Sequence record: MT446387.1
DNA from: Escherichia phage TH09
Length of the DNA: 64,000 nt
Strand: one strand, 5' to 3'
A program made the translations under genes and the position numbers. Under the pieces are notes generated by a model. That model saw only the letters and a program-made list of their open reading frames with translations, did not search any database and was not told where the DNA came from. This document shows, piece after piece, positions 1-64,000 of the stretch. How positions within the stretch are numbered: the stretch's first letter is position 1; each line of letters begins with the position of its first letter.

Positions 1-55
1 CCATTTTTAATTAAAGAACAATCTTGGATAAATTTATTTTCTAATTGAGGTTTAT

Positions 56-418
56 ATGAAAGCATATCAAATTCTTGAAGGCACACATAAAGGTACTATT
101 TATTTTGAAGATGGTATTCAAGCACGAATTATTGTCTCTAAAACCTTTAAAGAGGACTCTTTTGTAGACCCAGAAATTTTCTACGGTTTGCATGCCCGTG
201 AAATTGAAATTGAGCCACAGCCTACAGTTAAAATTGAAGGTGGTCAACACCTGAACGTTAACGTTCTGCGTCGTGAAACTCTGGAAGATGCAGTTAAGCA
301 TCCGGAAAAATATCCGCAGCTGACCATCCGTGTATCAGGTTATGCAGTTCGCTTTAATTCTCTGACTCCGGAACAGCAGCGCGACGTTATTGCTCGTACC
401 TTTACTGAGAGCTTATAA
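56..418 (+). CDS. GrcA/YfiD-like autonomous glycyl-radical protein (pyruvate formate-lyase C-terminal domain homolog)
   Basis: 120-aa ORF; glycyl-radical signature [25 protein letters not shown] near C-terminus; SD gagg upstream. Confidence 0.7.
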
Positions 419-639
419 TGGCAAAGATAATTATTGAAGGTTCTAAAGATGTGCTAAATGCTTTCGCCGAGTGGTTTAGTAATTCAGGCGAACAGCAATT
501 TAACGAAGCGTGGAATATGGGTGATATTGATGGAATTTATCCTACGACAGAAATTTCTGTTCAGGGATATGGCATTCATGAACCTATTCGTTTAGTTGAA
601 TATGATTTATGTACTGGTGAGGAAGTCAAATATGATTGA
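418..639 (+). CDS. hypothetical protein
   Basis: 73-aa ORF, start overlaps upstream stop (TAATG). Confidence 0.45.
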   Translation: MAKIIIEGSKDVLNAFAEWFSNSGEQQFNEAWNMGDIDGIYPTTEISVQGYGIHEPIRLVEYDLCTGEEVKYD

Positions 640-898
640 AGATATTAAAGGTTATAAGCCGCATACCGACGAAAAAATCGGTAAAGTAAATGCTATTAAA
701 GACGCTGAAGTTCGTTTAGGACTTATCTTTGATGCTTTATACGATGAATTTTGGGAAGCATTTGATAGCTGTGAAGATGATGAACTCGCGAAGAATTACG
801 CTGAAAGCCTCGATCAGTTAACTATTGCTAAAACGAAACTCAAAGAAGCCAGTATGTGGGCTTGTCGTGCAGTGTTCCAACCAGAGGAAAAATACTAA
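632..898 (+). CDS. hypothetical protein
   Basis: ORF in track 596..898; start moved to ATG 632 preceded by ggtgaggaag SD. Confidence 0.4.
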
Positions 899-1176
899 TG
901 GCTCAATTAAGTGCAGGGTTTGGTTATGAGTATTATACTGCACCTCGTCGTGTATCTGCCGCTCCTAAGAAAATTCAAAGTCTTGATGACTTCCAGGAAG
1001 TAGTCCGTAAAGCTTTTCAGGACTATGCACGTTATCTTAAAGAAGATTCACAGGACTGTCTCGAAGAAGATGAAATTGCTTACTATGAACAGCGTCTTGA
1101 ACAGCTTAAAAACTTGCATGAGGTTCGTGCAGAAGTTTCAAAGTCTATGAATAAATTGATTAGATTTAAAGAATAA
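898..1176 (+). CDS. hypothetical protein
   Basis: track ORF 856..1176; ATG at 898 overlaps upstream stop (TAATG) with gaggaaaaa SD. Confidence 0.45.
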
Positions 1177-1178
1177 CT

Positions 1179-1208
1179 GTTTACTTTTCCTCTTGACTGT
1201 GGTATAAT
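1179..1208 (+). promoter_or_regulatory. sigma70-type early promoter (GTTTAC-N17-TATAAT)
   Basis: gtttacttttcctcttgactgtggtataat about 28 nt upstream of regB ATG; matches T4 early promoter consensus. Confidence 0.6.
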
Positions 1209-1235
1209 TTTTCTATCAGTTAAGAGGAGAATAAC

Positions 1236-1697
1236 ATGACTATCAATACAGAAGTTTTTATCCGTCGAAATAAGCTTCGTCGTCATTTTGAGTCGGAGTT
1301 TCGTCAAATTAACAATGAGATTCGTGAGGCATCAAAAGCAGCAGGGGTCTCATCGTTTCATCTAAAATATTCTCAGCATCTTCTTGATCGTGCAATTCAA
1401 CGGGAGATTGATGAGACATATGTTTTTGAATTATTCCATAAAATAAAAGACCATGTTTTAGAAGTTAATGAATTCCTGAGTATGCCTCCGCGTCCTGACA
1501 TTGACGAGGATTTTATTGATGGGGTTGAATATCGTCCTGGACGTTTAGAAATCACAGATGGAAATCTTTGGCTTGGATTTACGGTTTGTAAGCCTAATGA
1601 GAAGTTCAAAAACCCGTCACTTCAATGCAGGATGGCAATTATCAACAGTCGTCGTTTACCAGGAAAGGCTTCTAAAGCAGTAATTAAAACTCAATGA
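1236..1697 (+). CDS. regB: RegB site-specific endoribonuclease (cleaves GGAG in early mRNAs)
   Basis: 153 aa, N-terminus MTINTEVFIRRNKLRRHFESEF matches my recollection of T4 RegB; syntenic position upstream of tk. Confidence 0.65.
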   Translation: MTINTEVFIRRNKLRRHFESEFRQINNEIREASKAAGVSSFHLKYSQHLLDRAIQREIDETYVFELFHKIKDHVLEVNEFLSMPPRPDIDEDFIDGVEYRPGRLEITDGNLWLGFTVCKPNEKFKNPSLQCRMAIINSRRLPGKASKAVIKTQ

Positions 1698-1704
1698 GGT
1701 AAGC

Positions 1705-2250
1705 ATGAGAAAAGCACTACTCGCTGGTCTATTGGCCATTTCAATGATGGCACATAGCTCCGAGCATACTTTCAGTAATGTCCAACTCGATAACATGCGT
1801 TACGCGTATCAATTCGGGGAACAGTTTTCTAAGGATGGAAAATATAAAACACACAAAAATATCCACAAGAGCGGATTAGGTCATATAATGGCTGCTATTT
1901 TATGGCAAGAAAGCTCTGGCGGAGTTAATTTAAAATCTAAACCAAAGCATCACGCCTACGGAATGTTCCAAAATTATTTGCCTACTATGCGAGCAAGAGT
2001 TAAGGAACTTGGTTATAATATGACCGATGCTGAAATAAAAAGAATGTTGAATAAACGGTCCAATTCAGCTTCCTGGGCGTACATTGAACTTTCTTATTGG
2101 TTAAATATACATAAGGGCGATATAAGAAAAGCAATATCCTCTTATAATTCGGGATGGAATGTTAAAGCAGGTTCTAAATATGCTTCTGAAGTCCTAGAAA
2201 AGGCTAATTACCTTAAAAATAATAAACTTTTGGAAATAGTAAATGACTAA
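1705..2250 (+). CDS. secreted lytic transglycosylase-like protein (SLT domain)
   Basis: N-terminal signal peptide; SLT-like motifs WQESSG, GMFQ, YNSGWN. Confidence 0.55.
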   Translation: MRKALLAGLLAISMMAHSSEHTFSNVQLDNMRYAYQFGEQFSKDGKYKTHKNIHKSGLGHIMAAILWQESSGGVNLKSKPKHHAYGMFQNYLPTMRARVKELGYNMTDAEIKRMLNKRSNSASWAYIELSYWLNIHKGDIRKAISSYNSGWNVKAGSKYASEVLEKANYLKNNKLLEIVND

Positions 2251-2584
2251 AATTTTGGTTTTATGTATAGGATTAATTTCATTTTCTGCGTTAGCAGATA
2301 CATCATATACTGAAATTAGAGAGTATGTAAACCGTACTGCAGCGGATTATTGCGGGAAAAATAAAGCATGCCAAGCTGAATTTGCGCAGAAATTAATATA
2401 TGCATATAAAGACGGAGAAAGAGATAAATCAAGCAGATACAAAAATGATACACTGTTAAAACGATATGCTAAAAAGTGGAATACCTTAGAATGTTCAGTT
2501 GCGGAGGAGAAAGATAAAGCCGCTTGTCATTCAATGGTTGACCGTTTGGTAGATTCTTATAATCGAGGATTGAGTACTAGATGA
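2243..2584 (+). CDS. secreted hypothetical protein
   Basis: 113 aa with signal peptide MTKILVLCIGLISFSALA; Cys-containing. Confidence 0.45.
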   Translation: MTKILVLCIGLISFSALADTSYTEIREYVNRTAADYCGKNKACQAEFAQKLIYAYKDGERDKSSRYKNDTLLKRYAKKWNTLECSVAEEKDKAACHSMVDRLVDSYNRGLSTR

Positions 2585-3060
2585 TTGTAAAATATATCAA
2601 GGGCGATATTGTCGCCCTATTTCTTCAAGGTAATATTATTGCGCACGGGTGCAATTGTTTTCATACTATGGGTTCAGGTGTAGCGGGTCAATTAGCAAGA
2701 GCCTATCCCAAAATTTTAGAAATAGATAAAACCACTACTGAGTACGGTTCTCGTGATAAATTAGGCGATATGTCTATTGTTTTTAAACATAAACCTAATG
2801 GTTTTGGCATATGTTATAACTTGTATACGCAATACGAACCAGGTCCTAATCTTGATTATGGTGCTTTAGTAAACTGCATGATAGAATTAAATCTACAGGC
2901 AGAAACCCTTTTGTTTAAACCGGTAATTTACATTCCACGCATAGGTTGTGGTATTGCTGGCGGCGATTGGGATAAGGTTTCTAAATTAATCGACATGTTT
3001 ACTCCTGATATTGATTTAATAGTGGTGGATTATGAAAGTACATTACCCGCATCCGTTTGA
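2581..3060 (+). CDS. macro-domain protein (ADP-ribose binding/processing fold)
   Basis: motif IKGDIV...NIIAHGCNCFHTMGSGVAGQL and CGIAGG typical of macro domains. Confidence 0.6.
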   Translation: MIVKYIKGDIVALFLQGNIIAHGCNCFHTMGSGVAGQLARAYPKILEIDKTTTEYGSRDKLGDMSIVFKHKPNGFGICYNLYTQYEPGPNLDYGALVNCMIELNLQAETLLFKPVIYIPRIGCGIAGGDWDKVSKLIDMFTPDIDLIVVDYESTLPASV

Positions 3061-3244
3061 TCCTAAAAACAAAGCAGTAATTATTCGTCAATGGGAACGC
3101 ATTTGCCGTACTAAATGTCCAATTAATAGTCCACATGATGTAGATAAAGACTACATTGGAACATTCGTTGAATATACTTTTATTGATAAGAAAGGTCGTA
3201 AACAACATGTAGAAGAATATTGCTTAAAGGTTACATGGTTATGA
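3032..3244 (+). CDS. hypothetical protein
   Basis: 70-aa ORF overlapping upstream gene end. Confidence 0.35.
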   Translation: MKVHYPHPFDPKNKAVIIRQWERICRTKCPINSPHDVDKDYIGTFVEYTFIDKKGRKQHVEEYCLKVTWL

Positions 3245-3447
3245 GCCAAACTAGTATTCTTAAAAATGCCCACTGTGAAAAGTGTAAGTGGCCTGTTGTT
3301 TTTGCTTTATGCAACGATGAAATGGCTTGTGATTTCGATTATTGGTGCTATTGTTCTAATAAAGGATGCATCAATCATAAAGGTGAAGGATTTTATTCAG
3401 GATTTTATCCTTATCCTGATTTCGTTAAAGAAGGTAAACCAAAATGA
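3241..3447 (+). CDS. Cys-rich putative zinc-binding small protein
   Basis: ATGA stop/start overlap; CEKC...C..C...CYC...C pattern. Confidence 0.4.
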   Translation: MSQTSILKNAHCEKCKWPVVFALCNDEMACDFDYWCYCSNKGCINHKGEGFYSGFYPYPDFVKEGKPK

Positions 3448-3629
3448 ATAATTTTGAGTTACAATACGAAGTGTTACGTGAGCTTGATAATTTAATTGAA
3501 CTCGCTGTTAATAAAGGTTTTGCCATTGGAATCGGTCAAAAAGATACTGGTCATTTAACTATGGAAATATTTAAGCAAAAGCGAATTATTTTAAAACTCC
3601 TGGAAATTAATATATATGAGTCTGAGTAA
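3444..3629 (+). CDS. hypothetical protein
   Basis: 61-aa ORF, ATGA overlap with upstream. Confidence 0.4.
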   Translation: MNNFELQYEVLRELDNLIELAVNKGFAIGIGQKDTGHLTMEIFKQKRIILKLLEINIYESE

Positions 3630-3801
3630 AGAACAAAAAGATAAATTGTTTGAGCTTATCCATGAACTTCTAGATGAGCATATAGAAGCAAACACTTTTT
3701 ATGATGAATACGGCCCGCTATCTCCAGAACAGCAGGAAGAATTTGCTGATCGGTTTGATAAGAAAGAAAACGAATTAATAGCTTATGTGAATACGCTTTA
3801 A
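3616..3801 (+). CDS. hypothetical protein
   Basis: 61-aa acidic ORF. Confidence 0.4.
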   Translation: MSLSKEQKDKLFELIHELLDEHIEANTFYDEYGPLSPEQQEEFADRFDKKENELIAYVNTL

Positions 3802-3810
3802 GAAGGTGAT

Positions 3811-4392
3811 ATGGCGAGTTTAATTTTTACTTATGCAGCAATGAATGCTGGAAAATCTGCTTCTCTTTTGACTGCTGCACATAATTATAAAGAACGTGGA
3901 ATGAGTGTATTAGTTCTTAAGCCTGCTATTGATACTCGCGATTCTGTCTGTGAAGTTGTTTCTCGCATTGGAATTAAACAGGAAGCGAATATTATTACAG
4001 ATGATATGGATATTTTCGAGTTCTATAAATGGGCTGAAGCACAAAAAGATATTCATTGCGTATTTGTAGATGAAGCTCAGTTTTTAAAAACTGAACAGGT
4101 GCATCAATTAAGTCGAATTGTTGATACATATAATGTTCCTGTTATGGCTTATGGATTAAGGACTGATTTCGCTGGAAAATTGTTTGAAGGTTCTAAAGAA
4201 CTTTTAGCGATTGCAGATAAACTTATTGAACTAAAGGCAGTTTGTCATTGCGGCAAAAAAGCGATTATGACAGCTCGATTAATGGAAGATGGAACACCAG
4301 TTAAAGAAGGTAATCAAATCTGTATTGGTGATGAAATTTATGTTTCTTTGTGCAGAAAACATTGGAATGAATTAACTAAAAAGCTCGGTTAG
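3811..4392 (+). CDS. tk: thymidine kinase
   Basis: 193 aa; P-loop AMNAGKSASLL; C-terminal CxxC...C zinc motif; matches T4 Tk. Confidence 0.9.
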   Translation: MASLIFTYAAMNAGKSASLLTAAHNYKERGMSVLVLKPAIDTRDSVCEVVSRIGIKQEANIITDDMDIFEFYKWAEAQKDIHCVFVDEAQFLKTEQVHQLSRIVDTYNVPVMAYGLRTDFAGKLFEGSKELLAIADKLIELKAVCHCGKKAIMTARLMEDGTPVKEGNQICIGDEIYVSLCRKHWNELTKKLG

Positions 4393-4401
4393 TGTAAAAG
4401 T

Positions 4402-4409
4402 TATAAATA
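4402..4409 (+). promoter_or_regulatory. candidate late promoter TATAAATA
   Basis: exact TATAAATA about 26 nt upstream of the 4435 ORF, in the rI region. Confidence 0.4.
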
Positions 4410-4434
4410 GGTTTATCTAACTAAAGGGGTATAT

Positions 4435-4647
4435 ATGCTACAATTAACTGAAAAGCAACTTCGCAATCTTACTGTGCTTCAATTAGATGAAATTCGTAGG
4501 GAAGTTGGAAATATCATTTCAGCTTTGCGTCGAGAAGTATCACTCAACCAATCTCCGGCAGACTATACTAGATTGCGAAATTTTGAAAAATACCTTGATA
4601 AAGTTAAGGCCGTGCATCGGCATAAAGTAAATACAGGACAAAAATGA
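4435..4647 (+). CDS. hypothetical protein (rI.1-like position)
   Basis: 70-aa ORF, SD aaagggg upstream. Confidence 0.45.
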
Positions 4648-4659
4648 TAGGAGGCCTTT

Positions 4660-4953
4660 ATGGCCTTAAAAGCAACGGCACTATTTGCCATGCTAGGATT
4701 GTCATTTGTTTTATCTCCATCGATTGAAGCGAATGTCGATCCTCATTTTGATAAATTTATGGAATCTGGTATTAGGCACGTTTATATGCTTTTTGAAAAT
4801 AAAAGCGTAGAATCGTCTGAACAATTCTATAGTTTTATGAGAACGACCTATAAAAATGACCCGTGCTCTTCTGATTTTGAATGTATAGAGCGAGGCGCGG
4901 AGATGGCACAATCATACGCTAGAATTATGAACATTAAATTGGAGACTGAATGA
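4660..4953 (+). CDS. rI: lysis-inhibition regulator RI (periplasmic antiholin)
   Basis: 97 aa with N-terminal signal/SAR segment; size and position match T4 rI. Confidence 0.6.
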   Translation: MALKATALFAMLGLSFVLSPSIEANVDPHFDKFMESGIRHVYMLFENKSVESSEQFYSFMRTTYKNDPCSSDFECIERGAEMAQSYARIMNIKLETE

Positions 4954-5336
4954 AATTCAGCGACTTTTCACAAAGTGGAAAACCTTCAAAGGCAGATGAA
5001 TACTTAGGTTTATTAATGGCTGCACAAGCTTATTTTCATTCTGCACATTTTGAAACTAAAAGTTATGCTAGACACAAAGCATACGATTTTATTTTCTCCG
5101 AGTTGCCAGATTTGATTGATAAATTTGGTGAGCAATATTTGGGGTATTCTGGTAGAAAATACACACCTTCAATTCCAGATGCCAGTAAACTTCCTACCGA
5201 CACAATTAAAATGATTGATCGCATACTAGACCAATCTAACAGCATTTATAAAGAAATGCCTCCAGCCATTCAAAGCACGATAGATGATATTACTGGAATG
5301 TTTTACCAGAGTAAGTATCTTCTTTCCCTCGAATAA
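4950..5336 (+). CDS. hypothetical protein (rI.-1-like position)
   Basis: 128-aa ORF, ATGA overlap with rI. Confidence 0.45.
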
Positions 5337-5340
5337 CATT

Positions 5341-5364
5341 AGTCTCCTTCGGGAGACTTTTTTC
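5341..5364 (+). terminator. intrinsic terminator hairpin (UUCG tetraloop) + U-run
   Basis: agtctcc-ttcg-ggagact followed by tttttt. Confidence 0.6.
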
Positions 5365-5373
5365 ATTTTACCG

Positions 5374-5403
5374 GTTTACTTTCCGTTTGAGTTGTGGTAC
5401 TAT
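5374..5403 (+). promoter_or_regulatory. early promoter (GTTTAC-N17-TACTAT)
   Basis: ccggtttactttccgtttgagttgtggtactat; cassette nearly identical to 45708..45737. Confidence 0.55.
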
Positions 5404-5431
5404 ACAACTATCGAATAAAGAGGAGAACATC

Positions 5432-5620
5432 ATGAAAATTGAAGCACTCAATCAAGAAGGAAATATCTACGTCATCATTAATGGTGATTTTTTCGTCGAC
5501 ATGGATGAAGTTACTAGTGAAGAACTTGTTGAAGTTTTGAAGAAACGTTATAATATGTGTGATGAAGCTGCAACGCATATGGCGTGTGCAATATTCTCTC
5601 TGTCATATGTGGTGGAATAA
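5432..5620 (+). CDS. hypothetical small protein
   Basis: track ORF 5387..5620; start moved to ATG 5432 after SD gaggagaa; the upstream in-frame part is promoter sequence. Confidence 0.45.
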
Positions 5621-5823
5621 TGATTAGTATAGAGCAAGCAGATAAAATCAAGGAATTAGTGGCTTCAATTCGTAAAGCAGATGAAGAGCTGATTGACTTT
5701 GCTTGGTATTCATCGGGTATTTCGAATAAAGGCATTAAAGACTTTGAAACTAAAGTTGATAATGCTTTAGAAGCGTTAGATATGTTTCTTGATGAAATTA
5801 TCGATCATAATACGAGAGTTTAA
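5620..5823 (+). CDS. hypothetical small protein
   Basis: TAATG stop/start overlap at 5618-5622. Confidence 0.4.
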   Translation: MISIEQADKIKELVASIRKADEELIDFAWYSSGISNKGIKDFETKVDNALEALDMFLDEIIDHNTRV

Positions 5824-5825
5824 TT

Positions 5826-6020
5826 ATGCTAACACGTGAACAGTTTGAAAAAATCATTAAATTAGCACGTGATATTGAAATAGATTCATACCAATTGGCA
5901 GTTGAACATTGTGAAGGATATTCATATGATGGTATAGAAGCAGCTAAAAAGGATTTGGACAAATCTAAAGCTAAATTAGTTCAATATCTTGAAATGATTA
6001 GGTGGAATAATGAAAACTGA
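5826..6020 (+). CDS. hypothetical small protein
   Basis: 64-aa ORF. Confidence 0.4.
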   Translation: MLTREQFEKIIKLARDIEIDSYQLAVEHCEGYSYDGIEAAKKDLDKSKAKLVQYLEMIRWNNEN

Positions 6021-6183
6021 AAAGCAGATGTTTTTAATGAAGCTAATTGAAGAATATGCTAATGCAGTTTCTGACTATGAGTATTCTGCTCGGGAAAGAG
6101 GTACGGCTTTCGCAAAGGAAGAAATGAAAATCATGGTTGATGCTCACACAAAGCTTCAGAATTTTATTGAAAACGTCATTTAA
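6010..6183 (+). CDS. hypothetical small protein
   Basis: 57-aa ORF not in track; ATG preceded by aggtgg SD. Confidence 0.3.
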   Translation: MKTEKQMFLMKLIEEYANAVSDYEYSARERGTAFAKEEMKIMVDAHTKLQNFIENVI

Positions 6184-6185
6184 TG

Positions 6186-6215
6186 GTTTACAAGTTGGCA
6201 AGGTTATGGTATAGT
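6186..6215 (+). promoter_or_regulatory. early promoter (GTTTACA-N17-TATAGT)
   Basis: ggtttacaagttggcaaggttatggtatagt with imperfect inverted repeat around the -10. Confidence 0.5.
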
Positions 6216-6243
6216 AATCTTGTCAACTGTCAAGGAGAAGAGA

Positions 6244-6351
6244 ATGAAAATTTTGTTTGTTGTGTATGTGATGATTCAATATAATTACCCAATGTTTACT
6301 TATAATCTGGTGAACAACATTATTGATATGATTCAGAGGAGTATACAATGA
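6244..6351 (+). CDS. small hydrophobic peptide (about 35 aa)
   Basis: strong SD caaggagaag; MKILFVVYVMIQ...; ATGA overlap with next gene. Confidence 0.3.
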   Translation: MKILFVVYVMIQYNYPMFTYNLVNNIIDMIQRSIQ

Positions 6352-6893
6352 TGAGTGAGGCGAAACGATTAGTATTAGAAGTTAGTTCACTTTTTGGTGA
6401 ATTGGCTATAGAAAAAGTAAATAATATGTATCGTTTGACACAAGAAGACGATATGCTATATTTTACGCCTAACGAAATTGTTCGTTTAACCCAAATTGAA
6501 AATTCTTATACTGATAAAATTGTAAGCATTAATGATGAGCATAAAATTCATTTCTATTCTTTATGCCCAGGATTTAATATTGAAAGCGAGTCAATATGCT
6601 TATCAATTAATAATTGGGATAATTTTATAACTAAGATTAAATATTTTTATTATTCTAATGAAAGAAAACATAGTTTAAAATGGTTTAAAAATTGCAATGC
6701 TATTATTACTAACGCTTGCAATCAGAATGATGAAACTGTTTTAAACGTATCAAAATGTTATGAAGATGGAGATGTCTTAACTATTCGTCAAATTGATGAT
6801 TCTCGAGCACATATTGTCACATTTACCAAAGACGAAGCTATTGCACTAAAGACTTATCTTGATTCTGTTATTCCAACTATGATTTCAAAGTGA
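6348..6893 (+). CDS. hypothetical protein, paralog A of a tandem pair
   Basis: 181 aa; shares GFNIE and C-terminal ...EA.A.K.YL..V.P.M motif with the next ORF. Confidence 0.5.
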   Translation: MMSEAKRLVLEVSSLFGELAIEKVNNMYRLTQEDDMLYFTPNEIVRLTQIENSYTDKIVSINDEHKIHFYSLCPGFNIESESICLSINNWDNFITKIKYFYYSNERKHSLKWFKNCNAIITNACNQNDETVLNVSKCYEDGDVLTIRQIDDSRAHIVTFTKDEAIALKTYLDSVIPTMISK

Positions 6894-6899
6894 GGAAAT

Positions 6900-7421
6900 A
6901 TGTTTATTTCAAGTGGAAGCGGTTTAATTCGTGTTGAATTTAAAAATGACATCTTCCTTAGTCAAGGAGATGATATTATTAAAATGAGTTATGACGAAAT
7001 CAAGAAAATTTGTCATACTCTTGAAAGCCGTGGAAAAGTAAATGCTGTTATTGACATCGGTGATTTATGGGTAACTCTTTATGAAGTATCCGAAGGATTT
7101 AATATTGAAGATGAAAATAACATCTTAGCTATTGATAAAAGAACTGATTTGCTTGATGTATTAAAAGCCTATGAACAGTCAAATGGTGGAAGAAAAGCTG
7201 TATTGATTTATCAAAAACCGCATTCATGTGGAACTGCTTCAATCATTTCAAATATTGAAGGCGAAGCTGATACTTATATGTGTGTTTTAAAAGCTGGTGG
7301 TGACCGTCATCCGGATTTTATTTCTATTCGTCAAAACAATGAAGAAATTTCATTATCAAAATCAGAAGCTGAAGCGATGATTAAGTATTTAACAACCGTT
7401 ACGCCTTCAATGAAAGGATAA
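6900..7421 (+). CDS. hypothetical protein, paralog B of a tandem pair
   Basis: 173 aa; similar to 6348..6893 (EGFNIEDEN; SEAEAMIKYLTTVTPSM). Confidence 0.5.
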   Translation: MFISSGSGLIRVEFKNDIFLSQGDDIIKMSYDEIKKICHTLESRGKVNAVIDIGDLWVTLYEVSEGFNIEDENNILAIDKRTDLLDVLKAYEQSNGGRKAVLIYQKPHSCGTASIISNIEGEADTYMCVLKAGGDRHPDFISIRQNNEEISLSKSEAEAMIKYLTTVTPSMKG

Positions 7422-7423
7422 TT

Positions 7424-7885
7424 ATGATTATTAATGAAAACTCTTGGCACTATAAATTATTCAAATTGTTTAACGATGAATGGCAACGACCTAAGACACT
7501 ATGCGTATATTTTTGGTCTATTGCCATTCCTATATTTTTCGTTTCTATTTTTGGGTGTGCTATACTCGTAGGGCTAACAATTATTTGTGCAGAAAGCCTA
7601 CAACGTTGGCTTATTTTCGGTAGTTTATGGACTCTTCTTCCATCAGCATTTATACTTGCGCTTTTGGTTGTTTTACTTATTATCGGTTCATTTGTTATTC
7701 CTGCACATTTGCATGAAAAATATAAAGATTATAAATGGAAAAAGGATTATGCTTTACACGTAGAAAATATTGATAGGGCGTATAAAGGTTTACCTCCTAT
7801 TCAACCCAAGAAATCGGTTATCGTTGAATTTTTAAAAGCTCGTAAAGCTAAAGTATGTCCTGTTATTGAATATAAGGCTGAATGA
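7424..7885 (+). CDS. integral membrane protein
   Basis: 153 aa with several hydrophobic helices. Confidence 0.45.
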   Translation: MIINENSWHYKLFKLFNDEWQRPKTLCVYFWSIAIPIFFVSIFGCAILVGLTIICAESLQRWLIFGSLWTLLPSAFILALLVVLLIIGSFVIPAHLHEKYKDYKWKKDYALHVENIDRAYKGLPPIQPKKSVIVEFLKARKAKVCPVIEYKAE

Positions 7886-8895
7886 TGAAAACAGTAATGA
7901 AAAGCTATTTTGGTAGTCATCTTTATGGAACTTCTACCCCAGAATCTGATGTAGATTTTAAAGAAATCTTTGTTCCTCCTGCTCGCGATATTCTTATCGG
8001 AAATGTCAAAGAGCACATGAGTAAAAACACTAACAACACATCATCTAAAAACACTAAAGATGATATTGACCATGAACTATACAGTCTTAAATATTTCTTT
8101 AAATTAGCAGCAGATGGTGAAACTGTAGCGTTGGATATGCTTCACACTCCACCTGAACTAGTGGTTAAATCTGATTTGCCTGATGTGTGGAAGTTTATTC
8201 AAGACAACCGTTCTCGTTTTTATACGACTAACATGAAATCCTATTTAGGATATGTCCGCAAGCAAGCTTCTAAATACGGTGTCAAGGGTTCTCGTTTGGC
8301 TGCATTACGTGATGTATTGAAAGTAGTTAATCAAATCCCCGAGCAATGGGTTGATTACCAAGAAGACGGTTCCATTAAGCAGCGTCGCACTAAAGTTGAA
8401 GATATTAAGCATCGTCTTCCAGAAAACGAATTCTGTGAATGGGTGTTCCATAATCATGAGAAAACAGGTCCACAAACGTTCTACACTGTATTGGGTCGTA
8501 AATATCAGACAACGCTTTCTCTTATTGAGCTTAAGCAGTCTTTGAATAAACTTGATGCTGAATACGGTGAACGTGCTCGTAAGGCCGAAGCCAATGAAGG
8601 CATTGATTGGAAAGCACTAAGTCATGCTTGTCGTGGTGGACTCCAACTATTGGAAATTTACAAAACTGGTGACTTGGTTTATCCACTCAAAGATGCTCCA
8701 TTTATTCTCGACGTGAAGTTGGGTAAACATCCATTTAAAACGGTTCAAGAGTTTTTGGAAGATGTGGTCGATCAAGTAGAAGCAGCATCTACTGAAGCTT
8801 CTAAGAACGGTATGCCTAAAACAGTAGACATGAGTTTCTGGGATGACTTCCTTGAGAAGGTCTATCTTGAAAACCACCGAAGTTATTATAAATGA
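7882..8895 (+). CDS. predicted nucleotidyltransferase-fold protein (nrdC.11-like position)
   Basis: 337 aa; N-terminal GSHLYGTSTPESDVDF resembles Pol-beta-type NTase G[SG]-x(n)-DxD motif. Confidence 0.45.
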   Translation: MMKTVMKSYFGSHLYGTSTPESDVDFKEIFVPPARDILIGNVKEHMSKNTNNTSSKNTKDDIDHELYSLKYFFKLAADGETVALDMLHTPPELVVKSDLPDVWKFIQDNRSRFYTTNMKSYLGYVRKQASKYGVKGSRLAALRDVLKVVNQIPEQWVDYQEDGSIKQRRTKVEDIKHRLPENEFCEWVFHNHEKTGPQTFYTVLGRKYQTTLSLIELKQSLNKLDAEYGERARKAEANEGIDWKALSHACRGGLQLLEIYKTGDLVYPLKDAPFILDVKLGKHPFKTVQEFLEDVVDQVEAASTEASKNGMPKTVDMSFWDDFLEKVYLENHRSYYK

Positions 8896-8897
8896 TA

Positions 8898-8922
8898 GGG
8901 AGCCTTCGGGCTCCCTTTTTTA
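8898..8922 (+). terminator. intrinsic terminator hairpin + U-run
   Basis: gggagcc-ttcg-ggctccc followed by ttttttt. Confidence 0.65.
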
Positions 8923-8945
8923 TTTCAAAAATTTTTCACAAAACT

Positions 8946-8975
8946 GTTTACAAGCATAAAGCTTTATGGTACTAT
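8946..8975 (+). promoter_or_regulatory. early promoter (GTTTACA-N17-TACTAT), cassette type
   Basis: aaaatttttcacaaaactgtttacaagcataaagctttatggtactatacaactatc. Confidence 0.6.
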
Positions 8976-9013
8976 ACAACTATCAAAACAAATGAGTAAA
9001 TTGGAGATACAAA

Positions 9014-9214
9014 ATGACTACTTTGAATAAACGTTTCGGTAAAGCTAAATCTGGGTGTGCAGCTGAACGTCGTTATGTTTTCGCTCAGTTAGAAGATGTA
9101 GAGTATCAGATTAATCAAGTTCACATTACTGGTATCGAGCCTATGTGTGGCCTTGAAGCTCTTCGTGAAGTTCGTGACGGGTATCGTCGTGCCATCGAAG
9201 AAATGTCAAAATAA
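9014..9214 (+). CDS. hypothetical small protein
   Basis: 66 aa; SD ttggag. Confidence 0.45.
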   Translation: MTTLNKRFGKAKSGCAAERRYVFAQLEDVEYQINQVHITGIEPMCGLEALREVRDGYRRAIEEMSK

Positions 9215-9253
9215 GTATACAAACTGATAGGACTATGTTATAGTAGTCCTATC
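9215..9253 (+). promoter_or_regulatory. early promoter embedded in a perfect 10-bp inverted repeat
   Basis: gataggacta-tgttatag-tagtcctatc; TATAGT -10 in the loop; SD and ATG at 9272 follow. Confidence 0.45.
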
Positions 9254-9271
9254 AAATCAAAGGAGAATAAA

Positions 9272-10240
9272 ATGAAAACTGTAACTATCAATAAGGGTAT
9301 CTACTTCGGTAAAGAAATCTCTGGAACTTTTGAGCTCTTAGGTGAATGGTTCCCAGATAATGCTCCGGTGGATGCACAAGGAGATGGTAAAGTTTTTGTT
9401 GAAATTGACGGTAAGCGTCGCGGTGTTTGGGTTTACAAATCAGACATTTCATATGATGGTGTAAAAGTTGAAGAAGTTAAAGAATCATATGAAGATATGA
9501 AAACCCGCATTAATAAAAGATTTAATGTTATGGGAATGATGACGAATGGTATTATTAACGGAAACATTCGTTCATTAATTATCTCTGGTGCGGCAGGCAT
9601 TGGTAAAACGTATTCTTTAGATAAAGCTTTAAATAAAGCAAATGATATTGGATACATTGAATATAAAAGCATTAACGGTAAAATCTCTGGTATCGGTCTT
9701 TATGAACAGCTCTGGAATAATCGTGAAGAGAATTCTGTCCTTTTGATTGATGATGTGGATGTTTTCTCTGATATGGACATTCTTAATCTTTTGAAAGCTG
9801 CTCTGGACACTGGAGAGACCCGTAAAGTCTGCTGGAGCACTGCATCTTCTTACTTAGAAGAAAAAGGCATTGAGCGTGAGTTTGAATTTAAAGGAACGAT
9901 TGTTTTTATCACAAACGTTGACATTGACCGCGAATTAGACCGTGGTACTAAACTTGCTCCACATTTACAAGCATTAGTTTCCCGCTCGGTTTATTTAGAT
10001 TTGGGTGTTCACACTAATGAAGAAATTATGGTCAGGGTTGAAGATGTTATTCTTTCAACCGACATGATGCAAAAGCGTGGTCTTTCTGATGAAGAAACTT
10101 ATAAAGCATTATCATGGATGAAAGTCAATGTTAATCGTTTACGCAATGTTTCACTGCGTACTGCTCTTTATCTTGCTGACTTTATTATGACCGACAAAAA
10201 TGGTTGGGAAGAAATTGCTGAGGTTACTCTTCTGAAATAA
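9272..10240 (+). CDS. P-loop ATPase (AAA-like; nrdC.10-like position)
   Basis: 322 aa; Walker A GAAGIGKT, Walker B LLIDDVD. Confidence 0.55.
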   Translation: MKTVTINKGIYFGKEISGTFELLGEWFPDNAPVDAQGDGKVFVEIDGKRRGVWVYKSDISYDGVKVEEVKESYEDMKTRINKRFNVMGMMTNGIINGNIRSLIISGAAGIGKTYSLDKALNKANDIGYIEYKSINGKISGIGLYEQLWNNREENSVLLIDDVDVFSDMDILNLLKAALDTGETRKVCWSTASSYLEEKGIEREFEFKGTIVFITNVDIDRELDRGTKLAPHLQALVSRSVYLDLGVHTNEEIMVRVEDVILSTDMMQKRGLSDEETYKALSWMKVNVNRLRNVSLRTALYLADFIMTDKNGWEEIAEVTLLK

Positions 10241-10341
10241 TTCATAAGAGGCCTTCTATGACAAAAAGGCAGTTCAGAAATAGATTATATGGACTGCCAT
10301 TAAAAAGATGACTAGAATTAAACTGGTAAATGGAGGTAGTG

Positions 10342-10644
10342 ATGTTATACTCAAAGGCTCGTGAAATTTACGAAACTAAAATTAAAGAAGCAGTATTTCA
10401 GTTCGCAACAACGATGCGATGGACAAATGATTGGGAATACTCCAAGAATCATAAGAAGCCCTTGGTGACAAGAAAGGCTCATATGTTAGTGTTAATAGAC
10501 CGTGAGCAGATTAAAGCCCGAGAAGCCCTCCAGAATCATAAAAAGGCTGCCTTTGAATGGTTTATGGATAACACTGCTCCTGAGACTAAGAAAGCAGTGA
10601 GTGCGTGGTTCAGTGGAAAAAATTGTGAAAGAAGTTTCTTTTAG
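10342..10644 (+). CDS. hypothetical protein
   Basis: track ORF 10330..10644; ATG 10342 follows tggaggtagtg SD. Confidence 0.4.
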   Translation: MLYSKAREIYETKIKEAVFQFATTMRWTNDWEYSKNHKKPLVTRKAHMLVLIDREQIKAREALQNHKKAAFEWFMDNTAPETKKAVSAWFSGKNCERSFF

Positions 10645-10646
10645 TT

Positions 10647-10699
10647 GTTTACAATACCGTTCCTCTGTGGTACTATACAACTATCAACTACGGAGGAAC
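10647..10699 (+). promoter_or_regulatory. early promoter + stem-loop cassette (PeSL-like); 3' arm carries the SD
   Basis: gtttacaataccGTTCCTCtgtggtactatacaactatcaactacgGAGGAACa; 7-bp arms gttcctc/gaggaac flank the -10. Confidence 0.55.
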
Positions 10700-10704
10700 A
10701 CAAA

Positions 10705-11232
10705 ATGAACGCTAAAGATATTTTCAACCTGGTAAATTACAACGATGGTAAATTTAAATCAGAAGCACAAAGCAAGTTCTTTAATGACATCTCAATTGGA
10801 GGTGAAATCACTGTTGATGGAGGACAAATTTACAAATCCCGTTGGAATTGGATCGTTATTATTGACGAGATCGGTATTGTAGAAATTTACAAGAATACGA
10901 ATAAAAATCGTACATTACACTGGTCTCGTGATACTAACGAACAGTACAAAAAGGATAAAGCATCTAAATTATCTCGTGTAACTCAAGAAGATATTGAGTT
11001 CATCAAGAAAGATATTTTGATGTATGATAACTTAATTGCTGAAGAGCAAGCTGTTATTGATAAATTTGACGAGATTAAAGCTTCTCGTGAAATTCCTGAT
11101 TTTATGAAAGAATCAGTAAATGAACGATACAATCTCATTTCAGAGCGTATTGAAACTTACAAAAAGCAAAGAGCTGAACGCCAGAACACTCTTCGGAAGT
11201 TTGAAGAACGGTTAAAGACGGTACTCGCATAA
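10705..11232 (+). CDS. hypothetical protein with C-terminal coiled coil
   Basis: track ORF 10645..11232; start moved to ATG 10705 after cassette SD ggagg; C-terminal heptad-like ...ETYKKQRAERQNTLRKFEERLKTVLA. Confidence 0.45.
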   Translation: MNAKDIFNLVNYNDGKFKSEAQSKFFNDISIGGEITVDGGQIYKSRWNWIVIIDEIGIVEIYKNTNKNRTLHWSRDTNEQYKKDKASKLSRVTQEDIEFIKKDILMYDNLIAEEQAVIDKFDEIKASREIPDFMKESVNERYNLISERIETYKKQRAERQNTLRKFEERLKTVLA

Positions 11233-11287
11233 CCGCTTTATACCAAGGATGGTATAATGGTTCTAAGCCCTTTTAATTGAGATTATT

Positions 11288-11695
11288 ATGAAACAGTTGA
11301 TAATTAAAAGATTGAATTTATTGATATGTTGTTTATGTATAGCAATTGCATATGGTTATTATGCTATTAATGATTATATGCATTATAAAGATTATGATGT
11401 TACTGTAGTTAATACCTTTACAGGAACTCAAGGAAAGGGGTCTAGTTTATCGTTTATTGCCGTATATGAACTAAATGACGGTTATAGATTTAGCGAATAT
11501 ATTTCACCGGAGATGTATTCTTCAATAGAAAAAGGTGATAATATTACTGTAAGTTTACGTCCTTTCGACGTAAAACAGACATTGTTTGATAATATTGTTT
11601 GGTTCTTTGGAATGGTATTAGTTCAATCTGTGTGTGGTGCTTATATAGTCTGTTCCATCTTATTCTGTATATTTAGTAAAATTGAAATTGAGTGA
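11288..11695 (+). CDS. membrane protein (N- and C-terminal TM segments)
   Basis: 135 aa; hydrophobic N-terminus LLICCLCIAIAYGYY and C-terminus. Confidence 0.45.
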   Translation: MKQLIIKRLNLLICCLCIAIAYGYYAINDYMHYKDYDVTVVNTFTGTQGKGSSLSFIAVYELNDGYRFSEYISPEMYSSIEKGDNITVSLRPFDVKQTLFDNIVWFFGMVLVQSVCGAYIVCSILFCIFSKIEIE

Positions 11696-11702
11696 GGAAA
11701 AT

Positions 11703-12590
11703 ATGTCAGTAGTAATTAATAATGTCAATGCAGTAATTAAATCTTTAGTTAATAAAAAATTGAATGAATGGACTGTACTTCGTCGTGGAGAGCCAGATAA
11801 ATTTTTTCATAGATTTAACCCAACTTTGGATTTGAATGTTATTGACAGAGATGTTCATGCAGAAATTTTAGATAAGTTTAAAGTTGATATTGGATTTGGA
11901 TTAGAAAAACATTTACAGCGAACAAACGGATCTGGAATGAGTTTATCTAATCGCATTATGAAAGCACTTAATAAAATTGGAGCATTGTCTCGTATTAACG
12001 CGAGTGAAATCCTTCGCAATTATAATAAAGGATACGACCTTTATGGTCGACTAATGCCGAAATTATCATTTGACCAAATGATTGCGGATTTGTGGGAAAA
12101 TCAACGACGATTATTAGCATTAGGCGCTCGATTAGCTAAAGGTCTAGATAAACAAATGATTTTTAAGACCAATAATACAGAAGACCTTAAATGCTTTAAA
12201 TTTAGTATTCGCGGAGATGATTATTACATCAGAGCTCGCTCTACAGATTATGTTAATATGGGGCATCATCTCTGTTTAGCTTTTGAAGTTTTAAAAGAAG
12301 TCGGAACATTAGAATATTCATCTGGTGCAAAATGTCCAATTGGTTCAAGTTGTATTTTAATTTATCGCCCGGATGAATCCAGTTCAACTAAATTGCCTAC
12401 AAAACCTGTACCAGTTCGTAGTAACGAAAAACATTCTGAACAAATTGATTATTTTAATAAGCAAATTGAAGAGCTGAATATTTCTATTCAACAGTATGAC
12501 GATGAAATTTTCAGACTATCTGGATTGAGTAGTAAAGCTAAATCTGAGCGTGAAAAATTAATTAAAATTGTTGATTTACTTAAATCTTAA
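11703..12590 (+). CDS. hypothetical protein with C-terminal coiled-coil tail
   Basis: track ORF 11682..12590; ATG 11703 after gaggaaa SD; C-terminus ...IEELNISIQQYDDEIFRLSGLSSKAKSEREKLIKIVDLLKS. Confidence 0.45.
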   Translation: MSVVINNVNAVIKSLVNKKLNEWTVLRRGEPDKFFHRFNPTLDLNVIDRDVHAEILDKFKVDIGFGLEKHLQRTNGSGMSLSNRIMKALNKIGALSRINASEILRNYNKGYDLYGRLMPKLSFDQMIADLWENQRRLLALGARLAKGLDKQMIFKTNNTEDLKCFKFSIRGDDYYIRARSTDYVNMGHHLCLAFEVLKEVGTLEYSSGAKCPIGSSCILIYRPDESSSTKLPTKPVPVRSNEKHSEQIDYFNKQIEELNISIQQYDDEIFRLSGLSSKAKSEREKLIKIVDLLKS

Positions 12591-12598
12591 GGAACACT

Positions 12599-13624
12599 AT
12601 GAAAACTCGTTCTCAAATTGAAGATATGGTTCGTAATGCCAGCTATACTCGTGATGTTATGACATTTTTGTGCCAAAATAATTTAGACCCTGATAAAGTT
12701 AATCGTGATATTCACTTTAAGTATATGAATAGCAGTGAATGGTTACGTCATTTTGATAAAGCTGGATATATTACACAAATGACTGCTCGTGAGCAGCTCA
12801 CCGATTTCTGTAAAACTATTGATTATAAAAATCCTCTATTTGTTCAAGGCGTCGGTCAGAGTAAGGTTGATTTATCAACAGGATTTTTTAATCCAAATCA
12901 TTATCGTCTTGAATGGAGATTTATTGCTCTATTCCGTAAACAATTAAAGCAAATTTTGTCTACTGCTAGTCGATTAAAAGGCTCTGATATTAACTTAAAG
13001 AATTTGAAATTTGATGGTTATACTCTTCAGATGGAAGTAAGACCGTTAAAAGAAAATAATAGAACTGCACGAATTAGCTTTAAACCTAATACAAAAAATT
13101 CTCTTTCAATTTGTGAATGTCTTAAATCACAGTTGACAGAAGCATTTAAGTATATGGATGTTGTTGCTGCTGTTCAATCTAAGATTTTACCTCGTTTTGA
13201 ACGATTTAAATTAGACACAACAACATATGAACTTGATATGGTTGTTTCATTTAAATATGATTTTTTGAGAAAGGACGAAGTCCCGCAAGAGAAAAAGCAG
13301 GAAGTACAAGATAACTTAAATTTAAATTTATCCAATTACTTATCAAACGATCCTAAATTTTGGATGTATAGTTCAGGTAATAAAGATGCATGGAAATTTA
13401 ATAAAGTGAATTTTCTTCCTATTGAAAATCCGAGTCTTAAACCTGTTGAAAAATGGCATGCAGATGCGATTGAGAAGTCTATCAAGGCAGTAGATGATGA
13501 ACTCGTTAAAGCAACTAATGAAGTGCTAGAAGCTGAAAAGATGTTGGAAAAAGCTCAAGAAAAAGTCAAAAATCTTACGAAGCAACGTTCTAAACTGAAC
13601 AATGCACTAAATGCACTGAACTAG
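12599..13624 (+). CDS. hypothetical protein with C-terminal coiled-coil tail
   Basis: 341 aa; C-terminus ...VLEAEKMLEKAQEKVKNLTKQRSKLNNALNALN. Confidence 0.45.
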   Translation: MKTRSQIEDMVRNASYTRDVMTFLCQNNLDPDKVNRDIHFKYMNSSEWLRHFDKAGYITQMTAREQLTDFCKTIDYKNPLFVQGVGQSKVDLSTGFFNPNHYRLEWRFIALFRKQLKQILSTASRLKGSDINLKNLKFDGYTLQMEVRPLKENNRTARISFKPNTKNSLSICECLKSQLTEAFKYMDVVAAVQSKILPRFERFKLDTTTYELDMVVSFKYDFLRKDEVPQEKKQEVQDNLNLNLSNYLSNDPKFWMYSSGNKDAWKFNKVNFLPIENPSLKPVEKWHADAIEKSIKAVDDELVKATNEVLEAEKMLEKAQEKVKNLTKQRSKLNNALNALN

Positions 13625-13653
13625 TTTACTTTGCCACAAGGATGTGGTATAAT
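13624..13653 (+). promoter_or_regulatory. early promoter (GTTTACT-N17-TATAAT)
   Basis: agtttactttgccacaaggatgtggtataat; 31/32 identical to promoter at 58748..58777; lies within the 3' end of the upstream gene. Confidence 0.55.
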
Positions 13654-13681
13654 GTTCTTACTTTCTACTGAGGAGATTAAT

Positions 13682-14683
13682 ATGACTCGTAACGAATATA
13701 TCAAATCATTCAATAGCGTTATTGATGATAAAGCTATACCGATGTTTGGTCAAAATATCGTTCTTTCTATTATCAATCAATGGCTCAATAGTGTTGATGC
13801 AAGTATTGTTTCTTCTACTAAATTTATTCATGAAATTCGTAAAATTTCTAGCCGTGTAGATAAAGATGTTATCAAGAAAACTTTTAAAGAGTCTCGTCTT
13901 CTTTCATATTTGGTTAATCGGGATATTCTTGGTAATTTTGGGAAAGAAATTAAACGAACCAAAGATGTAGTAGGATATAATTGGTTCGGTGATGTTAATT
14001 CTTATCATCTTAATAATAAAGAAGACCCTGAGAATATTTTTACTCGTCGTTGGATTAGTAATTTCAGACTTTTCAAAGGACAAATTCTAAAATCAGCTTC
14101 TAAATTATGTTATGGCGATTATCGTCAAATTCATCCTTTGGCTTCTGATATGATTATCGTAAAAGAATATGAGCTTGATGAAAATAAAGTAGCTATTTTT
14201 GTGAATTATGGATTTTTTACACCAAACGCTAACCAAAAGAATATTAATAAATTTTTCTCAATTGCTAGCACTATAACTCGTCAGTTAGAGACTGCATTAC
14301 TTTGTATGGAAACAGTAGAAAATATTCATACATATCCTTTTAAGAATATATGCGGATGGGAAGGATATAAAATTGTAATTAGTCTTCGTGAAGTGAAATG
14401 TGCTTATTCACTGACTGATAAAGAAATTTACCAACAAAAATGTGATGAAATTGTGAATACTCCTAAAGAAGAAACTACCCTTGAGGAATTAATGGAATGT
14501 CTTGACGATTCACCTGAATCGGTAGAAATTCGTCCAGAAGTTATTGCACTAGAAAAAGCTTATAAAGAAGTTCTAGAAATTTCTAATAAAGCGCAGAAAG
14601 AATATGAGCAGGCTAAAAAGATTTGGGAAGAATCTGTCAATCGCTTGGATCGTCTTGAACAAGCTTTACAGTTAATTAAGTAA
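13682..14683 (+). CDS. hypothetical protein with C-terminal coiled-coil tail
   Basis: track ORF 13631..14683; ATG 13682 after gaggag SD; C-terminus ...KAQKEYEQAKKIWEESVNRLDRLEQALQLIK. Confidence 0.45.
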   Translation: MTRNEYIKSFNSVIDDKAIPMFGQNIVLSIINQWLNSVDASIVSSTKFIHEIRKISSRVDKDVIKKTFKESRLLSYLVNRDILGNFGKEIKRTKDVVGYNWFGDVNSYHLNNKEDPENIFTRRWISNFRLFKGQILKSASKLCYGDYRQIHPLASDMIIVKEYELDENKVAIFVNYGFFTPNANQKNINKFFSIASTITRQLETALLCMETVENIHTYPFKNICGWEGYKIVISLREVKCAYSLTDKEIYQQKCDEIVNTPKEETTLEELMECLDDSPESVEIRPEVIALEKAYKEVLEISNKAQKEYEQAKKIWEESVNRLDRLEQALQLIK

Positions 14684-14735
14684 TTTAAAGCCAAGGATGG
14701 CTCGGAGCATAAATCATTAACCAAGTGAGAAGAAC

Positions 14736-15665
14736 ATGAAAACTCGTAAACATTACATTGATTATTTTGACAGTCTTATTACTAAACATCGTAATTATCA
14801 GATCGGACACAGAGCAGTAATCAATAATATTCTTCGTGATTTCCTTCAATATGTTGGCCAGGAAAATCATATCTGTAAAGATACTCAAAACGCTTATTCT
14901 CATTCGTTAGGTAATTTGCTTGAATGGTTTAAACGTTCTCGTATGTTATCTTCTACTGTAGCTCACGATAACATTAAAAACTTTATGAAGCCGAGCTTTA
15001 TTAAATCTGAGACATCTATAACCGATTTGGTTGAATTTACTATTGTTAACGATGTTAAAAAGACTCATTTGGCTGATTGGTTATCTACCATTCCTGAAAC
15101 TAAATTTGCTGATAAATTTGCTTGTCAATTCAATGACCAAGTGAATATGCTTTTTAAGCATGCTCGCAAACTGTTTACCGCGGGTGATGACCGTACAAAT
15201 ACAGTTCATGTTAAGGACTGGGTTATTGCTGATGAAGTAACACACAAGCCAGGTGGTTCATCAGTATTAATTAATATCCAGGTTCCTTATTATTACTCAC
15301 GTAATCTCGGCACCATGACAGCTAAAGAAATTAATAAGCACAACAAAACTATTCGTTCGTTGTCTTATAAACTCCGCATGATGTTAAAAATTATGGACGT
15401 AGTGGAAATGTATGACGAAACCGAAGATAATGGTTCAATGTTATACAGTTCACGCATTCTAATTAAACTGAAGAACCCTAATACATATAAGACAGTTGTA
15501 AAAGAGCCTAAAGTAGAAAAGGTTGATAATCTGAGTGAAGAACGTGAATATCTCAATGCCCGTTTGATTGAAGTTGAAGCCCAAATTGCAGAACACACCA
15601 AATTGTTAAAAGCTCTTAATGCAAAAGCAAATGGTTTACGTAATGCTATTGAGGTATTGAAATGA
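14736..15665 (+). CDS. hypothetical protein with C-terminal coiled-coil tail
   Basis: 309 aa; C-terminus ...[41 protein letters not shown]. Confidence 0.45.
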   Translation: MKTRKHYIDYFDSLITKHRNYQIGHRAVINNILRDFLQYVGQENHICKDTQNAYSHSLGNLLEWFKRSRMLSSTVAHDNIKNFMKPSFIKSETSITDLVEFTIVNDVKKTHLADWLSTIPETKFADKFACQFNDQVNMLFKHARKLFTAGDDRTNTVHVKDWVIADEVTHKPGGSSVLINIQVPYYYSRNLGTMTAKEINKHNKTIRSLSYKLRMMLKIMDVVEMYDETEDNGSMLYSSRILIKLKNPNTYKTVVKEPKVEKVDNLSEEREYLNARLIEVEAQIAEHTKLLKALNAKANGLRNAIEVLK

Positions 15666-16051
15666 AAAAGCGTTTATTAGAAGACATTGCAGCTTCAAGT
15701 AATTCCAGTTTAATTAAAATTATTATGGCTGGTGAGGAAGATGATATGGAAATGCGTGGAAAGATTCACGGCTGCGACGATTTAGATTTTAAACCTCCAG
15801 CATGGGATGCTATTATGGTTATGGTTGAACGACGTGAAAGAGCTTCTAAAAACGTTCCTAATTGCCCTGAATGCGGTACTGAACAAGTTCAATTGATTAA
15901 CTGGCGTAAACCAGAGCTTGAATATAAATGCCGTCAATGTAAACATAAATTCAGTAAGCATGCTCCGGAAATGGTTAAATTGCCTGACTCTACTGAGTTC
16001 TTTAAAGAACTTGTGAGTGTTCAACCAATGCCTAATAATATTTTGGATTAA
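15662..16051 (+). CDS. zinc-ribbon-containing hypothetical protein
   Basis: 129 aa; CPECG...CRQCKH. Confidence 0.4.
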
Positions 16052-16053
16052 AA

Positions 16054-16296
16054 ATGACCAAGCGTAAAGAATATATGGAGACTGCTGAAAAGGCAGTCCG
16101 TGAATTAGCAATAGCTTATTATAATGAACACGGTAAATTTCCTGATAGATGCAGCGTGCTTAAATCTGCTTTAACTCGTTCATACAAAAATATGCTATCA
16201 GAAGTAAGTGATATTATATACAAACATAAAGAACAAACAGGCCAAAGTCTTGATTACGATGAGACTTTTAAACAAGTACTAGGAATTAAGGAATAA
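16054..16296 (+). CDS. hypothetical protein
   Basis: 80-aa ORF directly upstream of nrdC. Confidence 0.4.
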
Positions 16297-16297
16297 T

Positions 16298-16561
16298 ATG
16301 TTTAAAGTATATGGTTATGATAGCAACATCCATAAATGTGTGTATTGTGATAATGCAAAGCGTCTTTTGACCGTGAAGAAACAGCCGTTTGAATTTATCA
16401 ACATTATGCCGGAAAAAGGTGTTTTTGATGATGAGAAAATCGCTGAGCTTCTGACTAAACTAGGTCGTGATACTCAAATCGGCTTGACAATGCCCCAGGT
16501 ATTTGCTCCTGATGGAAGTCATATTGGTGGATTTGACCAACTGCGAGAATATTTTAAATGA
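16298..16561 (+). CDS. nrdC: phage thioredoxin/glutaredoxin NrdC
   Basis: 87 aa; active-site CVYC; MFKVYGYDSNIHKCVYCDNAKRL matches T4 NrdC. Confidence 0.85.
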   Translation: MFKVYGYDSNIHKCVYCDNAKRLLTVKKQPFEFINIMPEKGVFDDEKIAELLTKLGRDTQIGLTMPQVFAPDGSHIGGFDQLREYFK

Positions 16562-16773
16562 TGCTCGAAGGAACTGACTATATTCATGATTACCGCGGAA
16601 GCGCGGTATATGTAGGTGATGAAGTTGCAGTTTATTATGGGTATGGAACTTTGATGACAGCCAAGGTTATTCAAATTAAAAATAACCGTGCTAAACTTGA
16701 AGTTTATTATTCTAATGGCGAAAAGTCTATTTCTAAGTGGAAATATGGCGATTGTATGGTTAAACTGGGGTAA
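16558..16773 (+). CDS. hypothetical small protein
   Basis: 71 aa, ATGA overlap with nrdC. Confidence 0.4.
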   Translation: MMLEGTDYIHDYRGSAVYVGDEVAVYYGYGTLMTAKVIQIKNNRAKLEVYYSNGEKSISKWKYGDCMVKLG

Positions 16774-16775
16774 AT

Positions 16776-16946
16776 ATGATTTACGATATTAGTGTATCAA
16801 GAACTCCGTCAATGGTTACTATTCCAGCCGAAGAACTAGATCGTCTTCAGAAAATTGAAGAACTTCTTTGGGAAATTGAATGTGACCTGCCATCGGGGCT
16901 AGAATCCTGGATTGATGATGAAGAACTTAATAAATTGCGAAATTAA
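16776..16946 (+). CDS. hypothetical small acidic protein
   Basis: about 56-aa ORF not in track; ATG 2 nt after upstream stop. Confidence 0.3.
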   Translation: MIYDISVSRTPSMVTIPAEELDRLQKIEELLWEIECDLPSGLESWIDDEELNKLRN

Positions 16947-16956
16947 TTGGTGAAAA

Positions 16957-17277
16957 ATGACTATTGAAAATAAATTAGATGTTGATGCAGTTCTGAGCGA
17001 AATCATTGAAGACCATGATGCATTTTCGGAAAACTATGATTTCGATTTTTCCGATTATCTTAAACCTGTCGAAATAGAAGACTGGGTGCAAGATGGTAAA
17101 TGTCAATATCGTCAGTGTGTTTACTTTAGTCCAAAACATAATGTACATGTGGCTGTAAATGAATCTCGGTCAGGTTCTTATCATTCTGACTGGTATTATG
17201 CAGTTCCGACTGTTGAACTAGTCGAGCCCCATGAACGTGTAGTAACTCAGACAGTACGAGAATGGATTACGCTATAA
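16957..17277 (+). CDS. hypothetical protein
   Basis: 106-aa acidic ORF. Confidence 0.4.
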   Translation: MTIENKLDVDAVLSEIIEDHDAFSENYDFDFSDYLKPVEIEDWVQDGKCQYRQCVYFSPKHNVHVAVNESRSGSYHSDWYYAVPTVELVEPHERVVTQTVREWITL

Positions 17278-17400
17278 AACCTTGGTGGGCGGCTAGATGG
17301 GAAACTGTAGAGCCAGAGCCGGAAGAACCGGTTTACACTGATGAAGAAACAGTATATAATGAACCAACGATAAATGACTTAATTGATATGGAGATGGGAC

Positions 17401-17886
17401 ATGATTACAGTAGATAAGTGGTTTAGAATTAATCGTGCTGATACAGGGCTGTGTAATTACTGGCCGGAACTTAGTGCAGGTACTGTCTTTAAAGTTCGTG
17501 AACTTGCAAAAGAATGTGAAGATGATATAGAGCCTGATACTGGAATTATTGAAATTGAACTTTCTGATGGAAAGATTATTAACATCTACGATAAGCCAAT
17601 TACGTATTGGTGCTTGTGGAATACTGAATCAGTAGAAAATGGCGAAATTGAAGAAGTTGTAGATAGAACTAATCAAGTTGTTCAGAAGCCTAAAGCTGAT
17701 TTTCAAGGTGAACGTATTTCATACGCATTAGCTAAATTAGCTGCACAAGAAAATAACGATGGCTATGAAGGAAATTTAATGCAAGCTGCCGCAGAGTACA
17801 TTGAATGGCTTGAAACTCAAATTTCTTTTTCTGACCAAAAGATTCGGCAATATAAGCGATTGAATCAAATGTTTTACAATACTTGA
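17401..17886 (+). CDS. pin: hypothetical protein (Pin protease-inhibitor-like position and size)
   Basis: 161 aa from ATG 17401 (track ORF begins at an upstream TTG); lies immediately upstream of gene 49 as pin does in T4; identity not verified. Confidence 0.35.
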   Translation: MITVDKWFRINRADTGLCNYWPELSAGTVFKVRELAKECEDDIEPDTGIIEIELSDGKIINIYDKPITYWCLWNTESVENGEIEEVVDRTNQVVQKPKADFQGERISYALAKLAAQENNDGYEGNLMQAAAEYIEWLETQISFSDQKIRQYKRLNQMFYNT

Positions 17887-17927
17887 AAATAATAAATACC
17901 CTTATCTATTTAAGGTAAGGGTTTATT

Positions 17928-18401
17928 ATGTTATTGACTGGCAAATTATATAAAGAAGAAAAACAGAAATTTTATGATGCACAAAATGGTAAATGTTTAA
18001 TTTGCCAACGAGAACTAAATCCTGATGTTCAAGCTAATCACCTCGACCATGACCATGAATTAAATGGACCAAAAGCAGGAAAGGTACGTGGATTGCTTTG
18101 TAATCTCTGCAATGCCGCAGAAGGTCAAATGAAACATAAATTTAATCGTTCTGGCTTAAAGGGGCAAGGTGTTGATTATCTTGAATGGTTAGAAAATTTA
18201 CTTACTTATTTAAAATCCGATTACACCCAAAATAATATTCACCCTAACTTTGTTGGAGATAAATCAAAGGAATTTTCTCGTTTAGGAAAAGAGGAAATGA
18301 TGGCTGAGATGCTTCAAAGAGGATTTGAATATAATGAATCTGACACTAAAACACAATTAATAGCTTCATTTAAGAAGCAGCTTAGAAAGAGTTTAAAATG
18401 A
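17928..18401 (+). CDS. 49: endonuclease VII (Holliday junction resolvase)
   Basis: 157 aa; CLIC...HLDHDHELNG zinc/H-N-H-like motif; matches T4 gp49 N-terminus MLLTGKLYKEEKQKFYDAQNGKC. Confidence 0.85.
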   Translation: MLLTGKLYKEEKQKFYDAQNGKCLICQRELNPDVQANHLDHDHELNGPKAGKVRGLLCNLCNAAEGQMKHKFNRSGLKGQGVDYLEWLENLLTYLKSDYTQNNIHPNFVGDKSKEFSRLGKEEMMAEMLQRGFEYNESDTKTQLIASFKKQLRKSLK

Positions 18402-20215
18402 CAATTGAAAAAGAAATTGAAGGATTGATTCATAAAACTAATAAAGACCTTTTAAACGAGAATGCTAATAAAGATTCTCGTGTTTTTCCAACTCAACGGG
18501 ACCTTATGGCTGGTATTGTGTCTAAACACATTGCCAAAAATATGGTCCCGTCTTTTATTATGAAAGCGCATGAAAGCGGAATTATTCATTTCCATGATAT
18601 TGATTATTCCCCTGCTCTTCCATTTACTAATTGTTGTTTAGTAGATTTAAAAGGAATGCTTGAGAACGGATTTAAGCTTGGCAATGCGCAGATTGAAACT
18701 CCTAAATCAATTGGCGTTGCTACTGCAATTATGGCACAAATTACTGCGCAAGTTGCTTCCCATCAATATGGCGGAACGACTTTTGCGAATGTAGATAAAG
18801 TACTTTCTCCTTATGTTAAACGCACCTATGCAAAACATATTGAGGATGCAGAAAAATGGCAAATCGCTGATGCGTTGAATTATGCTCAATCTAAAACAGA
18901 AAAAGACGTATACGATGCATTCCAAGCTTATGAATATGAAGTAAATACTCTCTTTAGTTCAAACGGACAAACACCTTTTGTAACAATTACATTTGGTACA
19001 GGAACTGACTGGACTGAACGAATGATTCAGAAAGCAATTCTGAAAAATCGTATTAAAGGTCTCGGTCGTGATGGGATAACTCCTATTTTCCCTAAGCTTG
19101 TTATGTTCGTTGAAGAAGGTGTTAATCTTTACAAAGACGATCCGAACTATGATATTAAACAGCTTGCTCTAGAGTGCGCAAGCAAAAGGATGTATCCTGA
19201 TATTATTTCAGCTAAGAACAATAAAGCTATCACCGGCTCATCTATTCCTGTTTCTCCAATGGGTTGTCGTAGTTTCTTGAGCGTATGGAAAGATTCGACT
19301 GGCAATGAAATTCTTGATGGACGTAATAATCTCGGTGTTGTAACACTGAATCTTCCTCGTATCGCGTTAGATTCTTATATTGGAACACAATTCAATGAAC
19401 AGAAATTTGTTGAATTGTTCAATGAACGAATGGATTTATGTTTTGAAGCATTGATGTGTAGAATTAGTTCCTTAAAAGGAGTTAAAGCGACTGTTGCTCC
19501 TATTCTTTACCAAGAAGGTGCATTCGGGGTTCGTCTTAAACCTGATGACGATATAATTGAGTTATTTAAAAATGGCAGAAGTTCAGTGTCTCTAGGATAC
19601 ATTGGTATTCACGAATTGAATATTCTTGTCGGTCGTGATATTGGACAAGAAATTTTAACTAAAATGAATGCTCATCTTAAGCAGTGGACTGAAAGAACTG
19701 GGTTTGCTTTTAGTTTATATTCGACTCCTGCTGAAAACCTTTGTTATCGCTTCTGTAAACTTGATACAGAAAAATATGGAAGCGTAAAAGATGTTACTGA
19801 TAAAGGCTGGTACACTAATAGTTTCCATGTTTCAGTAGAAGAAAATATTACTCCGTTTGAAAAGATTTCTCGTGAAGCGCCATATCATTTCATTGCGACA
19901 GGTGGTCACATTTCTTATGTTGAACTTCCTGATATGAAAAATAATCTAAAAGGTCTTGAGGCCGTATGGGATTATGCTGCACAGCATTTAGATTATTTTG
20001 GTGTTAACATGCCAGTAGATAAGTGTTTTACATGCGGAAGTACTCATGAAATGACTCCTACTGAAAACGGATTTGTTTGTTCTATCTGTGGAGAAACTGA
20101 TCCTAAAAAGATGAACACAATAAGAAGAACATGTGGTTATTTGGGAAATCCGAACGAACGCGGATTTAATCTTGGCAAAAATAAAGAAATCATGCATAGG
20201 GTTAAACACCAATGA
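18398..20215 (+). CDS. nrdD: anaerobic ribonucleoside-triphosphate reductase
   Basis: 605 aa continuous ORF; C-terminal Zn ribbon CFTCG...CSICG and glycyl-radical motif RRTCGYLG; no intron interruption. Confidence 0.9.
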   Translation: MTIEKEIEGLIHKTNKDLLNENANKDSRVFPTQRDLMAGIVSKHIAKNMVPSFIMKAHESGIIHFHDIDYSPALPFTNCCLVDLKGMLENGFKLGNAQIETPKSIGVATAIMAQITAQVASHQYGGTTFANVDKVLSPYVKRTYAKHIEDAEKWQIADALNYAQSKTEKDVYDAFQAYEYEVNTLFSSNGQTPFVTITFGTGTDWTERMIQKAILKNRIKGLGRDGITPIFPKLVMFVEEGVNLYKDDPNYDIKQLALECASKRMYPDIISAKNNKAITGSSIPVSPMGCRSFLSVWKDSTGNEILDGRNNLGVVTLNLPRIALDSYIGTQFNEQKFVELFNERMDLCFEALMCRISSLKGVKATVAPILYQEGAFGVRLKPDDDIIELFKNGRSSVSLGYIGIHELNILVGRDIGQEILTKMNAHLKQWTERTGFAFSLYSTPAENLCYRFCKLDTEKYGSVKDVTDKGWYTNSFHVSVEENITPFEKISREAPYHFIATGGHISYVELPDMKNNLKGLEAVWDYAAQHLDYFGVNMPVDKCFTCGSTHEMTPTENGFVCSICGETDPKKMNTIRRTCGYLGNPNERGFNLGKNKEIMHRVKHQ

Positions 20216-20682
20216 ATTATGATAGATTTTATCCTTGCGATTTTGTTAATGGCCCTGGTTGCAGGGTCGTTCTTTTCGTTACAGGTTGTTTGCATAAATG
20301 CGAAGGGTGTTATAATAAATCAACATGGAATGCTAGAAATGGTATTCCATTCACTGGAGAGACACTAGAGCAATTAATTGAATGTTTGAATAATGATTAT
20401 ATAGAAGGATTAACTATAACTGGGGGTGACCCTCTTTATCCTGATAACAGAGATGTGATTCATTGCATTGTTCAAACAGTAAAAAATCTTTATCCCAATA
20501 AAAGCATTTGGTTGTGGACAGGATATAAATTTGAAGATATTAAACAACTAGAAATGCTTAAATATGTTGATGTTATTATTGATGGGAAGTATGAGAAAAA
20601 TCTTCCGACCAAAAAGCTGTGGCGAGGATCAGATAATCAGCGACTTTGGTCAAATACCGATGGGGTGTGGAAACATGATTAA
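20212..20682 (+). CDS. nrdG: anaerobic RNR activating enzyme (radical SAM)
   Basis: 156 aa; cysteine cluster CLHKCEGC; ATGA overlap with nrdD. Confidence 0.85.
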   Translation: MNYDRFYPCDFVNGPGCRVVLFVTGCLHKCEGCYNKSTWNARNGIPFTGETLEQLIECLNNDYIEGLTITGGDPLYPDNRDVIHCIVQTVKNLYPNKSIWLWTGYKFEDIKQLEMLKYVDVIIDGKYEKNLPTKKLWRGSDNQRLWSNTDGVWKHD

Positions 20683-20796
20683 ATTGAATTATATTATGGA
20701 CACTATAAATGATATGATTTTTCATTTTGGTCCAGAATTTTATTCGCAATATAGTTTAGTGCTTATCAATGCTTGGTTAATCAATTAAGGGTAAAT

Positions 20797-21009
20797 ATGT
20801 ATAAATTTCGTAAAGGTTTAGCTGATTTTCTTACAACCGTAACATTCTTTTTGTTTATGGCAGTTGGAGCTATTTTCCTTATTCCTTTTATTGCTATATT
20901 TTTCGTGATTAGTTTGATTTCTCCAGAAAAAGGACTATCTTCTAGTGAGTTCAATGAGCGTCTGGATAAAATTACTAATAAGCTGAATTCTGCTCTTAGT
21001 AAGGAATAG
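20797..21009 (+). CDS. small membrane protein
   Basis: track ORF 20773..21009; ATG 20797 after aagggtaaat SD; hydrophobic core TVTFFLFMAVGAIFLIPFIAIFFVISLI. Confidence 0.4.
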   Translation: MYKFRKGLADFLTTVTFFLFMAVGAIFLIPFIAIFFVISLISPEKGLSSSEFNERLDKITNKLNSALSKE

Positions 21010-21011
21010 TT

Positions 21012-21320
21012 GTGAAACAAAACAAGATTGAAGTCTATGGAATTCCAGATGAAGTAGGTCGTTGTCCTGGATGTCAATCAGTTACAAAACTTCTAAAGGA
21101 GCTCAATGCTCCTTTTACTTTCTATAAAGTTCTTACAAATAATGGTAAGATTGAGTATGATCGTCCACTGATTGTATCTCTTGCTAAACGCGCTGGATTC
21201 ACATCTCTTAACATTCGTTATCCAGTCATTTTCATCAATGATTCTAGACAAAAGAACATTAAACACTTCAAAGAAACTCTCATTTCACTTGGATATGATA
21301 GAGATATCATAGAAGACTAA
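21012..21320 (+). CDS. nrdH: glutaredoxin-like protein NrdH
   Basis: 102 aa; CPGC redox motif; apparent GTG start. Confidence 0.6.
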   Translation: MKQNKIEVYGIPDEVGRCPGCQSVTKLLKELNAPFTFYKVLTNNGKIEYDRPLIVSLAKRAGFTSLNIRYPVIFINDSRQKNIKHFKETLISLGYDRDIIED

Positions 21321-21323
21321 GAC

Positions 21324-21346
21324 GGGCCCTCTGGGCCTTTCTTTCT
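21324..21346 (+). terminator. terminator-like GC hairpin
   Basis: ggccc-tct-gggcc followed by T-rich tract. Confidence 0.45.
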
Positions 21347-21418
21347 TACATTCTGTATATTACCATTCTAAGCTATCGTTCCCTTCTTATCATTCCCTAA
21401 AATAATTTTCACAAAGTT

Positions 21419-21448
21419 GTTTACAACAAGTTCAAACCGTGGTATTAT
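21419..21448 (+). promoter_or_regulatory. early promoter (GTTTACA-N17-TATTAT)
   Basis: aaaataattttcacaaagttgtttacaacaagttcaaaccgtggtattat. Confidence 0.55.
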
Positions 21449-21478
21449 TAACATATGAATTGCCTTTGAGGATTTGAT

Positions 21479-21661
21479 ATGGTTGTGGTTGATAAAGAAA
21501 TTAAAAAGGGACAATATTATTTTATTAATGGTAATGTTGTTCGTGTTACTTACGTAAATGGTTATGATGTTTATTATCTTATACTTAAGTTACATAAACA
21601 CATGATTTGTGATCGTGCTGTATTTAGTTCAGTTGCTAAGGAAATTAAACTCCATGGGTAA
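21479..21661 (+). CDS. hypothetical small protein
   Basis: 60-aa ORF. Confidence 0.4.
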   Translation: MVVVDKEIKKGQYYFINGNVVRVTYVNGYDVYYLILKLHKHMICDRAVFSSVAKEIKLHG

Positions 21662-21947
21662 AACGTATCGTCGTAAAGACTTGAAAGTTCGTGATTATGA
21701 CTATTTCGGAAAGCGTAAAGCCCCTGATGGGGTAAGTCATAAAGATATGGTTGAAAACATTTTTCGCTCAGATAAATGGCGTAGAATGAAAGGCATTGAT
21801 TCAGAAGTTAAAGATGAGCTAAATCGCCAATTACGTGGTGAAGTAAGAAAGTTGAAAAAATCAGTTTACATTGACGATGATTTTGATTACAATACATCTC
21901 AACGAGTTGCTAAGCGCAAATCAAACGAGTGTTATCGTTACAGCTGA
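21654..21947 (+). CDS. hypothetical basic protein
   Basis: track ORF 21609..21947; internal ATG 21654 overlaps upstream stop. Confidence 0.35.
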   Translation: MGKTYRRKDLKVRDYDYFGKRKAPDGVSHKDMVENIFRSDKWRRMKGIDSEVKDELNRQLRGEVRKLKKSVYIDDDFDYNTSQRVAKRKSNECYRYS

Positions 21948-22086
21948 GGAAAATATGAATATCAAACGAATGCTTTTTAAGCAGGGGTTATACACTTTAA
22001 ATGTTACTCCAAAAGGCGATACAACTAAGTGGTCAGTAAATGACTGGATTAAATTTATTGATGAAAATGGTAACTGGAAAATTTAA

Positions 22087-22287
22087 ATGAATCCTGAATC
22101 TAAATTATCGCAACGAATTGCTGAAGCTCGTCGTCAGTTCTTTGAAAATATGATAGCCCAAGGTATTGATGACGAAGTTTTTCTAAACTGGTTTTGGAAT
22201 CACAAATATTCAAAATGCTCAGGAGCAATATTAATATCAGCCGCAATGATGTACGAAGGCTGGAAGGGTGCCAAACAGTTTAGCTAA
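22087..22287 (+). CDS. hypothetical small protein
   Basis: 66-aa ORF followed by terminator. Confidence 0.4.
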   Translation: MNPESKLSQRIAEARRQFFENMIAQGIDDEVFLNWFWNHKYSKCSGAILISAAMMYEGWKGAKQFS

Positions 22288-22305
22288 GGGCTTCGGCCCT
22301 TTTTG
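22288..22305 (+). terminator. intrinsic terminator hairpin + U-run
   Basis: gggc-ttcg-gccc followed by ttttt. Confidence 0.65.
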
Positions 22306-22339
22306 GATAATAAAATTTTAACGCAATTGAGGATAATGT

Positions 22340-22666
22340 ATGACTATTCAAATTAAAAACGCCATCAATTCTTATGCATATGATAAAGTAGTTTCTTTGC
22401 TAGAAAAAGGCGATATTGTAACTCCTCAAAGTTTGGATAAATGGGAAAAAGAGCTTCATCAGACGATGAAACAGAATGATCAGAAGATTGGACGCAACAC
22501 TATCCGCGAATTGTTGGTTCAATATATCTTGTCAGAATTTGATGTTAAAGCTTTTGGCGTAGAATCTAAAGCTTATCAAAAACATGAAATTTCCGATAAA
22601 ACTATTCGTCGTATGAAAAATCAACGCAAGAAAAAATTTGCTGACCTGAAAATTACTAAGGTATAA
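22340..22666 (+). CDS. hypothetical protein
   Basis: 108-aa ORF. Confidence 0.4.
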   Translation: MTIQIKNAINSYAYDKVVSLLEKGDIVTPQSLDKWEKELHQTMKQNDQKIGRNTIRELLVQYILSEFDVKAFGVESKAYQKHEISDKTIRRMKNQRKKKFADLKITKV

Positions 22667-22668
22667 TT

Positions 22669-22884
22669 ATGAACGAAGCTCTTATTAACGATTTGCGTCT
22701 TGCCGGATATGAAGTAAATACAAATGGCATTGGTTTAACTCAAATTGAAGGAAATGGATTCATCCTTGAGTATGAATTTAGCCAATGGTGGTTATACGCT
22801 AATTACGGCGAATTGATTGAATACGTCGACCAATTTGATTCACTAGATGCAGCTCTCGAAGCGGCTAAGTTGATGAATGTATGA
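22669..22884 (+). CDS. hypothetical small acidic protein
   Basis: 71-aa ORF. Confidence 0.4.
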   Translation: MNEALINDLRLAGYEVNTNGIGLTQIEGNGFILEYEFSQWWLYANYGELIEYVDQFDSLDAALEAAKLMNV

Positions 22885-23150
22885 AATTTATTAATATTTC
22901 TATTACTATTGAAAATTATGGAATTTTCTATGTTGACCAATACATGAAAATTTCATTTTTCCCAAATAAGACTGGTGTTGGATATTGGGAAAGCCATGTT
23001 TCTGAATTAAATGAAAGCGAATATGCTAGCACACATGAAAAGTTTTTAGACTTTTTATATCATGCTGATTTAACTAGTCATTATATAGATATTCATGAAT
23101 TTAAAAAGATGATGGAAAAAGTGTTCCAAGCATACTGCTTACTTAGATAA
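22881..23150 (+). CDS. hypothetical protein
   Basis: 89-aa ORF, ATGA overlap. Confidence 0.4.
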   Translation: MKFINISITIENYGIFYVDQYMKISFFPNKTGVGYWESHVSELNESEYASTHEKFLDFLYHADLTSHYIDIHEFKKMMEKVFQAYCLLR

Positions 23151-23160
23151 CTGATATCCT

Positions 23161-23199
23161 CTATGCTTTAAGATAGATCTTCAAATATTATGATATAAT
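23161..23199 (+). promoter_or_regulatory. candidate middle promoter (MotA box TGCTTTA + -10) within 7-bp inverted repeat
   Basis: ctatgctttaagatagatcttcaaatattatgatataat upstream of gene 55; -10 assignment ambiguous (TATTAT or TATAAT). Confidence 0.4.
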
Positions 23200-23228
23200 A
23201 GATCTATGAATTGAGCTAAGAGGTGAAA

Positions 23229-23786
23229 ATGTCAGAAACTAAGCCTAAATATAATTACGTAAACAATAAAGAGCTTTTACAAGCTATTATTGATTGGAAA
23301 ACAGAATTAGCAAATAATAAAGACCCAAATAAAGTAGTTCGTCAGAATGATACTATCGGATTAGCCATTATGCTTATTGCAGAAGGCTTATCTAAACGTT
23401 TCAACTTTTCAGGATACACCCAGTCTTGGAAACAAGAAATGATTGCAGATGGTATAGAAGCTTCTATTAAGGGGCTTCACAATTTTGATGAAACGAAATA
23501 TAAAAACCCACATGCGTATATAACTCAAGCTTGTTTTAATGCATTCGTCCAGCGTATTAAAAAAGAACGTAAGGAAGTTGCAAAGAAATATAGTTACTTC
23601 GTTCACAATGTCTATGACAGTCGTGACGACGATATGGTTGCGTTAGTAGATGAAACTTTTATTCAAGACATCTACGATAAAATGACGCATTACGAAGAAT
23701 CAACCTATAGAACACCCGGGGCTGAAAAGAAAAGTGTTGTAAACGATTCTCCTAGTTTGGATTTTTTATATGAGGCTAACGATTAA
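23229..23786 (+). CDS. 55: late-transcription sigma factor gp55
   Basis: 185 aa from ATG 23229; [23 protein letters not shown] matches T4 gp55. Confidence 0.85.
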
Positions 23787-23988
23787 CCTCTCCGGATTCT
23801 TGGAAGAAATACCTGAAGTTGAAGCTATTCCCTATTTGCTTAAAATGTATCTCAGGGAAGTTTTAGCTCTTGACATTGATATTGATCCAGAAAATCCGTA
23901 TGATACCGCTTTTAAATCTAATGGTGTAGAATTAAATTACAGGTATCATTTAACAGATGATGATTTTTATTTTATATTAGAGAAATAA
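23770..23988 (+). CDS. hypothetical small protein
   Basis: 72-aa ORF. Confidence 0.35.
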
Positions 23989-23989
23989 T

Positions 23990-24307
23990 ATGACTGATAA
24001 ACCCGAAATTAATGATGAAGTGGAAAAGCTTATTTCTTCTATTGAAGAAAAGAACCGTCTTGAAGCAGAAAGAAAAGCAAATAAGTTATTGTCTAAAAAC
24101 AAACGCGAACTGAATCGTCTTTATAAGCACGCTCAGATCGCAGCTGAAAACAATAATTTTGCTCAATACGAATATGCTATCAAGAAAAGTCGGGATATTC
24201 TAAAACAGCCATATAACGATGAACTCATCAGTATTCTTTGGAAGACTACTAGATCGCAAATTGAGGATATGATTGATGCTTACACACGTAAAATTCAAGC
24301 GTCTTAA
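23990..24307 (+). CDS. hypothetical protein
   Basis: 105-aa ORF. Confidence 0.4.
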   Translation: MTDKPEINDEVEKLISSIEEKNRLEAERKANKLLSKNKRELNRLYKHAQIAAENNNFAQYEYAIKKSRDILKQPYNDELISILWKTTRSQIEDMIDAYTRKIQAS

Positions 24308-24479
24308 AATTAATGCAGGATTTACTGAATCTTTGAATGGTCATCTTTGTGTGAAAATTTCTGAAAAAGAATACCATGATAGTTCAATTAAAGAAGTTAA
24401 TCCTCCTATTGTAAGAGCAGACCCTAATATGAAAGTGTGGGTTGATTCTTATCAAGTCAAAAAATGGTGGCAGTTATGA
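24273..24479 (+). CDS. hypothetical small protein
   Basis: 68-aa ORF overlapping upstream gene end. Confidence 0.3.
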   Translation: MMLTHVKFKRLKINAGFTESLNGHLCVKISEKEYHDSSIKEVNPPIVRADPNMKVWVDSYQVKKWWQL

Positions 24480-24672
24480 AAGATGAACATCCAGACTTCT
24501 GAAATAGATTATAATAAAATTCGTTCCTCTAAAGAGGAAATGATGAGACGCTTTAAAGAGTCTCATGATAAAGCTAAAGCAGAAGGAACTATAAAATATA
24601 AGCGCATAAAATTTAAAAGTTCTAACGAGCCTCTGTATGGCGTATTATGCGGATAGGAGCTTCGGCTCCTAT

Positions 24673-24698
24673 ATTGCTTTATAAATTTTTGGTAAAAT
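24673..24698 (+). promoter_or_regulatory. candidate middle promoter (MotA box ATTGCTTTA, -10 TAAAAT)
   Basis: attgctttataaatttttggtaaaat about 25 nt upstream of a-gt. Confidence 0.4.
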
Positions 24699-24722
24699 AA
24701 ACCAAAACAAAGAGGATATTAA

Positions 24723-25925
24723 ATGAAAGTATGTATTTTTATGGCTCGAGGTCTTGAAGGTTGTGGTGTAACAAAATTCTCACTCGAGCAACGTGATTGG
24801 TTTATTAAAAATGGTCATGAAGTAACTTTGGTTTATGCTAAAGATAAATCATTTACTCGTAATTGCGCGCATGATTATAAATCATTTTCAATTCCGGTTT
24901 TATTGGCAAAAGAATATGATAAAACACTTAAGCTGGTAAATGATTGTGATATTCTAATTATCAATTCGGTTCCTGCTACTTCGGTTGAAGAAGACACGAT
25001 TAATAACTATAAAAAAATTATTGATAACATTAAACCTTCTGTTCGTGTTGTAGTTTATCAACATGACCATTCTTCTCTTTCTTTGCGTCGAAATTTGGGA
25101 TTAGAAGAAACTGTTCGTCGAGCTGATGTTATTTTTAGCCATTCTGATAATGGTGATTTTAATAAAGTTCTGATGAAAGAGTGGTATCCTGAAACAGTTT
25201 CTCTGTTTGATGATATTGAAGAAGCGCCGACAGTATATAACTTTCAGCCTCCGATGGATATTGCGAAGGTTCGATCAACCTACTGGAAAGATGTTTCTGA
25301 AATTAACATGAATATCAACCGTTGGATTGGTCGTACTACTACATGGAAAGGTTTTTATCAGATGTTTGATTTTCATGAAAAACATCTTAAACCTGCAGGA
25401 CTAAGTACTATTATGGAAGGTCTGGAACGTTCTCCAGCGTTTATTCCTATTAAAGAAAAAGGAATTCCATACGAGTATTATCGTCTTCATCAAGTAGACC
25501 AAATTAAAATTGCTCCTAATTTGCCAACGCAAATTCTTGACCGTTATGTAAATAGCGAAATGCTTGAACGCATGAGTAAATCCGGTTTTGGTTATCAGTT
25601 GAGTAAGTTGGATAAAAAATATCTACAACGTTCTTTAGAATATACTCATCTCGAGCTTGGTGCATGTGGAACAATTCCGGTATTTTGGAAATCTACTGGC
25701 GAAAATTTAAAATTCCGTGTTGATAATAATCCTTTGACCTCGCATGATAGCGGTATCATTTGGTTTGATGAAAATGACATGGAATCAACATTTGAACATA
25801 TTAAAGAACTGTCATCTGACCGAGCTCTTTATGACCGTGAGCGAGAAAAAGCATATGAATTTTTGTATCAGCATCAAGATTCAAGCTTCTGCTTTAAAGA
25901 ACAGTTTGACATTATTACAAAATAA
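24723..25925 (+). CDS. a-gt: DNA alpha-glucosyltransferase
   Basis: 400 aa; N-terminus ...CIFMARGLEGCGVTKFSLEQRDWFIKNGHEVTLVYAKDKSF matches T4 alpha-gt. Confidence 0.85.
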   Translation: MKVCIFMARGLEGCGVTKFSLEQRDWFIKNGHEVTLVYAKDKSFTRNCAHDYKSFSIPVLLAKEYDKTLKLVNDCDILIINSVPATSVEEDTINNYKKIIDNIKPSVRVVVYQHDHSSLSLRRNLGLEETVRRADVIFSHSDNGDFNKVLMKEWYPETVSLFDDIEEAPTVYNFQPPMDIAKVRSTYWKDVSEINMNINRWIGRTTTWKGFYQMFDFHEKHLKPAGLSTIMEGLERSPAFIPIKEKGIPYEYYRLHQVDQIKIAPNLPTQILDRYVNSEMLERMSKSGFGYQLSKLDKKYLQRSLEYTHLELGACGTIPVFWKSTGENLKFRVDNNPLTSHDSGIIWFDENDMESTFEHIKELSSDRALYDREREKAYEFLYQHQDSSFCFKEQFDIITK

Positions 25926-25926
25926 A

Positions 25927-25941
25927 GGGCTTCGGCCCTTT
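25927..25941 (+). terminator. terminator hairpin GGGC-UUCG-GCCC
   Basis: gggcttcggccc followed by ttt. Confidence 0.5.
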
Positions 25942-25966
25942 AGCTTTATACGGAGTTTGATATAAT
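25940..25966 (+). promoter_or_regulatory. candidate middle promoter (AGCTTTA box variant + TATAAT)
   Basis: tttagctttatacggagtttgatataat; same hairpin+box arrangement as upstream of gene 39. Confidence 0.35.
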
Positions 25967-26105
25967 GATATTTCTTGGATATGTGATACTTTTTCTTGCA
26001 TTTTATCTATTCACTAGAGCATGCTGGATTGGTTTCTTTAGCACTCCAGATGGATTTATTTCAATAATTTTATTTTGCATTTCAATGACGGTTCTTGATA
26101 TATGA
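25965..26105 (+). CDS. small membrane peptide (about 46 aa)
   Basis: MIFLGYVILFLAFYLF...; ATGA overlap with gene 47 start. Confidence 0.3.
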   Translation: MIFLGYVILFLAFYLFTRACWIGFFSTPDGFISIILFCISMTVLDI

Positions 26106-27121
26106 AAATTTTAAATTTAGGTGATTGGCATTTAGGCGTTAAAGCCGATGATGAGTGGGTTCAATCTATTCAGTTGGATGGAATTAAACAAGCAATAGAA
26201 TATTCTAAGAAAAATGGAATTACTACATGGATTCAATACGGCGATATTTTTGATGTGCGAAAAGCAATCACACATAAAACTATGGAGTTCGCTCGTGAAA
26301 TAGTTCAAATGCTTGATGATGCTGGTATTACCCTACATACTGTTGTAGGAAACCATGATATGCACTTTAAAAATACTTTAACTCCAAATGCCTCTACTGA
26401 GCTTTTGGCTAAATATCCTAATGTTAAAGTATATGATAAGCCTACTACAGTAGATTTTGACGGGTGTTTGATTGATTTGATTCCTTGGATGTGCGAAGAA
26501 AATACTGGTGAAATTCTTGAACACATCAAAACTTCATCTGCTTCTTTTTGTGTTGGTCACTGGGAGCTGAATGGATTTTATTTTTATAAAGGAATGAAAT
26601 CTCACGGTCTTGAACCTGATTTCCTTAAGACTTATAAAGAGGTGTGGTCTGGTCACTTCCATACTATCTCTGAGGCTGCTAACGTCAGATATATTGGGAC
26701 ACCATGGACACTAACTGCAGGTGACGAGAATGACCCTCGTGGGTTCTGGATGTTTGATACAGAAACAGAACGAATGGAATTTATTCCAAACAATACTACC
26801 TGGCACCGTAGAATTCATTATCCATTTAAAGGAAAAATTGACTATAAAGATTTTACAAATCTATCAGTACGTGTTATAGTAACTGAAGTAGACAAAAATC
26901 TGACGAAGTTCGAATCTGAACTAGAAAAAGTTGTGCATTCATTACGAGTTGTGTCAAAGATTGATAACTCTGTCGAGTCAGATGACAGTGAAGAAGTTGA
27001 AGTTCAATCTCTTCAGACGTTGATGGAAGAATACATTAATGCAATTCCAGACATCACTGATTCTGATCGTGAAGCACTTATTCAATATGCAAATCAGTTA
27101 TATGTAGAGGCAACACAATGA
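26102..27121 (+). CDS. 47: recombination endonuclease subunit gp47 (Mre11/SbcD-like)
   Basis: 339 aa; phosphoesterase motifs GDWHLG, GNHD. Confidence 0.85.
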   Translation: MKILNLGDWHLGVKADDEWVQSIQLDGIKQAIEYSKKNGITTWIQYGDIFDVRKAITHKTMEFAREIVQMLDDAGITLHTVVGNHDMHFKNTLTPNASTELLAKYPNVKVYDKPTTVDFDGCLIDLIPWMCEENTGEILEHIKTSSASFCVGHWELNGFYFYKGMKSHGLEPDFLKTYKEVWSGHFHTISEAANVRYIGTPWTLTAGDENDPRGFWMFDTETERMEFIPNNTTWHRRIHYPFKGKIDYKDFTNLSVRVIVTEVDKNLTKFESELEKVVHSLRVVSKIDNSVESDDSEEVEVQSLQTLMEEYINAIPDITDSDREALIQYANQLYVEATQ

Positions 27122-27381
27122 CTTTTGATGAATTTAAAAATGTTATGATGAGTCAGCATTTTGAATGCGAAGTAAAAGATGATATTGGTCATAAAGAAAT
27201 TATTGAATATTGGTTTGAACCGCTAGAGGTTGAAGATAATTGTATTAAAAAGGTTACAGTCTGCACTGACTGGGCTGTATCTTTTAACTTCAACATTTTA
27301 GATAATGACACACCTAAATCATTGCGAGATATGGCTGTATCTTGTATTAAGGATGCATACTGTGAAGTTTTCGACATTTGA
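27118..27381 (+). CDS. hypothetical protein
   Basis: 87-aa ORF, ATGA overlap with 47. Confidence 0.4.
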   Translation: MTFDEFKNVMMSQHFECEVKDDIGHKEIIEYWFEPLEVEDNCIKKVTVCTDWAVSFNFNILDNDTPKSLRDMAVSCIKDAYCEVFDI

Positions 27382-27568
27382 CATTAATGATGAATTCATA
27401 GCAAATATTGATTATACCGAAGAAGATTCTAGATATGTTGGAATAATTTATATTACATCAAAAACAACACAAGGTGTTGTTTGCGTGGCTGAATTTGATG
27501 AATACTTTTTAGATTATGATGATATGATAGAATGGTCTAAAAGATACATTAAAAGGAATCTTTTGTGA
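27362..27568 (+). CDS. hypothetical small protein (start uncertain)
   Basis: track ORF 27305..27568 overlaps upstream gene; GTG 27362 with taagga SD is a plausible start. Confidence 0.3.
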   Translation: MKFSTFDINDEFIANIDYTEEDSRYVGIIYITSKTTQGVVCVAEFDEYFLDYDDMIEWSKRYIKRNLL

Positions 27569-29247
27569 AGAATTTTAAACTAAACCGAGTTAGGTATCAA
27601 AATATAATGTCAGTAGGTGGAAATCCTATTGACATTCAATTAGATAAGGTTCAAAAAACTCTTATTACTGGACGAAATGGCGGTGGTAAGTCTACTATGT
27701 TAGAAGCCATCACGTTTGGGCTTTTTGGCAAGCCATTTCGTGATGTAAAGAAAGGTCAATTAATAAACAGCACAAATAAGAAAGAACTTTTAGTTGAACT
27801 GTGGATGGAATATGATGAGAAAAAGTACTATATCAAAAGAGGACAAAAACCAAACGTTTTCGAAATCACCGTTAACGGTACACGTCTTAATGAATCTGCC
27901 AGCAGTAAAGATTTCCAAGCAGAATTTGAACAGCTTATCGGAATGTCATATGCCAGTTTCAAGCAGATTGTTGTCCTTGGTACAGCAGGGTATACCCCTT
28001 TCATGGGTTTGTCGACCCCTGCGCGAAGAAAGCTTGTGGAAGACCTGCTTGAGGTAGGAACATTAGCTGAAATGGATAAGCTTAATAAAGCACTAATACG
28101 TGAATTAAATTCACAAAACCAAGTGCTTGATGTTAAAAAAGATAGTATTATCCAGCAAATTAAAATATATAATGATAATGTTGAACGCCAGAAAAAATTG
28201 TCTGGTGACAACCTTACTCGTCTACAAAATATGTATGATGATTTGGCAAAAGAAGCTAGAACGCTAAAATCGGAAATAGAAGAAGCTAATGAAAGATTAG
28301 TTAATATTGTTTTGGATGAAGACCCGACTGATGCATTTAATAAAATCGGTCAAGAAGCAGTTTTAATTAAATCAAAAATTGACTCGTATAATAAAGTCAT
28401 TAATATGTATCACGAAGGTGGATTATGTCCAACCTGTTTGTCACAATTAAGTTCCGGCGATAAAGTTGTTTCTAAAATTAAAGATAAAGTTTCTGAATGT
28501 ACGCATTCGTTTGAACAGCTTTCAACGCACCGTGATAATTTAAAAGTTCTTGTTGATGAATACCGAGATAATATTAAAACCCAACAGTCGTTGGCAAATG
28601 ATATTCGCAATAAAAAGCAATCTCTAATCACGACGGTAGATAAAGCTAAAAAGGTTAAAGCGGCTATAGAAAAAGCATCTTCTGAGTTTATTGACCATGC
28701 TGATGAAATAGCACTGCTTCAAGAAGAACTTGATAAAATTGTTAAGACAAAAACTAATTTAGTAATGGAAAAATACCACCGAGGAATTTTGACTGATATG
28801 CTCAAAGATTCTGGTATTAAAGGTGCTATTATTAAAAAGTACATTCCATTATTCAATAAGCAGATTAACCATTATCTTAAAATAATGGAAGCGGATTATG
28901 TGTTTACATTAGATGAAGAATTTAATGAGACAATTAAATCCCGTGGTCGTGAAGATTTTAGTTATGCTTCATTTAGTGAAGGTGAAAAGGCACGAATCGA
29001 TATTGCTCTTTTATTTACTTGGCGTGATATTGCTTCTATTGTATCTGGTGTTAGTATTAGTACATTAATACTCGATGAAGTGTTTGATGGGTCATTTGAT
29101 GCCGAAGGTATTAAAGGTGTAGCTAATATTATAAATTCAATGAAAAACACTAATGTTTTTATAATTTCACATAAAGACCATGACCCGCAAGAATATGGTC
29201 AGCATCTTCAAATGAAGAAAGTTGGTCGATTTACTGTAATGGTTTAA
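27565..29247 (+). CDS. 46: recombination endonuclease subunit gp46 (Rad50/SbcC-like ATPase)
   Basis: 560 aa; Walker A GRNGGGKST; zinc-hook CPTC; coiled-coil middle. Confidence 0.9.
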   Translation: MKNFKLNRVRYQNIMSVGGNPIDIQLDKVQKTLITGRNGGGKSTMLEAITFGLFGKPFRDVKKGQLINSTNKKELLVELWMEYDEKKYYIKRGQKPNVFEITVNGTRLNESASSKDFQAEFEQLIGMSYASFKQIVVLGTAGYTPFMGLSTPARRKLVEDLLEVGTLAEMDKLNKALIRELNSQNQVLDVKKDSIIQQIKIYNDNVERQKKLSGDNLTRLQNMYDDLAKEARTLKSEIEEANERLVNIVLDEDPTDAFNKIGQEAVLIKSKIDSYNKVINMYHEGGLCPTCLSQLSSGDKVVSKIKDKVSECTHSFEQLSTHRDNLKVLVDEYRDNIKTQQSLANDIRNKKQSLITTVDKAKKVKAAIEKASSEFIDHADEIALLQEELDKIVKTKTNLVMEKYHRGILTDMLKDSGIKGAIIKKYIPLFNKQINHYLKIMEADYVFTLDEEFNETIKSRGREDFSYASFSEGEKARIDIALLFTWRDIASIVSGVSISTLILDEVFDGSFDAEGIKGVANIINSMKNTNVFIISHKDHDPQEYGQHLQMKKVGRFTVMV

Positions 29248-29258
29248 ATTTATAAGAG

Positions 29259-29286
29259 ATTATGCTTTAATTTATTAGAGTATAAT
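29259..29286 (+). promoter_or_regulatory. candidate middle promoter (MotA box TATGCTTTA + TATAAT) inside inverted repeat
   Basis: agagattatgctttaatttattagagtataatctct. Confidence 0.45.
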
Positions 29287-29302
29287 CTCTATGGAGGAAA
29301 AC

Positions 29303-29491
29303 ATGGAATATTCAACTGGACAGCATCTATTAACTATTCCTGAAATAAAACGATATATTCTGAGAAATAATTTTTCTAATGAAGAGCATATAGTTACTGA
29401 ATCTATGCTTAGGAATGCATTTAAAGCAGAATATACAAAAATAATGTCCAATAGAAATGAAGCTTGGACTGTTACTGATTATTATGACTAA
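29303..29491 (+). CDS. hypothetical small protein
   Basis: track ORF 29291..29491; ATG 29303 follows ggaggaaaac SD. Confidence 0.4.
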   Translation: MEYSTGQHLLTIPEIKRYILRNNFSNEEHIVTESMLRNAFKAEYTKIMSNRNEAWTVTDYYD

Positions 29492-29500
29492 AGGTGTATT

Positions 29501-29890
29501 ATGACTAAAATTACTGTGAATTATACTGTTGACGTAAAAGATATTCAGCCAAAACACGTGCGTTCTGAATCAAATCCACAAAATCAAAATAAAATTCGTC
29601 GAGCATGGGTTTTGTCTCTTTCTGATAACGCAATGGAAGTTATTCAGAACAAAATTAAATCTGCACCTGCTCGTCATGCGTATTATGAAGCTATCGATCG
29701 TGAAGTAAGTAATAAATGGATTGAACTAATGCGCAAACATACTGCAGAATCCCTAAACGCCGGTGCTAAATTTATTATGACTTCATGCGGTGAACGTTTA
29801 GAAGATGATTATTGCGGTAATGCAGATGAACGTCTAATTGTTGCTGCTCAAATTGTTGCGGAAACAATTGCGGCTGATTTTAATCGTTAA
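29501..29890 (+). CDS. rpbA: RNA polymerase-binding protein RpbA
   Basis: 129 aa, positioned between 46 and 45 as in T4. Confidence 0.65.
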
Positions 29891-29945
29891 TTGCTTTATT
29901 AAATTAGTTATAAAATTAAATCTCATTTGAATTGAAGGAAATTAC

Positions 29946-30632
29946 ATGAAACTGTCTAAAGATACACTGAATATTTTGAAAAATTTCGCTACTATTAACT
30001 CTGGCATTATGCTTAAATCCGGTCAATTTATTATGACTCGCGCAGTTAATGGTACAACTTATGCAGAAGCAAATATTTCTGACGTTATTGATTTTGATGT
30101 AGCAATTTACGATTTGAACGGTTTTCTCGGTATTCTGTCTCTAGTTAATGATGATGCAGAAATTTCCCAGTCAGAAGATGGAAATATTAAAATTGCTGAT
30201 GCCCGCTCAACAATTTTTTGGCCAGCAGCCGATCCGAGTACAGTAGTTGCTCCTAATAAACCAATTCCATTCCCGGTAGCATCTGTTGTTACTGAAATTA
30301 AAGCTGAAGACCTTCAACAACTGTTGCGTGTATCTCGTGGTCTGCAAATTGATACAATTGCTATCACGGTAAAAGAAGGTAAAATCGTAATTAACGGTTT
30401 TAATAAAGTAGAAGATTCTGCTCTGACCCGTGTTAAATATTCTTTGACTCTTGGTGATTATGATGGTGAAAATACATTTAATTTCATTATCAATATGGCA
30501 AATATGAAAATGCAACCAGGAAATTATAAACTTCTGCTCTGGGCAAAAGGTAAACAAGGTGCTGCTAAATTTGAAGGTGAACATGCGAATTATGTAGTAG
30601 CTCTTGAAGCTGATTCTACCCACGATTTTTAA
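29946..30632 (+). CDS. 45: sliding clamp gp45
   Basis: 228 aa; MKLSKDTLNILKNFATINSGIMLKSGQFIMTRAVNGTTYAEANISD matches T4 gp45. Confidence 0.9.
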   Translation: MKLSKDTLNILKNFATINSGIMLKSGQFIMTRAVNGTTYAEANISDVIDFDVAIYDLNGFLGILSLVNDDAEISQSEDGNIKIADARSTIFWPAADPSTVVAPNKPIPFPVASVVTEIKAEDLQQLLRVSRGLQIDTIAITVKEGKIVINGFNKVEDSALTRVKYSLTLGDYDGENTFNFIINMANMKMQPGNYKLLLWAKGKQGAAKFEGEHANYVVALEADSTHDF

Positions 30633-30636
30633 TAAA

Positions 30637-30651
30637 GGGCTTCGGCCCTTT
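30637..30651 (+). terminator. terminator hairpin GGGC-UUCG-GCCC
   Basis: gggcttcggccc then ttt. Confidence 0.5.
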
Positions 30652-30683
30652 ATAATTTACACTAAAACTTGAATGAGGAAATT

Positions 30684-31643
30684 ATGATTACCGTAAATGA
30701 AAAAGAACACATTCTTGAACAGAAATATCGTCCATCTACTATCGATGAATGTATTCTTCCCGCCTTTGATAAAGAAACCTTTAAATCTATTACAAGTAAA
30801 GGTAAGATTCCACATATTATTCTTCATTCTCCTTCTCCAGGAACAGGTAAAACAACTGTAGCAAAAGCATTGTGTCATGATGTAAATGCTGATATGATGT
30901 TTGTGAATGGATCAGATTGTAAAATTGATTTCGTTCGTGGTCCTTTGACTAATTTTGCCAGCGCCGCTTCATTTGATGGTCGTCAAAAAGTAATCGTTAT
31001 TGATGAATTTGACCGCTCAGGATTAGCAGAGTCTCAGCGACATCTTCGTTCCTTTATGGAAGCTTATAGTTCAAACTGTAGTATTATTATTACTGCTAAC
31101 AATATTGATGGTATTATTAAACCGCTTCAGTCACGCTGTCGAGTTATTACATTCGGTCAACCAACTGATGAAGATAAAATTGAAATGATGAAGCAGATGA
31201 TTCGTCGATTGACTGAAATCTGCAAGCATGAAGGAATTGCTATAGCTGATATGAAAGTTGTAGCAGCTTTGGTTAAAAAGAATTTTCCTGATTTTCGTAA
31301 AACTATTGGCGAGCTCGATAGTTATTCATCTAAAGGTGTTTTGGATGCTGGTATTTTATCACTGGTTACTAACGATCGTGGTGCTATTGATGATGTTCTT
31401 GAGTCTCTCAAAAATAAAGGTGTTAAACAACTCAGAGCTTTAGCACCAAAATATGCAGCTGATTATTCGTGGTTCGTGGGTAAACTTGCCGAAGAAATCT
31501 ATTCACGTGTAACTCCGCAAAGTATTATTCGTATGTACGAAATTGTTGGCGAAAATAATCAGTATCATGGTATTGCAGCTAATACTGAGTTACATTTAGC
31601 ATATCTTTTCATTCAATTGGCATGCGAAATGCAGTGGAAGTGA
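30684..31643 (+). CDS. 44: clamp loader large subunit gp44 (AAA+)
   Basis: 319 aa from ATG 30684 (SD gaggaaatt); Walker [11 protein letters not shown]. Confidence 0.9.
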
Positions 31644-31644
31644 T

Positions 31645-32208
31645 ATGAGCTTATTTGAAGATGATATTCAATTAAACGAGCATCAAGTTGCTTGGTATTC
31701 AAAAGATTGGACAGCTGTCCAATCCGCTGCTGATTCTTTTAAAGAAAAAGCTGAAAATGAATTTTTTGAAATAATTGGAGCTATTAATAATAAAACTAAA
31801 TGCTCTATTGCTCAAAAAGATTATTCAAAATACATGGTTGAGAATGCATTATCACAATTTCCTGAATGCATGCCAGCTGTATATGCTATGAATTTAATTG
31901 GATCAGGTTTAAGTGATGAAGCCCATTTTAATTATCTGATGGCTGCTGTTCCTCGGGGTAAAAGATATGGTAAATGGGCAAAACTGGTTGAAGATTCTAC
32001 CGAAGTATTGATTATTAAGTTACTTGCTAAGCGGTATCAAGTTAATACAAATGATGCAATTAACTATAAATCAATTCTTACTAAAAATGGAAAACTTCCT
32101 TTAGTATTAAAAGAACTAAAAGGTTTAGTCACGGATGATTTTTTGAAAGAAGTGACTAAGAACGTAAAAGAACAGAAACAACTCAAAAAACTAGCATTGG
32201 AATGGTAA
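31645..32208 (+). CDS. 62: clamp loader small subunit gp62
   Basis: 187 aa immediately after gene 44. Confidence 0.8.
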
Positions 32209-32209
32209 A

Positions 32210-32578
32210 ATGATTGAAATTACTCTTAAAAAACCTGAAGATTTTCTGAAAGTAAAAGAAACTTTGACTCGTATGGGAATTGCTAATAATAAAGATAAAG
32301 TTCTGTATCAGTCCTGTCATATTCTTCAGAAAAAAGGACTATACTATATCGTTCATTTTAAAGAAATGCTTCGTATGGATGGTCGCCAAGTTGAAATGAC
32401 AGAAGAAGATGAAGTTCGTCGTGATTCGATTGCATGGCTATTAGAAGATTGGGGACTAATTGAAATCGCTCCCGGTCAAAGAACTTTTATGAAAGACTTA
32501 ACTAATAACTTCCGAGTTATTTCTTTTAAGCAAAAACATGAATGGAAACTCGTTCCTAAATATACGATTGGTAATTAA
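32210..32578 (+). CDS. regA: translational repressor RegA
   Basis: 122 aa; position between 62 and 43. Confidence 0.8.
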   Translation: MIEITLKKPEDFLKVKETLTRMGIANNKDKVLYQSCHILQKKGLYYIVHFKEMLRMDGRQVEMTEEDEVRRDSIAWLLEDWGLIEIAPGQRTFMKDLTNNFRVISFKQKHEWKLVPKYTIGN

Positions 32579-32582
32579 GCAA

Positions 32583-32600
32583 GGGGCTTCGGCCCCTTAT
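32583..32600 (+). terminator. terminator hairpin GGGGC-UUCG-GCCCC
   Basis: ggggcttcggcccc then ttatttgg. Confidence 0.5.
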
Positions 32601-32620
32601 TTGGAGTATAATATATCAAG

Positions 32621-32638
32621 AGCCTAATAACTCGGGCT
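32621..32638 (+). promoter_or_regulatory. gp43 autogenous translational operator hairpin (5-bp stem, 8-nt loop)
   Basis: agcct-aataactc-gggct about 18 nt upstream of gene 43 ATG; matches the operator architecture described for T4 gene 43. Confidence 0.45.
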
Positions 32639-32656
32639 ATAAACTAAGGAATATCT

Positions 32657-35353
32657 ATGAAAGAATTTTATATCTCTATTGAAACAGTCGGAAATAACAT
32701 TGTTGAGCGTTATATTGATGAAAATGGAAATGAACGTACTCGTGAAGTAGAATATCTTCCAACTATGTTTAGGCATTGTAAGGAAGAGTCAAAGTACAAA
32801 GACATCTATGGTAAAAACTGCGCTCCTCAAAAATTTCCATCAATGAAAGATGCACGAGACTGGATGAAGCGAATGGAAGACATCGGTCTCGAAGCTCTTG
32901 GTATGAACGATTTTAAACTTGCTTATATCAGTGATACATATGGTTCAGAAATTGTTTATGACCGAAAATTTGTTCGTGTAGCTAACTGTGACATTGAGGT
33001 TACTGGTGATAAATTTCCTGACCCAATGAAAGCAGAATATGAAATTGATGCTATCACTCATTATGATTCAATTGACGATCGTTTTTACGTCTTTGATTTG
33101 TTGAATTCAATGTACGGTTCAGTATCAAAATGGGATGCAAAGTTAGCTGCTAAGCTTGACTGTGAAGGTGGTGATGAAGTTCCTCAAGAAATTCTTGACC
33201 GAGTAATTTATATGCCATTTGATAATGAGCGTGATATGCTCATGGAATATATCAATCTTTGGGAACAGAAACGACCTGCTATTTTTACTGGTTGGAATAT
33301 TGAGGGATTTGACGTTCCGTATATCATGAACCGTGTTAAAATGGTTCTCGGTGAACGCAGTATGAAACGTTTCTCTCCAATCGGTCGAGTAAAATCTAAA
33401 CTTATCCAAAATATGTACGGTAGCAAAGAAATTTATTCTATTGATGGCGTATCTATTCTTGATTATTTAGATTTGTACAAGAAATTCGCTTTTACTAATT
33501 TGCCGTCATTCTCTTTGGAATCAGTTGCTCAGCATGAAACCAAAAAAGGTAAATTACCATACGACGGTCCTATTAATAAACTTCGTGAGACTAATCATCA
33601 ACGATACATTAGTTATAACATCATTGACGTAGAATCAGTTCAAGCAATTGATAAAATTCGCGGGTTTATCGATCTAGTTTTAAGTATGTCTTATTACGCT
33701 AAAATGCCTTTTTCCGGTGTAATGAGTCCTATTAAAACTTGGGATGCTATTATTTTTAACTCATTGAAAGGTGAACATAAGGTTATTCCTCAACAAGGTT
33801 CGCACGTTAAACAAAGTTTTCCGGGTGCATTTGTATTTGAACCTAAACCAATTGCTCGTCGATATATTATGAGTTTTGACTTGACGTCTCTGTATCCGAG
33901 CATTATTCGTCAGGTTAACATTAGTCCTGAGACTATTCGTGGTCAGTTTAAAGTTCATCCAATTCATGAATATATCGCAGGAACAGCTCCTAAACCGAGT
34001 GATGAATATTCTTGTTCTCCGAATGGATGGATGTATGATAAGCATCAAGAAGGTATCATTCCAAAGGAAATCGCTAAAGTATTTTTCCAGCGTAAAGATT
34101 GGAAAAAGAAAATGTTCGCTGAAGAAATGAATGCCGAAGCTATTAAAAAGATTATTATGAAAGGCGCAGGGTCCTGTTCAACTAAACCTGAAGTTGAACG
34201 ATATGTTAAGTTCAGTGATGATTTCTTAAATGAATTATCGAATTACACCGAATCTGTTCTTAATAATTTGATCGAAGAGTGTGAAAAAGCAGCTACACTT
34301 GCTAACACAAATCAGCTGAACCGTAAAATTCTTATTAACAGTCTTTATGGTGCTCTTGGTAATATTCATTTCCGTTACTATGATTTGCGAAATGCTACTG
34401 CTATCACAATTTTCGGCCAAGTTGGTATTCAGTGGATTGCTCGTAAAATTAATGAATATCTGAATAAAGTATGCGGAACTAATGATGAAGATTTCATTGC
34501 AGCAGGTGATACTGATTCGGTATATGTTTGTGTAGATAAAGTTATTGAAAAAGTTGGTCTTGACCGATTCAAAGAGCAGAACGATTTAGTTGAATTCATG
34601 AATCAGTTCGGTAAGAAAAAGATGGAACCTATGATTGATGTTGCATATCGTGAGTTATGTGATTATATGAATAACCGCGAGCATCTGATGCATATGGACC
34701 GTGAAGCTATTTCTTGCCCTCCACTTGGTTCAAAGGGCGTTGGTGGATTTTGGAAAGCGAAAAAGCGCTATGCTCTGAACGTATATGATATGGAAGATAA
34801 GCGATTTGCTGAACCGCATCTAAAAATCATGGGTATGGAAACTCAGCAGAGTTCAACGCCTAAAGCGGTCCAAGAAGCTCTTGAAGAAAGTATTCGTCGT
34901 ATTCTTCAAGAAGGCGAAGAGTCTGTTCAAGAATATTATAAGAACTTTGAGAAAGAATATCGTCAACTTGACTATAAAGTTATTGCTGAAGTAAAAACTG
35001 CAAACGATATAGCGAAATATGATGATAAAGGTTGGCCAGGATTTAAATGCCCGTTCCATATTCGTGGTGTGCTAACTTATCGTCGAGCTGTTAACGGTTT
35101 AGGTGTAGCTCCAATTTTGGATGGAAATAAAGTAATGGTTCTTCCATTGCGTGAAGGAAATCCATTTGGTGACAAGTGCATTGCTTGGCCGTCGGGCACA
35201 GAACTTCCAAAAGAAATTCGTTCTGACGTATTGTCTTGGATTGACTACTCAACTTTGTTCCAAAAATCGTTTGTTAAACCGCTTGCAGGCATGTGTGAAT
35301 CGGCTGGTATGGACTATGAAGAAAAAGCTTCGTTAGACTTCCTGTTTGGCTGA
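32657..35353 (+). CDS. 43: DNA polymerase gp43 (family B)
   Basis: 898 aa; exonuclease motif NCDIEVTG; polymerase motif C AAGDTDSVYV. Confidence 0.95.
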   Translation: MKEFYISIETVGNNIVERYIDENGNERTREVEYLPTMFRHCKEESKYKDIYGKNCAPQKFPSMKDARDWMKRMEDIGLEALGMNDFKLAYISDTYGSEIVYDRKFVRVANCDIEVTGDKFPDPMKAEYEIDAITHYDSIDDRFYVFDLLNSMYGSVSKWDAKLAAKLDCEGGDEVPQEILDRVIYMPFDNERDMLMEYINLWEQKRPAIFTGWNIEGFDVPYIMNRVKMVLGERSMKRFSPIGRVKSKLIQNMYGSKEIYSIDGVSILDYLDLYKKFAFTNLPSFSLESVAQHETKKGKLPYDGPINKLRETNHQRYISYNIIDVESVQAIDKIRGFIDLVLSMSYYAKMPFSGVMSPIKTWDAIIFNSLKGEHKVIPQQGSHVKQSFPGAFVFEPKPIARRYIMSFDLTSLYPSIIRQVNISPETIRGQFKVHPIHEYIAGTAPKPSDEYSCSPNGWMYDKHQEGIIPKEIAKVFFQRKDWKKKMFAEEMNAEAIKKIIMKGAGSCSTKPEVERYVKFSDDFLNELSNYTESVLNNLIEECEKAATLANTNQLNRKILINSLYGALGNIHFRYYDLRNATAITIFGQVGIQWIARKINEYLNKVCGTNDEDFIAAGDTDSVYVCVDKVIEKVGLDRFKEQNDLVEFMNQFGKKKMEPMIDVAYRELCDYMNNREHLMHMDREAISCPPLGSKGVGGFWKAKKRYALNVYDMEDKRFAEPHLKIMGMETQQSSTPKAVQEALEESIRRILQEGEESVQEYYKNFEKEYRQLDYKVIAEVKTANDIAKYDDKGWPGFKCPFHIRGVLTYRRAVNGLGVAPILDGNKVMVLPLREGNPFGDKCIAWPSGTELPKEIRSDVLSWIDYSTLFQKSFVKPLAGMCESAGMDYEEKASLDFLFG

Positions 35354-35366
35354 TAGAATAAATCTA

Positions 35367-35388
35367 GGGACCTCCGGGTCCCTTTTTC
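35367..35388 (+). terminator. intrinsic terminator hairpin + U-run
   Basis: gggacc-tccg-ggtccc followed by ttttt. Confidence 0.6.
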
Positions 35389-35469
35389 ATACAAGTAATA
35401 TAAATCTATACTTATGAAAAACAGATGATTCTGGACCTTTAGAATTCCCTAAAAAATTTTCACAAAACT

Positions 35470-35499
35470 GTTTACAAGACTGTTCTTCCATGGTACTAT
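35470..35499 (+). promoter_or_regulatory. early promoter cassette (GTTTACA-N17-TACTAT)
   Basis: aaaattttcacaaaactgtttacaagactgttcttccatggtactatacaactatcaact. Confidence 0.6.
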
Positions 35500-35536
35500 A
35501 CAACTATCAACTATTGATACAGATTTGGAGAATAAA

Positions 35537-35773
35537 ATGAAAATTGTTATGGGATGCTTAGCAGTTTGTTTAGTTGCATTAGCAGCAGTTCCATTTGTTA
35601 GTGTTGAAAATGATACTCAACCTGTGATTGAATCTAGCACCGTTATTCACACTAATGGTAAAATATCAGTTAAAATTGATGATAATCTTCATGTGAATAC
35701 AAATGGATCTTTAGGTGTGCAAATGGGTAATACCTGCATAAGCACTACTGGAGTAATTACTACTTGCATTTGA
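35537..35773 (+). CDS. secreted small protein
   Basis: track ORF 35525..35773; ATG 35537 after ttggagaataaa SD; signal peptide MKIVMGCLAVCLVALAAVPF. Confidence 0.45.
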   Translation: MKIVMGCLAVCLVALAAVPFVSVENDTQPVIESSTVIHTNGKISVKIDDNLHVNTNGSLGVQMGNTCISTTGVITTCI

Positions 35774-35783
35774 GGAAATTATT

Positions 35784-36164
35784 ATGAAAATCGCTATTTT
35801 GGTTATTGCATTAGGTCTTACTGGTTGTGTAGCTCAAGGACCGGTAGTAAATCAGTCTGATGTAGGAAAAATTGTAAACTGTTCAAGCAAATTTTATAAT
35901 CCTAATGTCAAGTGTTATAAAGAAGCTCCAAAACAGACAGTAGAACAAATGCAGGCGAATTTTGACGAAGCTATTCGTCCAGATGAATCTGCTCAAGCAT
36001 ATCGTAATTCGGATGTAATTACACGCGAAGAAAAAATTGAAAACTACTGCGCCGAGCTTTGGGCTAATTGGGCTAATAATTACCAATGGCGTACTGGTAA
36101 AAATGCTCCGATGGAGTATGTAGTGAATTCTTATAATTCATGTGTAAAAAATTTGACTAAGTGA
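35784..36164 (+). CDS. lipoprotein
   Basis: 126 aa; signal peptide with lipobox LTGC. Confidence 0.5.
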   Translation: MKIAILVIALGLTGCVAQGPVVNQSDVGKIVNCSSKFYNPNVKCYKEAPKQTVEQMQANFDEAIRPDESAQAYRNSDVITREEKIENYCAELWANWANNYQWRTGKNAPMEYVVNSYNSCVKNLTK

Positions 36165-36171
36165 GGAAAAC

Positions 36172-36423
36172 ATGGAAACTTTAGTAGCAGGTTCAATTTT
36201 TATGGTTTTAGTTTCAGGTGTGTTGGCTATTATTATATACATGCTTCCATGGTTTATCGCCTTGATGCGTGGGTCAAAATCGACAGTAGGAATCTTTTTC
36301 ACATCTTTACTGTTTAACTGGTCAATTATTGGTTGGTTTATTACATTTATTTGGTCAATTGCGGGTGAAACTAAAAAGTCTGCACAGCCAAATCAGGTAA
36401 TTATCATCAGAGAGAAGGAATGA
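36172..36423 (+). CDS. imm: superinfection immunity membrane protein Imm
   Basis: 83 aa, two TM helices; size and position next to gene 42 as in T4. Confidence 0.55.
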   Translation: METLVAGSIFMVLVSGVLAIIIYMLPWFIALMRGSKSTVGIFFTSLLFNWSIIGWFITFIWSIAGETKKSAQPNQVIIIREKE

Positions 36424-36569
36424 AAAGCAAAATTATAACAGTGTTGCTTTTAATCTTGATGATTATAATAAGTATATACTATAGTGTAACGGTTCCTCTT
36501 ATGATTCCAACTATTATTTTAGGTTGGAGCTTATTACTGTTACAAGTTAAATATGAATGTATCAATTGA
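36420..36569 (+). CDS. small membrane peptide (about 49 aa)
   Basis: ATGA overlap with imm; MKSKIITVLLLILMIIISIYY... Confidence 0.3.
   Translation: MKSKIITVLLLILMIIISIYYSVTVPLMIPTIILGWSLLLLQVKYECIN
36443..36469 (+). promoter_or_regulatory. candidate middle promoter (MotA box TTGCTTTTA + TATAAT)
   Basis: gttgcttttaatcttgatgattataat upstream of gene 42, inside the small ORF. Confidence 0.35.
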
Positions 36570-36576
36570 GGTTTAA

Positions 36577-37317
36577 ATGATTAGTGACTCTATGACAGTT
36601 GAAGAAATCCGTCTTCATTTGGGGCTTGCATTAAAAGAAAAAGATTTCGTAGTTGATAAAACTGGTGTTAAAACTATTGAAATTATTGGCGCATCATTTA
36701 TAGCAGATGAACCGTTTATTTTTGGCGCTCTTAATGATGAATACATTCAGCGTGAACTTGAATGGTATAAATCTAAGAGCTTGTTTGTTAAAGATATTCC
36801 AGGTGAAACACCAAAGATTTGGCAGCAGGTAGCATCTTCTAAAGGCGAAATTAACTCGAATTACGGTTGGGCTATTTGGTCAGAAGATAACTATGCCCAG
36901 TATGATATGTGTTTAGCTGAACTTGGTCAAAATCCTGATTCTCGACGTGGTATCATGATTTATACTCGTCCATCTATGCAGTTTGACTATAATAAAGATG
37001 GTATGTCAGATTTCATGTGTACGAATACAGTACAGTACCTGATTCGTGATAAGAAAGTCAATGCAGTAGTAAGCATGCGCTCAAATGATGTGGTCTTCGG
37101 ATTCCGTAATGATTATGCATGGCAAAAATACGTATTAGATAAATTAGTATCTGATTTGAATGCCGGCGATTCAACTCGTCAGTATAAAGCAGGTTCTATT
37201 ATATGGAATGTTGGAAGTCTTCATGTATATTCTCGTCATTTTTACTTGGTTGATCATTGGTGGAATACTGGCGAAACTCATATTGTGAAAAAAGACTATA
37301 AAGGTGAGTGGAAATGA
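36577..37317 (+). CDS. 42: dCMP hydroxymethylase gp42
   Basis: 246 aa; thymidylate-synthase-like fold; matches T4 gp42. Confidence 0.85.
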   Translation: MISDSMTVEEIRLHLGLALKEKDFVVDKTGVKTIEIIGASFIADEPFIFGALNDEYIQRELEWYKSKSLFVKDIPGETPKIWQQVASSKGEINSNYGWAIWSEDNYAQYDMCLAELGQNPDSRRGIMIYTRPSMQFDYNKDGMSDFMCTNTVQYLIRDKKVNAVVSMRSNDVVFGFRNDYAWQKYVLDKLVSDLNAGDSTRQYKAGSIIWNVGSLHVYSRHFYLVDHWWNTGETHIVKKDYKGEWK

Positions 37318-38156
37318 TTCAATTCGTAATTCCGAGCTATCAGCGTGTTGGGGCAGTTTCTGCCCTTGATATGTTTCCGACTGATTATGAACCACATATT
37401 GTAGTGCGTGAACATGAAGAAAAAGCTTATCATGACGCTTATGGGTCTAGAGCTAAAATTATAGCTATTCCTGATGATGTAAACGGAATTGCCGGTACTC
37501 GTAAAGCAATTACTGATATGTATGCAGGTCAACGAATTTGGATGATTGACGATGATACTACTATTCGTATGAGTTCAATGCGAAAAAGAGATGATCGTCG
37601 TTGTGTGGATAAAGTCAATCAATTAACCCGTGAACAGTTCTATGAATTGATTCAATACGTTGAAGATGCTATGGATTGCGGGTATTATCACGGTCATGCT
37701 CGTCTACCTATTTTTAAAATTACTTCATCTTGGGGTAATTATCGTGAAAATTCATATGGATTCACGAATACATGGTATGACCTCGGAAAACTTACGACAG
37801 AACAAATTGGGTATGGAAAAATTGATTTGTGCGAAGATATGTATGCATTTCTCAATTTAATTAATCAAGGTTATCCGCATTTGGCCTTGTTCAAATATCT
37901 GGTTGTATCTGGAAAAGCACAAGCTCCTGGCGGGTGCAGTTCAATTCGCAGTAATTCTAAACATAATAGAGCGCTTGAGCAGATCAATAGAGAGTTTCCA
38001 GAGCAAGCTCGTTGGAAAACTTCTAATATTGAAAAACGAAAATCGTTGGGTGAAGAAGACGAGCCATTAAAGGTTCTTCGTATGTGTGTTTCACGTAAAG
38101 AAAAATCAGAAGCATTTCATAAGTTTAATGCTATTCATCCAATAGCAGTTGATTAA
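37308..38156 (+). CDS. putative glycosyltransferase at the beta-gt locus
   Basis: 282 aa between 42 and uvsX; DxD-like MIDDDTT; not similar to T4 beta-gt as I recall it; possibly the T2/T6-type beta-glucosyl-HMC alpha-glucosyltransferase. Confidence 0.35.
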   Translation: MEMIQFVIPSYQRVGAVSALDMFPTDYEPHIVVREHEEKAYHDAYGSRAKIIAIPDDVNGIAGTRKAITDMYAGQRIWMIDDDTTIRMSSMRKRDDRRCVDKVNQLTREQFYELIQYVEDAMDCGYYHGHARLPIFKITSSWGNYRENSYGFTNTWYDLGKLTTEQIGYGKIDLCEDMYAFLNLINQGYPHLALFKYLVVSGKAQAPGGCSSIRSNSKHNRALEQINREFPEQARWKTSNIEKRKSLGEEDEPLKVLRMCVSRKEKSEAFHKFNAIHPIAVD

Positions 38157-38233
38157 TGCCTAAATTTATTGTGTTATAATTACTCTATCTTTAACCAGTG
38201 AGGAAAATATAATGATGCCTATGGAAAAAATGA

Positions 38234-39415
38234 ATGTCTATTGCAGATTTAAAATCCCGTTTGATTAAAGCTTCCACTTCTAAAATGACTGCTGAACTGA
38301 CTACATCTAAATTCTTTAATGAAAAGGATGTAATCCGTACAAAAATCCCAATGCTTAATATTGCTATTTCTGGCGCGATTGATGGCGGTATGCAGTCTGG
38401 TTTAACTATTTTCGCAGGGCCTTCTAAACACTTTAAATCAAATATGTCTTTAACTATGGTTGCGGCATATTTGAACAAATATCCTGACGCAGTTTGTCTA
38501 TTCTATGATAGCGAATTTGGTATTACTCCAGCTTATTTGCGATCCATGGGAGTTGACCCGGAACGAGTAATTCATACGCCAATTCAGTCAGTTGAACAGC
38601 TGAAAATTGATATGGTGAACCAACTTGAAGCTATTGAGCGTGGTGAAAAGGTTATTGTATTCATCGACTCAATTGGTAATATGGCTTCTAAGAAAGAAAC
38701 TGAAGATGCCTTGAATGAAAAATCTGTGGCAGATATGACTCGTGCTAAATCACTGAAGTCATTATTCCGTATTGTTACTCCTTACTTTAGCATTAAAAAT
38801 ATTCCATGTGTTGCGGTTAACCATACAATTGAAACAATTGAAATGTTTAGTAAAACCGTGATGACAGGTGGTACAGGCGTAATGTATTCGGCTGATACCG
38901 TATTCATTATCGGTAAACGTCAGATTAAAGATGGTTCTGATCTTCAGGGGTATCAATTTGTTCTAAATGTAGAAAAATCTCGTACCGTTAAAGAAAAAAG
39001 TAAATTCTTTATTGATGTTAAATTTGACGGTGGTATCGATCCTTATTCTGGATTGTTAGATATGGCTCTAGAATTAGGATTTGTTGTAAAACCTAAAAAT
39101 GGCTGGTATGCTCGTGAATTTCTTGACGAAGAAACTGGCGAGATGATTCGCGAAGAAAAATCTTGGCGTGCAAAAGATACCAACTGCACTACATTCTGGG
39201 GTCCTTTATTTAAGCATCAACCGTTCCGAGATGCTATTAAACGTGCTTATCAGTTAGGTGCTATTGATAGTAATGAAATTGTTGAAGCTGAAGTTGATGA
39301 ATTAATTAACTCAAAAGTTGAAAAATTTAAATCTCCAGAAAGTAAAAGTAAATCAGCTGCTGATTTAGAAACTGACTTAGAACAGTTAAGTGATATGGAA
39401 GAATTTAATGAATAA
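38234..39415 (+). CDS. uvsX: recombinase UvsX (RecA-like)
   Basis: 393 aa; Walker A GPSKHFKS; N-terminus DLKSRLIKASTSK matches T4 UvsX. Confidence 0.9.
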   Translation: MSIADLKSRLIKASTSKMTAELTTSKFFNEKDVIRTKIPMLNIAISGAIDGGMQSGLTIFAGPSKHFKSNMSLTMVAAYLNKYPDAVCLFYDSEFGITPAYLRSMGVDPERVIHTPIQSVEQLKIDMVNQLEAIERGEKVIVFIDSIGNMASKKETEDALNEKSVADMTRAKSLKSLFRIVTPYFSIKNIPCVAVNHTIETIEMFSKTVMTGGTGVMYSADTVFIIGKRQIKDGSDLQGYQFVLNVEKSRTVKEKSKFFIDVKFDGGIDPYSGLLDMALELGFVVKPKNGWYAREFLDEETGEMIREEKSWRAKDTNCTTFWGPLFKHQPFRDAIKRAYQLGAIDSNEIVEAEVDELINSKVEKFKSPESKSKSAADLETDLEQLSDMEEFNE

Positions 39416-39752
39416 AGATGATTTGGATTTAGATCTAGAAATTATCGACGAATCCCCCTCTTCGGAGGGGGAAGAAGAAAGAAAAGAACGTCTTTTTAAT
39501 GAATCTCTTAAGATAATTAAATCTGCCATGGAAAATGTTATCCAGGAGATTGTCATTAAACTAGAAGACGGTTCTACACACATTGTGTATGTGACAAAAT
39601 TAGATTGGGTTGATGGAAAAGTCGTAATGGACTTTGCTGTTCTTGACCAAGAAAGAAAAGCTGAGTTAGCTCCTCATGTAGAAAAATGTATTACAATGCA
39701 ACTGCAAGATGCATTTAATAAAAGGTCAAAGAAAAAATTTAAATTCTTTTAA
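39408..39752 (+). CDS. 40: head vertex assembly protein gp40 (by position)
   Basis: track ORF 39390..39752; ATG 39408 overlaps uvsX stop; acidic N-terminus. Confidence 0.45.
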   Translation: MNKDDLDLDLEIIDESPSSEGEEERKERLFNESLKIIKSAMENVIQEIVIKLEDGSTHIVYVTKLDWVDGKVVMDFAVLDQERKAELAPHVEKCITMQLQDAFNKRSKKKFKFF

Positions 39753-39761
39753 GGAGTAAGT

Positions 39762-41189
39762 GTGGTAGAAATTATTCTTTCTCATCTCATATTTGATCAA
39801 GCTTATTTTTCAAAAGTTTGGCCATATATGGATTCAGAATATTTTGAAAGTGGTCCAGCTAAAAATACATTCAAATTAATTAAATCTCATGTTAACGAGT
39901 ATCATAGCGTTCCATCTATTAATGCGTTAAATGTTGCGTTAGAAAATAGTTCATTTACTGAAACAGAATATTCTGGTGTAAAAACACTTATTTCAAAACT
40001 GGCCGATTCTCCGGAAGACCATAGCTGGTTAGTAAAAGAAACAGAAAAATATGTTCAGCAAAGGGCGATGTTTAATGCTACGTCTAAAATAATCGAAATT
40101 CAAACTAATGCTGAGCTTCCTCCGGAAAAACGAAATAAGAAAATGCCGGATGTTGGTGCTATTCCTGACATCATGCGACAAGCATTATCAATTTCATTTG
40201 ATAGTTATGTTGGTCATGATTGGATGGATGACTACGAAGCACGCTGGCTATCTTATATGAATAAAGCTCGTAAGGTTCCATTTAAACTCAAAATTCTAAA
40301 TAAAATTACTAAAGGCGGAGCTGAAACTGGAACACTGAACGTTTTAATGGCTGGTGTTAACGTTGGTAAGTCATTAGGTCTGTGTTCATTGGCAGCAGAT
40401 TATTTGCAGCTCGGACATAATGTTCTTTACATTTCCATGGAAATGGCAGAAGAAGTCTGTGCTAAACGTATTGATGCTAATATGCTTGACGTTTCTCTTG
40501 ATGACATTGACGATGGGCATATTTCTTACGCTGAATATAAAGGAAAAATGGAAAAATGGCGTGAGAAATCTACTCTCGGCCGTTTAATCGTTAAACAGTA
40601 TCCTACTGGTGGAGCAGACGCTAATACATTTCGATCGCTTTTAAACGAATTAAAGCTCAAGAAGAATTTTGTTCCAACAATCATTATTGTTGACTATCTA
40701 GGTATTTGTAAATCTTGCCGCATCAGAGTTTATTCAGAAAATAGTTACACAACTGTTAAAGCCATCGCAGAAGAATTGCGTGCTCTTGCTGTTGAAACCG
40801 AAACTGTTCTTTGGACCGCAGCACAGGTTGGTAAACAAGCTTGGGATTCTTCTGATGTTAACATGAGCGATATTGCAGAATCTGCCGGTCTTCCAGCAAC
40901 AGCCGATTTTATGCTTGCGGTCATTGAAACTGAGGAGTTAGCAGCTGCTGAACAACAACTCATTAAGCAAATCAAATCACGATATGGCGATAAGAATAAG
41001 TGGAATAAGTTTTTGATGGGTGTTCAAAAGGGAAATCAGAAATGGGTAGAAATTGAACAAGATTCTACTCCAACTGAAGTGAGTGAAGTAGCAGGTTCAC
41101 AACAGATTCAGGCTGAACAGAATCGCTATCAAAGAAATGAATCCACTCGAGCACAGTTAGATGCTTTGGCAAATGAATTAAAATTTTAG
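39762..41189 (+). CDS. 41: replicative DNA helicase gp41 (DnaB-like)
   Basis: 475 aa, GTG start; Walker A GVNVGKS. Confidence 0.9.
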   Translation: MVEIILSHLIFDQAYFSKVWPYMDSEYFESGPAKNTFKLIKSHVNEYHSVPSINALNVALENSSFTETEYSGVKTLISKLADSPEDHSWLVKETEKYVQQRAMFNATSKIIEIQTNAELPPEKRNKKMPDVGAIPDIMRQALSISFDSYVGHDWMDDYEARWLSYMNKARKVPFKLKILNKITKGGAETGTLNVLMAGVNVGKSLGLCSLAADYLQLGHNVLYISMEMAEEVCAKRIDANMLDVSLDDIDDGHISYAEYKGKMEKWREKSTLGRLIVKQYPTGGADANTFRSLLNELKLKKNFVPTIIIVDYLGICKSCRIRVYSENSYTTVKAIAEELRALAVETETVLWTAAQVGKQAWDSSDVNMSDIAESAGLPATADFMLAVIETEELAAAEQQLIKQIKSRYGDKNKWNKFLMGVQKGNQKWVEIEQDSTPTEVSEVAGSQQIQAEQNRYQRNESTRAQLDALANELKF

Positions 41190-41226
41190 TTTACAAGCTG
41201 ACAAGACTATGGTATAGTAGTCTTGT
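41189..41226 (+). promoter_or_regulatory. early promoter with inverted repeat around -10
   Basis: gtttacaagctgaCAAGACTAtggtatagTAGTCTTGt. Confidence 0.55.
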
Positions 41227-41247
41227 TGGTTAAATGAGGAGATTGTT

Positions 41248-41430
41248 ATGGAATTGGTAAAGGTAGTTTTTATGGGGTGGTTTAAGAATGAAAGCATGTT
41301 TATTAAAGAAACCACAATGATGAAAGATGACGTTCAATGGGCTACTACTCAATATGCTGAAGTTAATAAAGCATTAGTTAAAGCTTTCATTGATGACAAG
41401 AAAGTATGTGAAGTAGATTGCCGAGGATAA
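41248..41430 (+). CDS. hypothetical small protein
   Basis: 60 aa; SD gaggag. Confidence 0.4.
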   Translation: MELVKVVFMGWFKNESMFIKETTMMKDDVQWATTQYAEVNKALVKAFIDDKKVCEVDCRG

Positions 41431-41431
41431 T

Positions 41432-41689
41432 ATGCATATTGTTTTATTTAAACCTACTCCGTATAACGTCAGGAAAAATACGCAATTCAAAGCGCTTATT
41501 GCGGATACATGGGAATTGGTGTTAGATATTCCAGCAGAAGAAAGTCCTCCATTTGGTCGAGTGGAATTTATTAAGTTTGTTGTACGTCCTACGAAGAGGC
41601 AGATTCGTCAGTGTAAAAGGCATTTTCGTAAGATCGTTAAGCTAGAGAAACAGTTTGTAACATGTGATTATGCAGAAGTTTTAAAATAA
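41432..41689 (+). CDS. hypothetical basic protein
   Basis: 85 aa. Confidence 0.4.
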   Translation: MHIVLFKPTPYNVRKNTQFKALIADTWELVLDIPAEESPPFGRVEFIKFVVRPTKRQIRQCKRHFRKIVKLEKQFVTCDYAEVLK

Positions 41690-41691
41690 CT

Positions 41692-41721
41692 ATTTACTTT
41701 TGTTGGAAATTGAGATACTAT
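41692..41721 (+). promoter_or_regulatory. early promoter (ATTTACT-N17-TACTAT)
   Basis: ctatttacttttgttggaaattgagatactat. Confidence 0.45.
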
Positions 41722-41749
41722 ATAAACATAAACTACTGAGGAGATTATC

Positions 41750-42043
41750 ATGAAAAAATTTATTTTTGCTACAATTTTTACTTTGGCTTCTTGTGCTGCT
41801 CAGCCTGCTATGGCAGGATATGATAAAGATTTGTGTGAATGGTCTATGACTGCAGATCAGACTGAAGTTGAAACTCAAATTGAAGCGGATATTATGAATA
41901 TCGTTGAGCGCGATCGTCCTGAAATGAAAGCTGAAGTACAAAAACAGCTTAAGTCTGGTGGTGTAATGCAGTATAATTACGTTCTGTATTGTGATAAAAA
42001 CTTCAATAATAAAAATATCGTAACCGAAATCACAGGCGAATAA
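41750..42043 (+). CDS. sp: periplasmic Spackle-like protein
   Basis: 97 aa with signal peptide; position between 41 and 61; length equals T4 Sp. Confidence 0.5.
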   Translation: MKKFIFATIFTLASCAAQPAMAGYDKDLCEWSMTADQTEVETQIEADIMNIVERDRPEMKAEVQKQLKSGGVMQYNYVLYCDKNFNNKNIVTEITGE

Positions 42044-42044
42044 T

Positions 42045-42677
42045 ATGATTTATTATATGCACAAAAATCCACCGTTTAAATACGGTAAATTTCCTGATGC
42101 ACAATGTTATAATATAACGCCTGATGAAAATAACCGTGGATATCTTATTGGCACAATTTTTGTAATTGTTAAAGATAACGAAATCGTTGCCTGGGCAGAT
42201 TTTAAAGGTACAACATATGATGTTAATCCGGTGCCTTTCACATATTACAATTTAATGGATTTGGCATACGATTATAATTGGTTTAATCATGACACTTTGG
42301 CTCATATTGAAGGTGTAGGATTTGATATTTCATATTCGGAATACACTTTAAGCCCTATGAGTCGAGCCCATAAAGAACCTGAATATTTTTCATTTAGGAA
42401 ACGTGTAAACTTTAAACGCAGCACAGAGTATGTCGGTGGAATATTTGTTAAAGATAATCGAATTACTCGCATTATTTATCCTTTGGGCTGTGGTCAAAAA
42501 GATATTGATGTTAATTTAGACTTTACTGAAAACATCATTAATCATATTGCTTCTGTGTATTTTGGTATCGATCACAAAATTGTAATATGTGGATATGAAT
42601 TACCGTTTGAAGAACAGCCTAAAGTAAAAGTTTCTATTGACGATCAAATTTTTAATGCTTTTATGAATAAAGGTTAA
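42045..42677 (+). CDS. hypothetical protein (61.2-like position)
   Basis: 210 aa; C-terminus SIDDQIFNAFMNKG shared with next ORF. Confidence 0.45.
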   Translation: MIYYMHKNPPFKYGKFPDAQCYNITPDENNRGYLIGTIFVIVKDNEIVAWADFKGTTYDVNPVPFTYYNLMDLAYDYNWFNHDTLAHIEGVGFDISYSEYTLSPMSRAHKEPEYFSFRKRVNFKRSTEYVGGIFVKDNRITRIIYPLGCGQKDIDVNLDFTENIINHIASVYFGIDHKIVICGYELPFEEQPKVKVSIDDQIFNAFMNKG

Positions 42678-42683
42678 TATGTA
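42631..42683 (+). repeat. direct repeat copy 1 (about 50 bp) at gene junction
   Basis: tctattgacgatcaaatttttaatgcttttatgaataaaggttaatatg; near-identical copy at 42989..43041. Confidence 0.7.
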
Positions 42684-43035
42684 TAGTTCTGAATTTTCAT
42701 ATTTAAAAATGGAAAAAATTTCATACGATTTTATAGATGAAAAGGTTTATTACAGTTTCCATGAACCGCGTTTTAATAGTGAGGTTGGGTTTATTGTAGT
42801 AAAAGACAATTTCATTTTAAAGATATATTCGGCATTAAAGGATTTTCACTATGAAAATATTAACCTAAAATTTGATAAAGAAAACGTTCGTAATTGTGCA
42901 GTAACAATTACAGGAAATAAAGGTACGTGTGTTATGCTATCTGATGAAATTAATGATTTGCTAAATGATGCAGAAAATATTACTGCGCCATCTATTGATG
43001 ACCAAATTTTTAATGCTTTTATGAATAGAGGTTAA
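42679..43035 (+). CDS. hypothetical protein bracketed by direct repeats
   Basis: 118 aa; C-terminal 14 aa nearly identical to upstream gene. Confidence 0.45.
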   Translation: MYSSEFSYLKMEKISYDFIDEKVYYSFHEPRFNSEVGFIVVKDNFILKIYSALKDFHYENINLKFDKENVRNCAVTITGNKGTCVMLSDEINDLLNDAENITAPSIDDQIFNAFMNRG

Positions 43036-43041
43036 TATGAA
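42989..43041 (+). repeat. direct repeat copy 2
   Basis: tctattgatgaccaaatttttaatgcttttatgaatagaggttaatatg. Confidence 0.7.
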
Positions 43042-43201
43042 AACATATAAAGAATTTATCAAAGAAGATATGGTCGCTGGAGATTCAGGTGGTAGTCCTG
43101 AAAATATCTCTACTGGAACAACGTCAGGCGCTGTAGTAAATAAAGGTCCTGAACAGATTCCTAAAAAGAAAAAAGAGGAATCTAAAGAAAAAGAAGAGTA
43201 A
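43037..43201 (+). CDS. small Lys/Glu-rich protein
   Basis: about 54 aa; ends PKKKKEESKEKEE. Confidence 0.3.
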   Translation: MKTYKEFIKEDMVAGDSGGSPENISTGTTSGAVVNKGPEQIPKKKKEESKEKEE

Positions 43202-43203
43202 AA

Positions 43204-44232
43204 ATGTCATCAATACCTTGGATTGATAATGAGTTTGCATACCGTGCATTAGCTCATTTACCTAAATTCACACAAGTAAATAATAGTTCAACTTTTAAAT
43301 TACGGTTTAGATGTCCTGTTTGTGGAGATTCAAAAACCGACCAGAATAAAGCTCGTGGATGGTATTATGGTGATAATAATGAAGGAAATATTCATTGTTA
43401 TAACTGTAACTATCATGCACCAATCGGAATATATTTAAAGGAGTTTGAACCTGATTTATATCGTGAGTATATCTTTGAAATAAGAAAAGAAAAAGGTAAA
43501 AGTCGTCCAGTAGAAAAACCTAAAGAACTTCCTAAACAACCCGAAAAGAAAATAATTAAATCTCTTCCGTCATGTGTTAGATTAGATAAACTGGCGGAAG
43601 ACCATCCAATTATAAAATATGTAAAAGCTCGTTGTATTCCAAAGGATAAATGGAAATATCTTTGGTTTACAACTGAATGGCCTAAATTAGTTAATAGCAT
43701 AGCACCAGGAACATACAAAAAGGAAATTTCTGAGCCTCGTCTTGTTATTCCAATTTATAATGCTAATGGAAAAGCTGAGTCTTTTCAAGGACGTGCATTA
43801 AAGAAAGATGCTCCTCAAAAATATATCACCATTAAAGCTTATCCTGAGGCAACAAAAATTTACGGTGTTGAACGAGTTAAAGATGGTGATGTATATGTTC
43901 TAGAAGGACCTATAGATTCACTTTTTATTGAAAATGGTATAGCTATTACGGGTGGTCAATTAGACCTAGAAGTTGTTCCATTTAAAGATAGACGAGTGTG
44001 GGTTTTAGATAATGAACCTCGTCACCCTGACACTATCAAACGAATGACTAAATTAGTTGATGCAGGAGAAAGGGTTATGTTTTGGGATAAATCTCCCTGG
44101 AAATCAAAAGATGTCAATGATATGATTAGAAAGGAAGGTGCAACCCCTGAACAAATTATGAAATATATGAAAAATAATATTGCCCAGGGGTTGATGGCTA
44201 AAATGCGGCTATCTAAATATGCTAAGATTTAA
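43204..44232 (+). CDS. 61: DNA primase gp61
   Basis: 342 aa; N-terminal zinc ribbon CPVCGDSK...CYNCNYH; TOPRIM-like C-terminal region. Confidence 0.9.
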   Translation: MSSIPWIDNEFAYRALAHLPKFTQVNNSSTFKLRFRCPVCGDSKTDQNKARGWYYGDNNEGNIHCYNCNYHAPIGIYLKEFEPDLYREYIFEIRKEKGKSRPVEKPKELPKQPEKKIIKSLPSCVRLDKLAEDHPIIKYVKARCIPKDKWKYLWFTTEWPKLVNSIAPGTYKKEISEPRLVIPIYNANGKAESFQGRALKKDAPQKYITIKAYPEATKIYGVERVKDGDVYVLEGPIDSLFIENGIAITGGQLDLEVVPFKDRRVWVLDNEPRHPDTIKRMTKLVDAGERVMFWDKSPWKSKDVNDMIRKEGATPEQIMKYMKNNIAQGLMAKMRLSKYAKI

Positions 44233-44429
44233 ATTAACCCAACTAAAGCAAATGCTAAATCTACGAATGTATCAAGAGTAACTACTGGAATATTAATACC
44301 ATGTGCAATTGCAACAGGTGATAAAATAAAGTTCCAGAGTAAAATTCCTACCATAGCAGAAATAGTAAAAGCTATACGTTTTTTATTACCTTTTATGGCA
44401 TTAACAAGTGCCATTAATTTTTGTACCAT
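44229..44429 (-). CDS. antisense-oriented small membrane protein
   Basis: 66 aa on minus strand; strong SD AAGGAGG 4 nt before ATG; two hydrophobic segments; only convincing minus-strand gene in window. Confidence 0.45.
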   Translation of the reverse strand: MVQKLMALVNAIKGNKKRIAFTISAMVGILLWNFILSPVAIAHGINIPVVTLDTFVDLAFALVGLI

Positions 44430-44440
44430 GTGTCCTCCTT

Positions 44441-44466
44441 ATTGCTTTATATATTTATTGTATAAT
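44441..44466 (+). promoter_or_regulatory. candidate middle promoter (MotA box ATTGCTTTA + TATAAT)
   Basis: attgctttatatatttattgtataat upstream of gene 56. Confidence 0.45.
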
Positions 44467-44500
44467 TAATCTACTAACCCATGAATTGAAAGGAAAAATA

Positions 44501-45019
44501 ATGGCTTACTTTAATGAATGTTCACAACTGATCGAAGGCGCTGATAAAGCTCAAAATGAATACTGGGATATTCTCGGTGATGAAAAAGACCCGCTGCAGG
44601 TTATGCTTGATATGCAGAAATCTCTGCAGGTTCGTTTAGCTAAAGATAAACCTGAATATAACCGTCATCCTGATGATTTGGCTACTGCAGGTGAAGTTGT
44701 TGATTGGCTGCGCAATCAGAAAGATTATATTGATGATGAATTCCGCGAACTTCTGACTTCTCTTGGTGGTATGAGCAATGGTGAAAAAGATGCATCTGCT
44801 GTATGGAAGCCATGGAAAGCTCAACATGGTGAACGTCGTGAAACTCTGATTACTGATTTGTCTCCACAAGACCAGTTGGAAATTAAATTCGAAATGATTG
44901 ATATTCTTCATTTCGTTCTGAACATGTTCCAAGGTCTCGGTCTTACGGCTGAAGAAATCTTTAAACTTTATTATCTGAAAAATGCTGAAAACTTCGCTCG
45001 CCAAGACCGAGGTTACTAA
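44501..45019 (+). CDS. 56: dCTPase/dUTPase gp56
   Basis: 172 aa from ATG 44501 (track ORF begins upstream); MazG-like; matches T4 gp56. Confidence 0.8.
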   Translation: MAYFNECSQLIEGADKAQNEYWDILGDEKDPLQVMLDMQKSLQVRLAKDKPEYNRHPDDLATAGEVVDWLRNQKDYIDDEFRELLTSLGGMSNGEKDASAVWKPWKAQHGERRETLITDLSPQDQLEIKFEMIDILHFVLNMFQGLGLTAEEIFKLYYLKNAENFARQDRGY

Positions 45020-45219
45020 TGGCTCGTTTAAATAAACGACAGCTTAAGAAAGCCCACAAGAAACATATTGACCAGCTATTTAAAAATTATGACAAGGAGC
45101 TCGTATGTGAGCTCTTATCTAATCAGCTTCGTGTGGTTGATTGGGTTGTAGAAGAAGGTCCTGATGAAATTTTTGTCAGTGAAGAAGCTTTAAAATTAAT
45201 TATAGAGCATTCAAAATGA
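45019..45219 (+). CDS. hypothetical small protein
   Basis: 66 aa; TAATG overlap. Confidence 0.4.
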   Translation: MARLNKRQLKKAHKKHIDQLFKNYDKELVCELLSNQLRVVDWVVEEGPDEIFVSEEALKLIIEHSK

Positions 45220-45389
45220 AAATATCCAAAGAAGAATTTATTAGACGACAAAAAGCTTTAATTAATTTACACGAGTGGTATGCTTATCAGCTTAAAGTAG
45301 ATAGCTCTAATATAAATGCTGTAATGGCTTTATATAAACAAATTCATGATGAACACGAATTCCTAGCACAAGTTTTCATTGAAGACTGA
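45216..45389 (+). CDS. hypothetical small protein
   Basis: about 57 aa, ATGA overlap. Confidence 0.3.
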   Translation: MKISKEEFIRRQKALINLHEWYAYQLKVDSSNINAVMALYKQIHDEHEFLAQVFIED

Positions 45390-45397
45390 TATAAATA
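45390..45397 (+). promoter_or_regulatory. late promoter TATAAATA for soc
   Basis: exact TATAAATA about 32 nt upstream of soc ATG; soc is a late capsid gene. Confidence 0.55.
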
Positions 45398-45428
45398 CAC
45401 CTGTAATTAAACAATAAAGGAGTTTATT

Positions 45429-45665
45429 ATGGGTGGTTTCGTTAACATCAAGACCTTTACTCATCCAGCGGGTGAAGGCAAAGAAGTTAAAGGTATGGAA
45501 GTTTCTGTAGCATTTGATGTATATTCAAATGAACACCGTATCGCAGATTCTCATTATCAAATCTTTCCGTCAGAAAAAGCAGCTTATTCTGATGTAGTTT
45601 CCGATGCAGCAACTTGGAAAACTAAGAATGCTGCAATGTTTACGCCTACAGAAATAGGTGGTTAA
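45429..45665 (+). CDS. soc: small outer capsid protein Soc
   Basis: 78 aa; VNIKTF...EGKE..VSVAF..YS..H.I...HYQ.FPSEKAAYS pattern matches T4 Soc. Confidence 0.75.
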   Translation: MGGFVNIKTFTHPAGEGKEVKGMEVSVAFDVYSNEHRIADSHYQIFPSEKAAYSDVVSDAATWKTKNAAMFTPTEIGG

Positions 45666-45673
45666 TAATTCAA

Positions 45674-45697
45674 GGACTCCCGAAGGAGTCCTTTTTT
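45674..45697 (+). terminator. intrinsic terminator hairpin + U-run
   Basis: ggactcc-cgaa-ggagtcc followed by tttttt. Confidence 0.65.
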
Positions 45698-45707
45698 CAT
45701 TTTACCG

Positions 45708-45737
45708 GTTTACTTTCCAAAATGAGTATGGTATAAT
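45708..45737 (+). promoter_or_regulatory. early promoter (GTTTACT-N17-TATAAT)
   Basis: ttttaccggtttactttccaaaatgagtatggtataat; cassette nearly identical to 5374..5403. Confidence 0.55.
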
Positions 45738-45763
45738 AGAATTATCTTATAGAGGAGAGCACT

Positions 45764-45970
45764 ATGTTAAATCGCTGGATTAAACCAAATGAAGATTTAG
45801 ATATTATCATTTCACGGCATGTAATGAAAAAATATGAACTGCAGCCATGGTCTACAGAAGTTGTTGTGCATTCATTTATGATGTACGCAGATGGTTCTGT
45901 CGAATTTAATGCAGAGATTCGATATGATTATGGCGAGAAGCAAGTCGAATTCAAAAGAGGCTTTTTGTAA
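45764..45970 (+). CDS. hypothetical small protein
   Basis: 68 aa; SD gaggagag. Confidence 0.45.
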   Translation: MLNRWIKPNEDLDIIISRHVMKKYELQPWSTEVVVHSFMMYADGSVEFNAEIRYDYGEKQVEFKRGFL

Positions 45971-46311
45971 TGTTTATCTTTAATTGGTTTAAAAATTTCT
46001 TTACAGATTTTTTCTCTACAACTCCCGGAGAAGGTGTAGTTCCTATTTCAAATGACTACCTTCCTTTAACTGTAGTTGAATATGTTTATATGGGAGATGG
46101 AACAGTAGAAGCAGTTACTATGACTTATGAAGAAGCCCAAGAATATTATAAAAATCCTTGGCGTTGGTCAACACCTACTACATCATCTAATGCACAGAAT
46201 ACACAGTCTAGTTCTGATTCATATGACACCAATGTTCCTGTTCATGTATGGGCAGGTGATTCATGTGGAAGTTCTTGTGATTCTAGTTGTTCATCTACAT
46301 CTTGTGATTGA
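45970..46311 (+). CDS. hypothetical protein with Ser/Cys-rich C-terminus
   Basis: 113 aa; ends ...[18 protein letters not shown]. Confidence 0.4.
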
Positions 46312-46319
46312 GGAAAATT

Positions 46320-46805
46320 ATGGAAGCGATTTTGTTTGAAATGTATATTAGCAGTAATAGCATGTCGTTTGCTAAAGATGTTCCAATTACTGTAGCCGTA
46401 GTGATTGATAAGGGTTATTGTAACCCTATGTATCTCGTAGAAAATTTCGTTTCAATGCCAGTTCCAGAAGATGTTGAAATAAAACTTAAAAAGATCGGAA
46501 TTATTGAAACTGTGCCAAATAGTCCGTTTAGAGCAATTGAAGCATTTACTAAATCCGAATACATTAATGTTAGCGCAGAACAATATAATGGTAATCCTTT
46601 ATCTTTTTATTCGTACGATTCAGTATATGACTGGAAAATAAATGAAGGAAATAAATTTATAATTGCGAGTGAAGATGCTTTATCATACTTTATTTATTAT
46701 GTATGGAATAATTTAAATCCAAAATTGCTAAAAATTCATGAATTTGACGATGCTCCTACTATTGTTTTAGGTAAAACAAATGAAAGTTCTGAAGAAAATG
46801 CTTGA
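46320..46805 (+). CDS. hypothetical protein
   Basis: track ORF 46308..46805; ATG 46320 after gaggaaaatt SD. Confidence 0.4.
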
Positions 46806-46983
46806 ATGGTTCAATAGACCAAACTCAATGTATATTGATGATGGTTGGGTTGAACAGGCAAATAAAGAAATGCAGAACGAATCGGAAGAATGGATGAAAT
46901 CAATGATTAGTGCTGAGAAAGAAAAGAAATTAGAGCGCTCAGCTCTTAAATTAATGAGAGATATTTACGGTGATAAATCATGA
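46798..46983 (+). CDS. hypothetical small protein (start uncertain)
   Basis: track ORF 46780..46983 overlaps upstream gene. Confidence 0.3.
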
Positions 46984-47144
46984 GCAAAGATATGACGTTA
47001 GAAGAGGCCAAAGCAAAAGCAAATGAAGCAATGGATTTGCTTCTTAAAATTGGTAGTAAAATGATGGAAGAAAATGAGAAATATATCCAGGAAAACAAAA
47101 TTCCTGATGGTCCATTAGTAGGCAAGAGGAAATCACATGATTGA
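46980..47144 (+). CDS. hypothetical small protein
   Basis: about 54 aa; ATGA overlap. Confidence 0.3.
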
Positions 47145-47607
47145 AGTAGCAAAACTGTATTCAATAGGATTTATGTCTAAAGAAGGTAAATCAGTAAATA
47201 CACTTGATAAAAAATGCTCGTTAATTATTCCTTTAGCAGAAAATCCGGATATTTTAATTAAAGATATAAAAGAAAGAAAATATCCAGAAAATGTTATTCT
47301 AATTATAAAGCATACTGAAGATATTTTGCAGAATACTGATTCACCGTTTTCTTCTTCCGAAGCTTTAACTATTAAAGGCTATAAAAGAGCTCATGAATAT
47401 GGTCTTTTTGACATGTTTGAAGACGATAAAGTTAAATTAGCGAGTCAACCTTCTAAAAGTAAAACATTCATTATTGAAGATATTAAAGATATAAATGCAT
47501 TTGTTAGGATGGTCTGGGCTCATTTTGATGTTGGACTACGCTGGAGAATGTCCGAAGAAGAAAGAAAGATTATTGAAGCTAATCGTCAATTTGGTTTTTA
47601 TCGCTAG
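47137..47607 (+). CDS. hypothetical protein
   Basis: 156 aa. Confidence 0.4.
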
Positions 47608-47615
47608 GAATTAAT

Positions 47616-47798
47616 ATGGATTTATTTGAGATGTTAGAAGATAATCATTCTACGAATATCCAGAATGATTCTAGTGATTATAAGAAAGAGTACCGTATAG
47701 TATTACAGAATTATGGAATTGAAGCCCCAGATGCTCTTCTAGAAGAACTAGCTTCATACCATCTTGACCCTCCGCCTTGGGCTCCCTGGGCAAAATAA
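47616..47798 (+). CDS. hypothetical small acidic protein
   Basis: 60 aa. Confidence 0.35.
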   Translation: MDLFEMLEDNHSTNIQNDSSDYKKEYRIVLQNYGIEAPDALLEELASYHLDPPPWAPWAK

Positions 47799-47809
47799 TT
47801 CAAAAAGTT

Positions 47810-47839
47810 GTTTACTTTCCTTTCTAACGATGATATGAT
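47810..47839 (+). promoter_or_regulatory. early promoter (GTTTACT-N17-TATGAT)
   Basis: caaaaagttgtttactttcctttctaacgatgatatgat; downstream 7-bp inverted repeat tgatagc/gctatca spans the SD. Confidence 0.5.
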
Positions 47840-47865
47840 AGCTTCTGAAGTATACGGAGGCTATC

Positions 47866-48489
47866 ATGATTATTAATCCTGCAGATGTTGAACAGTTATC
47901 TATAAAAGCTGAAAGCGTTGATTTTCAATATGATATGTATAAAAAGGTCTGTGAAAAATTTACTGATTTTGAGCAGTCTGTTCTTTGGCAATGTATGGAA
48001 GCAAAAAAGAATGAAGCTCTTCACAGACAGTTGAATAAAATCATTAAAAAGCATTTAACTAAATCGCCTTATCAATTATATCGTGGTATATCAAAATCGA
48101 CAAAAGAACTTATTAAAGATTTGCAAGTTGGAGAAGTGTTTTCAACGAACAGGGTAGATTCATTTACTACTAGTTTGCATACAGCGTGTTCTTTTTCTTA
48201 TGCTGAATATTTCACTGAAATAGTACTTCGCTTAAAAACTGATAAAGCTTTTAATTATTCTGACCATATCAGCGATATTATACTTTCTTCTCCTAATACT
48301 GAGTTTAAGTACACGTATGAAGATACTGATGGGTTAGATTCAGAAAGAACTGATAACTTAATGATGATTGTACATGAACAAGAATGGATGATTCCAATTG
48401 GAAAGTATAGAATAACTTCTATTTCAAAAGAAAAATTACACGATTCATTTGGAACATTTAAAGTTTATGATATTGAGGTAGTTGAATGA
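47866..48489 (+). CDS. modB: ADP-ribosyltransferase (ModB-like)
   Basis: 207 aa; ART R-S-E motifs YRG, STN/STS, EQEWMIP; size and position as T4 modB. Confidence 0.6.
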   Translation: MIINPADVEQLSIKAESVDFQYDMYKKVCEKFTDFEQSVLWQCMEAKKNEALHRQLNKIIKKHLTKSPYQLYRGISKSTKELIKDLQVGEVFSTNRVDSFTTSLHTACSFSYAEYFTEIVLRLKTDKAFNYSDHISDIILSSPNTEFKYTYEDTDGLDSERTDNLMMIVHEQEWMIPIGKYRITSISKEKLHDSFGTFKVYDIEVVE

Positions 48490-49088
48490 AATACTCAGTA
48501 ATGCAACTAAAAGATTTTAAAATAAAATCAATGGATGCATCGGTGCGTGCTTCTATTCGTGAAGAATTACTTTCTGAAGGGTTTAATTTATCTGAAATTG
48601 AACTTTTAATTCATTGTATTACTAATAAGCCAGATGACCATACTTGGTTAAATGAAATAATCAAATCTCGTTTGGTTCCAAACGATAAACCTCTTTGGAG
48701 AGGTGTTCCAGTCGAGACTAAGCAGGTGTTAAATCAAGGAATTGATATTATTACATTTGATAAAGTCGTATCAGCTTCATATGATAAAAATATAGCTCTA
48801 CATTTTGCTTCCGGTTTAGAGTATAACACACAGGTTATTTTTGAATTCAAAGCTCCTATGGTATTCAATTTCCAGGAGTATGCTATAAAAGCTCTACGCT
48901 GTAAAGAATACAATCCAAACTTTAAGTTTCCGGATAGCCATCGTTATCGTAATATGGAATTAGTTTCAGATGAACAAGAAGTAATGATACCAGCTGGAAG
49001 TGTATTTAAAATTGCAGATAGATATGAGTACAAAAAGTATTCAACATACACTATCTATACTCTTGATTTTGAAGGATTTAATCTATAA
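48486..49088 (+). CDS. modA: ADP-ribosyltransferase (ModA-like)
   Basis: 200 aa; motifs LWRG, SAS, EQEVMIP; paralog of upstream ORF. Confidence 0.6.
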   Translation: MKYSVMQLKDFKIKSMDASVRASIREELLSEGFNLSEIELLIHCITNKPDDHTWLNEIIKSRLVPNDKPLWRGVPVETKQVLNQGIDIITFDKVVSASYDKNIALHFASGLEYNTQVIFEFKAPMVFNFQEYAIKALRCKEYNPNFKFPDSHRYRNMELVSDEQEVMIPAGSVFKIADRYEYKKYSTYTIYTLDFEGFNL

Positions 49089-49145
49089 TGGAAGGACTTA
49101 GATTCATTATACCATGAAATTTTTAAAGCATTTTTACATAAAGTT

Positions 49146-49175
49146 GTTTACAAGTTAAAGTAAAAATGTTATAGT
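49146..49175 (+). promoter_or_regulatory. early promoter (GTTTACA-N17-TATAGT)
   Basis: aaagttgtttacaagttaaagtaaaaatgttatagt. Confidence 0.5.
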
Positions 49176-49211
49176 ATAAGTAGTTAACCGTCCGTAAGAT
49201 GTGAGAAAAAT

Positions 49212-49967
49212 ATGAAACTGCATAATATGTCTAATAATCAAATTCGTAAAATTAAACGTCGTTTAGAGCATACTCAGGCATCTGCAAAAAGACGTTCTAA
49301 AGATTTTAACTTAGACTTCAATTACATTAAGAACATTTTAGATCAAAAAGTTTGTGCTTACTCGGGAGAACCTTTTGATAATCGTATTGAAGGAGAGAAA
49401 TTATCATTAGAACGTTTTGATAATAACATTGGATACATTAAAGGGAATGTTATTGCAGTAAAGAAAAAGTATAATACATTTCGTTCTGATTATACTTTAG
49501 AAGAGTTGATTGAAAAACGGGATTTATTTGCTTTGCGAATTGGTCGTTCATCTGCGAAAAAAGTTCATAAACTAAATTTAGATGAAAAGAAATGGGCTAA
49601 AATCAAAAAGACTTATAATCAAATTAAAGCTATACAGAAAAAGCGTGAAAATCGAATTGAACACATTTCTCAGCTTTCTAAATCAAAACAGACCTCTGAC
49701 ATTAAGCTAAGGATTATAGCACTTAAAGCTCGTATTGATGGTTCTCGCATAGCAGAAGGCGCTGAAGTTGTTAAACTGAACGTTCTTCTTAAAGGCTCGG
49801 ATTGGAAAATTGTGAAAAAGTTGTCAGAAGCAGAAATGCAATATGATATGTGTGATAAAATTATTCAAGGTGTAGAGCGGTATCAAAACTTGTCTTTTAT
49901 TGATAAACTTAAACTGAAAAGAGGATACCCGCTAAATTGTTCAATTTTTAAACTTATCCGAGGATAA
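49212..49967 (+). CDS. srd: Srd-like protein (by position between modA and dda)
   Basis: 251 aa basic protein; assignment by synteny only. Confidence 0.4.
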   Translation: MKLHNMSNNQIRKIKRRLEHTQASAKRRSKDFNLDFNYIKNILDQKVCAYSGEPFDNRIEGEKLSLERFDNNIGYIKGNVIAVKKKYNTFRSDYTLEELIEKRDLFALRIGRSSAKKVHKLNLDEKKWAKIKKTYNQIKAIQKKRENRIEHISQLSKSKQTSDIKLRIIALKARIDGSRIAEGAEVVKLNVLLKGSDWKIVKKLSEAEMQYDMCDKIIQGVERYQNLSFIDKLKLKRGYPLNCSIFKLIRG

Positions 49968-49968
49968 T

Positions 49969-50280
49969 ATGGTTTATGTATATGCGATAGTTTACCGAGA
50001 CAAAGACGGATTTACGGCGCCAGTTCCACTTGATGAACATCGTCCTGCTGTGTTTTTTGAAAGAGAGATTGCTGATAGAGTTTTTACTACTCTCAAAGAC
50101 CAATATAAACTAGCTTTAGATATGGGAATTCCAAGACTAGTTGAGACTCCACGCAAGTTTTGGTTTAATAAAATAGAAGTTAAACATGTTAAGCCTGATG
50201 TAGATACACAAAGATTATATCAACGAATTCTAGATACTGGGCGTATTGTTAGTATTCCAATTGCAGGGACTTTCCGATGA
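49969..50280 (+). CDS. hypothetical protein (dda.1-like position)
   Basis: 103 aa. Confidence 0.4.
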   Translation: MVYVYAIVYRDKDGFTAPVPLDEHRPAVFFEREIADRVFTTLKDQYKLALDMGIPRLVETPRKFWFNKIEVKHVKPDVDTQRLYQRILDTGRIVSIPIAGTFR

Positions 50281-51596
50281 CATTTGATGATTTGACAGAA
50301 GGCCAGAAAAATGCCTTTAACATCGTTATGAGGGCTATTAAAGAAAAGAAACATCATGTAACTATTAATGGACCTGCTGGTACTGGTAAGACTACTCTTA
50401 CTAAGTTCATCATTGAAGCTTTAATATCAACAGGCGAAACTGGTATCATTTTGGTAGCTCCTACACATGCAGCTAAAAAGATTCTTTCAAAACTGTCGGG
50501 GAAAGAAGCGAGTACTATTCACAGTATTCTTAAAATTAACCCAGTTACGTATGAAGAAAACGTTCTTTTTGAACAGAAGGAAGTACCAGATTTAGCTAAA
50601 TGCAGGGTATTAATCTGCGACGAAGTGTCAATGTATGATAGAAAGCTATTTAAAATTCTGCTTTCAACTATTCCACCTTGGTGTACTATAATTGGAATAG
50701 GTGATAATAAGCAAATTAGACCTGTTGATCCAGGAGAAAATACTGCTTATATCAGTCCATTCTTTACACACAAAGATTTTTATCAGTGTGAACTTACTGA
50801 AGTTAAACGCAGTAATGCTCCTATTATTGATGTAGCTACTGACGTTCGTAACGGTAAGTGGATTTATGATAAAGTTGTTGACGGGCATGGAGTACGTGGA
50901 TTTACTGGTGATACCGCTTTACGCGATTTTATGGTAAATTATTTTTCAATCGTCAAATCTTTAGATGATTTGTTTGAAAATCGCGTAATGGCATTTACGA
51001 ATAAATCTGTTGACAAGTTAAATAGCATTATTCGTAAAAAGATTTTTGAAACTGATAAAGATTTTATTGTCGGTGAAATTATTGTAATGCAGGAACCATT
51101 AATTAAAACATATAAAATTGATGGAAAGCCTGTGTCAGAAATTATTTTTAATAATGGACAATTAGTTCGTATTATAGAAGCAGAGTATACATCAACCTTT
51201 GTTAAAGCTCGTGGTGTTCCTGGAGAATACTTAATTCGTCATTGGGATTTAACAGTAGAAACTTATGGCGATGATGAATATTATCGTGAAAAGATTAAAA
51301 TAATTTCATCTGATGAAGAGCTATATAAGTTTAACCTATTTTTAGGTAAAACGGCAGAAACTTATAAAAATTGGAACAAAGGCGGAAAAGCTCCGTGGAG
51401 TGATTTTTGGGATGCTAAATCACAGTTTAGTAAAGTGAAAGCACTTCCTGCATCAACATTCCATAAAGCTCAGGGTATGTCTGTAGACCGTGCTTTCATT
51501 TATACGCCTTGTATTCATTATGCAGATGCTGAATTGGCTCAACAACTTCTTTATGTTGGTGTTACCCGTGGTCGTTATGACGTATTTTATGTGTGA
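50277..51596 (+). CDS. dda: SF1 DNA helicase Dda
   Basis: 439 aa; Walker A GPAGTGKTT; matches T4 Dda N-terminus MTFDDLTEGQKNAFNIV. Confidence 0.9.
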   Translation: MTFDDLTEGQKNAFNIVMRAIKEKKHHVTINGPAGTGKTTLTKFIIEALISTGETGIILVAPTHAAKKILSKLSGKEASTIHSILKINPVTYEENVLFEQKEVPDLAKCRVLICDEVSMYDRKLFKILLSTIPPWCTIIGIGDNKQIRPVDPGENTAYISPFFTHKDFYQCELTEVKRSNAPIIDVATDVRNGKWIYDKVVDGHGVRGFTGDTALRDFMVNYFSIVKSLDDLFENRVMAFTNKSVDKLNSIIRKKIFETDKDFIVGEIIVMQEPLIKTYKIDGKPVSEIIFNNGQLVRIIEAEYTSTFVKARGVPGEYLIRHWDLTVETYGDDEYYREKIKIISSDEELYKFNLFLGKTAETYKNWNKGGKAPWSDFWDAKSQFSKVKALPASTFHKAQGMSVDRAFIYTPCIHYADAELAQQLLYVGVTRGRYDVFYV

Positions 51597-51602
51597 GGTT
51601 AT

Positions 51603-51863
51603 ATGATTAACATCAATTCAAAATATTTAAATCGTCTAATAGATGGTATAAGGAAGCATACTAATAAGCAAGATAATCTTAATGTTATGGTAACAGGAGC
51701 TGAGCTCCTTCATAAGCTTTATCTTATAAGTGATACTATATTAGCAATTAAACGAATTGAAAAACAATCATATCACAGTAATACAGATACGGTAATTACA
51801 CTAGATGAAAGTGTCTGTAAATTACTAATTAAATTTGAGGAAGCTATTCGTGGAAATAACTAA
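51603..51863 (+). CDS. hypothetical small protein, member 1 of tandem trio
   Basis: 86 aa. Confidence 0.4.
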   Translation: MININSKYLNRLIDGIRKHTNKQDNLNVMVTGAELLHKLYLISDTILAIKRIEKQSYHSNTDTVITLDESVCKLLIKFEEAIRGNN

Positions 51864-52095
51864 AGATCAGTTTTATCTTCTTCAGGATAAAGTTAGCGAA
51901 ATTTATGAAATTGCTCATGGTAAAAATCGTGAAACTGTAAAAATTGAATCTAGTAAGTTGATGCTTCAATTAGAAGAAATTGAACGAGATTTAATTGCGT
52001 TAGAATTCTTTTGTGGTGAAGTGAAAACTGTTACAATCAATGATTACGTTTTAGGCGAAATTAGCTATCTTTATGAGGCGATTATTAATGATTGA
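51850..52095 (+). CDS. hypothetical small protein, member 2 of tandem trio
   Basis: track ORF 51835..52095; GTG 51850 with gagg SD 9 nt upstream; ...LEEIERDLIALEFF...INDYVLGEISYLYEAI. Confidence 0.35.
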   Translation: MEITKDQFYLLQDKVSEIYEIAHGKNRETVKIESSKLMLQLEEIERDLIALEFFCGEVKTVTINDYVLGEISYLYEAIIND

Positions 52096-52330
52096 ATTAA
52101 GTTGGTACCAGTTTAAATCTCTTATGACAAATGTTAAAGCTGTCATTCAAGAAAATCCAGGACCTGATAATGTTACTATTCGCGAAAAAGCTTCAAAGAT
52201 AGTATACAGTCTTGAAGAGATACAAAAAGACATTGAATCTATGGCAAAATTTATTGATGAGCCTATTAATAAAGTTTATATTCAAGACTATACTGTAGGC
52301 CAAATTCGCGATTTAGCGAGGAAAGTTTAA
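52088..52330 (+). CDS. hypothetical small protein, member 3 of tandem trio
   Basis: track ORF 52073..52330; ATG 52088; ...LEEIQKDIESMAKF...IQDYTVGQIRDLARKV resembles member 2. Confidence 0.4.
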   Translation: MIELSWYQFKSLMTNVKAVIQENPGPDNVTIREKASKIVYSLEEIQKDIESMAKFIDEPINKVYIQDYTVGQIRDLARKV

Positions 52331-53013
52331 TGTTTGATTTTATTATAGATTTTGAAACAATGGGAAGTGGTGAAAAAGCAGCTGTTATTGATTTGGCTGT
52401 AATTGCTTTTGACCCTAATCCAGAAGTCGTTGAAACATTTGATGAATTAGTTTCACGTGGCATTAAAATCAAATTTGATTTAAAAAGCCAAAAAGGACAT
52501 CGTCTTTTTACTAAAAGCACTATCGAATGGTGGAAGAATCAATCCCCTGAAGCTCGAAAAAATATTGCACCATCAGATGAAGATGTAAGCACTATCGATG
52601 GTATTGTAAAATTTAATGATTACATCAATGCGCATAATATCGATCCTTGGAAATCTCAAGGCTGGTGCCGTGGAATGTCGTTTGATTTTCCAATTTTAGT
52701 CGATCTCATTCGTGATATTCAACGCCTTAATGGTGTATCTGAGAATGAGCTTGACACATTTAAGTTAGAACCGTGTAAATTCTGGAATCAGCGTGATATT
52801 CGTACCAGAATTGAAGCACTTCTACTTGTTCGTGATATGACCACATGTCCTCTTCCAAAGGGAACTTTAGATGGATTCGTTGCACATGATTCTATTCATG
52901 ACTGTGCGAAAGACATCCTGATGATGAAGTATGCTTTGCGATACGCTATGGGTCTTGAAGATGCTCCGTCAGAGGAAGAGTGCGATCCTCTGTCTCTTCC
53001 AACAAAACGATAA
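52330..53013 (+). CDS. dexA: exonuclease A DexA
   Basis: 227 aa; DEDD-type exonuclease motif FDFIIDFETMG; matches T4 DexA. Confidence 0.85.
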   Translation: MFDFIIDFETMGSGEKAAVIDLAVIAFDPNPEVVETFDELVSRGIKIKFDLKSQKGHRLFTKSTIEWWKNQSPEARKNIAPSDEDVSTIDGIVKFNDYINAHNIDPWKSQGWCRGMSFDFPILVDLIRDIQRLNGVSENELDTFKLEPCKFWNQRDIRTRIEALLLVRDMTTCPLPKGTLDGFVAHDSIHDCAKDILMMKYALRYAMGLEDAPSEEECDPLSLPTKR

Positions 53014-53019
53014 AAAGTT

Positions 53020-53049
53020 GTTTACTTCCTCGGTTAGTTGTGGTATTAT
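53020..53049 (+). promoter_or_regulatory. early promoter (GTTTACT-N17-TATTAT)
   Basis: aaaaagttgtttacttcctcggttagttgtggtattat. Confidence 0.55.
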
Positions 53050-53076
53050 AACACCATAGCTACTGAGGATAATAAA

Positions 53077-53589
53077 ATGAAAATTTATCGTGTTGAATCA
53101 TCGTTTAGCGCATTAAATGATGATAGTGGTATAGTCAAAATTAGGCAAGAGTTATGCGTTCAATCAACTCCTTATCGTGGATTTGATTCTATGAAAACTC
53201 GAACTTGGCTAAAATTTTGTGGTATTAATTCATCGTCATTTCATCATCATAGCGATAATTATGAAAGCCATGAAAGTATTCCTATTCCACACGATGATAA
53301 GTTATTAGTTGAAAATGCTAATGATGTTATTAAAACTAAATGGAATAAAGATTATTCACGAATTGAAAATTATATTCCATTGTGGTTTATTGCATTATAT
53401 CATTTTGCTTTCGCTAGTGAATATGATATGATGAGATGGTTCACTCGAGAAGAGCGTGAAGACTTAAAAGAACGTGGAATGTACATTGCGATTTATGAAG
53501 TGCCAGATGACCAAGTTATCATTGGCGGGCACCAAGTAATGTTCCGTAAATCCCATGCCGAATTAAAAGGCTTTATTACCTTAGATTAA
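53077..53589 (+). CDS. hypothetical protein (motB-like position)
   Basis: 170 aa from ATG 53077 after gaggataataaa SD. Confidence 0.35.
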   Translation: MKIYRVESSFSALNDDSGIVKIRQELCVQSTPYRGFDSMKTRTWLKFCGINSSSFHHHSDNYESHESIPIPHDDKLLVENANDVIKTKWNKDYSRIENYIPLWFIALYHFAFASEYDMMRWFTREEREDLKERGMYIAIYEVPDDQVIIGGHQVMFRKSHAELKGFITLD

Positions 53590-53599
53590 AGAGAAAATT

Positions 53600-54037
53600 A
53601 TGATTAAAAATAATGCTGTTTATCAATTGAAAAAATTTGATGAAATTAAGAATTTTTCGGTACTGTCTAATACAGCTCATAATAAGTTTTGTGAACTTCT
53701 TGGTTTAACTGGCGGATATCCTTTTACTGTTATTAGTGTTAATAGCGGAATTCTTATCGGTATGATGTATATTGAAATTAGAAACTATTATGGAATGGTA
53801 TCACCGCTTATTATTTATGAAAAAGATTTTAGTCTATTGACAGAAATTGAAAAACCTGAAGATCCAACTGATCTGCTGTGTAAGGCAGTTTATATTCGTC
53901 GTCCATTCGCGAATCCTGTGGGTGGATGGGTGACTGATCAGTGGATTGAAGATGGTGTTGAACTTCTGAACGTAGTTCATGCTGGAGAGTACTCTGTAGT
54001 TCCTCGCAGCGCAGTGATTAATGTTCGTGTAAGCTAG
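53600..54037 (+). CDS. hypothetical protein, paralog 1 of tandem trio
   Basis: 145 aa; C-terminal ...GGWVTDQWIEDGVELLNVVHAGEYSVVPRSAV. Confidence 0.45.
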   Translation: MIKNNAVYQLKKFDEIKNFSVLSNTAHNKFCELLGLTGGYPFTVISVNSGILIGMMYIEIRNYYGMVSPLIIYEKDFSLLTEIEKPEDPTDLLCKAVYIRRPFANPVGGWVTDQWIEDGVELLNVVHAGEYSVVPRSAVINVRVS

Positions 54038-54066
54038 TTTACAAACTCTTGGGACCAGAGTATAAT
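54037..54066 (+). promoter_or_regulatory. early promoter (GTTTACA-N17-TATAAT) inside inverted repeat
   Basis: gtttacaaactcttGGGACCagagtataatGGTCCtg. Confidence 0.5.
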
Positions 54067-54109
54067 GGTCCTGCGGAGTATAAATCTTAACAACAAAGAG
54101 AGAAAAATT

Positions 54110-54583
54110 ATGATTACTATCGGTGAAATTAAGCGTGTATCGTCTGCATCTCGTTCTAAAGCTGCAGGTCGTCTAGTTGAAGTGGTAGGACTTCGTACTA
54201 ATGGTACTGGTCGTGTTAAAGAAGTTAAAGTTCGAATCATTCCTAGTTCTGGAAAAACTGAAACTCAGTACGCTTACGTAAGTCCTAAATTTCTGGAAAC
54301 TCGTGTTAGCTCTCATTTTGCTTCTGTTGAAGAAGTTGAATCCACTGAGTCTAATACACAATTTAAATGGGCGTTGTGTAAAGGCGTTGAATTTGTAACT
54401 GATGAAGAATTCGATTATATTGATGATTTCGCTGGTCCAAGTAAAACTGATAGGATGTGTGGCTTCATCACAGACCAATGGGTTGAAGATGGTAAAAAGC
54501 TATACAATATTGTATTTTTAGGTGACTTCCGGGTTGTTGAAGAATCTGAAATCACTCGTTATGCTTCTCCTCGTAAAGCTTAA
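54110..54583 (+). CDS. hypothetical protein, paralog 2 of tandem trio
   Basis: track ORF 54065..54583; ATG 54110; SRSKAAGRLVEVVGL and CGFITDQWVEDGKKLYNIVFLGDFRVVEESEI. Confidence 0.45.
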   Translation: MITIGEIKRVSSASRSKAAGRLVEVVGLRTNGTGRVKEVKVRIIPSSGKTETQYAYVSPKFLETRVSSHFASVEEVESTESNTQFKWALCKGVEFVTDEEFDYIDDFAGPSKTDRMCGFITDQWVEDGKKLYNIVFLGDFRVVEESEITRYASPRKA

Positions 54584-54592
54584 GGAATTATT

Positions 54593-55012
54593 ATGAATAT
54601 TGTAAATCTCTCTACTGGTGATTACGTATATGTATCCGTTGCTTCTCGTTCTAAAGTTGCAGGAAAGCTGGTTGAAGTTCTTTCTGTAAGTGATCCAGTT
54701 TTTGGTCGTAACGAGGTTAAAGTTCGTGACGCTGATGGTAACATTGGTTATGTCTCAAGTCAGTTCATTGAGCCAGAAGAAAGCGCATTTAAATGGAAAC
54801 TTTGTTCTTCAGTTTTAGTTGTAAAAGACCATAAATTCACAATTGCGGCGGCAACAGATGGAACTCCATGGACAACGAATCAAGTCGCTGGTTTTATTTC
54901 GGACCGTTGGGTAGAAGATGGTGTCAAGCTCTACAATATTGTTTTTGCAGGCCAGTTCATGGTAGTTCCTGAATTCCAAATTAAAAAATGGTGCGAAGCA
55001 GCTTTAGCATAA
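54593..55012 (+). CDS. hypothetical protein, paralog 3 of tandem trio
   Basis: 139 aa; SRSKVAGKLVEVLSV and AGFISDRWVEDGVKLYNIVFAGQFMVVPEFQI. Confidence 0.45.
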   Translation: MNIVNLSTGDYVYVSVASRSKVAGKLVEVLSVSDPVFGRNEVKVRDADGNIGYVSSQFIEPEESAFKWKLCSSVLVVKDHKFTIAAATDGTPWTTNQVAGFISDRWVEDGVKLYNIVFAGQFMVVPEFQIKKWCEAALA

Positions 55013-55046
55013 ATTTGCATAAAGTTTAAAATTTTTTCATAAAACT

Positions 55047-55095
55047 ATATACATCAGTAGTTGATTATGGTACTATATCAATATCAACTACTGAT
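55047..55095 (+). promoter_or_regulatory. early promoter cassette with perfect 13-bp inverted repeat around -10
   Basis: ATCAGTAGTTGATtatggtactatatcaatATCAACTACTGAT then ttggagaataaaatg. Confidence 0.5.
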
Positions 55096-55119
55096 ACAGA
55101 AAATAACTTGGAGAATAAA

Positions 55120-55389
55120 ATGGAAAACTTAATTATCATCGAGCAATCTTTTAACGATTATGGTATGGCTTACGGTTATCGTGCGATAATGGAAGATTCT
55201 CGTGGATGTGTTATCGATATTGCTGAATGTAAAGATTTACTGCAGCTTTTGAAGATTGTTCGTAAAAATTGGGATTGTGAAAATATTAAAGTTCGAGTTG
55301 TTACAGAAGAAGAAACTGTTTTTCATGATGTAAAATTCGCTAAAGGTGCTGCTACTCTTCTGAAACGTATCGCTCCAATGTTTAATTAA
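55120..55389 (+). CDS. hypothetical small protein
   Basis: track ORF 55108..55389; ATG 55120 after ttggagaataaa SD. Confidence 0.4.
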   Translation: MENLIIIEQSFNDYGMAYGYRAIMEDSRGCVIDIAECKDLLQLLKIVRKNWDCENIKVRVVTEEETVFHDVKFAKGAATLLKRIAPMFN

Positions 55390-55402
55390 TGAGGAAATTG
55401 TA

Positions 55403-55618
55403 ATGAAACGTAAAATTGTTCAGAATTGCACTAATGACGAATTTGAAGATGTATTATTTGACCCAGATTTGGTAGTGGTTCAAAAGGAACACACCATCAA
55501 GTTTACTCACTTGACTTCGGTTTATGTGTATGAAAAGGTTGGTGATAAACAACCAATTTACGGTGTATTTCGTGAAATTACTGAAGATGGCACAACTTAC
55601 TGGAAGGAAATTTATTAA
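55403..55618 (+). CDS. hypothetical small protein
   Basis: 71 aa. Confidence 0.4.
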
Positions 55619-56043
55619 TGGCTATTAAATTTGAAGTTAATAAATGGTATCAATTTAAAAATAAACAAGCTCAAGAAGCTTTTATTAAAGACCATACTGA
55701 TAACGGAATTTATGCACGACGTTTAGGTATGCATCCTTTTAAAATTTTAGATGTTGACCATCTTGGTCGTCCTACTAAAATTATGTCATTTACTGGCACA
55801 ATTGGATATGCAACACATGGTGATATCCTTGACGAAAACTTTATCTGGCTCTCTACTAACGAAGCCGAGTTCTTTGATGAAGTGGAAAATCCATATCAGG
55901 CAGCTGAAGAGCAAGAGCAGGAAGAGCAAGAGCAAGAACAAATAGAAGATTTCACAGAATTCCCAGTCATGAAAGTTACTATTGAAAATAATGAACAGGC
56001 ATGGTCCTTGTATCAGATGCTGAAAGCTCATTTTAAGGAATAA
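55618..56043 (+). CDS. hypothetical protein with acidic EQ-repeat
   Basis: 141 aa; [12 protein letters not shown] tract. Confidence 0.4.
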
Positions 56044-56045
56044 TT

Positions 56046-56222
56046 ATGCCAATGTATGATTATAAATGCCAATCCGAAGATTGCGGGCATGAATATGAAA
56101 AAATTAAAAAGATTTCTGAACGAGAAAATGATGTTTGCCCTAAATGTCATCGTTTGTCTACTCGTCGGCCTTCTGCTCCTAAGCATGTGAATGGTGGTTT
56201 TTACGATTTACTTAAAGGGTGA
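56046..56222 (+). CDS. zinc-ribbon small protein (FmdB-like)
   Basis: about 58 aa; MPMYDYKCQSEDCGHEYE...CPKCH. Confidence 0.45.
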   Translation: MPMYDYKCQSEDCGHEYEKIKKISERENDVCPKCHRLSTRRPSAPKHVNGGFYDLLKG

Positions 56223-56224
56223 TT

Positions 56225-56596
56225 ATGTTTAAAATCGGTAAGAAATATCGTATTCGCGAAGGCGAAGAAAAGAAATATCTAATGTCTGCTATTTATAGGA
56301 ATGGTTCTATTAATGCTGTAATATCTACAAGCGAATTTATCGTTGAAGATATGAAAGGTCATAATGTTACAATGATTAGTACAGCATCTGGAAATGATGG
56401 AAAAATTCTTCACAGCTTTCAGAGTAATGTTCTAATTTATGATGAAGAATTTGACTTCTTCGAAGAAGTTACAGAAGATTTTGATTTTGGATGCACCATC
56501 ACTATGAAATCTGGTGACCCTCTTTCTTTTACAGTTAAAGATGAAAGAAGTCGCTTGAGAATTATTAGTCTTCTTCAAGCCATTAAATTTGAGTGA
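56225..56596 (+). CDS. hypothetical protein
   Basis: track ORF 56219..56596; ATG 56225. Confidence 0.4.
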   Translation: MFKIGKKYRIREGEEKKYLMSAIYRNGSINAVISTSEFIVEDMKGHNVTMISTASGNDGKILHSFQSNVLIYDEEFDFFEEVTEDFDFGCTITMKSGDPLSFTVKDERSRLRIISLLQAIKFE

Positions 56597-56600
56597 AATT

Positions 56601-56861
56601 ATGAAATATGTTAATCGTTCTATCGCAGCATTAGTATTAGCAGTATCTTTAGTAGGATGTACTGATGCTGATAATGCAACCAAAATTTTGTCTTCAAGCG
56701 GTTTTACTAATATTGAAATCACTGGATATAATTGGTTCGGTTGCTCTGAAAATGATTTCCAACATACTGGATTTCGTGCTATTGGACCTACCGGGCAGAA
56801 AGTAGAAGGAACAGTATGTTCTGGTCTATTCTTCAAGGATTCGACTATCCGTTTTAAATAA
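56601..56861 (+). CDS. lipoprotein
   Basis: track ORF 56589..56861; ATG 56601; signal peptide with lipobox LVGC. Confidence 0.4.
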   Translation: MKYVNRSIAALVLAVSLVGCTDADNATKILSSSGFTNIEITGYNWFGCSENDFQHTGFRAIGPTGQKVEGTVCSGLFFKDSTIRFK

Positions 56862-56862
56862 A

Positions 56863-56878
56863 AGGCCTTCGGGCCTTT
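56863..56878 (+). terminator. terminator hairpin GGCC-UUCG-GGCC
   Basis: aggccttcgggcct then tt. Confidence 0.5.
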
Positions 56879-56903
56879 AGCTTTATGATTACCGGAGTAT
56901 AAT
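56877..56903 (+). promoter_or_regulatory. candidate middle promoter (AGCTTTA box variant + TATAAT)
   Basis: tttagctttatgattaccggagtataat upstream of gene 39. Confidence 0.35.
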
Positions 56904-56927
56904 ATTCCCGAAACCAAACGAGGATAA

Positions 56928-58748
56928 GTGATGATTAAGAATGAAATTAAAATTCTGAGCGATATTGAACATATCAAAAAGCGTAGCGGCATGTACATTG
57001 GTTCTTCTGCTAATGAAATGCATGAGCGCTTTCTGTTTGGTAAATGGGAAAGTGTTCAGTATGTACCTGGTCTTGTTAAGCTTATTGATGAAATTATCGA
57101 TAACTCAGTAGATGAAGGTATTCGTACTAAGTTTAAATTCGCAAATAAAATTAATGTTACTATTAAAAACAATCAAGTAACAGTTGAAGATAACGGTCGC
57201 GGTATTCCACAAGCGATGGTTAAAACACCTACTGGTGAAGAAATTCCTGGTCCAGTTGCTGCTTGGACTATTCCAAAAGCGGGTGGTAACTTCGGTGATG
57301 ATAAAGAACGCGTCACCGGTGGTATGAATGGTGTTGGTTCTAGTTTGACAAACATTTTTTCTGTGATGTTTGTTGGTGAAACTGGCGATGGTCAAAATAA
57401 TATTGTAGTTCGTTGTTCAAATGGCATGGAAAATAAATCCTGGGAAACTATTCCTGGAAAATGGAAAGGAACTCGTGTTACTTTCATTCCAGATTTTATG
57501 TCATTTGAAACTAATGAGCTGTCCCAAGTTTATCTTGACATTACACTGGATCGTCTCCAGACACTTGCAGTAGTTTATCCTGATATTCAATTTACCTTTA
57601 ATGGTAAAAAGGTTCAGGGCAATTTTAAGAAATATGCACGACAGTATGATGAACATGCTATTGTTCAAGAACAAGAAAATTGTTCTATTGCGGTTGGTCG
57701 TTCACCGGATGGATTTCGCCAATTAACTTATGTGAATAACATTCACACTAAGAATGGTGGCCATCACATTGACTGTGTTATGGATGATATTTGTGAAGAC
57801 CTTATTCCACAAATCAAACGTAAGTTCAAAATTGATGTAACTAAAGCACGTGTCAAAGAATGTTTGACTATCGTTATGTTTGTCCGTGATATGAAAAACA
57901 TGCGATTTGATTCTCAAACTAAAGAGCGTTTGACTTCTCCATTTGGTGAAATCCGTAGTCATATTCAACTTGACGCTAAAAAGATTTCACGCGCTATTCT
58001 AAATAATGAAGCAATTCTGATGCCAATTATTGAAGCTGCACTAGCTCGTAAATTGGCAGCAGAAAAAGCAGCTGAAACTAAAGCAGCTAAAAAGGCTTCT
58101 AAGGCAAAGGTTCATAAACATATTAAAGCTAATCTGTGCGGTAAAGATGCTGATACTACTCTTTTCTTGACTGAGGGTGATTCTGCTATCGGATATCTTA
58201 TTGATGTTCGTGATAAAGAACTTCATGGTGGTTATCCATTGCGTGGTAAAGTTCTCAACAGTTGGGGTATGTCATATGCTGATATGCTTAAAAACAAAGA
58301 ACTATTTGATATTTGCGCAATCACTGGATTAGTTCTTGGTGAAAAAGCTGAAAACTTGAATTATCATAATATTGCTATTATGACTGATGCTGACCATGAT
58401 GGTCTAGGAAGCATTTATCCTTCTCTGCTCGGGTTTTTTAGTAATTGGCCAGAATTGTTTGAGCAAGGACGAATTCGCTTTGTCAAAACTCCTGTAATCA
58501 TCGCTCAGGTCGGTAAAAAACAAGAATGGTTTTATACAGTCGCTGAATATGAGAGTGCCAAAGATGCTCTACCTAAACATAGCATCCGTTATATTAAAGG
58601 ACTTGGCTCTTTGGAAAAATCTGAATATCGTGAAATGATTCAAAATCCAGTATATGATGTTGTTAAACTTCCTGAGAACTGGAAAGAGCTTTTTGAAATG
58701 CTCATGGGAGATAATGCTGACCTTCGTAAAGAATGGATGAGCCAGTAG
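56928..58748 (+). CDS. 39: DNA topoisomerase II large subunit, uninterrupted (gp39 including the part encoded by gene 60 in T4)
   Basis: 606 aa continuous ORF; GHKL ATPase motif EDNGRGIP; TOPRIM-like C-terminal region. Confidence 0.85.
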   Translation: MMIKNEIKILSDIEHIKKRSGMYIGSSANEMHERFLFGKWESVQYVPGLVKLIDEIIDNSVDEGIRTKFKFANKINVTIKNNQVTVEDNGRGIPQAMVKTPTGEEIPGPVAAWTIPKAGGNFGDDKERVTGGMNGVGSSLTNIFSVMFVGETGDGQNNIVVRCSNGMENKSWETIPGKWKGTRVTFIPDFMSFETNELSQVYLDITLDRLQTLAVVYPDIQFTFNGKKVQGNFKKYARQYDEHAIVQEQENCSIAVGRSPDGFRQLTYVNNIHTKNGGHHIDCVMDDICEDLIPQIKRKFKIDVTKARVKECLTIVMFVRDMKNMRFDSQTKERLTSPFGEIRSHIQLDAKKISRAILNNEAILMPIIEAALARKLAAEKAAETKAAKKASKAKVHKHIKANLCGKDADTTLFLTEGDSAIGYLIDVRDKELHGGYPLRGKVLNSWGMSYADMLKNKELFDICAITGLVLGEKAENLNYHNIAIMTDADHDGLGSIYPSLLGFFSNWPELFEQGRIRFVKTPVIIAQVGKKQEWFYTVAEYESAKDALPKHSIRYIKGLGSLEKSEYREMIQNPVYDVVKLPENWKELFEMLMGDNADLRKEWMSQ

Positions 58749-58777
58749 TTTACTTTACCACAAGGATGTGGTATAAT
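58748..58777 (+). promoter_or_regulatory. early promoter (GTTTACT-N17-TATAAT)
   Basis: agtttactttaccacaaggatgtggtataat; 31/32 identical to 13624..13653. Confidence 0.55.
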
Positions 58778-58802
58778 TAATTGGGCAAATGAGGATATTG
58801 AA

Positions 58803-59006
58803 ATGAAATCATATAGAGTAAATTTAGAACTTTTTGATAAAGCAGTTCATCGAGAATATAGAATCATTCAACGCTTTTTCGATATGGGAGAAGCCGAAGA
58901 ATTTAAAAACCGCTTTAAGGATATTAGAGATAAAATTCAATCCGACACTGCAACTAAAGATGAACTACTAGAAGTTGCTGAAGTTATTAAGCGTAATATG
59001 AATTAA
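58803..59006 (+). CDS. hypothetical small protein
   Basis: 67 aa. Confidence 0.4.
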
Positions 59007-59016
59007 TGAGGAAATT

Positions 59017-61194
59017 ATGATTATCACCACTGAAAAAGAAACAATTCTTGGCAATGGTTCTAAATCAAAAGCATTTAGCATCGCAGCAAATCCTAAAGTA
59101 TTTAAAATCTTATCATCTGATTTGTATACAAACAAGATTCGCGCAGTTGTTCGTGAATTGATTACCAACATGATTGATGCCCATGCTCTCAATGGAAATC
59201 CTGAAAAATTTATCATTCAAGTTCCTGGACGTTTAGATCCACGATTTGTTTGCCGAGATTTTGGTCCCGGTATGAGTGATTTTGATATTCAGGGTGATGA
59301 TAATTCTCCCGGTCTGTATAATTCATACTTCAGTTCATCTAAGGCTGAATCTAACGATTTCATTGGCGGATTTGGTTTAGGTTCTAAATCTCCGTTTAGT
59401 TATACTGATACATTTAGTATTACTTCGTATCATAAAGGTGAAATTCGTGGCTATGTAGCTTACATGGATGGTGATGGTCCACAGATTAAACCTACATTCG
59501 TAAAAGAAATGGGTCCAGATGATAAAACTGGTATTGAAATCGTAGTTCCAGTTGAAGAAAAAGACTTTAGAAACTTTGCTTATGAAGTTTCTTATATCAT
59601 GCGACCGTTCAAAGATTTGGCTATCATTAATGGTCTTGACCGCGAAATTGATTATTTTCCGGATTTTGATGACTATTACGGTGTAAATCCAGAAAGATAC
59701 TGGCCTGATCGTGGTGGATTATATGCTATCTATGGTGGTATTGTTTATCCTATCGATGGTGTTATTAGAGACCGTAACTGGTTAAGCATTCGTAATGAAG
59801 TGAATTACATTAAATTTCCAATGGGTTCACTTGATATTGCTCCATCACGTGAAGCTCTTTCATTGGATGATCGCACTCGTAAAAATATTATTGAACGAGT
59901 TAAAGAGCTTAGTGAGAAAGCATTTAATGAAGATGTAAAACGATTTAAAGAATCTACATCTCCTCGTCACACATACCGTGAATTGATGAAGATGGGGTAT
60001 TCTGCTCGAGATTATATGATTAGTAATTCAGTCAAATTCACGACTAAAAATCTGTCATATAAGAAAATGCAGAGCATGTTTGAACCTGACATTAAGTTAT
60101 GCAATGCAGGAGTTGTGTATGAAGTAAATCTTGACCCTCGACTGAAACGCATTAAGCAAAGCCATGAAACTTCAGCCGTTGCATCAAGTTATCGTCTGTT
60201 TGGTATTAATACAACAAAAATTAATATCGTTATTGATAATATTAAAAATCGTGTTAATATTGTTCGTGGATTAGCACGTGCGTTAGATGATAGTGAATTT
60301 AATAACACTTTGAATATTCATCATAACGAACGCCTTTTGTTTATTAACCCAGAAGTAGAATCGCAGATTGATTTACTCCCTGATATTATGGCAATGTTTG
60401 AAAGTGATGAAGTTAACATTCATTATTTGTCAGAAATTGAAGCTTTAGTTAAAAGCTATATTCCAAAGGTAGTTAAAAGTAAAGCTCCTCGTCCTAAAGC
60501 TGCTACAGCATTTAAATTTGAAATTAAAGATGGACGATGGGAAAAAGAGGAACTATTTACACTTACGTCAGAAGCAGATGAAATTACTGGTTATGTAGCG
60601 TATATGCATCGTTCTGATATTTTCTCTATGGATGGTACTACATCGCTTTGTCATCCATCTATGAATATTTTGATTCGTATGGCTAATCTTATTGGCATTA
60701 ATGAATTTTATGTTATTCGTCCGCTTTTGCAGAAAAAGGTAAAAGAGCTTGGTCAGTGCCAATGTATTTTTGAAGCTTTACGTGATTTATATGTAGATGC
60801 TTTTGATGATGTAGATTATGATAAGTATGTAGGTTATTCAAGTTCAGCTCAACGATATATTGATAAAATTATCAAGTATCCTGAACTAGATTTTATGATG
60901 AAGTACTTCAGTACAGATGAAGTTTCTGAAGAATATACACGACTTGGTAATATGGTTAGTTCATTACGCGGTGTGTATTTCAATGGTGGAAAAGATACCA
61001 TCGGTCATGATATCTGGACAGTAACTAATCTCTTTGATGAATTATCACGTAATGCTTCAAAAAATAGTGATAAAATGGTTGCTGAGTTTACCAAGAAATT
61101 CCGTATTGTTTCCGACTTCATCGGTTATCGCAACTCTTTAAGTGATGATGAAGTTTCCCAAATCGCTAAAACTATGAAGGCCCTTGCGGCCTAA
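59017..61194 (+). CDS. rIIA: membrane-associated rapid-lysis protein RIIA (GHKL ATPase-like)
   Basis: 725 aa; N-terminus [32 protein letters not shown] matches T4 rIIA. Confidence 0.9.
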
Positions 61195-61205
61195 TAAGGA
61201 AAATT

Positions 61206-62144
61206 ATGTACAATATTAAATGCCTGACCAAAAACGAACAAGCTGAAATTGTTAAATTGTATTCAAGCGGTAATTACACCCAACAGGAATTGGCTGATTG
61301 GCAAGGTGTATCGGTTGACACAATTCGTCGTGTTTTGAAAAATGCTGAAGAAGCTAAACGCTCTAAAGTTACTATTAGCGGTGACATTACGGTTAAAGTT
61401 AATAGCGATACAGCTATTGCTCCAGTTACTAAATCTGACATTATTTGGAATGCATCTAAAAAATTCATTTCAATTACTGTTGACGGTGTAACTTATAACG
61501 CAACTCCTAATACTCATTCAAACTTCCAGGAAATTCTTAATCTGCTTGTAGCTGATAAGCTGGAAGAAGCAGCACAAAAAATTAACGTTCGTCGCGCTGT
61601 TGAAAAATATATTTCCGGCGATGTTCGAATTGAAGGTGGAAGCTTGTTCTATCAAAATATTGAATTGCGGTCTGGTTTAGTTGATCGTATTCTCGATTCG
61701 ATGGAAAAAGGTGAAAACTTTGAATTTTATTTTCCGTTCTTGGAAAATCTGCTGGAAAACCCAAGCCAGAAAGCGGTATCTCGACTCTTTGATTTCTTGG
61801 TAGCAAACGATATTGAAATTACAGAAGATGGTTACTTCTATGCTTGGAAAGTAGTTCGTGACAACTACTTTGACTGTCACTCAAACACCTTTGATAACAG
61901 TCCTGGTAAAGTAGTTAAAATGCCGCGTACTCGTGTGAATGACGATGATACACAAACTTGTTCTCGTGGTCTGCATGTGTGTTCTAAATCTTATATTCGT
62001 CACTTTGGCAGTTCAACCAGCCGAGTTGTAAAAGTTAAAGTACATCCACGTGATGTAGTATCAATTCCGATTGATTACAACGATGCTAAAATGCGTACCT
62101 GCCAATACGAAGTAGTTGAAGACGTTACTGAACAATTTAAATAA
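61206..62144 (+). CDS. rIIB: rapid-lysis protein RIIB
   Basis: 312 aa immediately downstream of rIIA. Confidence 0.85.
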   Translation: MYNIKCLTKNEQAEIVKLYSSGNYTQQELADWQGVSVDTIRRVLKNAEEAKRSKVTISGDITVKVNSDTAIAPVTKSDIIWNASKKFISITVDGVTYNATPNTHSNFQEILNLLVADKLEEAAQKINVRRAVEKYISGDVRIEGGSLFYQNIELRSGLVDRILDSMEKGENFEFYFPFLENLLENPSQKAVSRLFDFLVANDIEITEDGYFYAWKVVRDNYFDCHSNTFDNSPGKVVKMPRTRVNDDDTQTCSRGLHVCSKSYIRHFGSSTSRVVKVKVHPRDVVSIPIDYNDAKMRTCQYEVVEDVTEQFK

Positions 62145-62158
62145 GGGCTTTGGCCCTT
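62145..62158 (+). terminator. hairpin GGGC-UUUG-GCCC
   Basis: gggctttggccc directly after rIIB stop. Confidence 0.4.
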
Positions 62159-62172
62159 AACTAAGGAAAATT

Positions 62173-62367
62173 ATGTTAGGTTATCAAGCACGAGTAAAAG
62201 AAGAATACGATCAATTAATGCTCAAAATTAATGCACTGAGCAAATTTTTAGAAAGCACAAAGTTTCTAACGATTAATGAAGTCGAGCAAGAATTACTGCT
62301 TTCGCAGTTTATTTCAATGAAATCTTACGCAGATTGTTTAGAGAAAAGAATTGCACAATTCAAATAA
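62173..62367 (+). CDS. hypothetical small protein
   Basis: 64 aa. Confidence 0.4.
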   Translation: MLGYQARVKEEYDQLMLKINALSKFLESTKFLTINEVEQELLLSQFISMKSYADCLEKRIAQFK

Positions 62368-62373
62368 AGTAAA

Positions 62374-62394
62374 GGGCTTCGGCCCTTTTGTTTT
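62374..62394 (+). terminator. intrinsic terminator hairpin + U-run
   Basis: gggc-ttcg-gccc followed by ttttgtttt. Confidence 0.6.
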
Positions 62395-62431
62395 AAGAGA
62401 AATTATGATTCCGACATAAAGGAAAGTTTAA

Positions 62432-62989
62432 ATGCAGAAAACGAATCCGGGTTTACAGAGACTATTTCAGATTCCGACATTTACCCTATCGAACAATGAC
62501 TTGACTAGTGAAATGAAGGTCAAAATTGCTGATACAGCAAGATACTCTTTAAAACAAAATCCTAATCAGGATAAAGCAGAAGTCATCGAAAGATGCCGTA
62601 TCGCTGTGTATGCAGAGTTTTTTGTAGCAGATTGGCTGAGCGGGTATGTTAACAAAGGCCAAGAGGATGTTAATGACCCGTATACATACGCATGGGATGT
62701 ATTGGCGCATCCAAGATATTGCGGGCTTCGTGTAGAAGTTAAGACACACCAAACTGACTCACGTTGGATTTCGGTAACAACTGGATGCAGCGGAGAATAT
62801 CCATACGGTTCTGGAATAAATCTAGGGCCCATTCTGAATCACCAAGTCGCTGACTGTATAATTATATTCAACACTAAAGAAATTCATCCAGGTGTCATCC
62901 AATACACTCCGAAGTTCATCGGTGATAGAGAAGACCTTCGTAAAGTTGTAAGAAAAAGCAACTACAACGGATGGTATCTTTCCATTTAA
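62432..62989 (+). CDS. denB: endonuclease IV DenB (by position and size)
   Basis: 185 aa downstream of rIIB. Confidence 0.55.
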   Translation: MQKTNPGLQRLFQIPTFTLSNNDLTSEMKVKIADTARYSLKQNPNQDKAEVIERCRIAVYAEFFVADWLSGYVNKGQEDVNDPYTYAWDVLAHPRYCGLRVEVKTHQTDSRWISVTTGCSGEYPYGSGINLGPILNHQVADCIIIFNTKEIHPGVIQYTPKFIGDREDLRKVVRKSNYNGWYLSI

Positions 62990-63015
62990 AAATTTTCACA
63001 AAACGGTTTACATAC

Positions 63016-63045
63016 CACAAGGACTGTGGTACTATACAACTATCA
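63016..63045 (+). promoter_or_regulatory. early promoter cassette (GTTTACA-N17-TACTAT)
   Basis: aaaaattttcacaaaacggtttacataccacaaggactgtggtactatacaactatcaact. Confidence 0.55.
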
Positions 63046-63069
63046 ACTGATACGGATTTGGAGAATAAA

Positions 63070-63276
63070 ATGTTTACTACAGCTGAATTAAAACGAGCAA
63101 AAGCTAAGAAAGGGCAAGGAAAATATAAAGCTGAATTAGTTAAAGAACTTCAGTTTGCTGAGGCTGAATTGAATTCAATGATTATTCAAAATGCTCCAGA
63201 AACTGAAATTGCTCTTAAGCGTATTGCGAATAAGTGTCTTCGTGATGCAATCGTCGATCTTTTAGCGGATTATTGA
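63070..63276 (+). CDS. hypothetical small protein
   Basis: track ORF 62971..63276; ATG 63070 after ttggagaataaa SD. Confidence 0.4.
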   Translation: MFTTAELKRAKAKKGQGKYKAELVKELQFAEAELNSMIIQNAPETEIALKRIANKCLRDAIVDLLADY

Positions 63277-63545
63277 GTAAAATGAAATTTAAATTTTATT
63301 ACGCTAAACATAAAATAACTGATGAGTTTGTGTCAGTTGAATATTCTAGCGATGATGAAGGTATGATTTATACTCGCTTGGGACTATCGCATTGGGAGTC
63401 TGATACGCCTTATTTTTCAACTCCTGAAGAAATTACACGTTTAGTTAATGGTCATATGAATGACCACTGGAATGTAATTCTTTCAGATAGTCTTAAAGCG
63501 GCTATTAATAGTAATGAAATGAAAATCGCTGAGATTGAACTATGA
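63273..63545 (+). CDS. hypothetical protein
   Basis: 90 aa, ATGA overlap. Confidence 0.4.
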   Translation: MSKMKFKFYYAKHKITDEFVSVEYSSDDEGMIYTRLGLSHWESDTPYFSTPEEITRLVNGHMNDHWNVILSDSLKAAINSNEMKIAEIEL

Positions 63546-63730
63546 GTTCATTGTGGTGGTGTTTTATTTGGTTAATTAGTATTCCATTAATTTGTTTAAC
63601 ATTTACTTTTGTGATGAGGTTATTATGAAAATTTTGAATTCTGTACTTATTGCTTGTGCATGGTGGGTTGCGCAAGTTTCAGCGGTAGTAGTTGGTATTC
63701 ACATTTATTACGAATATTTTTAAAAAAGTT

Positions 63731-63783
63731 GTTTACAAGACTGTTCCTCTGTGGTACTATTACCCTATCAACTACGGAGGAAC
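63731..63783 (+). promoter_or_regulatory. early promoter + stem-loop cassette (same type as 10647..10699)
   Basis: gtttacaagactGTTCCTCtgtggtactattaccctatcaactacgGAGGAACag. Confidence 0.55.
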
Positions 63784-63788
63784 AGAAA

Positions 63789-63902
63789 ATGAAAAAGATT
63801 ATTAAAGCTATATGGAATGTAGTTATAATACTAATAGTTTTGAGTATATTCCCAATCGTTTTAATGATTGATGTATTAAACGCTTACTTTGGATTTATGT
63901 GA
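63789..63902 (+). CDS. small membrane peptide (37 aa)
   Basis: track ORF 63654..63902; ATG 63789 after ggagg SD; MKKIIKAIWNVVIILIVLSIFPIVLMIDVL. Confidence 0.35.
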   Translation: MKKIIKAIWNVVIILIVLSIFPIVLMIDVLNAYFGFM

Positions 63903-63910
63903 GGAAAATA

Positions 63911-64000
63911 TGAAGCGTAAACGCAGTGCTTTTACATTTATTGAATGGTTTTTCGATAATATTTTTCCGGCTTTATTCATTTTCATGCTGATTTTCGCCT
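63911..64000 (+). CDS. hypothetical membrane protein, 3' end beyond window
   Basis: ATG 63911 after gaggaaaat SD; MKRKRSAFTFIEWFFDNIFPALFIFMLIFA... runs off the window. Confidence 0.3.

Follow-up and report, generated by a model that had tools for sequence, protein, structure and literature searches.

The open reading frame (ORF) at positions 2581..3060 (+ strand) of the window, by which we mean the whole 64,000-nucleotide stretch of Escherichia phage TH09 DNA (MT446387.1) analysed here, is a real macro-domain enzyme gene whose match to that fold is well beyond chance, and it is the counterpart of phage T4 gene tk.4/adfM. We consider it probable that Tk.4/AdfM of T4-like phages is a stand-alone macrodomain that strips DarT2-added ADP-ribose from thymidines of single-stranded DNA with an active site of the Streptomyces coelicolor SCO6735 type. 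The identification is correct but already known for T4; what appears to add to published work is the divergent allele present in the window, the glutamine at its catalytic position, and its stand-alone bacterial relatives.

Genomic setting of the gene

The window is a stretch of a Tequatrovirus genome. Its gene order, regB, vs.1, vs, macro-domain gene, tk.3 ... tk, is that of T4, and the macro-domain ORF lies at the tk.4 position between vs and tk.3 (as judged from ORFs and family matches), upstream of tk, so that it is the positional ortholog of T4 tk.4 in a Tevenvirinae genome; no darT adjoins it. The preliminary description placed the ORF in an accessory block upstream of tk, and this is accurate: tk (3811-4392, Pfam TK E=6e-61) lies 751 bp downstream with four small ORFs in between. 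The ORF begins with ATG and encodes 159 amino acids, its coordinates including the stop codon. The stop codon of the vs ORF (2243..2584, + strand) is overlapped by the tk.4 start codon in the sequence ATGA (2581..2584, + strand), a layout that is the same in T4 and is typical of translational coupling, and a putative Shine-Dalgarno motif, GAGGA (2565..2569, + strand), lies 11 nt 5' of the tk.4 ATG. At its other end tk.4 overlaps the start of tk.3 (DUF7202) by 29 nt (3032..3060, + strand), whereas the overlap in the T4 annotation is only 4 nt.

A consensus scan located 5' of regB a sigma-70-like sequence (1180..1208, + strand; TTTACT-17-TATAAT with an extended TG), a candidate promoter from which the regB-vs.1-vs-tk.4 string might be transcribed early, and the gene order and this consensus match suggest that tk.4 may be expressed early; the total number of promoter-like matches in that scan was not above shuffled expectation. 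The scan also returned a terminator-like element within tk.4 codons 7-13 (2600..2618, + strand), consisting of an 8-bp GC-rich hairpin and then a weak U-tract. This hairpin appears in the minimum-free-energy fold, and folding of the region 2600-2618 was not significantly better than that of shuffles (z=-1.37). In Yersinia phage fPS-2 a "terminator" is annotated at the matching site.

Relationship to T4 Tk.4

BLASTP aligns the window protein with T4 Tk.4 over 155 aa without gaps at 57% identity (E=1e-69), so the homology is full-length. T4 Tk.4, also called AdfM (anti-DarT factor Macrodomain; NP_049723), has 155 aa compared with 159 in the window protein, whose C-terminus is 4 residues longer. 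The first 14 residues of the two are identical, and both carry the family-invariant residues H22, N25, N80, Y82, Q84, G122, G124 and W130; their diphosphate loops differ, being IGCGIAGGDW in the window protein and IGAGIGKGNW in T4 Tk.4.

The preliminary description suggested that such a protein could reverse host immunity based on ADP-ribosylation, and proposed plating a deletion mutant on hosts that encode DarTG. Both the idea and the experiment are already in the literature for the positional ortholog, as follows: T4 tk.4 was the single significant match in a transposon screen (HIDEN-SEQ) on a DarTG2 host, and its clean knockout sensitised T4 to DarTG2, upon which the gene was renamed adfM (2025 preprint, bioRxiv 10.1101/2025.11.20.689424). 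This anti-DarTG2 phenotype is genetic evidence from a preprint and belongs to the T4 allele only (bioRxiv 10.1101/2025.11.20.689424), and our literature search found no biochemical study of any Tk.4-family protein. In hundreds of T-even-like genomes the gene is labelled "hypothetical protein" or "phosphatase". The practical value of the present analysis is one of annotation: in T-even-like genomes the gene should be interpreted as encoding an anti-DarTG2 factor, and this bears on host-range prediction for therapeutic T4-like phages on E. coli, Shigella and Yersinia that carry DarTG2.

Fold and class of the macrodomain

The two sequence motifs on which the macro-domain assignment had originally been based, NIIAHGCNCFHTMGSGVAGQL and CGIAGG, are found exactly, at residues 18-38 and 123-128, respectively, of the 159-aa translation. 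The assignment is borne out by independent profile, sequence and predicted-fold evidence. The window protein matches Pfam Macro (PF01661) over 116 of the 118 profile positions (2-117) with E=6.2e-8 and 33.1 bits, where the curated gathering cut-off is 22, and it matches PHROG 335 with E=1.8e-71. Its sequence matches in the PDB are Bacteroides BT1257 (1.7e-10), yeast Poa1p (1.2e-9), SCO6735 (8e-8) and DarG (2.4e-5). An AF2 model of the protein (mean pLDDT 93.5, pTM 0.89) has the three-layer alpha/beta macro fold, and with it Foldseek retrieved 166 PDB chains at E<=0.001; among the matches listed, the top ones are macrodomains or proteins based on the macro fold. The profile search and structure prediction that had been proposed as checks therefore both recover this fold.

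The highest-ranking Foldseek matches are all ALC1-like/TARG1-class macrodomains, with query-normalised TM scores of 0.66-0.76 and target-normalised scores of up to 0.82, and the top 25 consist of TARG1, Poa1p, BT1257, DarG, SCO6735 and TTHA0132 together with designed serine hydrolases. Lower in the list come MacroD/YmdB and coronavirus Mac1, and the PDB profile search gives the same order. Both sequence and model thus place the window protein in the ALC1-like/TARG1 class and not among the MacroD or PARG types.

An active site with glutamine in place of lysine

Conservation was assessed in 255 sequences of the family, which has roughly 6,000 clusters. The HGCN motif (codons H22-G23-C24-N25; 2644..2655, + strand) contains N25, the counterpart of SCO6735 Asn27, which is present in 253 of the 255, and H22, present in 247. 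The NxYTQ signature (codons N80-L-Y-T-Q84; 2818..2832, + strand) is nearly invariant: Q84 and Y82 occur in every one of the 255 sequences and N80 in 254. Q84 lies opposite the catalytic K84 of TARG1 in the profile alignment and, when the window protein is aligned to SCO6735 and BT1257, opposite SCO6735 Q85; PMC9411070 equates this position with DarG K80. The diphosphate-binding loop (codons P119-R-I-G-C-G-I-A-G-G-D-W130; 2935..2970, + strand) aligns to PRIGCGLDRLQW in TARG1 and PRIGCGLAGGTW in SCO6735; its glycines G122 and G124 are each present in 253 of 255 sequences, and A126 stands where TARG1 has Asp125.

The window protein therefore has Q84/A126 instead of the Lys84/Asp125 catalytic dyad of TARG1, and the glutamine of NLYTQ instead of the catalytic Lys80 of DarG (xPTKK motif). 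The glutamine locked by an asparagine that characterises SCO6735 and BT1257 is present, with Q84 corresponding to Q85 and N25 to N27, each of them kept in no fewer than 253 of the 255 sequences. In SCO6735, Asn27 locks the active-site glutamine, and N27S nearly abolishes activity (PMC9411070). Two other features of that enzyme are missing: the mobile loop that follows the glutamine and carries Lys89 in SCO6735 has about 3-4 fewer residues and no lysine in the window protein, and S32 occupies the position of Lys34, which is Ala, Ser or Gly across the phage family. K60 is a conserved basic residue of the phage family (K or R in 242 of 255). The preliminary description had named the absence of catalytic residues from an alignment as the point that would speak against the macro-domain reading. 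The lysine of DarG and TARG1 is indeed absent; since glutamine replaces it, the appropriate standard is the SCO6735-type site, and that site is fully present. By sequence, then, the active site of the window protein is of the SCO6735 type.

A divergent allele in a mosaic patch

The body of tk.4 in the window is a non-T4 allele that lies in a mosaic patch (2608..3074, + strand) delimited by identities in 60-nt windows. Within the patch these range over 47-82% for T4 and 82-95% for Dhakavirus JS98, whereas in the flanks they are mostly 97-100% for T4 and 38-85% for JS98, the exceptions in the T4-like flanks being two windows of 88-89% in vs, at an indel. The window protein is 94% identical to JS98 Tk.4 and 57% identical to T4 Tk.4. 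Both allele classes are common: at a threshold of at least 90% identity, 312 phage records have the window type and 224 the T4 type. The diphosphate loop of the window allele, IGCGIAGGDW, is the family consensus, and that of T4 is the atypical one. A counter-defence gene is swapped between phage genera as a single-gene cassette, so that nature itself offers a clean test of whether protection is allele-specific.

Probable function and alternatives

The window protein most likely serves to remove ADP-ribose from the thymidines of phage single-stranded DNA. In outline, a small stand-alone macrodomain would be expressed from the regB-vs.1-vs-tk.4 string, whose genes share one strand; the host DarT2 toxin would put ADP-ribose on thymidine bases of single-stranded phage DNA; and Tk.4 would strip it off again, so that the phage DNA would stay replicable and the DarTG2 abortive-infection defence would be defeated. 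Gln84, held by Asn25, would position the distal ribose for water-mediated cleavage, whereas DarG and TARG1 have a catalytic lysine. The activity, its substrate and its timing may be expected to be the same for the 57%-identical allele in the window, although 43% of its positions, diphosphate loop included, differ from the T4 allele that was tested, and this counts against the reading, as do the lack of counterparts to SCO6735 Lys34 and Lys89 and the weak matches to DarG models.

Are thymidine adducts in DNA the main substrate? The protein might instead act mainly on soluble derivatives of ADP-ribose, for example ADP-ribose-1''-phosphate, O-acetyl-ADP-ribose, or immune-signalling or toxic ADP-ribose metabolites. 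PHROG 335 and the T4 RefSeq entry carry the label "phosphatase; contains A1pp phosphatase motif", and Poa1p, an ADP-ribose-1''-phosphate phosphatase, is among the top matches in both sequence and fold. Opposite Poa1p H23 and S30, which are mutated in PDB entries 6lfs and 6lft, the window protein has H22 and T29; H23, S30 and F152 are the Poa1p residues probed in mutant entries, and F152 is left with no mapped counterpart in the C-terminal half, where the sequence alignment is weak. Our literature search found no paper on the Poa1p structure. We judge this alternative unlikely. The "phosphatase" label derives from a motif and not from an assay, and, to our knowledge, T4 tRNA repair (Pnk/Rnl1) yields no Appr>p, which also counts against soluble substrates. 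In addition, SCO6735, the closest characterised relative of the glutamine type, acts on DNA and protein adducts (PMC9411070), and the sole phenotype reported for the ortholog is DarTG2-specific (bioRxiv 10.1101/2025.11.20.689424).

It is similarly improbable that Tk.4 works as an antitoxin mimic that binds and blocks DarT2 stoichiometrically, with catalysis dispensable or secondary. In its favour, catalytically dead SCO6735 Q85A still inhibits DarT in vitro, and to a greater degree than mutants of DarG or TARG1 (PMC9411070), and ICP1 AdfB acts purely through DarT binding; moreover, strong allele divergence within near-identical flanks is what a protein-protein interface in an arms race would give. 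However, the window protein has no counterpart of the C-terminal DarT-binding domain of DarG, and the active-site residues are kept in essentially all of the 255 divergent homologs, among them bacterial proteins with no neighbouring DarT, which argues for selection on catalysis.

The allele class of the window might also differ from the T4 class in its substrates or targets, being directed at other DarT2 variants or at other ADP-ribosyltransferases that modify nucleic acids or proteins, and might not counter at all the DarTG2 that was tested on T4. The two classes are indeed only 57% identical while both are common, and the swap is limited to the gene body and changes the diphosphate-loop sequence. 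We nevertheless give this little credence: every family-invariant residue is present in both alleles, it is the window allele that has the consensus loop and T4 the atypical one, and removal of thymidine-linked ADP-ribose should be independent of the toxin that added the adduct.

Another suggestion of the preliminary description, that the protein modulates the phage's own ModA/ModB/Alt programme, found no support, and reversal or tuning of Alt/ModA/ModB ADP-ribosylation (or RNAylation) of host proteins is hardly credible. T4-like phages do encode three ADP-ribosyltransferases and a phage eraser is conceptually attractive, but Alt and Mod enzymes make arginine-linked ADP-ribose adducts, we know of no macrodomain of this class that cleaves these, members of the family occur widely among phages and bacteria that have no Alt or Mod, and no such phenotype has been reported. 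The enzymes of this class, SCO6735 and TARG1, cleave ester-linked protein adducts and thymidine adducts (PMC9411070). T4 carries Tk.4 and is nonetheless strongly restricted by CmdTAC, so protection against mRNA ADP-ribosylation by that system is also unlikely.

Comparison with known systems

The DarG macrodomain of DarTG2 (PDB 5M31/5M3I; NF048014) is of the same fold class as the window protein (Foldseek E of ~2e-8 to 4e-8, TM 0.70-0.75), and the conserved active-site asparagine is common to both, but the catalytic Lys80 of DarG is glutamine in the window protein, which at 159 aa against 338 also has no C-terminal DarT-binding domain. The substrate implied by the genetics of the T4 ortholog is that of DarG, namely the thymidine-linked ADP-ribose made by DarT2. 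With the PADLOC DarG model the protein scores 27.7 bits, and with the NCBIfam antitoxin_DarG model 27.7 bits against a cut-off of 250, the macrodomain part alone being matched. These weak matches and the absent lysine led us to reject membership in the DarG family; the window protein probably does the same job as DarG from outside it.

PhiKZ gp104 is, like the window protein, a phage-encoded stand-alone macrodomain; also called "AdfM", it removes ADP-ribose from TNTC-modified DNA in vitro and counters DarTG2 (Cell Rep 2026, PMC13309987), so the macrodomain strategy works in phages. It carries a DarG-type lysine motif, FPTKDNW, and scores 132.9 bits with the PADLOC DarG model compared with 27.7 for the window protein. 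The two are barely alignable (pairwise BLASTP E=0.001 only), and a common lineage was rejected on these grounds; the AdfM name shared by T4 Tk.4 and PhiKZ gp104 hides two independent acquisitions. ICP1 AdfB, which binds DarT and has 77 aa, is no macrodomain and so not a comparable precedent for the window protein.

Human TARG1/OARD1 (PDB 4J5R) is the best structural match of the window model (E=3.6e-10, TM 0.72/0.81), and the two share the PRIGCG loop at ~20% sequence identity, with the K84/D125 dyad of TARG1 replaced by Q84/A126.

Among bacterial relatives, we scanned 102 ORFs that flank the best 80 homologs, taking as neighbour, by a heuristic, whichever ORF within 900 bp was the longest in the range of 120-400 aa. 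DarT was not among the Pfam families present in at least two of these 102 ORFs, a survey in which single occurrences could be missed, and the Pelagimonas homolog is adjoined by housekeeping genes. The sampled bacterial homologs are thus not beside darT, and the idea that Tk.4 is an "orphan antitoxin" from a DarTG operon is unsupported. A broader scenario, which we find conceivable but doubtful, is that the two divergent tk.4 allele classes in near-identical Tequatrovirus backbones are not functionally equivalent, having been diversified by an arms race with DarT2 variants (through direct toxin binding besides catalysis) or with other ADP-ribosylating defences, and that the Tk.4 lineage descends from bacterial DNA-repair macrodomains of the stand-alone SCO6735 kind instead of from DarG antitoxins; anti-DarTG2 activity would in that case have arisen in phages two or more times, from different sources and with distinct catalytic chemistries, by a glutamine-type enzyme in T-even phages and a lysine-type one in PhiKZ.

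Close parallels are SCO6735 (PDB 5E3B) and BT1257 (2FG1/2AFC), which, like the window protein, are stand-alone ALC1-like macrodomains and are not encoded beside darT. At 24-29% identity (27-29% in a multi-genus alignment), they share with it, besides the glutamine and asparagine discussed above, a histidine (His22 and His24), a glycine (G124 and G128) and a PRIGCG(I/L)AGGxW loop. SCO6735 frees the thymidine of single-stranded DNA from ADP-ribose and rescues cells from DarT; its hydrolysis depends on Gln85 and Asn27, the Q85A and Q85E proteins being dead and N27S nearly so (PMC9411070). The DNA-binding residues of SCO6735, Lys34 in the first loop and Lys89 in the mobile loop, which are relevant to DNA turnover, are not conserved in the window protein. 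The T-even AdfM family has the glutamine-type site of SCO6735 and would therefore be a natural system in which to test the water-mediated mechanism proposed for that enzyme.

The tk.4 ORF and its neighbors

The macrodomain ORF begins with an ATG at 2581 and its stop codon ends at 3060 on the plus strand, and its 159-aa translation contains both motifs quoted in the preliminary description, NIIAHGCNCFHTMGSGVAGQL (residues 18-38) and CGIAGG (residues 123-128). It shares the ATGA at 2581-2584 with the upstream gene, so that start and stop codons overlap; 11 nt before the ATG stands a GAGGA motif, and at the 3' end 29 nt are shared with the next ORF. It is preceded on the same strand by regB (1236-1697; Pfam REGB_T4, 6e-69), vs.1 (1705-2250; SLT, lytic transglycosylase, domain, Pfam E=1.4e-5) and vs (2243-2584; PHROG "valyl tRNA synthetase modifier") and followed by tk.3 (3032-3244; DUF7202), a 75-aa zinc-binding ORF (3220-3447; Pfam Phage_zn_bind PF23895, E=3e-29; PHROG 2306), two 61-aa ORFs without family assignment (3444-3801) and tk (3811-4392; Pfam TK, 6e-61). 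Because the T4 reference record has tk.4 ("phosphatase; contains A1pp phosphatase motif") between vs and tk.3, the ORF is the positional ortholog of T4 tk.4. Over 1200-4400 the 25 best-matching Tequatrovirus genomes share 98.4-99.3% identity with the window, Shigella phage ESh17 being the nearest.

The N-terminus of the Vs.1 homolog resembles a signal peptide by eye; T4 and most other records label this gene hypothetical. The zinc-binding ORF, between tk.3 and a tk.2-like ORF, has no T4 gene at its place, and its counterpart in the Dhakavirus phage JS98 is orf102, "similar to RB32 ORF111c". A perfect 8-bp GC-rich hairpin, AGGGCGAT-ATT-GTCGCCCT, occupies 2600-2618 (+) within tk.4 codons 7-13, in the T4-conserved part of the gene, with AUUUCUUC directly after it, and may be an attenuator or RNA-processing site; the annotation of Yersinia phage fPS-2 has a terminator at the equivalent position, and an early promoter is predicted there near the tk.4 3' end. 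Upstream of the regB-tk block, a 120-aa ORF (56-418, +) carries a putative glycyl-radical motif at its C-terminus. By comparison with the order of genes in T4 it probably corresponds to vs.6, listed in the T4 record as autonomous glycyl radical cofactor GrcA.

Macrodomain identity

The initial macro-domain call held up in profile, sequence and structure comparisons. The match to Pfam Macro covers almost the full profile (E=6.2e-8, 33.1 bits, curated threshold 22), and PHROG 335, "phosphatase", is matched at E=1.8e-71. PDB sequence searches recovered Bacteroides BT1257 (2AFC/2FG1, ~2e-10), yeast Poa1p (1.2e-9) and Streptomyces coelicolor SCO6735 (8e-8), and more weakly the M. tuberculosis DarG macrodomain (2.4e-5) and human TARG1 (8e-3); with the family profile as query all of these fell between 1e-12 and 1e-20. 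An AlphaFold2 model built from 58 homologs (mean pLDDT 93.5, pTM 0.89) matched TARG1 in Foldseek (E=3.6e-10, TM 0.72/0.81), which ranked TARG1, Poa1p, BT1257, DarG and SCO6735 above MacroD/YmdB and coronavirus Mac1. On these grounds the protein is an ALC1-like/TARG1-class macrodomain.

A divergent allele in a mosaic block

The window protein is 57% identical to T4 Tk.4 without gaps (E=1e-69) and 94% identical to JS98 Tk.4. A sliding comparison of the DNA over 60-nt stretches showed a sharply bordered patch: identities to T4 and JS98 were 88-100% (mostly >=97%) and 38-85% in the upstream flank (1200-2607), 47-82% and 82-95% in the tk.4 body (2608-3074), and 97-98% and 62-72% in the downstream flank (3075-3194). 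The two allele classes are each frequent in sequenced phages: 312 phage records show >=90% identity to the window type, and 224 show it to the T4 type. It follows that this counter-defence gene has been swapped as a single-gene cassette. JS98 itself is ruled out as a recent donor, since its DNA is only ~82% identical over 2531-3447.

The whole tk.3-tk interval (3245-3810) is rearranged relative to T4: its sole BLASTN match is 3615-3792 to T4 tk.2 (68% identity), 3246-3614 gave no T4 match by BLASTN, and tk itself (3811-4400) is 97.6% identical. Mosaicism of the accessory block extends past tk.4.

Distribution and origin

The Tk.4 family comprises 6,172 clusters (50% identity) at E<=0.001 and 1,591 at E<=1e-10; by tblastn it occurs in 2,773 phage records of many genera, and relatives are encoded at no fewer than 500 bacterial genome loci. 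The motif NxY[TS]Q is present in 72 of the best 80 bacterial relatives. Among 102 ORFs flanking bacterial homologs, DarT was found neither among Pfam families occurring in at least two neighbors nor among the PADLOC matches listed, and the Pelagimonas homolog is surrounded by housekeeping genes. The closest relatives in cellular genomes thus seem to be enzymes that, like SCO6735, stand alone, rather than antitoxins of DarTG systems; this reading is provisional because the sampling of neighbors was heuristic.

PF03372 (Endonuclease/Exonuclease/phosphatase) domains occur in 7/102 of these flanking ORFs (loci L012-L091) and ribose-phosphate pyrophosphokinase domains in 3/102; in Vibrio phage Noelle a ribose-phosphate pyrophosphokinase gene lies directly upstream of the Tk.4 homolog. 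Such neighbors could indicate a connection to DNA repair or to PRPP/NAD metabolism.

Probable role against DarTG2

DarT2 ADP-ribosylates thymidines of single-stranded DNA and so blocks replication (PMC11825919). When a T4 transposon library was put on a DarTG2-expressing host (HIDEN-SEQ; bioRxiv 10.1101/2025.11.20.689424), tk.4 was the sole significant hit, and T4 was sensitised to DarTG2 when tk.4 was cleanly deleted. Its authors renamed the gene adfM, saw a structural likeness to the M. tuberculosis DarG macrodomain, and proposed, without biochemistry, that AdfM removes ADP-ribose from DNA. The preliminary description was correct in its finding and good in its interpretation, but the countering of ADP-ribosylation immunity that it proposed, and the deletion test on DarTG hosts that it suggested, are already published for the T4 ortholog. 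Interest now centres on the Gln-type chemistry, on the cassette-like replacement of the allele and on an origin that is probably not from an antitoxin.

A homolog of T4 gp61.2, named AdfA in the DarTG literature as an anti-DarTG1 factor, lies at 42045-42674 (+; 75% identity), with a second, weak match directly downstream (42739-43032; 35% identity to the C-terminal half). Because it is present besides tk.4, the window appears to carry two different anti-DarT genes.

Active site and proposed mechanism

Across 255 homologs, Q84 and Y82 are present in all, N80 in 254, N25, G122 and G124 in 253 each, and H22 in 247. A profile alignment to TARG1 sets Q84 against its catalytic Lys84, and TARG1 Asp125 aligns with A126. 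SCO6735, which strips DarT-made ADP-ribose off thymidine in single-stranded DNA and rescues cells from DarT, has Gln85 at the DarG Lys80/TARG1 Lys84 position (PMC9411070). SCO6735 and BT1257, whose sequences were taken from PDB alignments, were aligned with one bacterial homolog and with phage homologs representing five further genera; in this alignment SCO6735 His24, Asn27, Asn81, Gln85, Gly126 and Gly128 corresponded to H22, N25, N80, Q84, G122 and G124, all six invariant. SCO6735 loses its activity in Q85A and Q85E and nearly all of it in N27S, and G128E is impaired; its proposed mechanism is water-mediated, with Gln85 positioning the distal ribose (PMC9411070). By these alignments the active site is of the Gln type, unlike that of DarG and TARG1.

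We consider it likely, as a whole, that the protein is expressed from the regB-vs.1-vs-tk.4 string and de-ADP-ribosylates thymidine on phage single-stranded DNA. Expression would probably come from this same-strand string, which has a sigma-70-like promoter match at 1180-1208, and its timing we infer to be early. Once bound to ADP-ribosyl-thymidine, the protein would hydrolyse its N-glycosidic bond by means of the glycine-rich diphosphate loop and a Gln84 locked in place by Asn25, restoring replicable DNA.

Similarity to Poa1p and the "phosphatase" label suggest instead the processing of soluble ADPr derivatives, a function argued in general terms by Iyer et al. Stoichiometric inhibition of DarT is another candidate, as catalytically dead SCO6735 still inhibits DarT (PMC9411070), and the target range of the window allele could differ from that of the T4 allele. 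Reversal of the phage's own Alt/ModA/ModB arginine ADP-ribosylation is unlikely given the known linkage preferences of ALC1-like/TARG1 macrodomains. The mRNA adduct of the ADP-ribosyltransferase CmdTAC is probably not a substrate, since CmdTAC restricts T4 although T4 carries Tk.4.

Comparison with SCO6735 and PhiKZ gp104

Relative to SCO6735, the post-Gln loop of the window protein is ~3-4 residues shorter, so that there is no Lys89 equivalent; Lys34 is replaced by S32, and the conserved basic residue is a different one, K60 (K or R in 242/255 homologs). PhiKZ gp104, also called AdfM, freed TNTC-modified DNA of ADP-ribose in vitro (Cell Reports 2026, PMC13309987). Its DarG-type lysine motif FPTKDNW, its alignment to the window protein at only E=0.001, and its PADLOC DarG model score of 132.9 bits (T4 Tk.4, 36; window protein, 27.7) led us to reject a common lineage. 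PhiKZ gp104 and Tk.4 belong to separate lineages, differ in their catalytic residues and converge on one defence system.

Follow-up and report, generated by a model that had tools for sequence, protein, structure and literature searches.

Why should a terminator hairpin, its U-run and an early promoter stand together at two loci 40 kb apart in the same phage genome? The question arises in a 64,000-nt stretch of Escherichia phage TH09 (record MT446387.1), which was analysed as a whole and is referred to here as the window. An earlier note on this DNA had described the pair as a duplicated cassette and had proposed either a transposable regulatory module or selection on the RNA structure as its cause. 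The window is from a Tequatrovirus (T4-like) genome in the early, counter-clockwise orientation, and the two copies occupy short intergenic gaps: site A, 96 nt between rI.-1 and mobD.5 (T4 counterpart 58723-58818), and site B, 98 nt between soc and mrh.2 (T4 counterpart 15233-15330). We consider it likely, with a probability of roughly 85%, that both are compact terminator/early-promoter cassettes of T4-like phages, of the kind published as PeSLs (promoter-early stem-loops). The finding is already known biology, correctly recognised, and its interest is low; neither copy departs from what is known of the cassette. Minor new details are a 27-nt identity between the copies, probably a product of exchange over a short patch, a terminator loop that is flipped, and the siting of both cassettes where a late unit meets early genes. 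The evidence on the cassettes themselves comprises their sequence anatomy, their fold energies, their positional conservation across genera and the compensatory changes in their stems; termination and initiation in vivo at A and B are what this anatomy would predict.

Anatomy of the two cassettes

The features of both sites are collected in Table 1. The rI.-1 protein encoded ahead of site A is 100% identical to T4 rI.-1. Folding gave -10.8 kcal/mol (z -3.35) for the hairpin of site A and -14.2 kcal/mol (z -4.47) for that of site B. With an intrinsic terminator defined as a GC-rich stem of at least 5 bp, a loop of 3-8 nt and at least five U directly after, sites A and B present stems of 7 and 9 bp with 4-5 GC pairs, a tetraloop and T6. 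Transcription from the mobD.5 promoter is predicted to start near 5410, judging from the standard distance between -10 and +1, and the predicted start of the mrh.2 promoter lies near 45744. The record of phage fPS-65, a relative, annotates a 'terminator' and a 'predicted early promoter' at site A, exactly the combination of terminator hairpin, U-run and early promoter that had been read from the letters. An Rfam search returned no match at site A and at site B only isrD, with 16 bits vs a gathering score of 37 (E = 0.77). On its + strand, the window has only five strong terminators whose T-run is five or longer, and just two of them, A and B, have a -35 hexamer as close as 17 nt past the stem.

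Table 1 Coordinates of the cassette features and their neighbours in the window
Feature	Position	Strand	Remarks
Late-promoter box TATAAATA between tk and rI.1	4402..4409	+	Heads the rI.1-rI-rI.-1 late unit closed by A
rI.-1, 128 aa	4950..5336	+	Last gene 5' of cassette A; ORF listing, T4 annotation
Cassette A terminator hairpin AGTCTCC-TTCG-GGAGACT, C(UUCG)G tetraloop	5341..5358	+	Fold and terminator scan
27-nt exact repeat, copy A: T-run, CATTTTACCG linker, GTTTACTTTCC	5358..5384	+	
-35 hexamer TTTACT, mobD.5 early promoter	5375..5380	+	Matches consensus TTTACW N17 TAYWAT (PMC4122927)
-10 hexamer TACTAT after TGG (extended -10)	5398..5403	+	
Shine-Dalgarno GAGGAG and ATG of mobD.5	5420..5434	+	Gene 5432-5620, 62 aa
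Late-promoter box TATAAATA just 5' of soc	45390..45397	+	
soc, RB69-like allele of 78 aa, closed by cassette B	45429..45665	+	Annotated RB69-like Soc in wV7
Cassette B terminator hairpin (AA)GGACTCC-CGAA-GGAGTCC(TT), arms AAGGACTCC / GGAGTCCTT	45672..45693	+	
27-nt exact repeat, copy B	45692..45718	+	
-35 hexamer TTTACT, mrh.2 early promoter	45709..45714	+	
-10 hexamer TATAAT after TGG	45732..45737	+	Promoter repeat family D7
Shine-Dalgarno GAGGAG and ATG of mrh.2	45752..45766	+	Gene 45764-45970, 68 aa

Extent of the repeat

What the two sites have in common letter for letter is the 27-mer TTTTTTCATTTTACCGGTTTACTTTCC, present in exactly two exact copies in the window. No third copy was found there with three mismatches allowed or with a relaxed pattern, and 100 shuffles yielded no match. 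The distance from the start of the T-run to the -35 hexamer and that from -35 to -10 are 17 nt each at A and B alike. Recurrence of the hairpin, U-run and early promoter at two distant loci with equal spacing, as the earlier note had it, is borne out by this 27-mer and the identical 17/17-nt spacings; its further claim of nearly the same flanking sequence does not hold, as likeness beyond the 27-mer is only family-level. In this phage, the hairpins of A and B agree at 10 of 18 positions (14 of 18 in T4), the low figure being due to a loop at B that is the reverse complement of the loop at A. For the spacer, 4 of 13 positions match in an ungapped comparison, and the -10 boxes agree at four of six.

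A pairwise comparison of the 18 credible early promoters of the window (153 pairs) places this likeness among its peers. Counted from the first base of the -35 hexamer, no other pair is as alike as A and B between -17 and +10 (96% identity vs a mean of 54%, sd 11, or 3.8 sd over the promoter-pair mean), and this lead is confined to that segment; the pair ranks 9th of 153 over the whole cassette and 60th for the core from -35 to -10. The identity in the 27-mer thus exceeds what two independent consensus sites would be expected to share. A and B are not whole duplicates: their hairpins and their -10/leader halves are specific to each locus and fall into different promoter sub-families. At least 60 families of direct repeats were recognised in the window, many of them promoters and CUUCGG hairpins, and two of these include the sites studied here, namely D1, a 59-nt early-promoter repeat with eight copies (site A), and D7 with four copies (site B); further families consist of GGGC-TTCG-GCCC hairpins. 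Members of an early-promoter family of ~59 nt (AAAAATTTTCACAAAACTGTTTACA...TGGTACTATACAACTATCAA) lie at 8928-8986, 10629-10687, 21401-21459, 35452-35510, 55029-55087, 62988-63046 and 63713-63771; pairs such as 13622/58746 share 97% identity over 32 nt, and repeated promoter sequence is the rule in the window, not the exception.

The stretch ahead of the -35 hexamer sets A and B apart from the other 16 early promoters, which carry an upstream A-tract consensus, AAAAATTTTCACAAAACTG, where A and B instead have a hairpin, T6 and CATTTTACCG. The T-run was considered as an UP element and this was rejected, as agreement with the 16-promoter consensus is limited to the T's at -49 to -47 and the A-tracts are absent; it is a weak idea that hairpin-less promoters elsewhere with a T6-CR-T4 stretch partly revive.

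Other repeats in the window are of a different kind. A 49-nt direct repeat (42633-42681 and 42991-43039, 94% identical, 358 nt apart) takes in the ends of two neighbouring small ORFs along with the start codon that follows, and looks like the tandem duplication of a small gene. The adjacent ORFs 54065-54583 and 54593-55012 share coding repeats (54136-54183, 54178-54225 and 54631-54678), and both match the same single region of phage VR5 (L059), which suggests a tandem gene duplication in this lineage.

Hairpin structure and its conservation

The 7-bp stem cores of A and B differ at stem positions 1 and 3, and in each of these two pairs both partners have changed, so that arms differing between the sites still pair, as the earlier note had observed. 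The same pattern extends to a set of 16 cassette hairpins aligned on their loops, in which 92% of cells pair and eight of nine pairs vary on both sides; their covariation score was reached by none of 500 shuffles, and sliding the partner column collapses the pairing. This set was picked with a hairpin filter, which makes the result partly circular. Orthologues anchored on rI.-1 were chosen without such a filter, and a hairpin is present in all five genera that have this boundary. Since the stems of orthologous sites stay paired through two-sided changes and the loops vary freely, selection on the RNA structure, one of the two causes put forward in the earlier note, is a supported reading, with the rI.-1-anchored orthologues as its unbiased evidence.

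The loop of the site B hairpin (45681-45684) illustrates this freedom. T4 and most relatives have TTCG here, of which the CGAA of this phage is the exact reverse complement; in wV7 the loop is the palindromic CTAG. Apparently the loop of this phage was flipped at the DNA level, with the perfect inverted-repeat stem unchanged, at a cost of ~0.9 kcal/mol in the folding model. A 49-nt query is matched at 99% or more by 15 phage records, not all of them over its full length.

A separate family of hairpins of the form AAAGGGC-TTCG-GCCCTTT, with CUUCGG tetraloops, was found at 25919-25948, 30629-30658, 32576-32605, 56856-56885, 62366-62395 and 22286-22318. Most lack a long T-run and may thus act less as strong terminators than as hairpins that stabilise mRNAs or mark their 3' ends.

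The soc boundary

Cassette B coincides with an edge of genome mosaicism. Nucleotide identity of soc to T4 soc is ~55-60%, and at the soc stop codon and the hairpin the identity of the window to T4 leaps from ~55-64% to 90-98% (at least 96% at the hairpin itself). The boundary of the soc allele replacement falls exactly at the cassette B hairpin. Such a replacement or indel boundary was observed at B only and none at site A. The divergent block, 45019-45665, stops at the soc terminator hairpin; it contains, besides the RB69-like soc, the small ORFs 45019-45219 and 45216-45389, like soc.2 and soc.1 of T2, and T4 has the homing endonuclease gene segF in this place.

Distribution in related phages

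A 65-nt query covering site A matched 947 places in 530 phage records, with at most two places per record among the rows listed and totals that fit this maximum, so that a search for further copies in related phages, suggested in the earlier note, brought up no listed record with more than two. Every Tequatrovirus site A sequence examined is identical over the T-run, the linker and the -35 flank, except for one extra T in the T-run of T4. Site B is polymorphic within Tequatrovirus, with the linker alleles AAAT (T4), AAAC, TACT and TACC and with the loops TTCG (most phages), CGAA (this phage and JLBYU22) and CTAG (wV7); the T2 copy is more diverged.

Beyond the genus, the region 3' of rI.-1 in Dhaka-, Gelderland-, Karam-, Jiaoda- and Kagamiyamavirus always holds a GC hairpin, a T-run, GTTTAC(A/T) and TACTAT, in combination with entirely different stems and linker lengths, and a Slopekvirus-like Klebsiella phage has the promoter only at this position. 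A B-type cassette follows soc in C6, VR5 and JS98 (all three Dhakavirus) and in RB69 (Mosigvirus), as well as, within Tequatrovirus, in T2. Because cassettes stand at the same gene boundaries in every Tevenvirinae genus sampled that has the gene pair concerned, we take A and B to be old, positionally fixed elements and not insertions.

These observations bear directly on the transposable regulatory module of the earlier note, taken here as an actively mobile, transposing or recently duplicated element inserted at two loci. The PeSL papers do speak of 'mobile regulatory cassettes', and mini-circles between nearby PeSLs were shown in RB49 and phi1; moreover, one distant T4-like contig has three loci with compact cassettes that are near-identical. 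For the pair in the window, a mobile element is nevertheless highly improbable. Other genera, too, have a cassette in the same position at both loci, its hairpin and -10 region diverged and specific to the locus, and identity between A and B is confined to 27 nt rather than extending over the whole cassette. Among the relatives sampled, neither presence/absence polymorphism nor an empty site nor a target duplication was seen, and of the marks of a mobile insertion (variable location, presence/absence polymorphism, raised copy number) A and B show none. With at most two places per listed record and fixed gene boundaries across genera, the notion of a transposable module is not sustained.

The distant contig (IMG/VR contig 2706796082, 163 kb), read on its minus strand, has cassettes starting at 8166 of L046, 7295 of L058 and 4175 of L078. 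Two of the three are near-identical including the hairpin (AAGGACC-TTCG-GGTCC-TTTTTTCGTTTTAG[A/G]GGTTTACAA), and this contig is a clearer example of a repeated whole cassette than the pair in the window.

Origin of the identical core

If the cassettes are old and fixed in place, the identity of their central 27 nt calls for a separate explanation. Twelve of the 27 positions belong to the T-run and GTTTAC, which leaves 15 freer positions. Across genera, these do not follow the locus. Tequatrovirus A sites agree with Dhakavirus B sites at 22-24 of 27 positions vs only 20 of 27 with Dhakavirus A, and Dhakavirus A agrees at 24 of 27 with a B site of Mosigvirus-like type (L075). All A sites outside Tequatrovirus carry GTTTACATCC or a close variant, and the Tequatrovirus A site carries the B-type GTTTACTTTCC. 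The latter site looks B-like on its -35 side, and Tequatrovirus B has an A-like 'CA' where other B sites have 'CG'. In sum, the central segment fails to track the locus across genera, and the hairpins and -10 regions stay locus-specific.

This failure to follow the locus suggests short gene conversion between cassettes. The 27-nt identity would then be due in part to hard constraint on the T-run and GTTTAC and in part to short-patch recombination or gene conversion, either between the two cassettes or between alleles of them carried by co-infecting phages. We put the odds that a short tract of the central module was exchanged between non-allelic copies, in at least one direction, at about even; the comparison covers ~15 free positions in a handful of genomes, and parallel selection or exchange with unsampled phages could mimic its outcome. 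Such exchange is mechanistically plausible because UvsX-dependent recombination in T4 can use homologies of 3-13 nt (PMC8262927) and the PeSL authors cite patches of <50 bp as sufficient for recombination. The idea from the PeSL work that the cassette acts as a homology patch for recombination fits the data and is supported by them, through a 27-mer that does not follow the locus across genera and a soc replacement that stops right at the B hairpin.

Alternatively, A and B could be independent sites whose 27-nt identity arose from constraint and chance, with no exchange between the loci. T4 early promoters are highly stereotyped (PMC2988021), and the window abounds in repeat families, many of them promoters and CUUCGG hairpins. 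Other promoter pairs are equally or more alike over their cores, for example 13625/58749 (97%), and GTTTACTTTCC is found again at 47811. In addition, a 41-nt site B query in which the A-identical linker was required is covered to at least 80% in only 142 phage records, from which it appears that the identity of A and B is not being maintained. Independence does not account readily for the 10-nt linker CATTTTACCG, which lies outside the 16-promoter consensus and differs in the orthologues of other genera, for a likeness so far above the mean of promoter pairs, or for segment types that cross loci between genera, and we regard it as rather unlikely.

As a further alternative, the 27-mer could bind a specific factor, of phage or host origin, or belong to a functional RNA, and so be more than the tail of a terminator together with the sequence ahead of the promoter. 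The pattern T6-C-R-T4-NNNN-GTTTAC recurs in varied viral contigs, with AGGG in striking excess at NNNN (14 of 75 matches); a correctly spaced -10 box follows in 24 of 61 distinct matches, 14 of which have no abutting hairpin, and the T-rich stretch ahead of -35 may therefore be recognised as an element. However, the T-rich part is imposed by the search pattern itself, the linker varies at site B within Tequatrovirus, the repeat contains neither a MotA box nor a late box, and Rfam gave no family at a meaningful score. A dedicated factor site is very unlikely, and non-allelic exchange of a short tract is the simplest reading.

An exact 22-mer, TTTTTTC(A/G)TTTTAGGGGTTTAC, is present in many unrelated-looking viral contigs with GC contents of 29-46% (L036/L098, L039, L042, L043/L047/L055, L065, L068/L071, L078, L081, L092 and L106). 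It is usually accompanied by a correctly spaced TATAAT-like box, often with no hairpin, and seems to be a widespread variant of the stretch ahead of -35.

Late units and proposed function

The genes upstream of both cassettes belong to late units. For the rI.1-rI-rI.-1 operon, a late promoter between tk and rI.1 has been described (PMC2962797). The box TATAAATA occurs three times in the 64-kb window vs ~10 expected from shuffles. The third copy (56290-56297) is on the - strand, and the only two on the + strand, at 4402 and 45390, stand at the start of precisely those two units that end in A and B.

From this arrangement, transcripts arriving from the upstream late unit, rI.1-rI-rI.-1 at A and soc at B, each with its own late promoter, would end at a GC-rich hairpin that has a stem of 7-9 bp and a tetraloop and is followed by U6. 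A sigma-70 early promoter 17 bases past the stem (GTTTACT, 17-nt spacer, TGG-TAYWAT) would then restart transcription of small early ORFs, from mobD.5 onward and from mrh.2 onward, each with a GAGGAG ribosome site. In this way, the cassette could insulate early genes from heavy neighbouring late transcription while their early expression is retained. Insulation of the downstream early ORFs from late read-through is suggested by the anatomy, and the link to late units amounts to two cases among the five strong terminators. A fuller scheme combines both lines: the module of T-run, linker and -35 would evolve in concert by UvsX-type short-tract conversion across 40 kb, hairpins and -10 halves would remain locus-specific, and the compact form would be a specialised insulator where a late unit on the early strand abuts early genes. 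We offer this combination tentatively, as a possibility that falls somewhat short of even.

The importance of these results beyond annotation is small and consists in placing two more T4-like intergenic regions in the PeSL class. They do provide natural examples of a compensatory change that preserves a terminator stem while the loop flips, of a regulatory cassette at the edge of a gene-replacement mosaic (the soc allele), and of possible non-allelic exchange across <30 nt. Conversion, if true, would support the view that T4-type genomes evolve with conserved regulatory cassettes serving as linkers for recombination.

Comparison with known systems

PeSL cassettes were described in RB49/phi1 and then in T4/PST and KVP40/nt-1 (Arbiol et al. 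2010, PMC2839356; Comeau et al. 2014, PMC4122927). They are composites of a stem-loop and an early promoter, concentrated in plastic regions of the genome, for which termination and promotion were shown and a role as recombination linkers was proposed (PMC2839356, PMC4122927). A and B resemble them in combining an intergenic stem-loop terminator, a sigma-70-type early promoter, a Shine-Dalgarno sequence and a start codon 5' of small ORFs of unknown function. The T4/PST consensus TTTACW N17 TAYWAT fits both A (TTTACT N17 TACTAT) and B (TTTACT N17 TATAAT) (PMC4122927), the stable stem-loop lies just 5' of the promoter, with hairpins ending 17 nt before -35, and copy B stands exactly at a gene-replacement boundary. 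Unlike in RB49/phi1, where the hairpin is usually between or over the promoter boxes, the hairpins of A and B are wholly upstream of -35, and their stems are not of the GGGG/CCCC type of RB49. Nor does AGNA-loop-TCNT, a form that stems of the PST/T4 pair often take, literally fit A (AGTC...GACT) or B (GGAC...GTCC); high stem variability is noted in the same paper (PMC4122927). The genes flanking the two loci, rI.-1/mobD.5 and soc/mrh.2, are not named in the text of the PeSL paper. In contrast to PeSLs that yield mini-circles, A and B are 40 kb apart with essential genes between them, and because these genes span the interval, excision of a mini-circle between A and B could not yield a viable phage.

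Relative to the early promoters of T4 (Hinton 2010, PMC2988021), A and B show the same GTTTAC at -35, the 17-nt spacer, the TGG-extended -10 and the stereotyped GAGGAG leader. They depart from them in the replacement of the A-tract consensus, carried by the other 16 promoters of the window, with the hairpin, T6 and linker.

Hairpins with C(UUCG)G tetraloops are reported both from T4 intercistronic regions and from rho-independent terminators (Tuerk et al. 1988). Cassette hairpins share with them a GC stem, a UUCG loop closed by C-G and a subsequent U-run, and several such hairpins occur in the window; site B differs in its loop, which is CGAA (flipped) here and CTAG in wV7. Finally, the soc boundary is reminiscent of the 'linker' sequences of Botstein and Campbell, short conserved intergenic stretches at which the homology of divergent alleles resumes. 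Unlike those linkers, the linker here would itself be a regulatory element, and exchange has apparently also taken place between non-allelic copies.

Follow-up and report, generated by a model that had tools for sequence, protein, structure and literature searches.

The window is a stretch of 64,000 nt from Escherichia phage TH09 (MT446387.1). It is the early region of a Tequatrovirus (T4-like) phage: its gene order is colinear with that of T4, and JLBYU31 and its relatives are 97-100% identical to it. The focal cassette lies at 10617..10707 on the + strand, 5' of the nrdC.8 homologue, and its T4 orthologue is at 53943. It contains a -35 element GTTTACA (10647-10653), a -10 hexamer TACTAT (10671-10676), a predicted +1 at 10683 and the ATG at 10705. 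A hairpin is predicted at 10659..10699 (+ strand; -20.9 kcal/mol, z -5.23), and only read-through transcripts could form it. Its 5' arm GTTCCTCTGTGGT (10659-10671) consists of the promoter spacer and TGG, its 15-nt loop contains the -10 and +1, and its 3' arm ACTACGGAGGAAC (10687-10699) includes the Shine-Dalgarno (SD) sequence. The arms form 11 Watson-Crick and 2 G.U pairs. The leader initiated at the cassette folds with 0 kcal/mol. The stop codon of the upstream gene is located 3 nt before the -35 and ~12 nt before the 5' arm.

The focal cassette is one of seven related loci. All seven were found where the initial annotation had placed them, all are on the + strand, and all have T4 orthologues at the same sites. 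The cassette at 5341..5434 precedes the mobD.5 homologue (T4 orthologue at 58780). It is composed of an intrinsic terminator with a T-run (5341-5358), a GTTTACT -35 at 5374, TGGTACTAT, ACAACTATCg, the leader AAGAGGAGAACATC and the ATG at 5432, and its hairpin is marginal (z -2.0). The cassette at 8897..9016 is 5' of a 66-aa ORF absent from T4. It has a terminator (8897-8916), a UP block, GTTTACA at 8946, a spacer palindrome CATAAAGCTTTATG, TGGTACTAT, ACAACTATCAA, a leader of its own that contains GGAGATAC, and the ATG at 9014. The cassette at 35440..35539 (35470) lies 5' of a 78-aa ORF, also absent from T4 and followed by imm.1; its leader ends with GGAGAATAAAATG, with the ATG at 35537. The cassette at 55017..55122 (55047) has ATATACA as its -35 and its ATG at 55120, and lies 5' of an 89-aa ORF, the gene that precedes cef. 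The cassette at 62976..63072 (63006) lies 3' of denB, carries the spacer palindrome CCACAAGGACTGTGG, has its ATG at 63070 and stands ahead of two small ORFs (68 and 87 aa), both deleted in T4. The cassette at 63701..63791 (63731) is 5' of the ndd.4 homologue (T4 orthologue at 166807), with the post--10 block TACCCTATCAACT and the ATG at 63789. The small ORFs linked to cassettes had no match in Pfam, and in PHROGs they belong only to families of unknown function. The Rfam scan of the whole window returned no families.

Each copy consists, from 5' to 3', of an A/T-rich UP tract, GTTTAC (-36 to -31), a variable 15-nt spacer and the extended -10 TGGTACTAT. The layout of the family is GTTTAC(A/T)-N15-TGGTACTAT, followed by an (A/T)C(A/C)(A/C)(C/T)TATC block, the leader and the ATG. 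The discriminator and the initial transcribed block, ACAACT|ATCAACT, are conserved, and the predicted +1 is 36 nt past the G of GTTTAC. All seven copies have a sigma-70-like pair, TTTAC(A/T) or TATACA, N17 and TACTAT preceded by TGG, with an A/T-rich block upstream. The GTTTACA -35 attributed to every copy is present in five; 5374 has GTTTACT and 55047 has ATATACA. The leader is 22-40 nt long with a GGAG SD inside, and in all copies a GGAG-type SD and an ATG are found 25-43 nt past the -10, opening ORFs of 37-175 aa. The division into two leader subtypes holds for five copies: subtype A at 10647 and 63731, and subtype B, whose 3' end is GGAGAATAAAATG, at 35470, 55047 and 63006. The other two, 5374 and 8946, have different leaders.

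The description of the loci as essentially the same module of 60-70 bp was too strong. The pairwise identity over the whole module is 48-73%, and the spacers are 34% identical. Judged by their sequences, the seven copies are mosaics of conserved blocks rather than near-identical units. One spacer is found with different leaders and one leader with different spacers. By this comparison, the copies are paralogues kept mosaic by recombination.

The conserved blocks are strongly enriched in the window. There are 7 exact matches to TGGTACTATNNNNNTATC, and allowing up to 2 mismatches gives 12, where 1.65 are expected. For GTTTACA-N14-TGGTACTAT, 15 matches are found when up to 3 mismatches are allowed (0.75 expected). 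GGAGAATAAAATG has 6 matches with up to 1 mismatch, against 0.28 expected, and every one of them is directly 3' of an early promoter. About 19 clear early promoters are present in the window, and the seven cassettes are a distinct subset of them. It is very improbable that the loci form no distinct family and have nothing more in common than the generic T4 early-promoter consensus. That consensus is indeed unusually long, with UP, -35, TGn and -10 (PMC2988021), and the spacers of the seven copies are no more alike than those of other promoters (34% vs 33%). However, each of the seven copies combines TACTAT with the ACAACTATC block, a combination that the 12 other promoters lack, and entire leaders recur, such as GATACGGATTTGGAGAATAAAATG. 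Within the family, identity is 100% in the extended -10, 78% in the 13 nt past the -10 and 49% in the UP region; between other promoter pairs, it is 37-45% in the 13 nt and 32-38% in the UP region. The similarity therefore goes past the generic consensus, and comparing identities block by block rules out the consensus as the sole explanation.

The loci are very probably T4-type immediate-early promoter/leader cassettes, published as T4 Pe and as PeSLs. The T4 early promoters are known in their architecture and in their activity with host sigma-70 RNA polymerase immediately after infection (Hinton 2010, PMC2988021). Such promoters work without phage proteins, and in T4 itself activity is reported for mobD.5, regB and motA. 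Their sequence features (UP, GTTTAC at -36..-31 and the TGn extended -10) are present here together with T4 orthology. Positions are orthologous and sequences near-identical at mobD.5, nrdC.10, nrdC.8, imm.1, the cef region, ndd.6 and ndd.4. The promoter of T4 motA belongs to the same family, which has ~12 copies in the whole T4 genome. The differences are that this is another isolate and that other genes lie behind four of the cassettes.

PeSLs have been described in RB49/phi1 (Arbiol et al. 2010, PMC2839356) and in PST/T4 and nt-1/KVP40 (Comeau et al. 2014, PMC4122927). The traits attributed to them include a stem-loop that terminates or attenuates upstream transcription, and recombination between cassettes that leads to mini-circles (PMC2839356, PMC4122927). 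The proposed likeness to PeSLs was borne out, as the published description fits and four of the seven cassettes are located at indel junctions relative to T4. Shared characters include the AT-rich tract, the sigma-70-like promoter (TTTACW-N17-TAYWAT in PST/T4), the 3' SD and ATG and, clearly at five of the seven cassettes, a stem-loop. The elements cluster in hyperplastic regions beside small variable ORFs, with indel or exchange junctions inside them, and the published exchange in the ndd region (PMC4122927) corresponds to 63006-63791 of the window. The novelty of the family was over-rated, because the family and its mobility are published for T4 and close relatives. The cassettes are already known as orthologues of mapped T4 early promoters and T4/PST PeSLs, and the gain for a catalogue is small.

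The indel junctions are exactly at 8986, 35550, 55127 and 63072. Four of the 40 edges of homology blocks relative to T4 fall in the family cassettes, which occupy 1.4% of the window (p = 0.002). At 8986, T4 homology breaks inside the cassette 8897..9016, and the module with the 66-aa ORF behind it is shared with Mosigvirus mobillu. The junction at 35550 shows ATGAAAAT microhomology, and the 35470 cassette slot is polymorphic for presence and absence among phage genomes. At the site of 55047, T4 has an identical cassette followed by a 19-codon remnant of the 89-aa ORF. The 63006 slot has a third arrangement in an IMG/VR locus (L074). Alternative slot contents are seen in hundreds of genomes, and T2 and Mosigvirus mobillu provide further examples of shuffling. 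The junctions and the gene in common with Mosigvirus fit the published shuffling role, and together they are a clean, quantified example of regulatory cassettes as the points at which T4-like phages gain and lose genes. Lambdoid morons (promoter-gene-terminator) are likewise small accessory genes with their own promoter and sometimes a terminator, but lack conserved flanks, whereas here the regulatory cassette supplies the homology for insertion and deletion (PMC2839356).

In T4, cleavage by RegB within GGAG is followed by secondary processing through RNase E and RNase G (Uzan and Miller 2010, PMC3014915). The T4 regB and motA genes are early and are cut by RegB in the SD (PMC3014915, PMC2988021). 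The RegB/S1 optimum in T4 is GGAGAAUAAAA; the SD of nrdC.8 is cleaved moderately in vivo, motB.2 is cut at GGAU, and mobD.5 is RegB-insensitive, with reverse-transcriptase stops at its promoter (Durand et al. 2006, PMC1702504). A RegB/S1 target was defined as a single-stranded 11-nt GGAGRAYARAA in an early intergenic region. The leaders of subtype B agree with this definition and with the GGAGAAUAAAA consensus (PMC2988021, PMC1702504, PMC3014915). Exact GGAGAATAAAA is found at 35527, 55110, 63060 and 9262, and near matches are found at 1226 and 53067. Leaders started at the cassettes are unstructured (0 to -0.8 kcal/mol), as the initial annotation had anticipated. Neither subtype A (GGAGGAACACA) nor 5374 (GGAGAACATCA) matches the RegB/S1 site, in agreement with the moderate cleavage of T4 nrdC.8 and the insensitivity of mobD.5. 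It is of value that the conserved leader end corresponds to a RegB/S1 site. The putative function of the cassettes in TH09 is transferred from the T4 orthologues. Host sigma-70 RNA polymerase would fire the cassettes immediately after infection, and RegB with S1 would cut the GGAG sites, optimally in subtype B and moderately in subtype A (nrdC.8), so that expression would be a short pulse.

A stem-loop in or beside the promoter is clear at five of the seven cassettes. It is the upstream terminator at 5341-5358 and 8897-8916 and a -10-bracketing stem at 10647, 55047 and 63731. The remaining stem-loops are limited: 35470 has none above background, and 63006 and 8946 have only short spacer palindromes. 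The inverted repeat reported to bracket the -10 in several copies is significant in three, with z of -5.2 (10647), -4.8 (63731) and -4.7 (55047). The z-scored folds gave no significant -10-bracketing hairpin at 35470 (z +0.9), 63006 (z -0.1) or 8946. At 55047, the repeat ATCAGTAGTTGAT / ATCAACTACTGAT (55053..55095, +; -20.2 kcal/mol, z -4.66) is a perfect 13-bp inverted repeat around the -10. At 63731, the hairpin CTGTTCCTCTGTGGT / ACTACGGAGGAACAG (63741..63785, +; -23.2 kcal/mol, z -4.81) has 13 Watson-Crick and 2 G.U pairs, is predicted only in read-through RNA and occludes the SD.

Similar hairpins are present at promoters outside the family, all on the + strand. The regB early promoter (1179..1238), with a TATAAT -10, has an SD-occluding hairpin TTTTCCTCTTGACTG / CAGTTAAGAGGAGAA (z -4.80). 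The early promoter of the motB.2 homologue (53020..53079) has a spacer-to-SD hairpin TTCCTCGGTTAGTTGTGG / CACCATAGCTACTGAGGA (duplex -23.1, z -5.5). The promoter of the modB homologue also has a hairpin (47834..47868), with the -10 hexamer in its 5' arm and both SD and ATG in its 3' arm. The early promoter at 6186..6246 has a tight -10-bracketing hairpin AGTTGGCAAGGTTA / TAATCTTGTCAACT that leaves the SD uncovered, a geometry also found at the promoters 9215-9274 and 41189-41250. Duplexes between a promoter's own spacer and its own leader reach z <= -4 in 9 of the 19 early promoters, and none of 20000 permutations attained the observed mean. The -10-bracketing hairpins are a general feature of about half of the early promoters here.

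Read-through RNA had been expected to fold the SD into the hairpin. This is strong at 10647 and 63731, weak at 35470, and does not hold at 55047. The probability that the SD is unpaired is 0.10 in read-through RNA and 0.83 in RNA initiated at the cassette for 10647, and 0.00 and 0.84, respectively, for 63731. Of the seven copies, only these two therefore occlude the SD. An SD trap is ruled out for the 13-bp repeat at 55047, as its 3' arm stops 24 nt short of the ATG; the SD there is more open with its own spacer (0.83) than with most swapped spacers (mean 0.56). When spacers were swapped among the 19 early promoters, the SD accessibility was 0.42 with the own spacer and 0.44 with swapped spacers (p = 0.89). 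This test rules out SD occlusion as a general trait of cassettes or early promoters; the effect is bimodal and locus-specific. By fold prediction, an RBS-sequestering hairpin is present at 10647, 63731, 1179, 53020 and 47810, and it is not predicted at 55047, 35470, 63006, 8946 or 5374. Pyrimidine-rich TTTCC/TTCCTC recurs beside the -35 in several promoters, so anti-SD complementarity could partly be a promoter feature. Ribosomes terminating on the upstream gene could open some of the hairpins; at 10647, the stop codon is only 3 nt ahead of the -35.

The PeSL authors proposed that the stem-loops act on upstream RNA polymerase as terminators or attenuators. For the -10-bracketing stems here, such a function, in place of shielding from translation or RegB, is somewhat unlikely. 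An RB49 PeSL stem-loop placed between a promoter and lacZ cut expression like rrnB T1 (PMC2839356), but that drop cannot separate termination from effects on translation or stability. The hairpins are stable (-17 to -24 kcal/mol), and the four tight ones (6186, 9215, 41189 and 55047) do not reach the SD, so another role is needed for them. Against termination, none of nine hairpins is followed by a U-run; the sequences after the arm are ACAAAATG, AAAATGAA, ACAGAAAA, TAACATGA and similar ones. A scan for a stem with a T-run called separate terminators upstream of 5374, 8946 and 45708 and not the + strand hairpins. A G+C-rich stem with a U-run was found only at 5341, 8897 and 45672 and at none of the + strand -10-bracketing stems, and these stems are ruled out as canonical intrinsic terminators. 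Moreover, T4 middle genes are expressed through the extension of early transcripts (PMC2988021).

It is unlikely that the hairpins are devices for RNA stability or coupling. In the stability version, the hairpin would be the protective 3' end of the upstream message after RegB or RNase E has cut at the downstream GGAG; in the coupling version, downstream translation would depend on ribosomes finishing the upstream gene. The tight hairpins stop 15-24 nt before the ATG, just 5' of GGAG, the site of the RegB cut that RNase E and RNase G processing follows (PMC3014915), and the position of the upstream stop codon at 10647, 3 nt before the -35 and ~12 nt before the 5' arm, would suit coupling. On the other hand, the distance from the stop codon to the hairpin varies from 3 to ~27 nt among loci, and several hairpin promoters come after canonical terminators or long non-coding gaps.

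It is possible, and proposed tentatively, that the stem-loops of the early cassettes act as RNA and are under selection on the sense strand, and that a subset are promoter-specific insulators for both translation and RegB. In about half of the early promoters, including three of the seven family copies, the spacer is predicted to be complementary to the first transcribed bases, so that the hairpin would form only in RNA reading through from upstream. The 5' arm in the insulator subset would be the -35/-10 spacer and the 3' arm the GGAG SD. At 10647, 63731, regB, motB.2 and modB, the predicted 3' arm is the SD itself. Read-through RNA at these loci would be untranslated at that cistron and protected from RegB there, which would tie expression to the cassette's own promoter. 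Only RNA from this promoter would be translated and then cut by RegB, while read-through from early or middle promoters would stay silent and RegB-resistant at that site. At 55047, 6186, 9215 and 41189, the hairpin is short of the SD and must have another role, such as attenuation or protection of RNA ends.

The insulator reading would extend the published PeSL picture. The PST figure places stem-loops just 5' of the promoter, which is seen here only at 5374 and 8946, and RB49 PeSL subclasses match the -10-bracketing stems. In contrast, long stems with the SD as the 3' arm are outside the five published positions, and translation and RegB are undiscussed in PMC2839356 and PMC4122927. RBS-sequestering hairpins with an internal late promoter are known from T4 e, soc, 49 and I-TevI and from mobE of Aeh1 (PMC3014915). 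The predicted logic is the same at 10647, 63731, regB, motB.2 and modB: the promoter is in or at the 5' arm, so that long transcripts hide the SD and those started near the gene are without this arm. The class is not the same, although the mechanism may be shared. The promoters of e, soc, 49 and I-TevI are late (gp55, TATAAATA) and cause a temporal delay, whereas here they are early sigma-70 promoters, the -35/-10 spacer itself serves as 5' arm, and the predicted outcome is restriction to the immediate-early pulse. If true, the insulator reading would carry the hairpin logic of late promoters to sigma-70 early promoters, give the PeSL stem-loops a post-transcriptional role and explain the hairpins at tightly dosed genes (regB, alc, modB and ndd.4). 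The tie to the own promoter, if true, would also clarify the immediate-early pulse despite extensive read-through, and would be relevant to the engineering of T4-like phages, for which gene insertion behind such cassettes is attractive.

It is quite improbable that the inverted repeats act solely as DNA, whether as cruciforms, as palindromes bound by proteins or as hot spots of the recombination behind the shuffling. The repeats are in promoter DNA, which is melted and supercoiled, two of them (13 bp at 55047 and 11 bp at 9215) have perfectly palindromic arms, and crossovers of RB49/phi1 PeSLs were mapped in or near stem-loops (PMC2839356). Here, however, the junctions relative to T4 map to the ACAACTATCAA block and to the SD-ATG(AAAAT) end, with none in the stems. 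Sense RNA folds are more stable than antisense folds at 15 of 16 loci, by 5.0 kcal/mol on average. Under symmetric scoring, the internal mismatches of 22 distinct stems are 18 G.T against 4 A.C, and in the window alone 8 against 0. The p-values of the strand asymmetry and G.U counts are optimistic, because the loci include paralogues and orthologues.

Stems scoring at least 8 were found in 25 of 84 unique T4-like modules and in 4 of 247 swapped controls. It is also of value that about half of T4-type early promoters overlap a read-through-only hairpin conserved via compensatory change. The stability of the sense RNA and the covariation across clades at regB and nrdC.8 seem to be under-described. 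The regB promoter falls into three clades whose arms differ yet are mutually complementary in per-sequence folds. These folds are clearer than RNAalifold on the MAFFT alignment, which slipped by one register and gave two compensatory pairs. For nrdC.8, a diverged clade has a different but complementary pair of arms, so that compensatory arms are present in two clades. A metagenome scan at the nrdC.8 start codon region yielded one further change, from G-C to G.U, among 9 loci with 7 variants, a sample too small for formal covariation statistics. The T4 copy of the 63731 hairpin has three differences in the stem, and all three positions still pair. The 6186 hairpin has 14 Watson-Crick pairs in T4 and 12 Watson-Crick plus 2 G.U pairs in the window.

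Repeated promoter cassettes ahead of small genes had been proposed at seven loci of the window. All seven were found, here called 5374, 8946, 10647, 35470, 55047, 63006, and 63731, and their motifs occur above chance, which confirms the observation. TGGTACTATNNNNNTATC occurs 7 times exactly and 12 times at two or fewer mismatches (1.65 expected by chance), GTTTACA-N14-TGGTACTAT 15 times at three or fewer mismatches (0.75 expected), and GGAGAATAAAATG 6 times at one or no mismatch (0.28 expected). A scan for GTTTAC-N15-TGnTAnnnT with an SD and ATG behind it picked out about 19 clear early-promoter modules in the window's + strand. Among them, the seven TACTAT copies are a separate subset by identity comparison. 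The extended -10 is 100% identical within the family and 72-84% identical in other pairs; the corresponding values are 78% and 37-45% for the 13 nt after the -10, 49% and 32-38% for the UP region, and 34% and 27-33% for the spacer. The family likeness thus exceeds the generic early-promoter consensus, and the alignment does not bear out a generic-only reading. Conserved blocks are common to the copies, but these are not near-identical 70-mers, "essentially the same 60-70 bp module" of the initial annotation, as whole-module pairwise identity among the seven is 48-73%. Judged from the sequence, they are best described as mosaics of conserved blocks. The two proposed leader subtypes account for five of the seven copies, subtype A at 10647 and 63731 and subtype B at 35470, 55047, and 63006; the leaders of 5374 and 8946 belong to neither.

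Seven small ORFs linked to cassettes were searched; none has a Pfam match, and all are in PHROG families of unknown function. The 68-aa ORF behind 63006 (63070-63273) shows a weak match (E = 9e-4) to phrog_6200, to which the 66-aa ORF behind 8946 (9014-9211) belongs, and the two may be distant paralogues. A spacer palindrome, CCACAAGGA(C)TGTGG, is common to three early promoters (13632-13649, 58756-58773, and 63014-63031), where it lies wholly between -35 and -10; this spacer was found again in diverged T4-like contigs (IMG/VR).

The likeness to the promoter-early stem-loop (PeSL) cassettes of T4-type phages was correctly recognized. T4 has cassettes at the orthologous sites before mobD.5, nrdC.10, nrdC.8, imm.1, the cef region, ndd.6, and ndd.4, and more family copies elsewhere, including motA, e.8, and the frd/32 region, with about 12 genome-wide. 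T4 early promoters are of the UP/-35/TGn/-10 type with additional consensus (PMC2988021). The PeSL composite consists of an AT-rich tract, a promoter, a stem-loop, and an SD with ATG (PMC2839356, PMC4122927). It was first reported in RB49/phi1 (PMC2839356), and later in the PST/T4 pair as TTTACW-N17-TAYWAT, with exchange in the ndd region (PMC4122927). The T4 orthologues and these reports thus place the cassettes in a class known before from T4 and PST, and the window comes from a close relative of the phages in which it was described. Rfam has no family for the cassettes or hairpins.

The T4 record annotation of Pe133295 (GTTTAC at 133331) places +1 36 nt past the G of GTTTAC. With this spacing, +1 of the 10647 cassette, ahead of nrdC.8, is predicted at 10683. 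The conserved block would then comprise the discriminator ACAACT and the initial transcribed ATCAACT, and the 5' UTR at 10647 would be 22 nt. Efficient RegB/S1 cleavage in T4 requires single-stranded GGAGAAUAAAA, with the consensus GGAGRAYARAA (Durand et al., PMC1702504). The subtype B leader has exactly GGAGAATAAAA+TG at its end. Subtype A (GGAGGAACACA) and the 5374 leader (GGAGAACATCA) are off the consensus, in agreement with the only moderate cleavage of T4 nrdC.8 and the insensitivity of the T4 mobD.5 transcript, which has a reverse-transcriptase stop at its promoter; the GGAU of T4 motB.2 is cleaved (PMC1702504). An SD plus RegB/S1 site thus accounts for the cassette's conserved 3' end. 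With such a site, translation would come as a pulse, with inactivation after it (PMC3014915).

A hairpin hiding the SD had been proposed for read-through RNA, which arrives from an upstream promoter, and not for cassette-initiated RNA. Leaders folded from +1 are indeed nearly unstructured (0 to -0.8 kcal/mol), but a significant read-through hairpin is present in only three of the seven copies: 10647 (-20.9 kcal/mol, z -5.2), 63731 (-23.2, z -4.8), and 55047 (-20.2, z -4.7). The hairpin at 5374 is marginal (-14.0, z -2.0), and there is none at 35470 (-7.5, z +0.9), 63006 (-10.0, z -0.1), or 8946 (-7.0, z +0.1). At 10647 and 63731 the 3' arm is ACTACGGAGGAAC(AG), which puts the SD inside the stem, and the probability of an unpaired SD in the read-through fold falls from about 0.84 to 0.10 and 0.00, respectively. 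At 55047, the most conspicuous repeat, the 3' arm falls 24 nt short of the ATG, leaving the SD open. The proposed mechanism is therefore right for a minority of the copies and wrong for the most conspicuous one.

Duplexes between a promoter's own spacer and own leader reach z <= -4 in 9 of the 19 promoters, including the non-family promoters of regB (1179) and motB.2 (53020) and those at 6186, 9215, and 41189; the hairpin is thus not family-specific. None of 20000 permutations matched the observed mean duplex value of the 19 promoters. Among 84 unique T4-like modules drawn from the window, T4, and IMG/VR, 25 have stems scoring at least 8, compared with 4 of 247 swapped controls. T4 itself has such stems at about 12 of 29 early promoters, with alc, alt.-3, and 30.8 among them. 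Two geometries are observed. Long stems, at regB, nrdC.8, ndd.4, motB.2, alc, and modB, have a loop of 15-17 nt and the SD as the 3' arm. Tight stems have a loop of 8-10 nt around the -10 and end 15-24 nt before the ATG.

The stem-loops of RB49/phi1, placed mainly in the -35/-10 interval or overlapping the -10, were read by their authors as terminators or attenuators (PMC2839356). No U-run was found behind any of the -10-spanning stems, and canonical terminators stand apart, upstream of 5374, 8946, and the early promoter at 45708. The modB homologue hairpin (47834-47868, 14 bp) was called by a terminator scan. Its 5' arm holds the -10 hexamer belonging to early promoter 47810 and its 3' arm the SD and ATG, and by prediction it is instead another read-through-only SD trap. 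A structured modB RNA was mentioned by Durand et al. (PMC1702504).

Several observations point to selection acting on the RNA. Pairing is maintained where the arms diverge. In three clades of regB promoters (100, 77, and 68% protein identity), the arms differ yet are complementary within each clade (TTTTCCTCTTGACTG/CAGTTAAGAGGAGAA, TTCTCCTCTAGTTG/CAACTAGAGGAGAA, and TCTCCTGTAAG/CTTACAGGAGA), and the spacer is paired with GGAG in all three. The nrdC.8 arms of Tequatrovirus are GTTCCTCTGTGGT/ACTACGGAGGAAC; those of a clade at 68-70% are TCTCCAGTAG/CTACTGGAGG, and in a third clade the long stem gives way to a tight one. At ndd.4, three stem positions changed between T4 and the window, and pairing is kept at all three. 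Stem mismatches are G.T in 18 cases and A.C in 4 under symmetric scoring. Sense RNA is more stable than antisense at 15 of 16 partly non-independent loci, by 5.0 kcal/mol on average. At T4-type early promoters, hairpins that span the -10 on the sense strand and evolve by compensatory change are common and under-described. In a subset of them, the folding models indicate that the spacer serves as an anti-SD.

When every spacer was exchanged for the 18 others, the own spacer closed the SD specifically at 1179, 10647, 63731, and 53020, and weakly at 35470. It left the SD more open than most swaps at 6186, 9215, 41189, and 55047. Over the 19 promoters, there was no own-spacer effect on the SD (own 0.42, swapped 0.44, p = 0.89). 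SD occlusion thus belongs to individual loci: two of the seven family members, and about five promoters among the 19. At these loci, translation and RegB sensitivity would be limited to cassette-started RNA, and the cistron on read-through RNA would be silent and RegB-protected. Promoter activity, RegB cleavage, and its inhibition by secondary structure are here transferred from T4 experiments. Hairpin-repressed translation is known at T4 e, soc, 49, and I-TevI, with a late promoter within the 5' arm (PMC3014915). If this is true, SD-occluded genes would be confined to an immediate-early pulse while long middle-mode transcripts stay intact. The tight stems would require a different function, for example in attenuation, in coupling, or as a 3' end that protects the RNA once RegB has cut.

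The segment 8000-12000 matched about 780 phage records by megablast, and the best matches were to Escherichia phage JLBYU31 (98.5%) and a large number of Tequatrovirus isolates; JLBYU31 is 100% identical to the window over 34900-36100. T4 and the window are colinear: 1-61205 corresponds to T4 64 kb descending to 1, and 61206-64000 to T4 168903 descending to about 166.5 kb. With early-gene sense on the + strand, the window is thus the T4 early region, from vs/regB through nrdC, genes 55, 43, 41, dda, motB, and rIIA/B to ndd. It lacks mobD, the nrdD intron with I-TevII, mobC, and mobB of T4, and differs further in the dam/segF/soc and mobA/60 regions (6918-7881, 18933-18936, 20212-20232, 24707-24732, 44440-45659, and 58348-58413). 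Of the breakpoints outside the cassettes, most come from differences in homing endonucleases or introns.

The chain of homology blocks between the window and T4 has 40 edges, of which five lie within early-promoter modules (3.6% of the window; p = 0.014), and four within family cassettes (1.4%; p = 0.002). Each of these four junctions is a 200-440 bp window insertion or T4 deletion that begins at most about 13 nt from the cassette ATG or in the ACAACTATCAA block. At 8986, the window has the 66-aa ORF and a second promoter, both absent from T4. At 35550, it has a 78-aa ORF before imm.1, with microhomology ATGAAAAT. At 55127, T4 retains an unannotated 19-codon in-frame remnant (T4 ~6610-6550) of the window's 89-aa ORF (55120-55389). 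At 63072, T4 lacks two ORFs (63070-63545) and retains an unannotated 8-codon remnant, MKIAEIEL, of the 87-aa ORF (T4 167019-166993). Both deletions that left remnants begin at most a few codons from the ATG of their cassette. The 63072 site has a third arrangement in an IMG/VR locus (L074), and the nrdC.11/nrdC.10 slot has at least four different contents among phage genomes. In T2, this slot holds a 161-aa gene between direct repeats of a terminator/UP block. The ORF66 unit (8923-9277) is 91% identical in Escherichia phage mobillu (Mosigvirus; L136:1501-1855), in an unrelated gene context. One spacer was seen with three different leaders, and the cef-region leader of 55047 was found again at T4 e.8 (promoter 70696) with a different spacer. 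Such junctions, slot variety, and mixing of spacers and leaders agree with the published PeSL shuffling model.

The T2 gene is annotated as "RNA polymerase ADP-ribosylase" (L137:780-1560, corresponding to window ~8900-9270), and inserts of about 480 or 740 bp occupy this slot in other genomes. ORF66 belongs to phrog_6200 (unknown function); the stretch shared with mobillu spans the leader through the downstream promoter and hairpin, starting behind the upstream cassette's -10 and ending just beyond the downstream hairpin. A perfect 13-nt complement of the own leader is present in the cef copy (55053-55095) only, and not in the T4 e.8 copy. It resembles the product of a recent templated (snap-back) event more than that of gradual point mutation.
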